This document shows, piece after piece, positions 1 to 64,000 of a DNA stretch of 64,000 nucleotides; within the stretch, counting starts at the first letter, position 1; every line of letters begins with the position of its first letter. Made by a program: the position numbers and the translations under genes. The stretch spans positions 314,952-378,951 of the forward strand of contig NMRA01000054.1 of the NCBI GenBank assembly GCA_002633005.1, in the 5' to 3' direction. The stretch comes from Phoronis australis (taxonomy: Eukaryota; Animalia; Phoronida). The notes beneath the pieces are model-generated. The model was not told the DNA's origin. It ran no database searches and was given only the letters and a program-made list of their open reading frames with translations.

Positions 1-476
1 CATAGTAGTCGCAATTTTCGGAAAATCATCGTCAACCATCCTCTTCATAATAAGAACATACATGCCAATTTCCACAATGATCCTTAGAGCAGTTTGGTTG
101 ATAGAAGGGTAGACTCAAAAACAGCAAAAATGGCCACTAGGTGGCGCAAACTACGTCGAGGCCGTCTGAAAATGAGAGGATAGCGTCATCTCACTAATAG
201 GTGCCTATATTCTAAATTTCATGAAAATACCTTGTGGTCCTTTGAAGATACAGAGGTAAACGTAAAAAAACTAAAATTGCCACTAGGGGACACACCGGTA
301 GTCAGATCCATCCAAAAGTTTGCTCATGCTGTCCCATCCATGACAGGAACATATGTGCAAATTTTCATGAACGTACAACAAAACGTTTTGGAGATACAGG
401 AGCAGACGCCGGACGGATGCCGGACGGACGGAGATGACGGCATAATGCGTCCACATATAAATATGTGGGCGCATAA
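1..476 (-). mobile_element. Same Helentron/HINE-like family, 5' part, cut by the window edge
   Basis: 420-476 is the near-exact reverse complement of 53598-53655; shares the core repeat. Confidence 0.75.
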
Positions 477-1574
477 CAACGAAATGGTGATTTCATCTTG
501 AATATTTAGTACATTCAAATGAAATGTGGTCAATATGTAATGCGTTGTTTTGCAATGAATATTATCTTTCCTTCAAGCTAAATTTAACAAAAGAGACATG
601 ATCACATGACCCTGCCAATTAATAGCAGACTGACATAAAATCAAATTCAATCTGTAGACTTTCTTCTTTAAGAAAATATTCACTTCTAGTGACTAGTTAA
701 AATCAAGAGTTTTAGAAATGTGGCTAAATACACACAGCTTGTTGATAGTGTTCTATATAACCTTAAGATAGCATGAAGCACTCGCATTTACTGAGACTAT
801 TGAATGGGGCTATTCGGAAAATTTACATCAACTAGAGGGCGCGCGTGTACTAGTGGTGATAGATCAACAGCCTTGATCTTGTGAGCCCTTTAAATACATG
901 CTGAAATTGCTTGCAGCCATGCCAACTGTTTTCGAGATTGCGTGAAAAGGGTGCTTCTGTGAGAGAAAGTGAGCATGACATTATACAAAGGTAAGGTTTG
1001 TGATTATTTTACCGACTATTCCATTTTTGTTCTACTGATGCCTGTTAACTGAGGTACTCGCCGATGTCGACTGAGCGGCAGTCGCCAGTCGGGTTAATCT
1101 TTGTTTGTTGCGATGTGTGTTGCGATACTTGATGTAACACTCGTGATCTTTTCGTACAGCAAAGCAGTATTATTGTTTGGAATGATTTCTAACAGGTTTA
1201 TCAGTGACAGTTACTTCTATGAATGCTGAATGTTTATGCTGTTAACAAGATATTGGTTAGTGAGTTAAAATTACAATCCAAGCCCAATGCCATGGCAAAG
1301 GGTACGTGACAAGTCAAATATCCATTAGACTGTCTTTGGAAATCTATTACACGTAGAAATGGAAATCTATCATGTCTGTTTTCACATGACCTTTGGTTTT
1401 TAGGTTTGAGGGCTTGTACCAAGTACCGTGCAGAGGAGATATGCATCGCTTCTGCATCAACCCTGAATGGACAAAAATTGGTTTTAAGCAGTTGACTGCA
1501 GCTAATCAGCAAGATCTTCCCATCCAGTGCAGATCTGATGTCAAAGCCTATTTTCTACATCGGTGACAACGAAC

Positions 1575-2034
1575 AAGCTTTGTAACTCCTTTCTCTTCCC
1601 ACAGCATTTCCATACACCAGCAGTACTGCATGGCACAATCTACAAGTCAGTGGCCCTGGAGAAATGTGAATGACAGTACGAAGTTACCATAAGACAATGT
1701 GCCAGTGGATTGTTTGTGTATGAAGAGGAGCTATATCTGACTGCTACACAAGTCAGCCTCGTTGGTGAGGATGCTCTTTCATAGGCAATAAGTCATGTGT
1801 GTACAATAGCTTATTTCCTTTCCTGGCAGAAACATGAGGGATTGAAGCTAAAGAAGACCTAGTGACACTCGGGTCTAGTTCAGGGTCAGATTTTGGGCAC
1901 AAAACGAGTGAAGTGATATGCTGCTGTGTTTACCTTCAAGGATCTAATTGTGGACGTTATTGAGGATGAATGAGGTTACATGAAAGAAAGCCACGTGCCG
2001 AAACTGGACCTTTTCTACAAGCGCTTCTATAGGC
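1575..2034 (+). pseudogene. YqaJ / lambda-exonuclease-like domain pseudogene
   Basis: One frame with several stops: FHTPAVLHG..GLFV..YLTAT..LVG..LKLKKT..VQGQILGTKR..VFTFKDL..PKLDLFY, matching the motif order of YqaJ-like exonucleases; the PD-(D/E)xK residues are decayed. Confidence 0.68.
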
Positions 2035-2292
2035 CAGTGGCAGATTTAGGGGGGGGGGCATGGCCCCCTTAAAATTCTCCCCGATACCATTTTAGGGGAG
2101 GGGTGAATGCACAATTCATAGGCCTTGAACAAACCCCGCTTATCGTTTTTTTTTAGTAATGAGGTCCACAAACCCAAATTTCAAAACCCCTGCAACCCTA
2201 CATTTTAGGGTGTGTGCGTGCATGTGGTGAAATCGAGGTTATTCCTGTGCCCTGCCCCCCCCCCCTAACTTAAAATCCTGGATCTGCCCCTG
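2035..2292. mobile_element. MITE nested in the ISL2EU-like element
   Basis: CAGTGGCAGAT...GATCTGCCCCTG termini, G/C runs inside, TAGGC direct repeat on both sides. Confidence 0.75.
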
Positions 2293-3018
2293 TAGGCCAT
2301 TGAAACTAGATCCCTGTGAAATGAAAACCAAAAGCATTTGGTATAAATACCTGTACTTTCTCACTGAGTGACATTAACTTTTCCTTTCAGAAGAAAGGCT
2401 TTATACCAATGGTAAAAACTTTTCAATTTTGTACACATTATGGGGGACATGACATTTAGTGACTGCATCCATTGTCTGATTGTCAGTTGAATGCCCGTTA
2501 ATGTTACAGTTTTGATGATCGAATAAATTTTTTATCAACAGGCAAGTTTGTTACTAATTAATGAAACCACAATATTTCCTCAGTTTTAAAGCCCCATATA
2601 GTGCAGTTGTGCTTATTCTTTATACAGCTGAAATGATTACCGATTATGCTTGCGAATTGTCATTTTCCTGTTGACCTCTAGAAATGTGCAGTGATCAAAA
2701 TGAAGTATTCCCTTTGTTTGCACTTGATTTGTTTGTGTGCTGTGTAATTATTTTTAGAGCTTTGAACAATTTTAAGTTTTGTGACCACCTGTCGAAGACT
2801 TGCACCAGGGGAAATAGCAATTATAATAAGGCCTAGCACAACGATGCATTTTGATAACAATCCGTCTTTTTACCAGCTGTTTACATGCACACAGCGACGC
2901 ATGCGCAATTCCATCATCACTAGTACAGCAGCGACACCGCGAGAATTCTCCGAATAGCCCCATTGAACGTACAGCATAAATGTACAAGATTGGTTATTAA
3001 ACCTGCATGTTGCTTTAC

Positions 3019-3174
3019 CTTGTATTCTGACCAAACTAGACAGGTCAAACCGCTTGGACTTGTAATCAACTCGACACTGACTGGTGAGAGGATGGTCTAG
3101 ACAGGCATATTGAGTGTCCCAGCTGAATATGTAGGTACAGTGCGATTCTGTCTCAAAAATGGGCTGGCCAGCAC
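3019..3174 (-). CDS. IGF2R: CI-MPR exon 8 (end of domain 3, start of domain 4)
   Basis: [35 protein letters not shown]; gtaaag donor. Confidence 0.92.
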
Positions 3175-6100
3175 CTGGTGAGAAACATAGAAGAACTGAA
3201 GGACAACAAACAACGATCTTATGACATCGACACTGTTTTGATCCTTTTTATCACTAACTTTATCTGTTTCAGGAATAGACTGACACTAATTTTAGTTCTA
3301 CAGGTTTTACTTTGCAGCTGTTCAATTTGTTTACTAGCAGATAGCATTTGATTAATGTGACCCATAGGGTCAGGCTAGTGAGAAGTGACGTAATTGGTTC
3401 ACAATAGAAAACTGGAGGATATTCGAGAGGAATGTTCCATCATATAAGTGATTAAAAAATAAAACCGTAGTCCACAACATTCAAGAGCCTTGTTTTTGTA
3501 TATAGAAATCCCGTCCGCAAAGTTCTAGAATGTTTTTATTTACTAGAAGTGAAAAGTTCCAATGAGTACATTGTGAGAGAATATAAGTATCGGGATATGA
3601 GTCATTTGAAGTTGAGTGGAGTTAAAGTAATGAGATAAAGAATCAGCAGTTACGGTGTTTGTCAGTTACAAATGTCTGAAGCTACCGATGGATACCACAA
3701 ACTGTCACATGGACAAATCGATTTACGAAGTTGCATTCGTGAAAAATTATACAACATGGCAAATGGATTTGGAAAGCTGTTTCAGGAGATCCCCCAGCCA
3801 GCCAGTAACGGGTCCTATAAATAGGCACAGATGACTCATATGCCATTACATCATTCCCAGACAACCAATAGAAGCAGGCCAGTTGAGCCAACACTCATTC
3901 CCAGACAACCAATAGAAGCAGGCCAGTTGAGCCAACACTCATTCACAGACAACCAATAGAAGCAGGCCAGTTGAGCCAACACTCATTCACAGACAACCAA
4001 TAGAAGCAGGCCAGTTGAGCCAACACTCATTCACAGTTTCACAAAGAGAATTTTGGAATTACGCAATACATTTGTCTGAGGATGAGTTAGAGAAAGTCCA
4101 CTACACCTCTAAAACCTAAAACTGAAAAGAAGTAAATAATAAATCTCTTCACCAGCATAATAATAATTGTGGAAAATGACCAAAAAGTCAGTACTACTCA
4201 TTAACATTGATGAACATTTACCGACTTCAAAATTATGAAAATTGACAATTAATTTTGCTCTGGAATATTCGATACAATAAAAATTACAAATAACCTAGTA
4301 ACACTATATTTATAAAAATCCATTGTGCACAAATTCTCATACAAAAAACAACATTAAAGACACAGCTAATTGCTACAGCAGAGCTTTATGAGTATGCTGC
4401 CCTGATGTCGCATACTGGGCCACCTACCAGCTGTTTTGTTGCAATGGAAGTGAATTACTGTCTCTCTCTGGAACGTGTTATGGCAGGGGGCGCCACCTTG
4501 GTAAGTCAATGTTAGGTCACCATCCGAATATCTGCAAACACATCACAAAAAAGAACAGTGCTTTTGCTCTCAAATATTTAAGGACAAAAACAAAGTTGGT
4601 TCTGGTCGGTTTTTCTTTACAGTGGCAGACAACAAAAACACATTCCAACTCAAAAATAATCAAAATGGGCAATAGGTGGCGCAGATTCTGTCAAATCTAT
4701 TCAAAAATTGTAAAGCATAGTCATCCTCATAATAGAAACCAATTTGCCAAATTTCATGAAAAACTGTATAGGAACTCTGAAGAAACAGAGGCAAACATTA
4801 AAAACTAAAATTGCCACTGGGGGGTACAGTATTAGTCAGATTTGTCCAATAAAAGTCATGGCCATCCCTTGTCACCATCCAAATTTGACAAAGATCTTGT
4901 AAAGAGTTAAAGAGGTACAGCCATGGATGCACAGCAGTCAGCCATGGTCTGCTGAGTAAGAACACCATATTTTCATAATCGTGTTTCAAAAGCAATAACA
5001 AATGACCACTAGGTGGCGCAGAAGCTATCCAATCCATCCGAAAATGAAAAGGCCTCCTTGCCACCATAATGGAAACCAATTTGTAGAATTTCATGGAAAT
5101 GCATTGGGGAATTCTAATTAATATACATAGGCAAACCAGTAGTGAGATACGTCCAAAAGTCATAGTCATCCATTGTCACATTCATAGAGAAGCACTTGCC
5201 AAATTTCACAAAGATGTGGATGTAAAAATAACAAAATAGCACTCAGGTACGCAACAGTTGAAAACCAGGTCCAAAAATCAACATCAGCCATGGACGTCCC
5301 TGCAGCAACACATTACACAAATTTTCACAATGTTCTTTCAAGTGGTTTGCTGGATGTAGCGGCGAATGCCAAAAACGAACTTGAAAATGACAAAAATAGT
5401 CACTATGTGGCCCAAGTCAAGTCCATCCACGAATGACATCATCTCTTTGATAGAAACCTAACTGCTGATTATATGAAAATTCATCAAGGAACTCTCAAGA
5501 TACAGTCTGTGGCAAAGAAACAAGAACAAATACTTGGGGGGCAGCGGTATTTGGATCAGTCCGAAACTTGTCATTATCCATCCTCAACCTGATAGGAGCA
5601 CATCTGTATTTAGATCCTACAAGAGTTTTAGGAGATACATCAGCGGACGTGGCAATATACACCCACTATGTGTATGTATATGTATGTGAGTGCATAAAGT
5701 CACTGATTTTACTTAATTCTCATTTATATGCTCAACTCAAGACGATAAGCGACTCAAAACAGGTAAGCTTTCACAAAAACACTAATTTTAGCTTTTACCT
5801 GTCGTAATATTTGTCACAAGCAGCTACAACTCAGTCAAGACACTTGAAAGTGAATGCAGATACCTGAGGGTTTGCTGGCGCACAGAACCAGCTATTTTCG
5901 CTAAGTTATCTCCCTTGGTTTGACAGACGGCGGCGTATGGATCAGCTTGAGCACTTGTTCCATTGCATGGAATGTTAAGTGGTCCACAAATGTTGAGATA
6001 GTAGGTATAATCACTATTGTCTTGGGGGTCATGAACTTTAACCTCATAGTTGTGGTCTGTGTTACACAAGGTAAAAAGCAGAGCGAGATTAACACCAAAG

Positions 6101-9100
6101 TCAAAACAATTAAATCCATTGTTAATTACCTTCAAATATTAGAGATCGTGATTAAAACCTACAAAACACACAATGTGGAATGGAGCTAACAGAAACAAAA
6201 ATAATGACGATGGAGTGGTGAACAGAAAAACAGGATGTTATGCATAAAATTGAAGTTATAAAAATTCTATTATATACGTACCAACACCATTTCGCTTCAA
6301 TGGGGTCAAGTCAAAGTTGACATCATGGACATCATCAGAGAACTTGCACTGATTGGTTGAGAGGTAGTCAACAGAACATGCATACTCTGTGCGCCACTCC
6401 ACAATATAGTGACAACCCATGTCTGACAGCAAAAGAGGGTCCTTGTTCTACAAAGAGCCAAGATTTAATATGTAGTTGATGGAACAGAGATTTTAACTTA
6501 AAGATGACAAGTCTGCATATTTAGCCATATATCTACAAAACTAATTTATGTAGATTTTAACTAGTTAGTAAAAGTATTCACTTTTCTGAAAGTATAAAGC
6601 CTGTAGACTTTGATCTTTGACCTTTTCCCAATCTTGCATTAGTCGATTCACATGATCATGTCTTTTTACCAAAATTTAGTAAAAAAAGAAAGGTAGATAG
6701 CAAAACAATGTTATCAATAACATGATCAAATATAAATGTTCTCAAAAACACTGTTCCAGTTTTCGAAAATGTCGGTTTTCAGTTCATGCAACTTCAGAGA
6801 CTTTTCATGACAATGATAGAAATTTAACTTTTGAAAGCCCCTTGTGCAAAAGTGGAATATTTTAAAAAAACATTTCCTACCAACATTTTAGAGAAAACTA
6901 CATGAAGCACAGTATCTGAAAGTTTCATATTAGGCAATTATAAGATATCATGGTCCATATTAGGCAATTATAAGATATCATGGTCCATATTAGGCAATAA
7001 TAAGATATCATGGTCAATATTAGGCAATAATAACATATCATGGTCCATATTAGGCAATTATAAGATACCATGGTCTATATTAGGCAATTATAAGATATCA
7101 TGGTCCATATTAGGCAATTATAAGATATCATGGTCCAAAGTCTGTCAAAACTGGAATTTTTCTAGGGTCCTACATAACTTCAAAAGTCTGTCTTAATGAC
7201 AATTATGTTTCCTTTACTCGAGGTCATGGGTTCGAGTCCCACTAGGGCACACTGTAGACCCTGGGGTCAGGTCTCCAGTTCCACAGCTTGGTTTTTACTA
7301 TCAATTAATAAAGCATATAAAGGCTTTAAGGTTATCAGTGCAATGGGTCCACCTGAGCTGCTCGTGCACATGCAAGGTGTATCAGAACACTTGCATTTTA
7401 ATAATGACAATAAATGTTTGCAAAGAAATTGATATGGTTTCGAAGCTAAAAGCCATATACAACATACTATGAAAACTGGGCAGAGTTATACATAATTATT
7501 CATTATCATGTAATAAAGCCATAAGAAACCCAGAGGTCCTTTAAAGCTGATAAACCATATTTTAATCAATATTGGACACCTCACTTAACTTTAAAAGGAT
7601 TTACTGACTGAAGTTTTACTTCAGTGGAAAAACTTTAAAACTAGACATTTTAAAAATCAGATAGGCATGCAAGTCTTTGGGTGTTGTTTCTTTACCCCGC
7701 CTCTTTTTGGACAACGGAATGTGACTGTCGTATTTAACCCATTCGGGCAGTCACTAGACTTGCTACTGGACATGTACTCTAAGACCAGATTTTTGTCCTT
7801 GTTTATAATCAACGGAGACACGGCAGATCCATATTTTGTAGGTTGCCCAGATGTGGGTTTTGAACAACTGGCTGACCCTTCACACCCCGAAGTAGCAGAA
7901 TCTGAAAGTTCAAGAAAATATGAATTAATTAAAAGCACAGCTAAATGCTGACTATTAATGTAAAACCAACATAAAGCCTCGATTTACATGCATATTTTCG
8001 TTTAAGCCCAATTAGTCTCCCTTGCTAAACATGACTCCACAATTTATTTGCTCAACTCTGTGACGTGCTATTTATTAACACTTATAATACTCACTTGGTG
8101 AAGGAAGATCACAAGGGAAAGTGTGTGATCAAATAGTGACATTATGTGATCACATCAGAATCAGGAAAATCTCATTTATTATTACTCAATCATATCAAAA
8201 AACTGAATGGCATGACCTTACTTGGAATATGGTAATGATATCGCTTATTAGGAGGTCGAAGCCAACATCAAGCCAATGAATTATCAATGATTTTCAAAAA
8301 TACAGAAGCCGACTGCACCACAAATCAATAGCGCAGTCACCCTTTCTGAAAAATTGAAGAAGGCCCACAATTTATATTTCAGTTATCCCATGGAAATCAG
8401 CTACACAATGCTCTTAATCAGGTCACAGAACTATTTTGGCAAACCAAATAAGCCAAACCACCCTCTGTGGGCAGCTGCCTGAAGAAATACTGGGTTAAAA
8501 TAGTTATGCAAGAATTATACTAAATTTAGGAAGAAATACATTACCAGAATGTATATGTGGGCACAAAAAGAAGAGTAGCAACCGTCATAGAATGAATGTA
8601 TGATTTATTATCAAATCTGCACCGTGGTTAGAAAAATTTGTGTCACCTGTTCTAATAACAATTTACTATAAATAAAAACTATTTTGAACACATGTGCTGA
8701 ATTCTGTGTAAGTTTATCATTTATACCTCTCAAATACGCCAAAGTTTATGAAATTTATCAAGCTTTATAGCTGATAGGTCATGAATCTGCCTTGGGATGA
8801 AAAACACAGTCATTTAGATTTTGAAAACAAACACAAAATACAATCTCTAACATTGCAGTCAGATATATGGTCTGAATGTGCTTGACCTACAAAAATGACT
8901 GGTTGTAATAAGTGAATCAAGTACGAAGCCTCTTTAGTAATTTTTCCTATCTATGATCTTTCACGCCCAATAAAATTAAGAAATAACTTCTTATTATTGA
9001 CCTTCACTACACACCTGGTGTAATATCTCTGCAGACATTGATGTAGAATGACCTCTGTTGTTCATCGTCATTGACAAGGTAGCCTCCAGTTTGCTTAATC

Positions 9101-12100
9101 AGGGGAGACAAATCATGCTTGTTGCCACCGTCATCATACACAGAACATGGTACCTCGTTGACACCTTCTGGTACTACACTGCACACAGCATCGGTGTACC
9201 ACTCGAAATACGTGACACAGGCATAGGAAGCCAGCAAATCAGGTGATCCCTGGTCACAATAGTAAAATGCAGGTTTTAACACAAACAACCGGCATAAAGA
9301 GAGTGAAAGAATCTAGGGAAAAATGCACATCGAATCTTCAGAAATATTTTCATTACGCCTCGTTACATCTCACATAAAACCAAGAATTACATCCATATAA
9401 ATACAGAGCAAATAACATAAATCGTAATGAATCATGATGTGGTTCTGCAGTTAATGAAATACGGAATGTATCAAGCTGTTCTACACAAATGACTAAAGCA
9501 CCCTGCTGGTATATTGTTTTGCCAATTTATTTGATGGCATACATTTACTATTATATACACTTACCAATGATTTGCCACATTTCAAGATAAAGCTAGTCTT
9601 GTACAATTCACCACTGCTTAATGGGCATGGCGCCCCAGTGAACACGAGATGACTTTCTCCTGAAGAAGCAATTTTCTTATAATCTAACGAATCAGTGTAA
9701 TTGCCGAGTGATACCGCAGTATTTATTCCTCTTCTCCTGCACACAGCTGAATGTTCACAACCAGCCAAACTAACTGTCCCACATAGTCTGATGTTGTAGA
9801 TGTCCAATGTGTCATTTGATTTAATTTTTACTTCCCACGCAGTCCTAGAACAAGATCTTGTTATTAGATACATTTTTGTCACAGTTGTGTCACGAAGCAC
9901 CAAGTGTCACTCAGACTTGGCTCAAAAATTACGATTACATCACAAGAAATCCTTAACAAATTGTACAATCAAAGATCAGTAAGGTACTAGTAGGGAGTAT
10001 CTCTGCGGCAGAACAAGATAAATAGTTGTTTAGTGTACCACACGAGGGGGGGAGGTGCGAGGGGGAGGTGCAAGGGGGNAGGGGTGCGAGGGGGGTAGGT
10101 GTGAGGGGGGAGATGCGCGGGGGTCAAACAATGAAACTGAACTCACTTAATGAAGGTTAAGAAATGTCATTGTCTAGTGCAATGAAAATATGACAATTTA
10201 ATCTTAGATGTTTTCCAACATTACTATCATTTGTCAATCTCGTCCCTAGTGTTTCACTGAACAATTGAATAGAGGAATTACTACACTGCCATTCAAATCC
10301 ATGATTCTTTATGACCGTACATCTGTCTGGCTTCACACCTGCAGTCGCACAAGTGCCCTAAACTTTGAAAATTAGGTCAACCACAAAATTTGTAGTGAGT
10401 TCAACATGCATTTTTCAACCTATTGGCAATAAAAAGTAGTCATTTTGCCCTACACTGGAGATGTTCTACATTGTCTTCAATGAAGCCGCAAGAATGGTGA
10501 CAATTTCCTTGAACCAAAATAGATTTCACACATTTGCTTTCACATTGGCTTAACTCCAGTAAACAATGAAGTTAACAGAAACGTTCATACTGGCTTCAGA
10601 ATGGCCATCAAACTAAACAGTAAGTGATGCTCAAAGTTATTGTCTTGCCTCCTCAGACTCAGTTGGTTAGGCACATTATCAGTGACGTCACAGCGCGAGT
10701 CCTGGGAACCAAGTTAATTTATTGCAATTTTGCCTCCTTCCCATACGCAAATTGCATAGCCTCCGCTAGGTAGGTTGAGGGATAAAACAAGTCATTGCCA
10801 AGGTGGTGCTGATGCATCAGGTGACCTTTACCTTAGTTTTTTGTACAGCGTTGACGTCTTGCGTGCATTAAGAATTTTTTAACATGGCAAGTTGAGAACT
10901 TCTATGATTTAAATTCGACTACTCATTATTAAAGCAAAATATTATGTCAATATTAGCAATAACAGAGGCTGATCTACAGGAGGGTTCAACCCCTCCCCCC
11001 CCCCCTAGGGACAGGATCCAAAATAAAAATTGGAAAAAAATTCGCCAAAAAAACAAAATCAGCTACTAAAAACCACAAAAAAACTTACACGGTAGGGGAG
11101 AAACCCCCTCCTGACCTTCCTTCCGCTCGGCACTACACGCATCGGATTCACTCGAATCCTAAACCCTCCCTTACTGAAAACGTAGATCTGCCACTGTGAC
11201 ACTAATTCGAATGGAATTACAAAAATTGTGTACCTGTTCGGAAGTCCTTATCCATACTGTGGGAAGTTAATGTGTTAAGTCTTTAATAAATACATTCAAT
11301 TGACAGGAGAAATCCAAAATGTCCTGATTTGTTTAAGAAATGACTAATTCCCCAATACCTCAAACTCATTGCATAGGTTTTCAAACTCGAAGCAAGTAAG
11401 CCAAACTCGTCACAACAAATTCAAACTAGATGCAGTGATGAGTCAAAACAGTTAGTGGAGAACATGTCCCCTCAATCTGCTGGGATGTACCCAGATTTCA
11501 CTTCCCCTTCTTTCAATACTATGCTGATCGACTCATTGACTTTTGCACACCACATTGTGTATTAGAGGAAACAAGTGAGTGAACCAAGTACAATGAAATG
11601 CAATTTCTTAAGTTACCTAGATTTGAAGTAATACTGTACATGGACTTCATCCAATATTTATGAGTACAAAAAGTAGGGTTTCAAAAATGGGTTTCCACAC
11701 ACAAACCCAATTTATCTAAATCCTTAAAGTTAGCCACTTCATGACAGTGAAATAAGTCAACCATGTGCAAAAGGTAATTATAGCAATAGGACTTTGTTGG
11801 TTTAACAAGTGCGCGGCATAATTCGCCAAAAAGGTTTCAGCGTATGGATTGGAGGCCCTATGGGATGGCCTCTGTCACCGTCTACTGGGACCAGTTGAGA
11901 CGGTAGTACTGTTGTAGTAATAGCTGAGATCACCTGTCCCGGGAATCGAACCAGCAACCCTGATAAAACCAGCAAGTGTGCTAACCATTCAGCCACTAGG
12001 CAATTGCCCATTAGCAATTGGCTAACAGAGGCTCATGTGATTCACCGGAAACACGGCAACAACATTCAGACGAGATAACCCGACCAGGGAATCGAAGCAC

Positions 12101-13814
12101 CAACCACGATAAAACCAGAAAGCATGCTTAATTCCATTCAGCTAGTAATAGGCATTTGCCCTTTACTCCGCTTTATTAGGGTGAGCAAAGCAAAACAGAA
12201 ATTTCATCAGAAACACTTGAAAGGAGTCTTAAATGGTAGTTTTAGACATGCCACTTATACAACTCTTTGAATTTTTTAAATCGGCTTGGCAGTTCTCGAG
12301 TTATTTAAACTTTATAGTGGCTAACAGAGGCTCATGTGATTCACCGGAAGCACGTCTATAACAGTCTAAAATTGTCTCCAAAGTCATGGTATGTGTCCAT
12401 GATAACTCACTGCATATGGCACATATGCATGCTTCATCCTAGATTCAATGTTATTCTCTTTATTTTGAAATGATTAACGCCTGTGGATGCCTCTTTGCTG
12501 TGCGTGAACTTGAAAAGCAGTTTAATCTCAAGATCGCGTATGTGTGAACTTGGAATTGAATATTTTTTAAGGCAAAAAGGTGAAATTTTTGTTCGGTGAA
12601 AAGAATTTTTGTAATTATTGGCCTCGCGATCAATCACTTTCTCCTTTACCGTAACTTGTGTCGCTGAACTGGAGGAAAATTTGAATGGCTAAATCGATTA
12701 TTGTTTGGTGAAACTGATCGCCCGTAGTTGTAACTTGATTTAGTGCGTAGCAAATTAATAATGAACATGAACGTGATTGTTTGAGTGAACTTCTCAAGTT
12801 GCCTCGCGTATTCAAAGTTTACGCAACACTCACTTCCGCTTAATCTTGGGATTAAGCAGGATTCCAAGTTCAAGTAGGCCTACAGCATTTTTACTACCTA
12901 GCTCTAGATCAAGTTTCATGACAAGGTCAAGGTGACGAGCAGGAGCATGTTCAACAGAATGAGCGCCTGCTAGCATGTACTCGCGAACACAAGGAACAGC
13001 TCCTGAACAGCTGTGAGCGCTCACTGTGCGATCCAGTATGGCGACTCTGAAGCAGATTGTGTTGAACGTCTTAGCCGATGAGTTTAACACTGCAGTCCTT
13101 CCTATTTCATACTGAGCGATGACTATGATTAATCTTTGCCAATATTAATATCGGCAGCCCAACACAAAAACTGTGAAGGCATTGAAACTACAAAAATCGA
13201 AAATTACGTCGAGGAAACTGTTCCTCGATACAGCAACCAGCAATTTAAGTCGCACTTTTGGATGAGTCAGTCAACTTTAGAGGTTAGTTTTCGTGTTGCA
13301 GAACCATAATGGGTTCATATGTTGCAGACGTGAAGCCTTCGCGGCAGGACGCCATCTTGGAAATCTAAGCGAACATGCTATCGAGGTTGTTTGCAAGCGC
13401 TCACGAGCGCTAACGTTAACACAGCTTTCAGGACGAGTTCGAGGGTGCTCAAATCGCTCGCGGGCGCTCACTCTTGAACACGCTTCTGAAGAACCGGTGG
13501 TGTGAAATTTCGAGGTCTATGTAAAGTTAACACACAGCGGTTCCTGGTTGTATTTTGACGTCAGTCATCATACAGCAATCTGACTCGTGAGGCGCGACAG
13601 GAAATTTCACTTTTCTCAGTCTCAGCAGACTCGACACAACATAACTCACAACTAAACAAGTCAAGAACAACGCAAGCAATGGAGCCTTGAGGAAGTGTAT
13701 TTGCACTAGTTACCTGCTCAAAACTTCCAGCTCTCTTGGACAACTGGCACCAGAGGATGTTGAAATGTATAAAATTAAAGAAGAGATTATGTATAAATGA
13801 GAATTTACATCCAT
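3019..13814 (-). CDS. IGF2R: Cation-independent mannose-6-phosphate receptor / IGF2R-like gene, 5' portion (8 exons: signal peptide, MRH domains 1-3, start of domain 4); continues left of the window
   Basis: Eight GT-AG exons with consistent phases (13714-13814, 9565-9844, 9015-9249, 7696-7901, 6282-6447, 5864-6056, 4428-4531, 3019-3174). The translation shows CIMR repeat motifs (DLSPL, YINVC, CxYxFxWxTxxAC). The domain-3 stretch [41 protein letters not shown] closely resembles vertebrate IGF2R as I recall it. Confidence 0.92.
3851..4036. repeat. 44-bp minisatellite, ~4.2 copies
   Basis: catt(c)(c/a)cagacaaccaatagaagcaggccagttgagccaacact starting at 3852, 3896, 3940, 3984, with a partial copy at 4028. 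Confidence 0.97.
4428..4531 (-). CDS. IGF2R: CI-MPR exon 7 (domain 3, carries the M6P-binding Arg)
   Basis: [34 protein letters not shown]; tgcag acceptor, gtaggt donor; phase 2 to 1 bridges exons 6 and 8. Confidence 0.92.
4600..5698 (-). mobile_element. Older diverged copy of the Helentron/HINE-like array
   Basis: Recurrent ccaaatttcatgaaaa / cactaggtggcgc subunits; degenerate 5' hairpin near 5655-5698. Confidence 0.6.
5864..6056 (-). CDS. IGF2R: CI-MPR exon 6 (domain 3, N-terminal half)
   Basis: [27 protein letters not shown]; phase 1 to 2. Confidence 0.92.
6282..6447 (-). CDS. IGF2R: CI-MPR exon 5
   Basis: [31 protein letters not shown]; not in the ORF track; phase 0 to 1. Confidence 0.9.
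6926..7137. repeat. 30-bp minisatellite, ~7 copies
   Basis: catattaggcaattataagatatcatggtc repeated head to tail. Confidence 0.97.
7696..7901 (-). CDS. IGF2R: CI-MPR exon 4
   Basis: [36 protein letters not shown]; phase 1 to 0. Confidence 0.88.
9015..9249 (-). CDS. IGF2R: CI-MPR exon 3
   Basis: [50 protein letters not shown]. Confidence 0.92.
9565..9844 (-). CDS. IGF2R: CI-MPR exon 2 (domain 1)
   Basis: [25 protein letters not shown]; ctag acceptor, gtaagt donor. Confidence 0.88.
10963..11196. mobile_element. MITE (CAGTGGCGGATCT-type termini)
   Basis: CAGAGGCTGATCTAC...GTAGATCTGCCACTG; the right part is the reverse complement of the copy starting at 23833. Confidence 0.72.
11800..12145 (-). 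mobile_element. tRNA-derived SINE with a second, more decayed head in tandem
   Basis: Minus-strand A box TGGCTGAATGG and B box GGTTCGATTCC at ~11940-11998; decayed repeat of the head at ~12080-12145. Confidence 0.6.
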
Positions 13815-14410
13815 TGTCGAACCCGAACGTATATAGTATACACTACTACTGTTTCACATTTCGTTTACACTTTCGTTGCGCACATCAGCTGCGCATGCAC
13901 ATGACCCTCATGTGACTGAGCTTATGTGCTCGACCAAAAGGTAGCGCTGCTGTGTGTGAACTTGGAATCAAAGACGTCTGTCTGCATGGAATCCTGCTTG
14001 TTTGGAACTTGCAGGCTCAAGATCACGTTTGCGTGAGGGAATACAAGAGGAAACTTGAAATTTCACTTGAATAATTACGTTCACTTTGAGAAAAATTTGC
14101 ACTGTGCTTATTTAAATTACACGTTAATAAAATAAAGTAAATTTTAACCATCCGTAACTATATTCACATGAGGCGATTTTACTCGGCACGGTCTCAATAA
14201 TTGATAAACCCGGCCGCAGACGCAGGTTACGGCAAAGGAGGAAACGGGTGATTGTGAGGCCAATAATTACAAAAATTCTTTGTACCAAGCAAAAAATCTC
14301 ACCTCATTGACCTAATGAATATCCAATTCGAAGTTCACGCATACGCGATCTTTACTGAGGCTGCAGGCCTAGGATTCCAAGCCAACGGCACAGAAGCGCT
14401 CTGGTTAAAT
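12460..14410. repeat. Diverged nested inverted-repeat (foldback-like) structure
   Basis: ~12460-12880 is inverted relative to ~13950-14410 (e.g. aagaatttttgtaattattggcctc / gaggccaataattacaaaaattctt); ~12945-13050 is inverted relative to ~13345-13480 (tgttcaa..gagcgcc..cctgaa.agctgtg..atggcg). Confidence 0.72.
13714..13814 (-). CDS. IGF2R: CI-MPR exon 1 (start codon and signal peptide)
   Basis: [33 protein letters not shown]-ag|gtaact; hydrophobic signal-like peptide; its phase 2 matches exon 2. Confidence 0.75.
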
Positions 14411-17400
14411 GACGATAGGTCTCTGCTCTGGTTCTCACTTCAGCTTTGTGCTGAGCATGAAGTAGTAACTGCAAACACCCACTTGATGCAGCTTATATTA
14501 CCATAAAACCTGTTAGGCCCTATGTGAGGCCATGGCCCTATCAGGAAATCGTCAATGCGACTCACTGTACCGCAGTTCCAGGGCCGGGTTTAGGGCTCCG
14601 ACGTCCCTGCGCGCTAAGTACACCGACTTCCAAGAAACTCCATTGTAATTTGCTAAAACATCAGTGATTATAGTCCTGAGCAGGGAAGCTAGGGAAATTG
14701 GTTTTGCTGCCGTATAGATCACTGAGACTGGTCCAGACCATTAGTTTTCGGCTAACCCGGGGTTTCATTATTCATTTTGCCAAGTAAATTTCAAATAGCA
14801 TGTTTGAATAATTCGAGGAAGGGACGTGGTTAGATTTTTGACTTTTGAAAATCAGACAACTGAAAAATTTGACTATTATAACCTAAATATAAAAAGTAGT
14901 CCACATCCAAGGGACATATAAACCAGCAGCTTGAAATTGAGGAAAGCCCGGCAAGTCTTGTTACCACGAAAAGTTGCTGGATAGGTGGCGCCGCGGTGAC
15001 GAACGTTCGTGACCCTAGCTTGCACTTGACTAAGAGCTCGAAATCAATTTAGCCTTTCTCACTGGTTCTATTTCGTGATATAAAAGGATGGTACGTTATT
15101 TCGTCACTGCGTCGGTGACCGGCTTTGTGTAATTGTGTTATCTTCAGTTCCGGTGTTACTTTACTCTTCTTCAACTTCGGTTCAGATTTCATCAAAAGCT
15201 TTAATTCGTCTTATTCAACATGGACATATTTCAAATTATTTTGATGTTGGTTGCGATTGCAAACAAGGAGACCCTCTATCACTGCATTTGTTTATTTAGT
15301 GAGTTGAAATTATGGTAACATTGTTTCGGCAGAATGACAAAATGAAATAACTAAAATTAAAAATTATTCAACTTGCAGACGATGCAGTTCTTTGTCTGAA
15401 TGGTTGGAATTTTTCTCGGTCGTCTGGATCATGTTCATAGCTATTCCGGATTAAAATCAAATCTAGACAAACTTGTTGTATCTGGTTTGAATACATGAAG
15501 CTAGATAATAAACGTGCATGATGAAAACAAACTTTCATGGTGCACGGACTCGATGTTAGTTTATCTAGCATGATTTATTGAATTATAACGAAGAAAATAA
15601 AAAAATGCAATAATTTAACAACTTGGTTTTGATAGATCTTTAACCCCCTTAAGACGTATTATTGTAGTCAAGTGGTTCATCTTCTCTCTGCTCTCCCTTT
15701 ACCGTCAGATGAAGTTATCGACCTTCTAAAGAGGCTATTTTACAATAATATTTGGGGAAATACACCACACAAAATGAAAAGGATGAATTTATTTCAGAGT
15801 TTTTAATGGGGCTGTTGTAGACTGGTGCATTTTAGATCATTTATTGACTTTTACTTAATTAAAAGATTGGTATTAGCTCAGGATGTTGTTTGGAAAGCTA
15901 CATGTATGCTGACATGGTGCCATGAAATGAAATTTTCGTAAGTTATGTTACCGAAATGTATCCAACGGAACAAAAAATGTTGGCAAAAAAGTTTTTAGTC
16001 GAAGAAATGTCTGGTGCCTGTCAACCCCTTAAGAACCTATTTGGTTCAATCCGCTGTTTTTATAGAAAAAAATATGAACAATGGTACAGAAAGAGCATAA
16101 CGACATTTTATATTCCAATGGAAAGTGTGGAGTGAATGGAACCATTTCAACTGGACTTACTTGATATGCCTGGATGGATCAAGACTTGCACTTCATTATT
16201 CCAATGGAAACCTCATGACATTTGGCCAGTTTTTTACTTTGTATGGATTTTTTCCACTGTCCAGTTTTCCTGGAACGTTATCGTCCTAGTTTTGCTTGGA
16301 CTATGGTCAGTTGTGATAGTGTAAAAAATTTGTTCATACTCGTTTCATTATGTCATTGTATAAAACAAAACGTGTAATTAGATGGGAAAATTGTTTAGAT
16401 GGGCGTAAGTGTAATATCTTGACAGTTAATTTTACTAAAGATACAAACTTGAAGTTGTTTCAAATAAGGTTTAGTCATTGACGTTTTATACAAATAGTTT
16501 TTTAACTAAGATTGGTGTAATAATTTCTCAGTTGTGTATATTTTGTAATAATGAGTCTGAAGATTTTATATACTTATGTTGGTCTTTGGTTCAAACTTTT
16601 TGAGTAACTGTAAATGGATAAATCTCTTGAACTTCCATGGGGTACTGTTTGACAAAAATAAGACAGAAAACGTTATCAATTTGGTCGTACTTTTTGGTAA
16701 AATATCACATTTATAAGGCACGATTAAAATGTAATGTTCGTTACTTGCAGTTACTAAAAAAGAAAATTCCAAATACCGTAAAATATAATTTACTGTAATA
16801 ATTGGCAATACGTATTATTTTTTTTAAAGTGGACCTCTATGATTCAAATGGTTAAGTATACTTATCTTTTTCAATATTTGTTGATCCGGGTGTGGCTGTG
16901 AAGTCTGTGTGCAACACTAGGGTGTTGCTATTTTCGTAATATAAAATGTTATCATATTTAATAAACTTCTTATAAGAAAAAGAACATGAAAACCATCAGT
17001 TGCCGGCCGACGGTCGACTTCCAATTACATCGCTGAAATTAGCTGCTGACCTTAACAAGTGTTCAAATGTTTCACAGTGATACGAAACACAACACCGCAA
17101 ACACGAACGCTGCTGAGAACGAAATATGAAAAGTGGGGTTAACTTATCTCTTTCCAATTATACGTAATTCGCCATGAACAAAATAGTTCCTAGCTAATCA
17201 ACCTTGCATTTATTGACAATTAAAAGAGTTACCGGCATTAATGTTCTTTGTTATTTTTTATATCTTTAGTTTTGTTTTGGTTAGATAAACAGCCTTCCGC
17301 ATCTGCAGAAAAATACCAAAGAAGATTGACCTCAACGTAATCCATGTTGATCGAAACGTCCATTGCACCATCAGCACCTGAGTAATCTTTTTATGGTTAC

Positions 17401-19029
17401 ACAGATCTCGTCACGAGAAGAATCCCTCACTGGGCAGGCGTCTATCGATCCGACAGATTAAAGTAGAAAATGTGATATTTGTTTCAAATTGTTTTGTACT
17501 GCAAGGTTTAAACAGCAGGCTCGGCTTCTATTCGAGACGTACAGCTGTTCACATAATCCTCTATCTTGCTCCTTTTAAATACCTTTGTCTAGTTACTAGG
17601 TGAAAAGTTACGGAACAAAGTATTTTCAGGCTAATCCAGAATCTCTTATTTTTCGAATTCGTTCAAGTTTCCATCCCTATGCACCCGTTGCAAAGTGACG
17701 AAGTGCATGCGCATAAAAATATCAACAAACATGAAGGCAGGTGACGTCATCAGGAGGTGAGACAACAAAGATCACGTGGTCAAAAATCAACTATGCCGTA
17801 GAAGTCTCGGTGACTGTTTAGGGCAATGTAAATACTTCCATGACAACAGAGCAGGTGGCAGTGTCTAATATTAGAATTTACAGACAATTAAGATTTAAAA
17901 ACATTTTCAAACACTTATTAATTGCCAAAGGATATAAATAGTGCGTTCTATATTTAGCACGCATTCGTCACGTCAGTACGCAACACACTAGTATTTGCAT
18001 TTTTCTTGTATTGTTTGAATGTGTCTGAGAGAAGTGTTGTTTGCAATCTGCTTATGAACGAGTGGCTACCCTATAGCATAATGTTTGGTATCAACTTCTT
18101 AAAAATACACAACAGGTGTTAAGTAAACAAAACTTAGGAAACTCTAATAGACTTATACTTAGTGAATAAGGGATCCCTGACTGAGAAAGAAACTACGTGG
18201 GAACCAGCCCCTAACAGTTGACTTGTTTCACGGTTTATGTATTTTTCGCAGAGGTGCGGATTACCTGTTCAGGATGTATTGATGTGTCATATTCAGGATA
18301 CTGACAAATACCAACCAAGCCACTGAGTTTATTGCTCTGGTTTTACTGATAAATCCATCGTCGCCATAAGTGCTGTGTATAGATTTATTTTATTATTACT
18401 TAAGGTTTGCTGCCACCCAAGTCAAGCATCAGTCACGAAACCAGCGCCTAGTGAGGTACCAACGCCCTGTGAAGTATTCGAAAATCCATTTCTAGTCATG
18501 AAAACACAGAAATCACCGAACTAATAAATCAAAAGAAAAAACGAACATAGAAATAATTGGTGACATCCGGGTATGGTTTGGAAGCGAATACAACTGGTGG
18601 CAACGTCCTACCAACCGGGTGAATAGAAGTTATCTAAGACCGACGAAAATAAATTCTGAGTACACTACCTTTTTGAGTGAACAGATTGATCAAACTTTTC
18701 TACCCGAAACTACCATCTTGCATACCAGGACAACCTTACGTGAACCAATCGTGGCAGAACAGATAATACGTCTCAGCTGCGAAAGGTAAAAGCTGGCTGA
18801 GTACATTGTGTTTACACATTCAAAAACCTTCACCTTACTTTAACTATACATTGGAGTACAATGGCCCCAAATTCCAAGGTCCCCTACACACGTGTCTTTG
18901 ACAATAAGGCAATCAGTTTCTCGCCTAATTGCTAAAGTTTTCCCACCACACTCGGTAGCTGTCATTTGTTCAGCTTAAAAGATCAATATTTACAACTCAC
19001 TGAGATCCCACAACGGTTGTGACGAAATA

Positions 19030-19210
19030 CGACCATTGTCCAATCAGAGGCCTGTCCGCTTTTACACCCGTGTCGATCGCGAGACTGGCACGTTCCGTTA
19101 AAAACCCACGAATACGCAAATAAATTTTGTTTCTCATTCTTTCATTGGGCGTGTGTGACGTGGTTAACTATTGCTAAGATACAATCTTCAGGACACTTTT
19201 CTAAGCACAG
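19030..19210 (+). promoter_or_regulatory. Putative promoter / non-coding first exon of the ASC-like gene
   Basis: CCAATCAG near 19040, ATTGG and TGACGT near 19145-19160, followed by a strong donor cag|gtaagt at 19211 and a matching acceptor just before the ATG. Confidence 0.45.
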
Positions 19211-20242
19211 GTAAGTTTTTTTGTGATTGCGCCAAGGTGTGAACTATAGACCGAAAAAGATGTCAACATAAAATGATCAATAAAAATGGAAGTCTTTTCA
19301 TTGGTTAACATTCTGTGTTAATTTCCGTATTTCAGGCATATTAAGAAAAGAAACAGCGCACGGAAAAGCTGTGCAGATTACATTTAACATGAAATTTGAC
19401 TTGTCGGAAAATATTTTTTCTCAACAGATATTTCTCCTAATTTGAAAATGCAAAGATATACGGTCTATTAGACTCCTTAATTAGAAGTGCTTTTATAATT
19501 AACAGCACCTTTGTTTAAAACCCGTCGGTTCAAACGTGAGCATCATATTAAAACTTAAGTTTCTGTAAAAGTTGACGTTAAATTATTTTCTAAACACCAG
19601 AATCCTTTCTTTTGTGCCTTTGTCATAGTAACAGAAACGATCAAAAGTTTTAATTTTTTTAACTTCCTATTTGTCTTATTTACCAAAAAGTCACAAAATA
19701 AGACAAATAGGAAGTTTTTGTTGTAAATTCAGAGTTATTTTGATTGACGCTCATCCTTGATCACTATTTGAATCAACCAAAGTATATCTTTTTATCCCGT
19801 GACACAGGCCGACGAAATTTCCCGATTACAAATAACCATAATAAGAAAAATGTTTTATTACAGAAAGCGGTGATTGAGGAAAAGGTAAACTTAACGATCT
19901 CTGTTCCATGATATAAACTACTTTGCATTTCTACGCTAAACCATTCAAGCTTTTGTAGAGTAAAAAGTTTGTCGAAACATCAGGTTTACTTGGGCGATCC
20001 ACCTAATGCTAGGTTGATTCAAATCAATGACAATTGATCTCAGTTTCTTCCAGTAATAAACCATGTGCGGAGCAGCACTGAAAACAGCGGAGGCTATAGC
20101 TCCCCCCCCCTCGACCCCCTATGGTGCGCCGCCCATGGAAGCCAATTTTTATCACTTTGAGTTGGTAACAATTTAGCAACCAAATTCCTGTTTAGAATGC
20201 AGCTATTATGCATCATATGGAATTTCTTTTATGTTTTTCAGG

Positions 20243-20995
20243 ATGAATTCCCCTTGTCAAAGTTTCATTCAATCTATAGTTGACGGGAACTCCTGGCACG
20301 GTACTGACGCGTTCGCTGAGTATTACCTACCCAGTGACAGATATTCGACAGAAACTTCAAACGTTGCATCTTATGATGGAGTGGAAAATCATGTGAGTTC
20401 TGTTGGTGAGCATAACACTTCAACAACGTCACCTTTTTACACAGAGATGACCTGTCCACCCTCAGCTCCAGCGTACAACAGCGAATATAAAGGTATCTAT
20501 TGCCGTAACTCTTGCATGATGCATGAAACTACAACTTTAGTGGCGAATTCCTGTTCAAGGTTCGGTGGTGACTCAGCTTTAACCTTTCCTGAGACTTCAT
20601 TTTCCAGCTCGAACTCAGACACTTACAGCAGCGAAGAAGACGCACTACCACTCAATCCATTCTCACCCAGCAATCGCATACCATTGCCTGAAATCGAAAG
20701 TGATGAGCAGGAACTTCCAGTCACCGTTCATAGACGCAACGAACGGGAACGCGAGCGCGTGCGATGTGTTAACGAAGGTTATGATGAGTTGAGAAAAAGT
20801 CTGCCGCGCTTGAAAACGATAAAGAAACGAGTAAGTAAAGTAGAAACTTTGAAGGCAGCTGTGGAATACATTAAAGAGCTACAAGAACAATTGGGACTAA
20901 AAGTTTCACTTCCGGGTTTCAATGTCAGTTCCAAACACACAGGCGGGGCACCGAAACAACGCCGATCTTCTTATAAGCAAAAGAAATTTCAATAA
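20243..20995 (+). CDS. Achaete-scute-like bHLH transcription factor (ASCL3/4/5-type, 'ASCb'), 250 aa, single coding exon
   Basis: bHLH domain RRNERERERVRCVNEGYDELRKSLP..KRVSKVETLKAAVEYIKELQ; RVRCVNEGY is typical of ASCL3/4/5 rather than ASCL1/2. The acceptor ttttcag|G at 20241 places the ATG at 20243. Probable non-coding exon donor cag|gtaagt at 19211; AATAAA at ~21429. Confidence 0.9.
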   Translation: MNSPCQSFIQSIVDGNSWHGTDAFAEYYLPSDRYSTETSNVASYDGVENHVSSVGEHNTSTTSPFYTEMTCPPSAPAYNSEYKGIYCRNSCMMHETTTLVANSCSRFGGDSALTFPETSFSSSNSDTYSSEEDALPLNPFSPSNRIPLPEIESDEQELPVTVHRRNERERERVRCVNEGYDELRKSLPRLKTIKKRVSKVETLKAAVEYIKELQEQLGLKVSLPGFNVSSKHTGGAPKQRRSSYKQKKFQ

Positions 20996-21587
20996 ACAAA
21001 ATAAAAAATACACGGAATGTCAACATTAACTACAATGTGGGGCAAGTTGCAATAATGGCATTAGTGCGAACACGAGCCGAACAGTTTTTGGTTACGTTTA
21101 GATGTACTGTTTATTGGGTCGATTATGACATGCAAATGTTGTGCAATTATTCAGATTAGTAAAACATATGTTTGAACAGCTTATATATAATTAGTGAAGT
21201 GATAACGTAGAACTTGATATTTAAACCATGGATTTGTATTTTATTTTTAATGTAAACAGTTGCAGCCACTTTATTTTATATTTTTTGTCATTTATGCCAT
21301 TTTGTTAATTTTATTTTGAATGTTGTACGATGTTGAGAAATCATTGTTACTTCTTAGTCGCATGTCTTTTAATGTACCGATAACTGTTTTTGACGTCATT
21401 GGTATGCAGTTTACTGAAATTTGTTGTTAATAAAAATGTGATTTTGTCCCATTTCTTTTTATTAACTACCTCTCATTTCACGACTGACTTCGACTGAAAC
21501 GAGCTTAACTACTCACAGCTCTGTATTACAAAATTAGTCCTCGGTATCCGAATGAACGACATATCGACGACATTAAATAAATAGATA

Positions 21588-21643
21588 CACACACGCACAC
21601 GCACACGCACACGCACACGCACACGCACGCACACACACACACA
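21588..21643. repeat. (CACACG)n / (CA)n microsatellite
   Basis: Read directly from the sequence. Confidence 0.95.
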
Positions 21644-21831
21644 AATGTGTCTGTGTGTGTGATACTTTTATAAATTGACACCCCAGATATAATGATTTCT
21701 GGCAATTTCTTAGATTAAAACTCCAATTATTGTACAATACTTTTCATGGTAAACGCTTATATATGACGACTGTTCAATCAACACCAGGCAGTTTTTCGCA
21801 AACTTCTCTGGGACAGTTACCACTAAAAAGT

Positions 21832-22081
21832 CATGGACGCAGCCAGGGGGGAGGGGCTCGGGGGGTAAAAACGAGCCCCCAAATTAGGCGAATTGGGCAA
21901 AAAGGTCCGCCTCAGTGAAACAATAAGTCCGAGCATTAGTGACAAAAGTCCACAAAGTCCACAGGAATTCAGCGCGGATGCACAATTCAACCTAGTGGCC
22001 CCGCTGATTTGTTTCAGCAAAAGGTCCACATTCCAAAAAAATCGAGCCCCTTTATATTTTAGGCTGCTGGGTGCGCGCATG
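21832..22081. mobile_element. MITE with CATG termini
   Basis: CATGGACGCAGCCAG / CTGGGTGCGCGCATG imperfect TIR (12/15); G-run interior. Confidence 0.55.
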
Positions 22082-23207
22082 TAAGTTGCAGACAATAGTG
22101 TGCTTGTAATTTGCATCTCTGTCAAATTCAGGACTTAGGAGAAAGCTCAGGGGGTCCGAGTCTCTCTTTACGGCGAAAAATAGAAAAAACGCCGTCAGTA
22201 CGCCGTTTTTGGGACTTACGCGGTTATTTTCTCCGCCTCTCCTTACGACTTGCTAAATCTGTTAGTGTATATTCTCAACTCAACTGCAGCTTGTGTCAGT
22301 CCCATTCTGTATAATATCTGTCAACACATATTTTTCTTTCTAGCTGGTACTTCGTTTTGGGTGCGATTATTTTTTATAAAAACTTGACGTTTTTCTTACA
22401 TTTTATGGTAATCGATTAATGTAAATATTTTCCTTACACAAATTTCTATTTGTTATGAACATAAATGACTCCCTTTTAGTTTCAACCTTTGACAGAGTGA
22501 ATCAGAAAACAACGATAGGACGAGCAGATCTGTAAATATAATTTTCAAAATTAATGTCCACACACAAATGAGCTATTGGTCTTGCGTATGTTGGCATTTG
22601 GTGTTCTACGACATCGATTTCAGTAAATCATTCAAAAAGAATACTTTACAGTTATACAATTGTCATTATTAATATCATTATCACAGTGCTATTACTATTG
22701 TAGTTCCGGTTGTTATTTTTATTGTTATTGTTGTTATAGCTTTGCACTATTACGTGACGTGTCCTGAGAGTCCACTGTGCAAATCATAAAAACAGGACCG
22801 CGTCGGTGAAAAGTAATATCCTGAGATCAGCCTAACTCGCTAATGTCAAAATATTTTTGGAGGTTCCATAGTTTGCCAAAAAGCCATGAACAGTCGTTGT
22901 TTCACGTCATTGACTAACTTTTATAACATTTCAACATGTTTTTTCATTTCAAATAAGAAATAATTTAATGTAAAAAATCTTGATGTTAGTGTTGCGTTTT
23001 TTTGTTGAAGTCGTTTAATAATAGCACGACATCAAAATTTATAGTGAGTTCGTTTAGGTGTGACGTCATTCACAATCCCATCAACATAACACGATTGAGT
23101 AAAATGTGGCGGTGGAATGGTGACTTTGAAACATGTGTGTTTTTGAAACGGCCAAATGGTGCATTATTGTGTGGCGCTGCTTGAGCGAAAATAGCTAACA
23201 AATAAAC

Positions 23208-23400
23208 AGAATACGAATAGAATACGAGTAGAATGCGAGTAGAACGCCAATAGAACGCGAACAGAACGCGAATAGAATGCGACTGAGTAGAATGCGACTG
23301 AGTAGAATGCGACTGAGTAGAATGCGAATAGAATGCGAATAGAATACGAATTGAACAGAGAAGCAGAGCAGAGTAGAGCAGAGCAGAACAGAATAGAATA
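23208..23400. repeat. Degenerate GAATA/GAATGC 5-, 10- and 15-bp simple repeat
   Basis: gagtagaatgcgact x3 flanked by gaatagaatgc-type units. Confidence 0.85.
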
Positions 23401-23438
23401 ACGTAAAGTTTATTATATATATCGGATGCGGGGTTACA

Positions 23439-24456
23439 ACAACAAATATTAGCGGAGGGTGTTAGTTTCCGATTAAATTTGTAAAGCCAATGAACTAAGA
23501 TATCTGCAAAGAATAAGCAGAAAAAATATTTACAAAAAAGATGACATACATATAGTAAATAAGGGTTAGAACTAGAGTTACTACTTGTACGTAGAAACAA
23601 AATTTCTAAGACATATACACTGAAACATGGCCTTACAGATATCGCAACAACTGTACTCGCATAGGCCTACATCCTCAAAATGCTGCCAACCTTCAAAGTC
23701 TGCGTCATCTATTTTTACACGTTGTTGTCTTTCAAATAGACTGCTATGATTTCATCAAATTACTACAAGCGATGAAAACACCATATTTCTGATCCTGTTG
23801 TTATGTGGAACTAGGAAGGAGTGTATAGATAGCAGTGGCGGATCTACGTTTTCAGCAAGGGGGGGTTTAGGATTCCCGCCAAGGTCGAATCGTAGGCGCG
23901 TGGCGCCGAGCGGGGGGAGGTTAGGAGGGGGGTTTCCCCTCCCGTGTAAGATATTTTTTTGTTTTTGTAGCCAAATAGTGAAATTTCCATGCATCCTGGT
24001 AAGTTTCTGGCACTTAACATGTCTCTGGAGTTTTTCTTAAGATAATTAAAAACTNACAACAAATATTAGCTGTGGGTGTTAGTTTCCGATTACTAAATTT
24101 GTAAAGCTAAATTAATGAACTAAGATATCTGCAAAGAATAAGCAGAAAAAAATATTTACAAAAAAGATGACATACATATAGTAAATAAGGGTTAGAACTA
24201 GAGTTACTACTTGTACGTAGAAACAAAATTTCCAAGACATATACACTGAAACATGGCCTTACAGATATCGCAACAACTGTACTCGCATAGGCCTACATCC
24301 TAAATGCTGCCAACCTTCAAAGTCTGCGTCATCTATTTTTACACGTTGTTGTCTTTCAAATAGACTGCTTTGATTTCATCAAATTACTACAAGCGATGAA
24401 AACACCATATTTCTGATCCTGTTGTTATGTGGAACTAGGAAGGAGTGTATAGATAG
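23439..24456 (+). repeat. ~395-bp near-identical direct duplication (23439-23832 / 24056-24456) across an assembly N
   Basis: The copies differ by only a few SNPs and indels; N at 24055 immediately precedes copy 2. Confidence 0.9.
23833..24054. mobile_element. MITE fragment (same family as 10963-11196), cut at an assembly N
   Basis: Starts CAGTGGCGGATCTACGTTTTCAG; ends at the N at 24055. Confidence 0.7.
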
Positions 24457-24600
24457 GTCATTCGGCTCAGCTGAGTAAAAGATACTGGCTGAGTGTTCTC
24501 AGTCCGTCCGGGCCGAACGGCTCGTAACAGAACGGTCTGGCCGAGAATGAAGCTTCGAATTTTCCTCGACAGGTGTCCCCAAGTGTACCGGGCATGCGCT

Positions 24601-24723
24601 CTGACCATAGCAACATTGACCGCCATCTTTATTATTTTGAGGTCGCTTGTGAAGAATAGTAAGACAGACAGAACTTATTACAAGGATTTTTACAGTAATG
24701 CAACAATCCAGTAACGGAATATA
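24601..24723 (+). promoter_or_regulatory. Putative DNAH1 promoter / non-coding exon 1 with RFX X-box and YY1-like motif
   Basis: CTGACCATAGCAAC (24601-24614, X-box-like) and CCGCCATCTT (24620-24629) in a locally CpG-rich patch; donor gtaagt at 24724; RFX is the established regulator of ciliary genes. Confidence 0.55.
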
Positions 24724-26073
24724 GTAAGTAATTTAGTGATTGTTATGTGATGACTGTAACTTTTCACTTGCACTGCTGCTCCATGACGTGTAAAGCATTG
24801 TATCATATTTGAATGAAGCCCCTGACATGGCTCTGGTCAGTCTGGTCGGATATAGCGGTTCCAGTGATTTCGAGAACCAGTTTCATCCACGAATTAACGG
24901 GCACGTTATTCAGTGATTGCCTGGTTCTGTAAATCAGGGACTGCTATATTTAATCAGTGTCCCTGACATGGGTACCATAGACCTAGTTTCTCCCGAGAAA
25001 AGCTAGAACTTACAAGACTTTGCGAAATATTACCATGTCTTGTTTTGTCTTGTCTTGTAAATCTCTGTGGTTATTTGATGCAGCACAGTCTCCTGGCGTA
25101 GCGTTGTTGTAAAATCAAAAGGTTGCCTTGCATTAAGTATGTGTATCAGCCACAGAAGGGCCACTGAATATTCATGTTGCACCCTTATTGGCCAGCACAG
25201 GCATATGGGCCAGGACACCCAACATCAGCAGTTGTCTTTTGATGCCAATACCAACATAGGCTGCGTGCGGCAGAAGGCCAGCGCAGCAGTGAGACAGGTC
25301 GAATACTGTCTCACTTCAGTATTGCAATTGATCGCATTTGCTTTTAGTAGTGAGATTCTTGTGTCTACGAAATTATACCCTGGTGCACTGTCGAATATAA
25401 CCCGTAATCTGGGCTGGTGCTCTGTGATTTAGAGAACCAGTGTCATCCATTAGATAATGGGGCCTTTATTCAGTGACCATCTGGTTCTCTAAATCACTAT
25501 ATCCAACTAGTGCCCACTGCCTCACTTGGATGTACATCTATAGTCTCCATTCTGTCTGGTCCACTTTCCCTGTGTGGGCTGGGTTTGTTGTTCTCATGGG
25601 TAGCTATCAGAAAGTTATTGCTGACGATGATGTTTAGGTGAAAACATAATGAAAGCGAGGCAATAAATTCAGATTTACCTGCCAATGAATTTTTGTTAGC
25701 CGTTTTAATGCTCTGAATATTCTTTACATTTACAATAAGTTAAATGTATTCCTGTTACTTGTGTACTTTGCTTGGCTAAATGCTAAAAACACCCGTTGTT
25801 AGCTGTGTTGTTCTTACACTTGTCACTTCTGGTTGGTTGGTAATTTACATGAATTGACAACAAAGCACTGAATCTGGGGGAGGGGTAGTAAATGGTAGTT
25901 TCGTCAGTGGTGTATTTGTCACTGTATTTGTGCCTGATTCATTATTCACAAGAAATTGTTTCCTGTCATATTGTATATTTTACTTTCACAGCCAAAAAAG
26001 TGTATTGGTTGTCTATTAGCTATATTCATCAACTTGATAAAACGTGCATTGTTCTATTTTGAATTAGATCAGC

Positions 26074-26247
26074 ATGTCGACTGGTGCGAGACCAAGTAAA
26101 AGTTCTCAAGGCAGAACCTTCTCTGCTAACAGAACTCGGATAACTACACCTCCTAAATCAGCAGTAACAGGACAGTCATATCCGGAGATAAAGCAAAGAG
26201 GGTATTATTCAGATATACTTACAGAGGCTGCCAACGAAAGGCTAGGG
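26074..26247 (+). CDS. DNAH1: DNAH1 probable first coding exon
   Basis: Acceptor at 26067, agcATGt start, [17 protein letters not shown]|gtaagt; low-conservation N-terminus. Confidence 0.55.
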
Positions 26248-29200
26248 GTAAGTCACAGATTAAGCAATTGTTTTATTTTCAAGTCTGTTGTGATATTTTG
26301 ATATGGAATCCAGTTACTTAGTGATATTTCTGAGTGTTAAAGTAGCATTCCCTAGTCAGTTGTATATCTTATCTTTTTCACCTATCTTTTCTTATTCAGG
26401 GCATGCATCTTCTTAGACTTGAATATGTCTTTAGAATTTGACTACAAAGTTTCTACTTTTTAATACCAAAATTAAATATAGAATAATGATGTTCAATTTT
26501 TGTTATGTTTTGAAGTTCCTTATCTTCATGATTTTGTTCTGTTTAGTTGATTGTTAATTTGTGTTTCTGTTAATTTATTTGTGTTTTAGTTTGGTGATGA
26601 TGGGGTTGATCGGAATGCTAATAAGGTGTGTATACCGTGTCTATTGGGCTTGCTTTTAACTCAATTTCTGCTTAAAATTATGTTGTGCTTAATGGGATGT
26701 TCCAAAAAGGAAACCCATTTTGCACACTCACTGGCTACTGCAGTGACTAAACAATAATTGTACACCATTCTCTGCCATAGAAATGACTTAATTTCTCTTT
26801 TCCATAACTTTCCTAAGTGGTGTTCAAGTTATCCATGGAAAGATATCAATAAAGTCAACATCTGGATTCTGTTTTATTCTCTGAGCTCAGTGAATAAGCA
26901 TGATAGAGCAGGGTTGTGTGTGAATGACTTGGTGATGTTTTAAGATTGTTTAAGCAGTGACTGGAATTTATAGTTATGTGACTGTTTTGTAGAATGTTCT
27001 CAATGGACCTGAGACTAGCCAAGACACTCTGTGGAACATAGCCAAAGATAAACACACTCCCAAAGGTATAGTCTGTGCACATGGTTAAAGCACATGTTTA
27101 ACTCCTGGCGCTTAGATAATTCAATCACAGTTAAAATTGTTCTGTCAATGTCTATTACTGAATGACCGCTGTCTATATGAATAAAATATCAGATTATCTG
27201 TTTATTTCAATGTTGCATTATGCCCTTTGTTGTTTTTCTCTTTAATTAGTGTATATTAAAATGGACCATTTGTACCCTCATTTTGACAGAATTTATGCTG
27301 AACACAAATACTCCAAAAAGTCAAACTTTGAAGGTGCTTACAAACTTAGTGTGAATGATTCTGGTTAATGTCAAAAGTGTTTTATCCCTTTTTTCGAAAA
27401 ATAAATTTCTTTGTAGTTTTTGTGCTGCTCGAGATGTAATTATGGATGTCCTTGAATCAAAAATAACTCGTTGGTTTTTATTTCAGTTTTGGATCCCAAA
27501 AACCACCTTTATTAACAAGGTTCATGTTTTTTTAAAGATTTTTCAACCCATCAGACCAAGGAAAAAGTAAAAGCTATGCGGACACATTTGCAAAATTTTC
27601 TTATAAACTGAGATTTTTTCTCATAGATTGTTATGATATCCGCATGAAAGTTTTTGTCCTAGATGAGAGCATTGGATTTTTGTGTTTTATAAGTCACAAA
27701 GTGAAAATTTTTGTTATGACTTGGGGCAACAGCTCACCTGCCAAAATTAAAGACTTCAACATTTTTGACTGCCGAGTTCTTGGGTTAAAAGACTTTGGTA
27801 GACATTTCCTATGGTGTGCTTATAGGTAATAGAATAAGGAAACCTAAGTTATGAGTTTGCTTCTAAAACGAGCACACCTGTGTAAGTTAAAACAGTTGGT
27901 AATTCATGTGATCTTTTGGAGATCCAAAAATCAGCAATGTAGAATTCAGAAAAGGCATGATTAAGTTGGCCTAATCCAAAAAGGGATGCCTAAGAGCCCT
28001 GGCCTGACTGTAGCACATCTTCCAAAAGCTGGATGCGATAGGTACCTTTGCTTTCCTTTAAAACTGGAACTATTTTTCCTGGCAGATAAAAAGATGAAAA
28101 AGAACAACACTTTTCATTGAATACACTGATTGCCTGTAGTATTAAAATAACAGTCATAATAATTGTGTGCACAGCATGCCTTTTTAACTATAACAGTGTG
28201 GGATCTATATTACCTCCCCATATTTAACTTAAAACATGACAGTTTTGAATTTTCCTCCATTTGCCTACCCATTAGACACAAGCCAGTGTAAGTATGATGA
28301 TAAGGTGTGTGGCTGTAGGTTGTCATAATGCACGCATTCCTTGATTTGGGCAGAACCATAGCTGTTTCATGAAACTTTCCAAAACTTCTGTATGGTGTGA
28401 GGTAATTATTTTTTAGTCAGCCACTATTGTTTTGATCAGCAAGTTATTGTCCACAGCTATGGTTTAATTTTTTATCCCATACGCATTAAATCTGTCGAGG
28501 GAAATACGGCCATGTAATAAAGTTTTCCGTATTCACTTCCCTCTCTACTTCAACAGTGACCTCTGACATGGAAAGTTCAAAAGGTAGGTCAATGTCAACT
28601 CGACGTCTTAAGCTGGTTCGATCATCAAACTTTCCGAGTATAGTTTAAAGTAATACAGTTGCAGCAGTGTAACTAACACTCGACATGCAACCATGCCCTA
28701 AATGGAACAAAACTGTTAATTATGACACTTATGTTTCAGTTTTCAATTGCTGAATACTATATCGTCTGCAACTCAGGCGCCAATTCCTAGGAAATTACAA
28801 TATCAAATGTTGTTTTTTAAACTATTTCCAGGAGATGTTACAAGTTCATTGCACAGTTGCTGTTGTTATCATCTTTGTTGCCTCTTTTCAAGAAATAAAT
28901 CGTTACTTTTAAGACTGTTTCTTTTACAAGAGAAAGCTTGCAACCTAACGTGCAAGTACATACATAAAGGATGTGATCCGCCTTGTGAACAGTCTGGGTG
29001 AAGTATTTAAAAAATCTGCCGAAAAAATGTAAGAAACTTAGGAATTCGAAGCGTATGGGATAAATACAAAACGTACCTCGATTGGCGTACATGAAGTAAT
29101 ATCCCACTTGCCCTTATTCCGCATATCGGTCGATGCACGAAATAATGGGATATTATGAGACATTATTTCGCGTATCGACCTCGACCTTCGGGCTCGGTCG

Positions 29201-32200
29201 ATGCGCGGAATAAGGTCGAGTGGGATATTACTTCATGTACACCACTCTTGGTACGTTTTGTGTATGTATGACATGGCTTTTCAGGTATTTCACGTTTGAT
29301 TTTCCCCTAGTCTATTAAACCCACATTTCCTTTGTTTGCCATAACTTAAGTTGGGATATTATGTTTCAGTTTTGGGTTTGCATGATTCATACATTACGTT
29401 AATCCTCTGTAAAGCCAAAATAGCACAGTCTGTTCTGGTTTCTACCCTGACCCATATTGAGAACTGCGCTTACCTATTAAAAAGTGCCCCCATTCTCATC
29501 AATTGCAGCCTAGATATTTTTTTATAATAGGTGCTCACATGCATGTTAGCAAGGTTTAGAATGCCATGATTTCCCGAGCGATGAGCAAAAAAGCAAGCTT
29601 GCATCAGTTTTGCTTGTCCCAGGTGGATTATATTTTTTCTTCTTTAAAAAAGTGACCAACTAAAAATTACTTCACCATTTACTTGGTCTTCAAAAAACAC
29701 AAAGACCAGAACCAGCTAGTCTATACTTTTGTGGCCTACTTACCGTAATCATTCGGGTTAACGCCCATGCTCAGTTAACCGCCCATCCCCGACTTTAAGT
29801 GGATTTTCGATTTAACCGCCCACTGCTCAGTTAACTGCCCCCCTGCGATTTTTGAAGATTTCCAGTTAAGCGCCCACCTCTCGGTTAAGCGCCCATCCCC
29901 GACTTTTAAAGAATGAAGATTTAGCGCCTAGTGCTAAGGAAACACGCGATTCCCCGACTTTTAGAAAAAGATCGATGATCACAATGAGTGCAACGACGCA
30001 GGGACTCCGAGACGGTGGTTTAGCAATCTGAATTACAATACAGGTAACGAGTTATTGTCTTGGGTCATGAACTCACTTCAAAACATAATACTCGAACCTT
30101 TTTGTCACTTTATTTTCTTCCCTTGTTTGCAAAGTTTAAGAACGCCGCCGTGGTCAAAACCTCCGCTTTCAGCGACTTTATCTGCCGCCTTGAGTTTCCG
30201 TCTGCAGCGCACTAGATAAAACATATATTCGAAAAAATCAGGCCAGAGAAATGTGACAATGGTTTTGCCAACCCTCCAAGTTCTATTAAGGTGGGAAGCT
30301 CTCGTATTTTGAACAAATTTCACAACTCACGGAAAGATGTCAAATTCTCAATATTTTGATGAGTATAACTGCCGGGTTATAGAGGATGTGGGGCGACCGA
30401 AGGGACAGTAGAAGTGCCTTACTGGGTTACCGATTTCATTGCTGGCTGTCGATTTCTGAATTCAAACGTTGGCAATAATGTATGTTTGTGTATGATCCTG
30501 AAGTAATAAAAAATGGCTAGTCAAATTTTGTTTTTCGCTTATCGCATCTCAGTCAAACTGGTTTGCAGATTTAACTAATGTCGCTGGCTGTTCTTTACTA
30601 TTTCTTGCGTCAGCCCCCACGTAAGCGTGACTGTGTGAATTATCGTTTCCACATCCCCTTTTTAGCCATCCAGAATAATTTTGTTTATACATTGGCCATT
30701 TTCAGCCTGAACAAAAATTCTTACCATTCGAGTCTGAAATATCTACGACGTAGACTGCTTGACGATNGAGATAAGACAGCTAGCCGCAGAACCATACGCT
30801 GAAAATGTCATTGAGTCACGGAGTGTCGACTATAACATCCCAAACACAAAAAACAGCAGAGTTAAGTTTTTCAAACTTTTATTACAACCAATTTTAAAAC
30901 TGCTCTCTGACTCAGAACTTGACAGCTACGTATAGCACGAGACTGTAACCATAAATTTGATGTCTGACCTCTGCAACACGTGAAGCTTGCACGCGCGCAC
31001 TTAAGCAGGGTCACATCTTGAAACAGTGGAGGCTGCGTGGTGACTGGTCGTCTGCGCACCGCAGGACGGCACGGGGCTATTACTCAGCAATTTTGTAAAT
31101 TTAATAGTGAATGACTAATCTGAGGGCAAGAGAACCTTTGTTGGGATCATCCGCTGTTATGACGTTTTCACAGTCATTTGGCGACCTGACGATATAAATC
31201 TCTTTGAAAAGGGCTATGCATTCCGATTATGATTGTCGTGTCGGGATTTAGATCGCCAGGTAAGATTAACCGCCGAGGGCGGTTGTCTGTCGTAATAAGC
31301 GCCCATGTTCGGTTAACCGCCCATCCCCTACTTTAAGTGGATTTTCGATTTAACCGCCCACTGCTCAGTTAACCGCCCTCCCCCGATTTTTTGGATTCGC
31401 CAATTTAACCGCCCAGGGCGTTAACCCGAACGATTACGGTATTTGCTTGGTAATCAGTTCTGTATGGAATGTTTGTTGTAATACTTGTTCTAGTATTTAT
31501 TTTTAAACTGACCATTCTCCTTATTATTCCAAGCTTGGAGCATTCTCGAACTAAAATTCCTGTCTAACACCAAACTCATTCCAGCCCATCTTAATGGGTT
31601 GATGAAATGTGCTGGGGGCTGGAGGGAACTAACAACATTAGGCCAAAACATGCTTGGAATGGGACACTGTCCATGGGATTTGTCCTCGGATTCAGCAAGG
31701 CTTAGACAGTTTCCCCTTGCTTTTTCCTCATTTTGGATTTCGTACTGAAACCTTCCTTGGCCTATAGAAATGAAAACATGAAATCTTATTGGTTATAGAA
31801 TTAACATTGTCTATTTCAGCAACCACATTCCAAACCCCAGAAAATATCAGTGAACTGCTGCAGAAGAATACCTATGGCCCATCTACAGCAATCACAGCTG
31901 TGTCCGTAAGTAGTTTTATGTTCATCTCATGATAGAGCTCTCTTATTATAAACTTAAACCTCAAATGCCAAATTGCTGGGAATACCAAATGTTAGGAATT
32001 GCCTTATTCTAAGGGATGCCAAGTTGTCGGGAATGCCATGTTGTAGGGAATGCCGTATTGTAAAGAATGGAATTGTTACCGTGAGTTCGAGGTATTTTAT
32101 GAAAGGGTTGGAACCATGTGCCATTCAATTTGTGCTGCTATCATTTGCTAGTAACATTTACCCAACAGGTAGTTCTTTTCTACTTCAGGATTTCCCCCTT

Positions 32201-35200
32201 CAAGCTTACCAGCCCAAGGTACAATTGCCATACTTCACACCGCCAGGACAGTGTCCACGCAAAATTGAGATTGAGAGGTTTGTCTTCTAACTACTTGACT
32301 TGACCATTGTCTGTAAATACAAGATCTTTCAATTTATTTACGGTAGCATGGGTTAATATTGGTAGTAGACTTGATACATCTAATACCAGCAGATTGTAGT
32401 GTGAACTACAACAGACTTGTGCCACAACTTTACATTCTGTTGCGCGCAATGAAATGATAACTCACAATAGTTTGGAAATGAACTGAATTTGACATTTGTC
32501 ATGCTTTATTCCTCCCGTATTTATTACACAAATTGAATACAGATTATTCATTTTCTCGTATTTTTTCCAACACAAATGAACACTGAGAAATTTCTATTTG
32601 ATTGATAACGTAGTTTTCTCTGAACAGCTGTGATAATACACTTTGAATTTTTTTATCATCTCTAATAAGGCGGTCATCTTTTGATAAAAATTACCAGTTT
32701 GACAATTATTTGTGTATGAAATCACTGAATAATTTTCAAATTTGCTGGTGTGTATGTAGTATGAAATAATGCATCATAGTTAGATAACCCAGTGTTGTCT
32801 GTTTGTAGGCGGTTACGAGAATATGCCCAGCAAGACTTGAAGGAACTTCTAGCTGAGGCCAGCATCGACACAAACCTACTCATGCCCAAGCGCCAACTGC
32901 CTGGTGACCCCATCATTCTGACCCCTGACCCCTCAGCTTCATCGCCCTTCCCACCATATCTGCCTCTTCGTATCTTCGACAATGAAGAGTACGAAGACAG
33001 GAACCCTGACGAGTGGCTGGAACTTGGCGTGGTAAATGGTGTGAGGAAGCCAGTGCCAGGGAAAGCCCTGCTCCCCACCACTGGCGGCCACAATTGTAAG
33101 TGGGCTTGTTTAACAACTCTGTGTGTCAGTCTTGGAATGTTTAGTGATGACGTATTGGCCACTAATGCGACGCGATGTGAACCCACAAATAGATATAGAA
33201 ATGCACAGTCACATCACATTATCAGAAAATTTCGCATGTTGAATTTTTTGTGTCATTCAGGAAATCATGGCGGCAATTTTTAGCACTTGAGATTTTTACA
33301 AAATTAGACGTTTGGATTAATCGGTGTGCTCCGACAACAGTTGCACTCCGTGTAACTATGCTCTTGGGGAGATGAGAAGTTATTACGATTGACCATGTAC
33401 ATGACCAGGTAATAATTTTCCAAGTGCTTAGGAATGTACAGCGATAGGTAAATCTGGCTTAATTATTGCTTTTAATTTTCGCATTTTCATTTTATTTGAC
33501 TTGGGCCATAACTTTAAAATGATGTCATACTTAGCAAGCAAATTGTACGGAATGTCGAAAATAGTGCTAAGGCTATCACATGAAAATATGAAAAAAAAAG
33601 TTTTTTTAACAATGTCACTGTGTAGCGTCTTTGATTCTGTTGAATATGATTCAATACAGGCCTTCCCATTCATGTTGTTATTCCATTATGTTTATGCTAT
33701 ACCCACCGCCTTGTTTTCACCTAATGTTATCTGAAGATGGGTCTAAGTAGAAACAAACTTAATGAAGATAGCTGTGTTATGTATTGATATCTGAATTTTG
33801 CATATTTTTTCAGTCACGTGAATTCAACAAGGTGGGTATACAGATTTATACTTGACTGGTGAAATCATGCAGTGATGATATTCTGTTCCAAAGCAATGAT
33901 TTGCTTACCTCTGTCGTCTTCATTTCAGTGGATCCCACAGATCCCTCGATTGTGTATGACTGGTTCAACGTGGGCATGCTGGACTATGACTTTGAGAAGA
34001 AACTCTATCTGGTGCAGAAACTGGATGCAAACTCTCGTATTATTGACAGTAATGGGAAGCCTGTGGTGAATGGTGGACTACAGGAGGATGGTGGGTAGCT
34101 TTGACGGTTTGTTGTCTAGCCAATATGTCATGCTGCTGGCTCTAATGTTACACCAGTTAATATTATCTGTCTCAAACCTTATAATTTTGTAATTTTTCTG
34201 AAACTTGGATGTGATGTTTTTAATTCATATTTTTTCAGTTTTGTTAATTGTTCAGTTTTCTTGATCAGACATAATATCCACTATGACATATTTCAAATTT
34301 GACACTCGTCTGAGTGTTATCCTGCAAATAATTCAAAGCTTACGAGGCATTGTTTATGATAACTGCTCACTGTTCAAACTATTCTATTATGTTCATATTT
34401 TAAGAAACTGGACAACACGAGCTGTCGTATTCCCTCCATACTGTATGTGATATGAGTGAAGAATTACTGTATGTCTGTTTTTGTTATTTGCAGGCACACG
34501 CCTCTCTCTGCCCACCCAATACTGGATCCCACGCGTACGGCTCATGTTTTTGGCTGAGGACCCCCAGAAGTTCACTCGGCGCGTCTCCGAGGCATACCAT
34601 GCCCGCCAACAGACAGAGGCGCACCTACGCTACCACTTGTATGTGGATTGCATGCCCATGGATGGGGTAGGGGAGTTGGATCTTGCCTCTCTTAAGAGAA
34701 TGATAGAGTGGGCCAAGGGAGCACCGAGTCTGGCAAAAGATAAAAGGTATCATGTATCATTTGCTTTTAAAGTGTCATTTCCTTTTGGCTTAGTCACGGG
34801 TGAAAACGCAAATCATGAACGAGGTCACTTAACCACATGAAATATATCGCAAACCTGTTCGTAGTGATAGGAAATGATTTCCATTCTCAAACGCATGGTC
34901 ATGAGCATTGGCTTGTAGGGAAGAGTGCCAAAAAACTATCAGCTTTGACAGGGATGATGGTAGACATCAATTTCTGTAATAATTCTCTTACATTACATCA
35001 TACATAAAGAGCCTAGTGTACACGGTTGATTTTAGTAACAATTGGATGAAAATTGCAGTTTCCATTGTATGATATATAACTATGATCCAATCCCAAGGGT
35101 GATATGAGATCAGAAAATGGACCGAGGGAAAGCTTCTAAATACTACTCACCCTCGGTCCATATGACCTGATATGATCAAGGGATCGATGTATAATAATTT

Positions 35201-38200
35201 TGTACTACAGACACACTGATGCTTCTTTCCATTAATTGTTTTTGTCTCTTAAGTTGATAGATTGGCTTGTTTTTACCTGTTCCTTAAAGGCGAAGGCAAC
35301 CTTTTTCCATGTCATTTTGAGCTAAAATAAGGTTGGTTAGTTATCCTAGACATATTTTCTACTTAATTACAGCTTTTCGTAATTTTATTAATTACTCGTC
35401 CGCTACTGCGGAAGTGACGTTTTAGGAGGCAAGCATTTCGCGCCAATTTCTTTTCATATAGTCTGACTGTGAGAGCTGCCGAGTCAGTTATTGTTCTACC
35501 TCGGTTGTGTCACGTTCCGTCGTCGTTTGCTTTCATTTACTAGTCAGTCAACATGCCACACTGTTGCTGCGTACCGGAATGTACTAATTAGCGGCTCACG
35601 CGCGCTTTGGGAGTACCTTTGCATCGCTTTCCGATGGATGACACACTTCGCCGTACTTGGCTCGTTCGTGTGAAGAACGCAGCGTTACCCGGCCACGCAA
35701 CGTAGAAAGCAGTGGAGAATTACCGTGTGTGTGGCAAGCACTTTCTGCCGTCCGATTACGAAAGGGATTTGTACGCTGAACTGATGAAGGTCCCTGCGAA
35801 ACAACGCCTGAAGAAGGATGTGTTTGTGTTGATTCCCGGCAGTGCCCCGTCCCCACCCCCGAGAAGTGCGTTTTTGAAGCGAGAAGCCTCGCGAGCTGTG
35901 GCCAGTACAGTGACTGGAGCCAGTGGAGGCACTTCATCTACTGTCACCCGTGCCTCCGAACGTACCCCAGAGCGTGCAATTCCTGGAACCAGTAGTGATT
36001 CGCCCTGTGCTGTTTTCTCCAGCCCAGAGCCTCTAAGCAGCCCTGCAGCGATATTGAGTAGTGGGAGTGATTACAGGCCCAGTTCGACACCCAGTGAAGA
36101 GGACAGTTCGTCGTCCAGTGAACAGATCGGTGAGCCAAACTTTGATAAGTTTATTGTGGACTTGTCTAAAGTGTTGGAGCTATTTAGAAGGTGCCAGGTG
36201 TGTGGCGAGGGAGTCACACGACACAATGTAAGCAGTTTGGGTGCTCAGGTCACCATCCAGTGGGAGTGTGTCACGGGACACTCTGGCAAGTGGGACAGTT
36301 GTTCCTCTGTCCGTGGTATGCCGGAGGTCCACTTAACCATGTCCAGTGGTGTGCTCTTCACTGGAAACACGTTTCAGTCGGTGAAGACAATGATGGACTT
36401 TGGAAAAGTCAAGTTTTTTTTCGAAAACAACATTCAACAACATTCAGAATTCCTATTTAATACCAGTTGTCAATGACGCATACATGTCACAACATCTCGA
36501 GTTGGTGGCGGAATTCATGGAGAAGGAGAACTTGTCTGACTCACCAGGGCGGTCCGCCAAGTATACCACATACACTCTAATGGAGGAAGAGACCAAAAAG
36601 ATAATTGATGTGGAACTCGGAACAGCACAAGCATTCAATTGAGGTAGGCATAACAACGCACACAGTGCATTTGCACCAAGATGTGTCACCACGTCTGTCT
36701 TCAGTAGCCGCCTCGTTTCTCTCAACAGCTGCCTGTGCCTGTGTGTACTCTGCCTCGTTGTACTCGGGCTCAAACATGTACCCACCCACTGAATGTCCGT
36801 GAAAAAATTCCTCGTCACCACTGCTGTGAACAAGGTCTCCGTCACTCACACTACTGTCACTGTGATACGGGTCACCGACTCCAGCCATTTTCAGCTTACA
36901 ACACACTAAACAATCCCTAAATCCAACGCAGTTGAGTTCTCTACTAACCTATCTTGCCGCAGAATACTCGCCGATGGAAAGTGGTGGCGACAATTGGTGA
37001 AAAATAGCACAAAACAAAAGTAGAATAGAACAGATTCGCACAGTAAGCTCAACGCAAAACCAAGTGGCGGGAAGCGCTTGCCTCCTAAAACGTCACTTCC
37101 GGAATAGCGGACGAGTAATTAATAAAATTACGAAAAGCTGTAATTAAGTGGAAAATATGTCTAGGATAACCAACCAACCTTATTTTAGCTCAAAATGACA
37201 CGGAAAAAGGTTGCCTTCGCCTTTAAGGTACTGGCATCGTCTGGTCACGCTGTAGCATTTGTAGTTTGGACTTAAGCACTAATGATTGGTCAGATTGTGA
37301 GTAGAGATATCTGACAACTGGGAGACATGAATTAAAGATGATATCCCAAGTCCAGCCTGGTCTATATTACAGTTTATCGAAAATCGTGTTATGTTTTAGC
37401 CAATCAGTGGACAAAAGTATTATGGTCATGTAATAATAACTAATTTTAAGGCTGCGTTGTCTGAATGTAGTGTACTATAACCATGTTTTTTGTTTTGTAT
37501 TCTAAATTGGCTGCTTAGCATTGTCATATGATAGTCACATGATTTATTGTTTCCCTTCCAGTATTGATGACTATGTACAAGTGCTTGAAAAAGAAATCAA
37601 CATAGATTTCTGTCGATCAATGAACCGTATCATCTTCGACAAAACTGTGAAAGATGACTCAGTAACATTCCATTTTGTATCTGTTCCTGAGACACCAAAA
37701 GATGTTGTTCCAGCGAAAGGTGCGTTTTCAAGCATTTTGTGAATTCTGAAGGCCAGTGTCCTATAAATTGTAAACTTTGGGCTGTTATTTCAACCAGCCA
37801 CTAATGCACAATCTTGTTTGTTTTTGGCAAAGGTTTGTTTGGGTTAACTGTGCTATCTATCTATGGTCAATCAATCTGGTTTCCCAGAACATTTTGATTA
37901 GGTGCATGCTGTATCATACTCAAAAAGATAAACCTCAAATTATACCATTTTTGTCTTTTTATTTGTTATTTAAACTTTCAGAATAGTGGGATAAATATCA
38001 TAGAATCCTATTTTAAGTCAGTATTTGTGATAAAATCAGCACATGGCAAGTCATAGTGCATTTATCATAGTTGGCCCAAGGCAAGACCTCTCTTCTTCTT
38101 CAACTAAACTAGATTTCTTGGAAGGAGTAGATCAGTCAGGGTTTGTATTTGACTGAAACCTTTTTATTTCTGATGTTGTTAGAGATGTTAACACTTTCTG

Positions 38201-41200
38201 AATACTCCTCTTTAAATGCGCTATGAGCCCATCTTAATTGACAAATATCTTACTTTTGGTTTAGGCTATATGCTGTTATAAAATTTTCTTTACTCAGATC
38301 AGAACCAATTTATGGTATACAGAAGAACTGAGACTTTGTTATATCGCTTGAGACCAGACTCTATGAAGTGGCTTGACCTCAGTGTGTCACTTTATCCCTT
38401 GAGTGACTCAGTGTGTCACTTTATCCCTTGAGTCTCAAATAATAAAATGTCAGTTCTTCCCAGGCCCACAAAGTATCTGTCATCTGAGTTAAGAAGTTGA
38501 GACCAGTTTTACTGTAGACGGTTTGTGTAAATCAAAGGTACTCAATAAGACACAAGTAGGATTCATACCCGCTTTGATTATAGATATGTGAACCTAGCTC
38601 TGTCTCTTTCAGGCTGCCACATGGATGTACCTGAGTACCCGTTTGATGACCAGATGGACAGCTTTGCTTTCAACTCGCTACTGACTCGTGAAGAGAGTAT
38701 ACAGGCCATCGGCAAGGTGCGCACTGAGTGTAACCGCGTGGCGGCCATGTCTCTGTTCCATGTGCCCATGACTAAGAGCGTGCGCATTGAGGAGTTTGAG
38801 CAGATTCAGAGTCAGGCCACATCACAGGTAAGAACTCTGACTATGGTTGCAGTATTCAAATAACTAGAAGGGTAGATTACTGCATATGATCTCACTGACG
38901 TCTAATTGAAAGTTATGTGTGAAAATAGGTTGAAGGGTAGTACTTTTTGAACTGAAAATTTTATTGAAATCTTTTATGTTAATAAGTCAGAACTGACAGA
39001 CTTGTGACTAGAAGATTTAGTTAAAAATGTGGCTTTTAATCTCTGTATTTGGCCTATGTGGGATATTTCGACATTTTAATTAATGTCCTAAAACTAGTGT
39101 TTTCACAGCATTGGCATTGGAATGGTTCAATTGTCGTGATACAGAAATTTGACGGTTCATAAAGCTTGGTGTTTTAAGTGTGTTAACTTAATATATCCTT
39201 TACTGTGTTCAGCACTACCTTGCTTACTCTCCTAGATTTTGTATCCTTTTCCTGTTGTTACCCACAGGTGTCACTGTTTCTGAAGGACAGTTGGATTACT
39301 ACTCTGAGAGCTGCCATCAGGACCAGCTTGCGTGATGTTGGAAAAGGCTGGTTCAATATCTATGAGACAAACTGGGAGGTCTACCAAATCTCCAAACTCA
39401 AGAAGTTCATGGAAGCGGTCAAGTTTAATATGCAGGTGAATTGGACAAACAACTCCATTTTATTGTGTTATCTTTGGTTTTAATTATAGCAGTTGCAATT
39501 AATCCTATTGTTAAACAATTACGTGAACTTGACTCAGTCATGCTTTTGGTGTCGGGAAAACAGCATAATGACCTTGCAGGTGTAGAAATCTGTGTCAATA
39601 ACAGTAACGTAGTACTAGCAGTGGTGTTAGTAAAAAGGATGAAGATTATTTATCTGTTTAATGTGTACGTATATGATTACGTATTTGATTCAGCATAAAG
39701 GGCTGGATATACATGAGCACAAAATAAAGGTCTGGTGATCTTGTTATGAATTTCTTACATATGCCTGTTGTAACTGTTTTACATTAGTAATTGTTTGTAA
39801 TGAGTTCTGTGCACTGATGGTTTGTTCACCACACACACTGCAGGACTCTCTACGGTTCCTGGTGCAGGACTCTCTGCTCAACTATACCCAGATGGTGCTG
39901 GACGCTTGTCACACTGTACTGGGCTGTAAGGAGGACATGGAGTGGGGTACTGATGTCATCCACAGCCCTTACAAGTAAGTAGAATGTTAACCTTTTAATA
40001 TGCGCTGTACTTTCGAGGGTCACATTTCTTAAGGTCACCTGGAAGCCTTGGCATTGAATTAATGTGCACTTGAATTTGAAATATGCTGGACAGGTATTAA
40101 TACTAGCTAGTTCTCGATTTTTCTGTGTTGTTTTGCTTAGGACTCAAAACCATGGGGAGAATCAGGGTTATAATATTATATCTAAGTGGTTATTTCCGTG
40201 AGTGCTAACTATCACTTTGGCAAAGTCTCTTGACGTAGCTTCACCGACAAGTATGATTTACTTGTTGGGGATCCTACTTATGGGAGTATCTTTTTATTTG
40301 TCAACCATTTGAATTTATGTTATCCATTGATTTACAATAAGGTGTATCAACAAAAATGTGATGTAATATTTATTCATTTTCCAGACCCAAGAAAAATGCC
40401 TTATTCCTGGTTGATCTCATCCTGGATAACCAGGGATCTCACTACAGCACTAACTTGAACAGTTTCGAGCTGACCTTGATCTCTCTATTTGACAAGGGGA
40501 TACAGTCTACAGGGGCCGTGCCTCAACTAGAGAAGGTGAGTTCTTGGGTCACAATCTAAATCACTGATGTCTTTGTAGGGATGACTTTCTGCTCGTGTTT
40601 TCTAGACTAGTATGACTGCAATAAAGTGACGTGTATTTGGCCTCACTTAGGTGTATCTTCAAAGAATTTTCCACTGTCAGATATTTCTGTTGTTGAAGGC
40701 TGTCATTCATGACATATGGTTGCAGCAACACCTTTAATGAAAAATCATGTTTGATTTTGGTCAACAAGTGCATAGTTTCAAAACTGGGCCTTATTATTTA
40801 AGAACTTAAAAAGTCTCCGCCTCTATCCGCTTGGTGATGAATCTTCTTGATACTTGTCTGATATTTTCAAAACTGATGGTATTATGGATTAAGGGACACT
40901 CGCCTGTTTTTGTATGGACTGGGCTAATTTTATTTTATAACATGTAGTGAAAGCATTTATTAGACTTTCTAGAGATTATGATTCCTCTGTTGCCTAGATT
41001 TGTATTTGTTGTTACTAGTGAATACTATATCTTTGTAACTGTGCATTGTGTGTATTAGCTTTATCAAATACTGACTTATCATTAAATTGTGAATGTATGG
41101 TATGAACATATTACATTCATTTGACCTCTTGTCTGCTTTGCAAATGTTACATCGTTATATCTATCATAGATTTGTTAATTTTTTTTTTAGTACATCCTGG

Positions 41201-44200
41201 AAGAGATCTTTTGGTCGGGTACGCCTCTGTTGGAGTCGGTTGGCATTAATGAGCCACATGTAGTGGACTTGCGTGAGACTGTGAGAAAAGCAATACAGGC
41301 TGCACTGATACCCATGAAGGCGTATGCTAAAGAGTATGAGAGACACCTGGAGCTGATGAATCTAGACATTAATGCCTATGTCAAGTAAGTTTGTTGTCCC
41401 CAGCAACACTTATTGAAACTTTGTCATATCAGAGACAATAAAGATTAAGTATTAGGTTTCCATGCATTTCTCAATTTATGTTAAGACGTTCACACGCATC
41501 GTAGCACTACTTCAATCCCATGTCTGACTAATCACTGTTTGCCTGTCTGCAGAGAGTATGAGGCCAAAAACCAATCAGCTGCTGAGGTGAAAGCAGAAGT
41601 TGAGATGCACTTGGCAGAGCAGAAGGTCATTGAGAACACAATTCCGAGCAACATTGTGATCGGTCCATTCTGGATTAATACAGAGAATGTGCGCCAGGGA
41701 CTGTCAAAGAAGCGCAAGGCCCTCAGCAATGCTGTGCTGGAACTGCTGGCCAAGAAACTGAGAACTCAGGCCGATGATGTGAGCCTTCCCTGTCTTTTTC
41801 AACATTTCTATGTTGAAAAATAATTGAAAAATTACCATACAAGAATTTCCCTACAGTGTATTGGTCTTAAAGTTGTATTGCATTTTAATGACGAATTTCT
41901 GTGGGTGACTTTGTACTATCATTGAGTTTCACCTTGCTTTCAATTATTATTATAAATATCAACATTGCCAAATTATCTAAGAACGTGATGTAATGTGTAG
42001 TAAATAGTTTTCAAATCCATTTTATTTACTATACATTATGTTTTCCGTATATTATTTATGTCCAGTTTGTGAAAACGTTCACTTTCTGAATCTTCTTAAT
42101 TTATTAGATGTACTAATAAAACTTTCTTGTTGACGGCATTACAGTTTGTCAATTCTCCGATCTTCATCAGGTATTCGTATTCTCTTACCTATATTCTTAC
42201 TCTCTAAGCATTTGAAATAATTGATTCAATTCTTTGTGCCGTAAGCAGTATGCTAACCTCACATGTAAGCTGTACCTAAAGATAAAGTCATGTTTGTTCC
42301 CGGCTTTTCTCTTATCCAGGCATGTGAAGAGTTCAAGTCTATAAGCCGTAAGCTGTATGAGAAATCCAACTGTATCGAGGAGCTGGCTGAGATGAGAGAG
42401 TGGATGAAGACAATCCCCGACACACTGAAGGAGCACAACGAACTGATCGACAAGGCCATGAATGACTACGAGTTGATAGAAGAGTTCTATTACAGTTTGT
42501 CTCAGGACGATTTCAATGCCAAGTAGGTTGAAGGACACTGTGATTTGATTATCGTATAGGGGGACCTTGCTATTGGGCAAATCGGTCACACTCAAATGTT
42601 GAGACTACGTATTAAGAAGTCTTTGTTTACTATATTTAGCATCCACTCCATGGATAGGGGTTGGCTAGCCACACTTCTCTGTGTGGTTTGCTTTCAGGTA
42701 GACCTTGCTGACTGCTTGTGTAACAATTTTATATGCTTGTTGCTGATTTGTCTAATACATTATCTTAAATAAATGATGAACAATGAGGTTCTCATATTTG
42801 GTGTATGATGTTGAATAAGTGGATTGCTATTGGCTCACCACATGAGATTTCCTGATATTTTTTATGAGATATCTATTGCTTGATGACATTCTCACTTGTG
42901 TTGTCTACTTCCATATGGGGTGCTATTGGCTGGCCTATCAGATCCTTCTTACATTTCTATTCTTTTACGAGATTCTATTGGTTGATGGTATTCTCACTTC
43001 CGTTGACGTCTGCTTCCAGGTGGACTGCTATTGGTTGGCCTCACAAGATAGAGCTGCAGATGGAGCAGACATACACTACCCTGGAAGAGGATGAGGAGAG
43101 GTTCCACAAACTGCAGATGACTGACCAGGCCAACTTCAGTGACAGACTTGATACGCTCTCAGTGGGTTCACTATCATGGCATTTAAACCTGTTTTATAAA
43201 CGATACACACAGGGATATATTATTGAAGTTCACCTTGTCACATTGTTAGGTGCAGTTTTAATGTATTAGTGCAACTTTTCCTTTGAATTAAATTCACAAA
43301 TCAGCTGGGATGAACAAGTTTTGTGACTTCTTAGAATTAGAGTTTTCGGGTTGGTAGTTTACATTAAGTTGCATCAAAGTTAACTGTCATGAAGAGGCCT
43401 GATGCTTGTCAGAATAAAATGAAAAATATCTGGTTATAATCATCGTCAAAATCTTTGGACATTTAAGAAGATGGTTTCTTTTCAAAAGTGATGACACTGG
43501 CTAATTTAAATTTTGTGTACACAAAGTATAATTTCAGAGCTTGTTCGTCTCAAAATCTTGTCCATTTGTTTTTGTTATTTTTGGAATTTTTTTATGTCTA
43601 TAAGTTAGAATTATTAGTCTTCATACACGCCATGTGCTGCTAACATCATGTGACCTATAGTTAAGTCTGAAAAGATCTCTATCCCAACCCGGCTTCAAAC
43701 CCCCGCTAATTCATCACAGCACAGTTTTATATCTATGTTACACCCATTCTGCAGTGAAATTTTTAGCTTAAAATTTACTGTGTGAGCTTGAGTTCTGTGA
43801 CCTTTAACCTTTCACAGATGATTGTGGCTGGTATGGCAGCTCATGCTGACCTGAACAAGGCACATGAAGTAGCCAATGAGGTGCGGCGTGTGCACAAGCA
43901 ATTGAAGGAGTGCCAAGGATTGGCCATCACTTACAACAACCGTGAGAGGTTGTTTGGTATGCCTGTCACCAATGTAAGTAACTACAGTCTGGTGGTATTC
44001 TGATGACAGTCAATTTTGGTCCATTTTATATGACAGAATCAAAGGATCTGAGCAAAATGTTGTTTTGATGTTATTTTTTCTTTGTAATGAAGTAGTCAAC
44101 TTTTTTCTCTTTAATTCATATCACTGTTCTGTAAACTCTCATAGTCATAAATGCATCTTTAAATAAAATGCATGTTTTCATTTTTATTAATGCAGAGATT

Positions 44201-47200
44201 GAAATTAATTTATTTGAATTTGAGCATTAGTTTTTTGATTGATATGTACTAGATTTTTGATGTCATTGCATTGTTACAAAACTGACTTATAACTGGTAGA
44301 TTAGATGGCATATTCTTTAAGCACTTATTTTAACACAAAGACTTGGCGAATGTGTTTCACTCACATGTTTTATTAACGGTTGAAGTAATTACATATCCAA
44401 AATCACAATATTTTATTTTGAACTCCAGGATATCGGCGTGATAAATGAACTTCCGAATCTGTCAATTTCTGTTTGTCATTCGTTTTGGTAGAACATTCAA
44501 AATTATGCTAAAAAATTTTAATGTCAATTTCCAAAGCAGACACACTATTTGACATAGATTTTTTAAAGGCTTTGTGTACTCTAACTCATGTGCACACAGC
44601 AATTAAGTATTTCTTCAATGTGGTGAATTACTTCAACCCAACATGAAATTTAACTGCATGTTTTGTCACCTTTTAGTTCCATTTCAGCTCACCATGATTA
44701 ATCTGAATCTAGATAGATTTAGACATGTAACTTGCACTGCATTCAATAGGCGGCGCTGTGGAACATGTAACTTACAGTGCAGCTGATAAGACTACACTGT
44801 GAGACGACATGAAACTTCCAATACAGCTGCTGTGGGACGTGTAACTTGCACTGCAACTTGTAGACTTCACTGTAAACGTGGGAAGAAATAATTTCTGTCA
44901 AAGTCTTTCGACGAGTTTTCTGATTTTGTCTTCGATCATAACCAATGCATGTAGTGAACGCACCAATTGACAATCAAACTAACATTGACTAACACCACCA
45001 ATGCTAACCCATTTCAATGCTTCAGTAAAGTTTTTGCCCTTTCAAAGTAGAACCATTTTATCTTAGGTTAGTGCAACCCAACTTCTTAGTTGTCATTCCA
45101 TTACCACTGTTACTCAGTCTCTTTCTCTCAGCACTCTCTGTTTTATACTTAGTCTTGCTTCTCACATTCATCTGCTTAATAGGCTTATGATGAGGATGGC
45201 AATCTCTATGAGACTTTGGTGAGGCTAACTGTGGTCGACCCCTGTAGACATTCACTTTGAACCCTGTGATGTACCACTCATGATCACACTATCCATCTCA
45301 GTCGTTAGATAAGCACTCCCAAACATTGCCACCAATTTACACTAAGTACCATGAAACGTGTCTTGATCTTGTTGTTTTTGAATTTTTTACAAGTGACTAT
45401 ACATCGTCTAGGAGACAAATCCAACTGAATCGAACTCATCATTTAAAAAGTTAAAATAGATGTCTTCTTGAATTGTTGGAACAGCCTTCCAGTCTTCTTG
45501 TCTCTCCATGATGTTGAAACCCACTCAAACAGATTGAGAATACAATGATGGAATTAACAAATATAAGTTTTTGTTTTAAAAGCCTTTTCAAGTACTTGAA
45601 ATTTTTGCTGAATTTAATGGCAAAAAGGACCCTTTATATGCATTCTTTGTCACGGGGTTTTTGGCTCACAGACTTAGTGTAATTTGAATATGTTTCACTG
45701 AAATTGAATGCAGCACTTAATTATGCATCCTGTCTTCATTATTCATGTCATTTGGATACAGACTAGTAATTACAGCAATGTTTTTTGCATGTTCAGGACA
45801 ACTCCTCCATAGCCTCCTGTTAACTTAACCACTGCTACAGACCTTCAACATAGTGCCATATCCTTAGTATGTAATGCATGGTTATCTCCCCTGCGTCTAT
45901 GTCACAAGCTCCTGTTGTCAAATGCATATGATGGTGATTACTAATTACCTTACATGTACTGTTAGCTAGTAAAGGTAGCCAAGTTGGTCTCACATTTAAG
46001 CATGCACTTTATTCCTACATTTAGGAACAAAACTTAATGGTAAAATCTCACAAATTTGGGACACAGTATGGCAGACACGTGAAATTTTTACTCATTTTTT
46101 TACAAACGATATACAATAATTTCAGAATGAAGCTTTGCCAACTTGTGTACCCTTGCTATCGACAGACAGTATTTTGAACAATTGTGGGCATTCACTACAG
46201 TGTTTGAAGTCCTTGAATATGAATAAAGTGCAATTTTGGCAGTTATTTTGTCTGAAATCGATGAGATTTTAACTGTCTACATTTTTATGTCAATGTTAAT
46301 TAGACCAGAATGGGAGGCATTTGGTCACTCTGATGGTCAAGCAGTTCCAAAGAAACCGACTACGAATACCCATTATAAGTCTTTACTTCTGTCCTCTTCT
46401 TTTGAGCTTGTTTTGCTATAATCACTGTTACTCTCTAGTCGACCTTTGGTCTACTTTGACATCCTTATGAGTCATTACCCTTAAGCCAAGCCTTAGACTG
46501 CTTCTTCCAAGAAGTACGAAGGGCAGATACACTTAGGATCAGCTGCCATTTGTCACCTTGTTTGAAAGAACTTGAGCAGGCATGTCACCATATACCCAGC
46601 AACCTTGCCCTCCTCATTAACTGATTTTTGTAATGTTTTAGACGTTTTCTCATCTCAAGCTCAGTAATGTAAAAGTGTCAGTTTTAACCCATCTTAACTT
46701 TACTAACATGACAGTAAACTAAATACCTGTACACCGTCTCCACCTGTTGTCAACAATGTACCTACTCGTGCCCGTCACGCCATGCATTGGCTATTTTAGT
46801 ATGACAAGCTCACCAAGCTTGTCAAAGACTTTGACCCCTTCCGCAATCTCTGGATCACCGTCTCTGATTGGCTGCGCTGGCATGAGAGCTGGATGAATGA
46901 CCCACTCACCACCATCGATGCAGAGAGTCTGGAGAAGAATGTGAATGAGGCGTACAAAACTATGCATAAGTCAGTGAAGCTGTTCTCTGAAATGCCAAGT
47001 AAGTGGAAGAATTGGTCATGTGACAATTTGGTCACAACACCCAAGAATTATGGGATTGACCGTGGTCTCACTGTTCTGACAATAAAAATGCAATATATAA
47101 AATCTTTGTGGCAGCTTTACAGTACTGGGTGTTTCAGAAAGGTGGGCCTGTGGAGATGAAGCGATTTTATATTAGGTCCAAGTGTTTGAAATGTCTTCTG

Positions 47201-50200
47201 TGCTGTGTATATAGCTTTTATTTTGTTAATAAACCAGTAGTCTGGAAAAGGCATGAAAGCTTATGTAGTATTTTGAATTGAATATTATGTTTATAAATGT
47301 TATAGAAGATATTGTAAGGATATTGTATTTTTGTTGGAATGAACTATTCGACAATCTTGTTCCACAAAGACGTCGATGTGGCTGATGGTAACTTGTCGTA
47401 GCTTATAGGCTGAATGTATAGACTTTATGGAGTGTATGGACTGTATAGACTGTATAGACTTTATGGAGTGTATGGAGTGTATGGACTGTATAGACTGTAT
47501 AGACTTTATGGACTGTATGGACTGTATAGACTGTATAGACTTTATGGATTGTATAGACTGTATAGACTGTATAGACTTTATGGACTGTATGGACTGTATA
47601 GACTGTAGGATGTCATAATGTACTAAGCAACAGCATTTCCTTGTCAAAAGATATAATCAAACAAACAATTTTCATATTAACTAAATTTGTTGTGGAGTAG
47701 TAATTCTCTTGATCGAAAGTATTTCAACATCTATGAGAAAAATCTTTTAAAATACAATAAGCAAGAGAATTCTCGCTTCATTATTTTTTTTTCTTAGTTG
47801 CAAGTCACTGCATAAGAGATTTTGAGTTAAGTTGAAGCAGACCAGTCTTGATATATATTATGTTTGGCACTCTGGAAACAATAGTATACACCACATGTTT
47901 TGACAAGGGTCTGTTGTTGTCTGAATTGTTTTCGTACATTTAATGTGAAAGCCAACACTAATATGTGTAGATAAGGTCTCATGCAGAGTGTTGCCTTATG
48001 TGTACTAACAAAGTTGCCAACTTCAGTGTTGTAATTATATGTGTTCTATATTCAAGGCTACCAGATCCTCATACACCCAAACCCTCAAATTATCTGCACG
48101 AAGTATTAAATCATAAGAACAATTGAATCATTTTCATGAACCATTGAGTCATCCCTCGAACCACTGAATCACCCACTCGAACCATTGAGTTATCACAAAG
48201 CATTGAATGATACAGGTGAACCAACATGTACTCATTTGCGAGATCTTTTAAATTAATTAAAAAATCACCTGTGCAAATATTGAATACCAAGGGCTATATC
48301 ATTTGTGGAAAAGATGCGTAAATGAGTTTCTAGTCATTTGTATGAGTTTTGATTTTGTATGCATGCTTTCTGATCTCACGGTTGGACTGCCTGATTCAGT
48401 GGCTCGTTTCTGTGCCTCATTTAGTTGGTGCATATGATTCAAACCTTGTGTGTATGGTACCCTTGATATTGTGTGCTTTAGGTCTATCAGTGCATTGTTA
48501 CCAACTACTGAAAGACTAGGTTATGAGTTAGTTGTCTTACACTGTTAGTAGTGGATTGCTTCATGTCAGAGTGGCAGTAAATGTTGTTCGAGGTGACATA
48601 GTGACACTGCAACTTTTTGTTGTCCATAACTTAGCTGTTTGTCTGTTCTGTCAAACAGTTTGTGGTACATGAGCTAGAACTCTGAGATTTCCAGTCCATG
48701 AAAACTTCATGGAGATCTCAGTTTATGGCTTTTCAGGTCATGCTTTTCTGATTATGTAAATCAGTATCAACATGAAACCATTTGATAACCTGAAGAGTTG
48801 TCCAATGTGTATTAGATAACAATTTGGGATACAATTTGATAGGCATGCCACGATGTTCTATAGAAGACGCTCACGTGTGTGGTTTAATCCTCGGGGCTGC
48901 ATAGGAATAACTAATGTCAAACACGATGTAATATTACTTTTTTATTTTGTGAGTTTTATGTAGTTCATTGCTCATTATGTGGATTAAATAGATTATTGCA
49001 TGTTTTGGTCATTACTTCTATTTTCTGGAACTGTCATTATATGTGGAAAAATCATCACCCTCAGTGCTCATGGCCATTGGACGATAAATTCTCCAAATTT
49101 CACTCGGTTTCAAGATGTAGGAAATGACCACCTTGCCATGTATTAATGTATATTTCTGTTGGGTCTTTGCTTAGGTGTGCAGGAGATTGCTGTTGAGGTT
49201 AAGCGGATGATTGAAGAGTTCAAGCCCTACATCCCTCTGATCCAGGGTTTGCGGAATCCTGGTATGAGAAACCGCCATTGGGAGCAGGTAGGAACCTGGC
49301 TTAAAGGTCATGTGATGGCTGTAGATATGACGATTCTCTGATAGCAATATTGAAACTATGCATTTGTACAAACAAACTTTACGGTTATTGTTAATATTAC
49401 TAGCTCTATACTCATACTTAACTCTCAGTTAAATGAATGAGCCAAAACATAATTATACAATCGTCTTTGTTGTTGAATTGGGGTCCCTATTTTTAACCTC
49501 CTTTGAGTTCCTTGGTTGTAAACACTCTTAATTACTAAGTGAAAAGATGTAAAGGTACACTTATTTGTTTTATCTGTTCTTATATCTCCTACTATTGACT
49601 GAGCTGTGAGTCTTCTTTGATCCTTGACTATTTATTGCATTTTTCTTTTGCTTGTCCTCATCTCCAGCTATCTGCCGAGCTGGGGTTCTCCGTTCGCCCT
49701 AAAGACTCGCTCACCTTCAAGAAGTGCTTAGAGATGAACCTGGAGCAACACATCCAGACCATTGCCAAGGTTGCTGAGGTGGCAGGCAAAGAGTACTCCA
49801 TTGAGCAGGCTCTGGACAAGATGGAGGCTGAATGGGCGCCAGTTGTCTTCGAGATCCTGCCCTACAAAGACACAGGGACATACATTGTCAAGGCATCAGA
49901 GGAGACGTCGCAGCTCCTTGACGATCATATTGTTATGACACAGAGCATGTCGTTCTCACCATTCAAGAAGCCATTTGAGGAACGTATTAACACATGGGAG
50001 AACAAACTGCGCACAACTCAGGTAGATTTTTCAAATTTTAAAACCATTCCTTCATATAAATTAGACTGTGATACAATATTGTCGAATGTTAAACTGAGGT
50101 CACACCAAAACACAGATATGATGATTATATTCAATGATGTATTAGCTTCTTGTAGTAGTGATACATTTTTAGTATACTGTGGCTTTCATGTTACCATAGA

Positions 50201-53200
50201 ATCACTGCTGACGAAATGTTATTATTCCCTCCCCCACACTAGGATGTTCTTGATGAATGGCTGGTCTGCCAACGCTCATGGCTCTACCTAGAGCCTATCT
50301 TCAGTTCCGAGGACATCAACCGCCAACTGCCGGTGGAAAGTAAGAGGTACCAGACCATGGAGAGGATCTGGCGTAAGATCATGAAGCAGGCACGCGACAA
50401 TCCACAGGTAAGTGGCTAGTAGACGAGGCCACACACTGTTGGTGTTACAGTTGATTGACAATGATCACTCAGTCCTCTTCATTTTTGTACTTAAATAGCA
50501 CATTAAGCCTCATTGATGGTGATTGGTTACTGTATTTGTCCATGTTGAAGACTTGCCTAAATTTTGTTGCACAATCTAGAATTTTATTTCCTATAGAACA
50601 CCCATGTTTTTGCACTTTGTAAACAGCTGTTTATGAAGAATTTCAACTCCTAAAATGCATGGAAGATATCCGTCAAATGTTTTACTTGACTCTCCAATGC
50701 TCACTGTTTCCCAGCATAAAATAACTGTTACCGTTGTGGTGTCCTGTGCAGGTGATCTCACTGTGTCCAGACAGTCGACTGCTGGATAACTTGAAGGAGT
50801 GTAACAAACTGCTGGAGCAGGTACAGAAGGGTCTCAGTGAATACTTGGAAACCAAACGCAATGCCTTCCCACGATTCTACTTCCTGTCTGATGACGAGCT
50901 CTTGGAGATCTTGTCACAGACCAAGGACCCCACTGCTGTCCAGCCTCACCTGAGGAAGTGCTTCGAGGCTATCGCTAAGGTATACACGCAAGAGATTTCT
51001 TTCGCTCATTGTTTTTCATTTAAATGATAGCATCAGAATTAAAAAGTGAGACACAGATTTTAAAATCAACACTAATGTATCAGACTATTCATTTCAATGT
51101 CTTAGTTTTAAAACAAATTCTTCATTACTGACCACAACTGAAATCCTGAATCAATTTAGAGTCTAGACTAGATGACTTTCATATTTGTTACACGCCAGTA
51201 CTATATGTAGGTATATCATCTGGAACCCCTATCCCCTAGCACATCTTAAGTTGATGTTGATGATTATAAAGATCGTTATCTAGGTGAGATGTTCGCAATG
51301 CATTGTATAAAATGTTAGTTGAATTAAGTAGAGCTTTTCTATTACATCCTATCCAGTGTACTGCTGTCAACTCACAGGTATATGATGTAGGATTTGATGT
51401 TGGTGTCGGGATGTTTATGAACAATTTCAGTAATAAGCAGCTATGCGCACTGTGGTAGAATAGTAGGCTTTTGATGGTTAGAGTTGACTAAAACAAATAG
51501 TATTCATTAAAATGAAAACTAATTGTTTTTCAACGTTTCACGTTTCTAGCTGAAATTTGAAGACGATCTGCAGATCTCAGTGATGTACTCTGCGGAAGGT
51601 GAGGAGGTTCCCCTCAAGGAGGTGCTGTACCCCACGGGTAACGTGGAGGACTGGATGTTGGAGATTGAGCGTGTGATGAAGGAGACTCTCAGACTGACAC
51701 TCAAGGAAGCTCTGGATAACTACAAGGAGGTGGGTGGTGTTTTGGGCGGTGCTCTGTGATTGATTGATGGGTGAATCTCCATCCCCTGCCGTAGTTGGTT
51801 AACTTGGGAGGAGTCATTTTGCCTGTGGCATATAATTCTTCAACTTTTTTACCAGCTGTAATTATCTGGCAAAATATGTCTGTTGGATGTTTTGTTGACA
51901 ATGTATAAATGTGGCAATTAGTACGTAACTCGTTTATCTCACTGTAACGTTGCAGAAGAGCAGTGATTAGTGAAACTTGAATTTTACTAGTAGTCACCTC
52001 TGTGTGTACCATGTATGAAGTAGGCAGCAATACAGACGACAGAGTACCTCTTACCACTAGTTTGTTTACCATATTGTAGGTGCCGCGCACCAAATGGGTT
52101 CTGAGCTGGCCAGGTCAAATCGTCATCGCTGGTTGCCAGACGTACTGGACGTCGGAGGTTACGGAAGCGCTGGAGCGTGAGGACATTGAAGGCATCACAC
52201 CACACATCCTTGGCCAGCTAGACGACCTCCGCACTCTGGTGAGGGGTAATTTGACACGGACTGAGCGACAGATTCTGTCAGCGCTCATTGTAATTGAAGT
52301 ACACGCCAGAGATGTGGTACTTAAGATGGTGGAGGAGAAGGTGTCAAACGTGAATGACTTTGAGTGGATCAGTCAGCTCAGGTGAGTGCCTGTGTTTGTT
52401 TATATCAACTTGTGTCAGTTAATTTAACCAGTAGATATAAGTTGGCATCTAGTTTTTATTCGTTTTACTTCTTTGAAACTTTAATTTTCGTGTTAAGCCA
52501 AAACTGATAATGGATTGGTTGTCTCCTTGCTGTTGTATTGCTTAGTGTGAAAGTGAATCAAAACATCATAGGATGCATTGATTTTTTAAAACATTTTTAG
52601 CGTTTTGGCAAAAACTACACTAATTTGGGAACATATAGGGTATGGATATATAGGGTATTGTTTAAAATGTGAAATAATCTGTCAGCTATGCGATGTAATA
52701 TTTTCCTTCTTTTCATTCATGTGTCCAGGTACTATTGGATGGAAAGCGATCTGAAGACTCGTGCTGTCAATGCCGAGTTCCAGTATGGTTATGAGTACCT
52801 AGGTAACAGTGGGCGACTTGTCATCACACCTCTGACTGATCGCTGCTACCTCACTCTGACTGGTGCTCTCCATCTGAAGTTTGGTGGTGCCCCAGCCGGT
52901 CCCGCTGGTACTGGCAAGACAGAAACCACAAAGGTAACGTGTTGACTGACTGGCTGTTAGTTAGTGGCAGTCTTCTTCAGTTGCAATACATTTTGTTTGA
53001 GAACAGACTTTCATTACTTGCAGAAAGGACTTGCCCTTCTTACACAGTGAGGACTGATGTGAAATGACTGGAAAGTAGAATTTGGTTGTTATGTGCTCTT
53101 TGCTTTGGTTGGGATTGGGTGGAATATTGATTTGTGCTATAAGTTAAATTTAATAATGTCATTGTACCTAACAATGCATTTTATGCTAATGCAGGATTTA

Positions 53201-56200
53201 GCCAAGGCAATGGCTATTCAGTGCGTCGTCTTCAACTGTTCTGATCAGCTTGACTTCATGGCTATGGGCAAGTTCTTCAAAGGATTAGCAAGGTATTTAT
53301 GATCCAGACTTCTTTAAACTTTTATGAAATCAAATTTGATTTATTTATCTACTCATTTTTAATCTTCTGCCAAATGCCAGAATGCAGTGTAGAGAAATTG
53401 TTTAGTAATATATTTACGTTTTGCTTTGGATTTGTTACAAAATCAAAAGCAGTGAGTGACTTTGCAGAGGTGAGTTTGCTTAACTGGTAGTAGTTTGAAT
53501 CGTTTTAAAAAAATGTATAATCAAAATTTCCCAGTTTTCCAAATGTTCTCAGTTCATGGTTTTGGAATGAAGGTAATGTAACTCATGTTGTGTATTTTTA
53601 TGCGCCCACATATTTATATGTGGACGCATTATGCCGTCATCTCCGTCCGTCCGGCGTCCATCCGGCATCCGACGTCCGCTGCTCTATCTCCAAAACCCTT
53701 TGACATACATTCATGAAATTTTGCACATATGTTCCATTCATAGATGGGATGGCATGAGCGAAGTTTTGGACGGATCCAACTACTGGTGTGCCCCCTAGTA
53801 GCATTTTTATTTTTTTACACTTACCTCTATATCTTCAAAGGTCCTCGACGTATTTTCATAAAATTTGGCATATGGGCATCTATTAGTGAGATGACACTCT
53901 CCTCCCATTTTCGGATTTTATTCGACATAGTTTGCGCCAACACTTTATCAACCAAACCACTCTGAGGATGATTGTGAAAATTGGTATGTACTATGTTCTT
54001 ACTATAAAGAGGATGGCTGTCGATGATTTTCTGAGGATTTTGACTACTATGGCGCCTCTTAGTGGCAGTTTTGTTTTTTGCGCCCGTAGCTGTATCTCCT
54101 AAATCGTTGGCAGGATCTTTACTAAATTTAGCAAGTGTATTTATATGATGTTGGCAATGGATGACGACGACTTTCGGACATATCTGACTACCGGTGTGCC
54201 CTCTAGTGGCAATTTTAGTTTTTTACGTTTACTTCTGTATCTTCAAAAGTCCTCAACATATTTTCAGAAAAATTTGGCATATAGGCATCTATTAGTGAGG
54301 TGACACTATCCTCCCGTTTTCGGATAGATTTGACATAGTTTGCATCACATAGTGGCCATTTTTGTTGTTTTCCATTCTATCAACCAAATCGTTCTAAGGA
54401 TGATTGTGAAAAGTGGTATGTTTGTTCTGACTATGAAGCTGATGATTTTCCAATGACTTTGAATACTGTGGCGCCTCCTAGTGGCATTTTTTTCTGCACA
54501 TGGCTGTATCCCCTAAATTGTTTGCAGGATCTTCACTAAATTTAGCAAGTGTATTTATATGATGTTGACAAGTGACAACGATGACTTTCTGACCGATGTG
54601 ATTACTTGTGTGACCCCTAGTGGCCATTTTAGTTTTTTACGTTTACCTCTGTATCGTCAATGTTCCTTAACAGATTTTCTTAAAATTTTGAATTTTGGCA
54701 TCTATTGATGAGATGACGCTATCTTCCCGTTTTCTGATGGAATTGAGGTATTTTGCACCGCCTAGTGGCCATTTTTGCTGTTTTCAAGTCTTGTTTTTGG
54801 CATCCACCCCTGTATCAACCAAATCAAGCTAGGAATGGTTTTGAAAATTGGCGTATATGTTGTCGGTGTGAAGAGGATGTTTGATGATGGCGACTAACTA
54901 CTGTGGCGCCTCCTAGTGGTAGTTTTGTTTTGTTTTGCGTCCATAGCTGTATCCCCTAAACCCACTACAGGATCTTTATTAAATTTAGTAAGTGTATTTT
55001 TATAAAGGTAACAAAAGACGACGACGACTTTCAGGCGGATCCAAGAGACGCTGTGCCCACTAGTGGCAATTTCATTTTATTCTGCTTTCCTTTGTTTCTC
55101 TGCAGTTCTTTGACAGAGTTTTATGTTCCTGTTTTTGGATGGATTGTACGTTTCTGCGCCATCCAGTGGTTATTTTCACACCATTTGCAATGCATTCAAG
55201 GGCGCATCTCAATGCTCCGCTTTGCTCTTGTTAAAACATTTTGTGGTGAGAAGTTTTTTATCTGCTGTAAAAGTTTGTCTGTCTGTTTGTCTGCCATATG
55301 TGTCATGGAGTGCATTTTCTAGCTCGGGTGCGTGGGCTTGCTTCGACGAGTTCAATCGCATTGACATTGAGGTGCTGTCCGTGGTTGCCCAGCAAATCAC
55401 CACCATTCAGAAGGCTCAACAACATCGGGTGAGACTCACGTCTGCTCCACGACTCTGCAGATGTCTGCTACACTACTTTTCAGTTTATGTTCTGTATTCT
55501 TGCCTTTGCTAATGTGACTGCATCAGTGAATTGGATCATGATGATTGGATTTGTCTGAATCAAATAGATTGAAACTGGTGTTGTCAATTGACATTTGGTT
55601 TTTGAAATTAAAAATGAATAATATGTTCACTTTGTAATTTTGTAAAGCCAATTTGATGGACTTGGTTACTGTTTAGATTCAAATGTTCAAAATTGTCTAC
55701 CAACCCTTTGACAATTTCTTAGTTTTAAAATTGAAATGTTTGAATTTGAAACAACTACTTATTGATAGATTTTATGAATGGCTTGTACAAATCTACAAAG
55801 AATGTCCTTAGTTGCTTTTGATCCGTGAAGTCTTTGATCCACAAACTCTGAAAAACTTGGAATTTCAGTTGCATTGATGCAGTCCAAATTATCTTATATA
55901 TTCATTACCTTTCAGGCTTCTTTCTTCACCAGGTGCTATCTTATTGGTTGTTGAGCATTCCTGTGGAATGTTTAATTATTAGTTATTCATTTCTTCGCAT
56001 TTTTTTTTGTTTCATTTCATTTGTTTTTGCATTATGTACAGTTCTGGTGCCTGGGCCTGTTTCGATGAGTTCAACCGTATTGATATTGAGGTGTTATCAG
56101 TGGTTGCTATGCAAATCACAACTATTCAAAAAGCGCAGATGGATCGGGTGAGATGGAGTGGTGCCATGGCAACGATGTGTGTGGGGTGCTTCAGTTAACA

Positions 56201-59200
56201 ATTTGTCTGAGTTTTTATTGGTAACATGCACTTTAATCCTTTCATGCACAGCTTTGTAATAAAATGAATGACGGGTTGTGTTTGCGTGTGTTTGTTAAAG
56301 AGTGTTTGTGGTGAACTTAAGACAATTTACAGTGTGTGTGTATGTGTGTGGTTTTACTGAATTCAGCAAATGACCTGAGTGTTTAAAATTCTAATGCCAT
56401 GCATTTGACACACTGGATGACCACGAGTTCTGTGATTAATCTATCGCTTGTGGCAACAGTATTTAGGATCTTTGAAAACATTTGAAGAAATCAACTGCTA
56501 ATTAAAACTCAGCACTGAATTGCTGCTGCAGTTTTAACTAGTTATTGAGATCAGAATAAATTGCAGACTGTTGCTCATGGCATGTTATATAATTCATGAG
56601 GATATTTAGGTGTAAAACATGTGTAGTCAAGTGTTATAGGAGTGGTGGACTTGCAAGCCAAGGGTCGTGAGGTTCAATCCCTTCTTGTGTAGCTGTGTAT
56701 TAGCCAACCCAATAAGCATGATTACTTGTGAAGGATTTACTTTTTTCTTGAAAAAACATATGTCCCTGACTGTGGGCAGTAGTCAGAAAAGCCTGTAGCA
56801 TGAAAATTTATATACCAATTGAATTATGAAGACTGATATTTTAGCCTGTTAACCGGGTTTGAAAGAGACCAAATGAAAGTAATATAAAAAAATTCAAGGT
56901 AGAAAAATGCTGACAGCGTAAGTTTGAAAGCTGTCTATTCACAGATTAGTTCCTGACTTACCAACACAGCCCAAAAATAGACATACCCCAGTACTAATCT
57001 AACAATTAAATTACCGAGTTGTCAGAAAATAACTAAATGGCAGGAAATTTGAAATCAAGTGATATGCATTTCATCAGCTGTCAATTACTTTCCTAGTTGG
57101 ACCGGTTCATGTTTGAGGGGGTGGAGCTTGTGCTGAAGGCTTCCTGCTCTGTTTTCATTACGATGAACCCGGGCTACGCAGGTCGCACAGAGCTGCCAGA
57201 CAATCTCAAGGTAAGGCGAGTACAGGAATGCCATCCAAAATGTGGTTTTAGACTGCACGACATGTAATTTGTGATTATGCTTTGGCCCATGGGATTGTGG
57301 GTAATTAAAATTGCAGCATGTCATGACATTCTCCGAGCAGAGTAGGTCATATGGGATTCATGTATGTTTTGTGTCATCACCAATATTGCCCAGCTGAACA
57401 TGTTGTCTCACACAACTCCTGGTTGTAAAAAGTTCTATATTTTTTACATCTTATGAAGATATGAAAGTGTTAATATGAATTGCATCAACGTCTTAATTTC
57501 ACATTTGGTGACCCATTTCACTGAAGGGTACAACATAGCTGTGGTTCTTATGACTTACTAGATCTCTGTGACTGTTTCAGGCATTGTTCCGCCCTGTAGC
57601 TATGATGGTACCTGATTACGCGCTCATCGCCGAGATCAGTTTGTTTTCATTCGGCTTCTCTGACGCCAAAGTGTTGTCCAAGAAGATCACCACCACCTTC
57701 AGACTGTCTTCAGAACAGCTCAGTGCACAGGTATGAGAAACAATGCTGGTGTTTGTTGTTTCATAGAGGATCTTTAACTAGTGCATTATTGTTCCACTTT
57801 GTGCTAACTCACAAGCTTGGCTGTCATCCCAGTGAATGATCAACATCCACATAGTGTCTGTTCATCTTGTTGTGATGACAGTCTAAGTACATGGAAATAG
57901 GTTGTTGGTTTGCACTATCAGTGGTTAGTTGTTCATTTTTCTCTCCTGCCATGGTTGTTTTAAAAAATATTCCAGGTGTATTTGCAACCTTAAGATTAAA
58001 GTGCTAAGGTTGTGGCATTTCATTCGTGTCTAGAGGTACTTGCTGCTTTTCCTATTACGTGGTTGTAACAGAGTGTAGTGGTGCTGAGGTACTGGTGGTT
58101 TCACGGGGTACTTAGAAGTTATTGCTGCTTGAGGCTGGCCTAAATCAATATTTTATATTCAGAACCTTGTGGATGGATGACTTACGCCTCTGGCTACTAT
58201 GCAACCAATATCCACACTGTCATATGTTTTTCTACTGCAGGATCATTATGACTTTGGCATGCGTGCTGTGAAGAGTGTCATCTCTGCTGCAGGAAATCTC
58301 AAGAGACAGAACCCTAACATGAATGAGGTAAATAACGGCATTTACCGTCTTTGACTGGTTTGTTTCCATTCAATGTTTTTCATAACATAACAACTTCACA
58401 TTGAAATAAGAAATCAGCTGAAACCAGTGTGAGAGGCACTTATCAAAGTTTTGTACCACCATGTCGGCAGTGTACATCTCACATGACGTTAACATTGGAG
58501 CCACCCATATTTTTGTTTCGGTCCTCCCGAGCATTACAACATTTGCTCCCCTTTCTGCAGGAGCTGATCACACTGCGAGCCATCAGAGATGTCAATGTTC
58601 CCAAGTTCTTGTCAGAAGACTTGAAACTGTTCAACGGTATCGTGTCTGATCTGTTCCCCAACATCAAGTAAGTCACTCAAGTTTAAGTTCAATGTGATCA
58701 CCTTCTACGTGGCACAGCTTTCACGTCAGCTGAGTATCCACCGTAATGTTAAACTGGCATTAAAGCTCAATTAGTCACCATGTTCTAGAGCCTTTTTCTT
58801 AATAATAATATATTTAATTAGGCAGTGAAGGTCCTTCTTTCGCAACGATGTCCTGCACGAAATGTTTATCTTTCCTGAAATATGTGAATTGAAAAGTTTT
58901 TGAAAACCGCTAAGTAATGAAATATAATTAAAAATTCTTTCTGATGGCGTGTGTCTGAGACCTGCTTATTGTCTAGACGTATCCCCATGGATTTTAATGA
59001 AAGGTAAGCTTCAATTCTGTTACTCATCGTATGTTTGTCCATTCCACAGGGAGGAGCCAATTGACTACGGTGAACTCCAGGCCACGTTGACAGCAACTTG
59101 TCAAAAGTTGGTGCTGAAGGATGTGCCCGACTTCATTCACAAGTGTATCCAACTGTATGAGACAACTGTGGTACGGCACGGGCTTATGTTGGTGGGACCG

Positions 59201-62200
59201 ACGGGCTCTGGCAAGACTAAGGTGAGCTGGGCATTCTAAAGATGTGACGGTTTTGGGTGTCTTCACATTGGGCAGAGTTTCTTGTCAGTTTTTCCGTGTC
59301 AGAACACTCTTGCCAGATTTTGGCTACATAAGGTTAAAAAGAGTATCCGATAAACTGGCTATCATTAATTTTTAAGGGACATTTAAATGCATTTTGCTTG
59401 GTTATTGAAAAGGTGTTCATCATTTTGTAATATTTTGTGTGTAAACATTTTAAAGCAGATGGTTACTGTACATTGACAAGACAAGTATAGTTCATTTAGT
59501 ACATTTTACCAAATCGAAAATAGACAGAATTCATTTGAATGGAATTGACATATTTCAGTAGCAAATACCATATTTATAATAGGTTTTATCTCGATTACCA
59601 AAAATAAAAACTACAATCCACTATGCTTTACAAATTCTGGCCACAAATTGATCAGTGGTTATTTAACAGCAGCATTGTCAAATAGTTGTTTGTTCTTTCT
59701 GAAGGTGGCACTGCTCTTTTTTTTGATTTTAGGAAAACATGGTATGCTGCAAGTTATTGGTAAAACATAGCTCAGCAGTGAAGTAGGGCAATTTCCAAAG
59801 TCATTTATACTATTTTTTATTTATATCTGTGAAGTAATTAAAAAGGAATTTGCTAATTAATGAAAAAAAAAATTTTTTGCGAAAATGGATTTTTCTGTTG
59901 AAAACAGATAACTTGCATCTTTATATTTTATGGTAGGCTGTGTGGATTTTTGGTATATGACAATCAGACAATTATTCCGTGTTTGTAGTAAAAGTAAATT
60001 AGATCTTGAAAGCAACATAAGTCAAGAGTAATTATTTGGTTTATTTTTTATCTGTTATGTGTATATAGGCCAGGTGTAGTCTGTATCAGATTGTTAACAA
60101 ATAACTTCATTTTTTGCTCCGTCTGAATTTCAGTGCTACGAAGTGCTGCAGAAGGCTATAACCACGCTGAATGGAATTATGTCCCCTGCTGGAATGCCCT
60201 TCACCCCTGTACACACGTATATCCTCAACCCCAAGTCCATCACGATGGGTCAGCTCTACGGTGAATTTGACGCCATGACCCATGAATGGTAAGAGGATGT
60301 TTGACTGTGTCTGGCATATTTAGTGTCACGCTAAGTGGTGGTTAGTCTTAGTGAACCAACTGAGTTATTACACTAAGTGATCTCACCATAACAGCAGTAG
60401 GGCTATCCCAGACCATAATGTGGAAATCTGATGCCACATTTTGTCCAAGCAACAATTTGAATTTGGTGTTAAAATCCAATGACTTATTTGTAGGACGGAT
60501 GGTATCCTCTCTTCCCTTATCCGTCTGGGCTGCGCTGCGCAGAATGATGACAAACGGTGGTACCTGTTCGATGGTCCTGTTGATGCTGTTTGGATTGAGA
60601 ACATGAATACTGTATTGGATGACAACAAGAAGCTGTGCCTCAGCAGTGGAGAGATTATCAAATTATCAGAGGTAAGACTGGGTTAGTGTGTTGAATTAGA
60701 CAAGGAGGTACGGTGACCTTTCTTCCCATTTTCCACAACTGGTGTCAACCCAGTGTGAAACAATTATGTTCACTACAAAGAATCACTATTAGTATTCTTA
60801 ACATGTTTACATACTGTTGCTTTTACCATTGGGCCATTGTAAGGTTGTCAAGAGATATAAACCATTACCAATGCTCGTCTATTGCTCTTTATGTCTCATA
60901 AAGCCTGTAACCCTTTTGTGTTGTAACAAGCCAGGGCTCAGACAATGTTGAATTGCCCAGTAATACTGTGTTCACACTGTGCAAGACTGATAAATGAAAG
61001 TTTTTATCAGTGAAATAGTGTAGCATGAAAATGCATTGAAATTTATCTCACCGCCGCCTGTCTGTTTCACATTAGTGTAAATGGTCACCATAACTGACAT
61101 CAGATTTTGCAAGGAGCAATTTCATGGTGATCGTGAACATGCTTTCTGCGACACAGTTCTGAAGTTTTTCAAATATTTGTGACCGAACATTATTCAACAT
61201 GTGTTACAATTTATGATAATTATTTACAGTACATAAATTCCATGTCAGGAGTATTGTACTGTATTGTATTGCATTGTATAATCTGAAAAAATGCATGTCT
61301 TGCCAGGATATGACTATGATGTTCGAGGTGGCTGACCTTGCTGTTGCATCCCCGGCCACCGTCAGCCGATGTGGCATGGTCTACCTGGAGCCCAGCATTC
61401 TGGGATTAGAGCCCTTTGTTGAATGCTGGCTACGTGTCATCCCTGAAGCAGTGTACGAACAGAAGGAAAAGATGAAGAGCATGTTTGACTTCTTTATGGA
61501 GGTACTGCTAGCAGTTTATGTTTCCTGTTTGTATTTCTGATAAATTCTGTTTATAGTGTTAAAAATGATTGGTTGACGTTATTTGTCCCCTGACTCTCGC
61601 TGAGTCGTCTGTGTGTTCAATTAGGGGAAAGTCTTGTGAATTTCGAGAGCTTTTGGAAGGATGGGGGGATACAAGATCCCACTGTTTTGCTTGTTAGTAC
61701 TTACATCACTAACCAAAACTTGCAAAATGTCAAGTACTATTTTGAGATAACATTTCTGGATGTTTGTTGACTTTTAATGGTAAGTGTTGTATAGGTTGTA
61801 ATTGTTAGTCTAGTCTACTGTTACTCTACTGTTACTGTCTGTCTATCATTACTTGTTGTTGGGCCTAGCAAGGTGGCCACTGTTTTTTCATTTGAGGATG
61901 GTGTTTTGCTAAACGCTGAAACATTTCAAGCCGGTTTAAATCCATCGTTGTTTTCATTAACATATGCTGCTACTTGCTATCATGGAGATAAGTATTGTTT
62001 TAATCGTACGGTGCTTTGTCATTTGTTGGCCTAAGACTAGCCGTTATCCTGCAAGTTAATAATGTTGTTTGATGCATCTTTGGTCCCTCTTCATCATATT
62101 TGGACACATTAACCATAGCTTCTACCAAAAATATTTGGAAAAATTGTGTACATTCACAACAATCGTAGAAACCAGTGAAATATAAAAAGGGCAATTTTAG

Positions 62201-62428
62201 CAATTATTTTTGTGCGAAATTGGTGACATTTTACCTTGAATGCGATTCTAAAAATTGTGTTATCATGCCGATATGATCAAGGTTAATGCATGTCACCTTT
62301 GTTCACAGGATGCAATAAAGTTTTTGCGCAAGAACTGTAAAGAAATGGTGCCTACTATGGACAGTAACCTGTGCATGAGTCTGCTCAAGCTGCTCGACTG
62401 TTTCTTTGCACCGTTCATTCCTAAAGAG
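26074..62428 (+). CDS. DNAH1: Axonemal inner-arm dynein heavy chain, DNAH1-like, 5' half (N-terminus to AAA2); continues beyond the window
   Basis: About 35 GT-AG exons, with continuous phase from 31820 to 62428. DNAH1-type N-terminus ([46 protein letters not shown]); linker ([19 protein letters not shown]); AAA1 Walker A GPAGTGKT and Walker B CFDEFNR; AAA2 GPTGSGKT; [25 protein letters not shown]. Confidence 0.95.
29066..29261. mobile_element. Palindromic MITE-like element
   Basis: Long imperfect inverted arms (acaaaacgtacc..catgaagtaatatcccact / agtgggatattacttcatg..ggtacgttttgt) with nested inner hairpins. Confidence 0.65.
29743..31439. mobile_element. Non-autonomous Tc1/mariner-superfamily (pogo/Tc2-like) element
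   Basis: 24-bp TIR CCGTAATC(A/G)TTCGGGTTAACGCCC, TA on both flanks, subterminal TTAA(C/G)CGCCC arrays; no transposase ORF; N at 30768. Confidence 0.85.
31820..31905 (+). CDS. DNAH1: DNAH1 exon
   Basis: [28 protein letters not shown]; tttcag / gtaagt. Confidence 0.75.
32189..32277 (+). CDS. DNAH1: DNAH1 exon
   Basis: [30 protein letters not shown]. Confidence 0.9.
32809..33095 (+). CDS. DNAH1: DNAH1 exon
   Basis: [40 protein letters not shown]. Confidence 0.92.
33929..34090 (+). CDS. DNAH1: DNAH1 exon
   Basis: [28 protein letters not shown].. Confidence 0.9.
34494..34746 (+). CDS. DNAH1: DNAH1 exon
   Basis: [30 protein letters not shown]. Confidence 0.92.
35553..36620 (+). pseudogene. THAP-domain transposase remnant of the Kolobok element
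   Basis: [27 protein letters not shown] (THAP with two in-frame TAG stops); CQVC..C..GH zinc motif; frameshift near 36420; then [22 protein letters not shown], truncated. Confidence 0.82.
36615..36888 (-). pseudogene. KolX-like Cys-rich accessory protein remnant (P2X7 C-terminal-like motif)
   Basis: [34 protein letters not shown]; convergent with the transposase and cut at the internal deletion. Confidence 0.78.
37562..37719 (+). CDS. DNAH1: DNAH1 exon
   Basis: [31 protein letters not shown]. Confidence 0.9.
38613..38827 (+). CDS. DNAH1: DNAH1 exon
   Basis: [36 protein letters not shown]. Confidence 0.92.
39268..39435 (+). CDS. DNAH1: DNAH1 exon
   Basis: [35 protein letters not shown]. 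Confidence 0.92.
39844..39974 (+). CDS. DNAH1: DNAH1 exon
   Basis: [28 protein letters not shown]. Confidence 0.9.
40385..40535 (+). CDS. DNAH1: DNAH1 exon
   Basis: [31 protein letters not shown]. Confidence 0.9.
41191..41384 (+). CDS. DNAH1: DNAH1 exon
   Basis: [28 protein letters not shown]. Confidence 0.9.
41553..41778 (+). CDS. DNAH1: DNAH1 exon
   Basis: [37 protein letters not shown]. Confidence 0.92.
42320..42522 (+). CDS. DNAH1: DNAH1 exon
   Basis: [37 protein letters not shown]. Confidence 0.92.
43020..43161 (+). CDS. DNAH1: DNAH1 exon
   Basis: [31 protein letters not shown]. Confidence 0.92.
43818..43973 (+). CDS. DNAH1: DNAH1 exon
   Basis: [23 protein letters not shown]. Confidence 0.92.
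46800..46998 (+). CDS. DNAH1: DNAH1 exon
   Basis: [36 protein letters not shown]. Confidence 0.93.
47415..47607. repeat. 9-bp tandem repeat TAT(A/G)GA(C/G)T(G/T), ~21 copies
   Basis: Read directly from the sequence; explains the spurious low-complexity ORFs. Confidence 0.97.
49175..49287 (+). CDS. DNAH1: DNAH1 exon
   Basis: [26 protein letters not shown]. Confidence 0.93.
49668..50021 (+). CDS. DNAH1: DNAH1 exon
   Basis: [38 protein letters not shown]. Confidence 0.94.
50243..50407 (+). CDS. DNAH1: DNAH1 exon
   Basis: [36 protein letters not shown]. Confidence 0.94.
50752..50979 (+). CDS. DNAH1: DNAH1 exon
   Basis: [48 protein letters not shown]. Confidence 0.95.
51550..51729 (+). CDS. 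DNAH1: DNAH1 exon
   Basis: [35 protein letters not shown]. Confidence 0.93.
52080..52381 (+). CDS. DNAH1: DNAH1 exon
   Basis: [45 protein letters not shown]. Confidence 0.95.
52729..52933 (+). CDS. DNAH1: DNAH1 exon, AAA1 Walker A
   Basis: [34 protein letters not shown]. Confidence 0.96.
53195..53292 (+). CDS. DNAH1: DNAH1 exon (AAA1)
   Basis: [32 protein letters not shown]; ends in phase 2. Confidence 0.95.
53598..55232 (+). mobile_element. Helentron/HINE-like non-autonomous element with internal tandem array
   Basis: 5' ttATGCGCCC subterminal repeat plus hairpin, (GTCC)n microsatellite, ~410-440 bp tandem units (starts ~53787, 54196, 54609, 55053) built from ctagtggc-containing subunits, 3' GGGCGCAT and ctTGTT end. 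Confidence 0.72.
55323..55428 (+). CDS. DNAH1: DNAH1 AAA1 Walker B exon, variant A (mutually exclusive candidate)
   Basis: [35 protein letters not shown]; 106 nt, ttttctag / gtgaga, phase 2 to 0. Confidence 0.93.
56042..56147 (+). CDS. DNAH1: DNAH1 AAA1 Walker B exon, variant B (mutually exclusive candidate)
   Basis: [35 protein letters not shown]; 106 nt, long pyrimidine tract plus tacag / gtgaga, phase 2 to 0. Confidence 0.88.
57097..57210 (+). CDS. DNAH1: DNAH1 exon (AAA1 sensor I)
   Basis: [28 protein letters not shown]. Confidence 0.96.
57581..57730 (+). CDS. DNAH1: DNAH1 exon
   Basis: [35 protein letters not shown]. Confidence 0.96.
58241..58327 (+). CDS. DNAH1: DNAH1 exon (sensor II)
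   Basis: [29 protein letters not shown]. Confidence 0.96.
58561..58667 (+). CDS. DNAH1: DNAH1 exon
   Basis: [33 protein letters not shown]. Confidence 0.96.
59050..59221 (+). CDS. DNAH1: DNAH1 exon, AAA2 Walker A
   Basis: [27 protein letters not shown]. Confidence 0.96.
60134..60288 (+). CDS. DNAH1: DNAH1 exon
   Basis: [22 protein letters not shown]. Confidence 0.95.
60494..60671 (+). CDS. DNAH1: DNAH1 exon
   Basis: [44 protein letters not shown]. Confidence 0.96.
61307..61501 (+). CDS. DNAH1: DNAH1 exon
   Basis: [26 protein letters not shown]. Confidence 0.96.
62309..62428 (+). CDS. DNAH1: DNAH1 exon (last in window)
   Basis: [40 protein letters not shown]. Confidence 0.92.
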
Positions 62429-64000
62429 GTACGTCTGCTCTCCATGCTGCCTGTCATGTGACTCCTGTGTGAAATAACTGTGTGTGTTCGGTACGAGGCT
62501 CAGCTGTTCTTTCTGGTAACGAAGTCTTGCTACATCCGTTTCATTGTATTCATTCAGGGTTTGGCTTTTCAAACTCCATAGGGGCAATGAAACAATTATC
62601 TTCTAAGCCATGGCCATAGACCCTTTGTTAAGCTGTGTTTGTCTAATGCACAGGCCAACTGGGTCGGGGTTCACAAAGAACTACTTACACTGACCTTACA
62701 TGTCAATTTCAGAACTAGGCCTATTTGGTGTGAACACCCCATGATTTGCAACCAGACCCAGAATTCTAAGCCTCTATATAGACTATTTACCACTCCAAGC
62801 CCACAATAGTCTTGCATTATATGAGAAGTTCTATGTGAAATGACAAGTACTTGCTGAGGTTGGGTCACAGAGAATAATACCTTCTAGGTTACTTCATCAT
62901 AACCATGTCAAAAAGAGTTTTTTATAGAAAAGTTTTTTCAGTTTCCTTTAATTTGGAGGCCATCAAGGGTCATTCAACCGTTATATTTACTTTCGTTGTT
63001 TAGAACATAGTAAGAAATATTTTTCCGTAAATAGTTGTATGCAGGTACATTGCCAATTCAAATAATTTTCTAAAGAAACCATTTTTAACTTAGTGGTTGC
63101 TAGATGTATCAACTAATTGGCCTTATGTTTATTTTTACGTTTCCCTCCATGACTTTGGAAAATTTCTTCAAGTTGATTAGAATTAGCCAGTTTTGTTGAA
63201 AACTCTGTGTGATGGTATTTGTCTCAACTTTCTTGTTGCCATCTTTCTTGCAAAATGATGTCAGGATCGCCTTGAATTTGATGCTAGAAACCTTCGAGCA
63301 TTTCTGTCGTCAGACATTGACGTGAGTGTCCGTCAGCAATAGTAATATCACCGTGGCATGAAACAAAGAAGAATGCAGTTAAATTGCATGGGCATGATCA
63401 CAGCTTTGTAGATACTCCCAAACCCACGACACTGAGAACTATAGGCAGTATTAGTTTGCTGTTACTTCATATGTTCATTGTTGGCAATGTTTAGTCTCAC
63501 GGTAATTATTATTTTCTGGAACAAACATTATCGTCTGCTCTAGTAGCAACAACTGTGTTAGTTGTGTACAGTTTGTTACTGTCACGTATACGAACTTAGG
63601 AAATGTTTGTGTGTCTTACCTCCTACATTATTCAGTTTTCAAGGTGTTTTTGCGGGTGTTTGAATTTGTTTGCTGTGTTTTACTAACTCATTTGATGGAG
63701 TGTGCTGTGTTGTAGTTGTATGAAGCTACTCATCATCTAAATCGGATATCACTGCAACTGCACCAGAATTTTCATTTGAAAGTTGCACGATTACGCTTTA
63801 CTGATTGCTGTCTGAGTTGATGACTTTGTGACATCCAAGTCACCTTCTCATTCATGTGCCAAAAATGAGTTGACCTCAGGTCACAGTTCAAGGCATGTCT
63901 CATTTGAACGAGCTCTTATCAAAAAAGTTCTTTATTACTGAGAAATGAAATTTCACAATAAATTTGAGAAAAGTAACTCTTGAAACTCATTGCATAAGCA

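Follow-up and report, generated by a model that had tools for sequence, protein, structure and literature searches.

Does the DNAH1 gene of Phoronis australis encode two versions of its motor by swapping a single exon? The question is raised by a stretch of 64,000 nucleotides (here referred to as the window) in which the exon encoding Walker B of the AAA1 domain, together with the helix that follows it, is present twice in tandem. An earlier note, made from the letters of the window, had proposed that exactly one of the two copies, exon A or exon B, is used in a transcript. We conclude that the copies are probably a regulated pair of mutually exclusive exons, lophotrochozoan and ancient, with A used by default and B restricted, and we are reasonably confident that in this species B is a regulated, translated alternative to A. 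The main result is conservation across lineages: as judged from sequence, the pair is present in three other lineages and is implied in a fourth. The features discussed below are as follows.

26083..62428, plus strand: DNAH1 gene, first to last exon matched by tblastn (tail, linker, AAA1 and the start of AAA2)
52729..52933, plus strand: constitutive exon bearing AAA1 Walker A (from sequence and RNA read depth)
53195..53292, plus strand: upstream constitutive exon, phase 2 end; this end matches the loose ends that 3 reads carry ahead of exon A
53594..55215, strand not assigned: interspersed repeat, located between the upstream exon and exon A and containing tandem units of roughly 400 nt
55323..55428, plus strand: exon A, the default copy, encoding the Walker B strand (S3) and helix H3; its helix end is polar
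55429..56041, plus strand: intron separating exons A and B, 613 nt
56042..56147, plus strand: exon B, second copy (Q23M, Q33M, H34D); splice sites intact, no spliced read in the runs read
56154..56356, plus strand: intron stretch following exon B, rich in UG and closed by a (TG)n run; post hoc motif
57097..57210, plus strand: downstream constitutive exon; PS-I hairpin plus the subsequent strand

The host gene and its surroundings

The identity of the gene as DNAH1 (class DHC8/IAD4 in a supplement table of PMC5100056) was upheld. The best PDB match of exon A is DNAH1, the three mammalian chains listed sharing 33 of the 35 exon residues, and a linker exon likewise has DNAH1 as its best PDB match. 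The motor exons are 71-77% identical to three DNAH1 proteins versus 54-57% to six DNAH3/7/12 proteins. Tail, linker and AAA1 are found in order in the window, and the gene runs past position 62428, beyond the window end. The nearest of 28 reference proteins is that of the nemertean Tubulanus (78.7%), followed by molluscs (76-78%); in a FastTree phylogeny the window protein is nested in lophotrochozoan DNAH1, beside Tubulanus (support 0.60), with no supported sister. In tblastn searches with named DNAH1 proteins, the Walker B/H3 exon was the sole doubled DNAH1 exon in the window.

The repeat in the intron before exon A has related copies at 1-570 and about 4390-5240. Thousands of RNA reads, almost all in a single direction, align to it with 90-95% identity; as far as tested, the repeat has no part in the mechanism. 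A direct duplication (23439-23832 and 24056-24456, 96% identical) flanks a single N at 24055 and is probably an overlap left by the assembly, within the gene start or close to it. On the minus strand, 2876-3247 and 6262-6447 are exons of a cation-independent mannose-6-phosphate receptor-like gene (Pfam CIMR); should this gene reach towards DNAH1, the two would be arranged head to head.

Two intact exons of which one must be chosen

Exons A and B are tandem and homologous, equal in length (106 nt) and in phase (2 to 0), and both have AG acceptors and the identical donor CGG/GTGAGA, the slash marking the exon border. Their positions, spacing and borders are as the earlier note had given them. 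The reading frame is open from the upstream exon through either A or B into the downstream exon. When A is spliced to B, a stop is encountered at codon 9 of B, and when both copies are skipped, the frame is shifted; the frame logic proposed earlier holds on both counts. Walker A and Walker B of AAA1 are intact in both exon forms.

The copies differ at 25 of 106 bases (76% identity). Among the 35 whole codons, 15 are the same, 17 differ synonymously and 3 non-synonymously, giving, in exon numbering, the replacements Q23M, Q33M and H34D from A to B. The split first codon differs silently too, which makes 18 silent differences in all, so that our recount agrees with the earlier one once this codon is included. 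The A-B divergence that was to be computed amounts to a pS of 0.82 (saturated, beyond correction) versus a pN of 0.065, and in none of 20,000 simulated draws of 24 random changes were three or fewer residues altered. On this codon evidence both exon copies are under purifying selection, and the old duplication that had been postulated is borne out.

We give virtually no weight to the idea that the pair is an assembly artefact or a second haplotype set in tandem. It is true that the window holds the 96% duplication beside a gap described above. However, exons A and B are only 76% identical and their flanking introns show no relation (ungapped identity of 30-50% over 20-100 nt), none of the three N in the window (10079, 24055 and 30767) is near the exon pair, and other animals carry the same pair (see below). 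The earlier judgement that an artefact is unlikely is thus shared by us.

Transcripts in the RNA that could be searched

RNA was chosen by species label and consisted of three raw runs and one contig set (X1-X4; tissues not given), with about 18-19% of each raw run being covered and a joint being listed only at three or more reads. The joint of exon A to the downstream exon was found in 10 reads of X1 and 4 reads of X2, so that the predicted junction 55428-57097 is present in 14 reads, and in 3 reads of X1 the end of the upstream exon precedes exon A, also as predicted. Exon A is the form seen in RNA of this species label. X3 and X4 had no reads on the stretch. No exon B junctions were listed in X1 and X2 (about 18-19% of the runs, three-read minimum), and no A-to-B joint was listed in the RNA runs, at a depth of about 10 and with three reads needed for a joint. 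Since none of the 14 junction reads uses B, its share should be under about 19% in samples X1 and X2.

Reads on exon B itself were present (11 in X1 and 12 in X2), and they depart from the B sequence at 56056-56063 and carry loose ends that belong to other dyneins, one flank resembling what we take to be cytoplasmic dynein-2. Exon B depth was rejected as a measure of expression, because a second read mapping traced those reads to other dyneins; by the counts, all 11 + 12 are attributable to other dynein genes. In the 3' part of B, X2 has a depth of 0 and X1 one of 1.36, the latter being about what three paralogue reads would produce, and one or two genuine B reads may be present in X1.

Exon B is likely spliced in place of A in a cell type or at a stage outside these samples. 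It is unlikely, in our estimate, that B is functional in relatives and disused in this lineage, A-like as a result of gene conversion or recent loss. Such disuse would account for the 14 junction reads without B and for a copy that is only 3 residues from A and shares its donor region. But the synonymous sites are saturated, which conversion would have erased, and B contains no stop or frameshift, has normal splice scores and retains the hydrophobic position 33 of the second copies of other animals.

The same exon pair in relatives

A search of metagenome contigs with a pattern of the Met form yielded two stretches, L001 and L002, in both of which the same exon is doubled, with the same borders, 461 nt apart. 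The stretches are 93% identical overall and are probably two haplotypes; their gene is bivalve-like, with 93% identity to Mya in an alignment of 420 residues. Comparison of the two stretches shows 2 silent and 0 replacement changes in the first copy and 4 silent and 0 replacement changes in the second copy, the latter with P = 0.003 under neutral draws.

In the annelid Paralvinella palmiformis, gene model P0276 (found among 120 full-length matches of 3,074) has both copies in tandem, the Gln form and then the Met form, the second of which runs on into intron-like sequence. When the second copy of P0276 was used as query (113 matches of 150 candidates), the top match after the query was isoform X3 of the abalone Haliotis rufescens. 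Isoforms X3 (XP_048258404.1) and X4 (XP_048258405.1) are 4227 aa each, and all 6 differences between them are located in this exon; isoforms X7 and X5 are separated by the same 6 differences, and the second exon type is found in 2 of 10 Haliotis models. RefSeq isoform models are usually built on RNA reads. A further exon-bounded protein, P0025, resembles a second copy.

One form of the exon is found in four models of Octopus sinensis/vulgaris and another in three models of the O. bimaculoides type. As many as 13 of the 140 differences between O. sinensis and O. bimaculoides fall into this 35-residue segment, the top segment of all (mean 1.2), so that an exon pair is implied in Octopus DNAH1 by the protein sequences. 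The pair, which the earlier note had proposed to look for in related genomes, is thus present in L001/L002, Paralvinella and Haliotis in addition to this implied case.

Annotated DNAH1 models were surveyed in 19 groups (20 clusters) with at most 15 members each. Two clearly different forms were found in two groups, Haliotis and Octopus, and the other 17 have one form, or variants by 1-2 residues. The single-form groups are 8 deuterostome, corals, 3 flatworm, 2 insect and one cluster without species names, and only the A-like form was found in Mya (7 models) and two neogastropods (3 models). The pair was not found in annotated models of 15 non-mollusc groups; because the survey rests on annotations, such absence does not equal absence from the genomes. 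Babylonia areolata has two DNAH1-like genes (P0279 and P0363; scaffold of same length), and since the second gene is diverged and its models have A-like exons only, gene duplication might replace the exon pair there.

A scan of viral contigs returned no further loci, and among prokaryote-labelled contigs 12 dynein loci (L003-L014) were found, none with the exon pair; one is DNAH1-like, intron-containing and single copy. These twelve contigs, placed in bacterial genome bins, carry eukaryotic axonemal dynein genes, two of them with apparent ciliate-type stop reassignment, and are contamination of the bins.

The relatives also bear on whether the pair might merely control dosage, with both exons together, or an inefficient B, routing DNAH1 transcripts to nonsense-mediated decay and the B protein mattering little. 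The both-exon and no-exon products are indeed frameshifted, and B is rare in the RNA sampled. A poison exon, however, needs no conservation of its protein, yet the pN of B is as low as given above and the second copies of L001 and L002 differ by silent changes only. In addition, the A-to-B joint is not listed in RNA and the abalone models of the B isoform are full-length. We therefore consider dosage control very unlikely and retain the view that B is an alternative coding exon.

Origin of the pair

We lean towards a single origin of the pair in a lophotrochozoan ancestor, before the mollusc-annelid split. In a tree of the 35-residue exon, all six B-type rows are on one side, if weakly so (support 32/89), and label shuffles as clustered as the B rows were obtained in 2 of 500 cases. 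Grouping A with B species by species was rejected for Octopus only (p-AU 0.037) and not for Paralvinella (0.06), L001 (0.09), the window (0.16) or Haliotis (0.30), in a test from which four identical rows were removed, as was one of two A rows with the same sequence.

Independent exon duplications in several lophotrochozoan lineages, with the second copies converging, appear rather doubtful to us; this alternative concerns origin only and is compatible with the explanation preferred here. It draws on the fact that the tree is not resolvable from 35 residues, that four of the five species-wise pairings were not rejected and that the distribution of Met23 differs among lineages. Set against it are the choice of the same exon each time, the same order in 3/3 pairs of known order, the polar-to-hydrophobic change at position 33 in 5/5 pairs, a best tree that unites all B copies, and 15 non-mollusc groups without the pair in annotated models. 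Window B is 3 residues from A, whereas the other B copies are 6-13 from theirs. This closeness, together with the 11 bases across the donor that A and window B have in common, fits lineage-specific duplication or gene conversion, and the origin of window B is the least sure because it is the least diverged copy.

Residues that differ between the two forms

Five pairs were compared (window, L001, Paralvinella, Haliotis and Octopus), with A and B being assigned by sequence in Haliotis and Octopus. Secondary structure, and only this, was taken from an AlphaFold2 model of a DNAH1 fragment from a cestode (P0051; alignment of 45 rows, mean pLDDT 90.6). In this model, exon positions 4-8 are a strand and positions 15-33 a helix, followed by a hairpin from the next exon. 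By our own mapping, these elements would be strand S3, helix H3 and the PS-I insert as described by Gleave et al. 2014 (PMC4047620), where the insert is stated to fold across the H2-H3 cleft and, in inner-arm dyneins, a PS-I Glu to be positioned to meet AAA6.

Positions 4-14, which contain Walker B, have no differences in the five pairs. The differences cluster at positions 23, 26, 29, 30, 33, 34 and 35, each in 4 or 5 of 5 pairs, and on a helical wheel this variable stripe is about 145 degrees off the hydrophobic face. The stripe may face AAA6 or a partner. In 5/5 pairs, one copy has a polar and the other a hydrophobic residue at position 33, the helix end being more hydrophobic in the second-type copy, again in 5/5, and the hydrophobic copy is second in 3/3 pairs of known order. 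Window B keeps this hydrophobic residue.

Two claims of the earlier note have to be revised. First, the atypical Met of exon B is not the shared trait. Met23 as a mark of exon B was rejected, since it is also found in the main forms of abalone, Mya and Tubulanus and in the first copy of L001; common to the five second-type copies is the hydrophobic position 33. Across dyneins, position 23 is Q in 108, S in 13, T in 9, E in 5, A in 3, M in 2 and V in 1 (n=141), and a hydrophobic residue 33 is present in 14 of 162 dynein motifs. The single annotated form of several insect DNAH1 proteins (P0030, P0031, P0396, P0404 and others) is hydrophobic at position 33, and that of other insects has Gln there. 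Second, the changes are not at the catalytic site; they are located 14-25 residues past the catalytic Glu, where the second half of H3 adjoins the PS-I hairpin. The catalytic residues are the same in A and B, and because positions 23 and 33 vary among ordinary dyneins, exon B should give a working motor and the residue changes may be functionally mild.

How one exon may be chosen

The donors of A and B both score 7.8 and the acceptors 5.5 (A) and 4.9 (B), the scores of B falling inside the range spanned by 20 donors and 20 acceptors of the same gene. With ordinary splice scores in both window copies, the silence of B suggests regulation. Steric exclusion, according to PMC5740500, operates when the distance from the first donor to the second branch point is under about 50 nt. 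It was rejected here, since introns of 613 nt (window) and 461 nt (L001) are too long for it in its simple form; the AG-free zone before B is 57 nt, so that a distant branch point is not indicated. A docking/selector set of the Dscam type was not found among the 25 longest inverted repeats of the window or L001, a screen that may overlook weak pairings, nor did the window and L001 yield a conserved block of intron sequence. The end of exon A (55410-55423) and a segment about 80 nt before exon B (55947-55960) are 93% complementary over 14 nt; chance suffices to explain this, given 48 listed pairs.

The intron behind B is UG-rich, a motif picked after viewing the sequence. In the window, UGU-richness behind B ranks first of 20 donors at 200 nt, being marginal or tied without the (TG)n run; in L001 the intron behind the second copy comes first of 12 donors in UGU-richness at all lengths tested. 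In C. elegans neurons, a CELF protein bound to a stretch of this type is reported to select a mutually exclusive exon (PMC3585155). This analogy makes the stretch behind B a candidate, though a weak one, for a splicing element of the CELF type. In L001, the 200 nt that follow the second exon (1980-2179) are very UG-rich and have 2 differences to L002, compared with about 5 per 100 elsewhere, and a perfect TACTAAC is located upstream of that exon. All three TGCATG motifs of L001 are between the copies, and none is present in the A-B intron of the window.

Proposed mechanism and its meaning

In the mechanism that we propose, A would be the default exon and B the regulated one; for human clusters of mutually exclusive exons it is reported that often one exon is dominant and the other tissue-restricted (PMC5740500). 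Exclusion would be achieved by regulated choice, with nonsense-mediated decay clearing the frameshifted products that contain both exons or neither. The B form would be a second motor with a more hydrophobic H3 end, in which the changed residues form a single stripe on the outside of H3, adjacent to the PS-I hairpin and on the side placed near AAA6 in the literature, and B would alter ring dynamics or a surface contact rather than ATP chemistry. The pair would have arisen once, in the lophotrochozoan ancestor.

As for the place where B is used, our guess is sperm flagella, which we consider quite possible; sensory or neuronal cilia are unlikely, sites other than those named here equally so, and larval ciliary bands somewhat less likely still. 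The broadest form of the idea is offered tentatively: a splice switch older than the mollusc-annelid split could provide one axoneme type, most plausibly sperm flagella, with its own DNAH1 via the outer face of AAA1 H3. If this is true, lophotrochozoans achieve by one exon what mammals achieve by duplication of whole dynein genes. The two motors would match over about 4,200 residues save for 3 to 13 positions on one AAA1 helix. Retained as it is in several lineages of invertebrates, the pair amounts to a clean natural experiment that asks which surface of AAA1 tunes an inner-arm dynein. It is also a warning for annotation, for gene models take one copy at random (Octopus) or merge both (Paralvinella).

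Comparison with known systems

A literature search, outside subscription journals, revealed no description of the DNAH1 exon pair, and nothing on it is contained in the accessible parts of PMC5368703 and PMC4427456. According to Kollmar 2016 (PMC5100056), some dynein genes have motor-domain alternative splice forms, which are left unanalysed there; two of its supplements make no mention of the pair, and file 1 may hold such annotation.

The closest case is very probably the same system: in Haliotis rufescens, isoforms X3/X7 versus X1/X2/X4/X5/X6 (XP_048258402-408) have the same exon in two forms in one gene. It differs in being an automated annotation without description, in a more diverged second copy (6 residues) and in having Met23 in both copies, whereas in the window there is read support for A only.

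In a dynein heavy chain, a mutually exclusive exon was described by Pillmann et al. 2011 (PMC3228551) for SmDHC1, a cytoplasmic dynein heavy chain of Schistosoma mansoni. As in the window, tandem homologous exons of equal length are present, only one of which fits. SmDHC1, however, is a cytoplasmic dynein-1 with codons split at both exon ends, whereas the window pair belongs to an axonemal DNAH1, runs from phase 2 to phase 0, is located in the AAA1 ATPase domain and is found across several lineages. The muscle myosin heavy chain genes of arthropods, as summarized in the same paper, likewise swap parts of the motor domain by means of duplicated exons, which are said to adapt mechanochemistry finely to different muscles; in myosin there are many clusters whose tissue use is known, and in DNAH1 one pair with 3 to 13 residues changed. 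Duplicated mutually exclusive exons are thus a well-known mechanism in motors, to which the DNAH1 pair adds a case that has been silently present in RefSeq.

Cell-type-specific axonemal motors, the outcome that the window pair may serve, are obtained in mammals by a swap of paralogues: in sperm, the outer-arm proteins DNAH8/DNAH17 replace DNAH5/DNAH9, for reasons called unclear by Leung et al. 2025 (PMC11779644). In mammals this involves duplication of whole genes and the outer arms, whereas in the window it would involve one exon of a single-headed inner-arm dynein.
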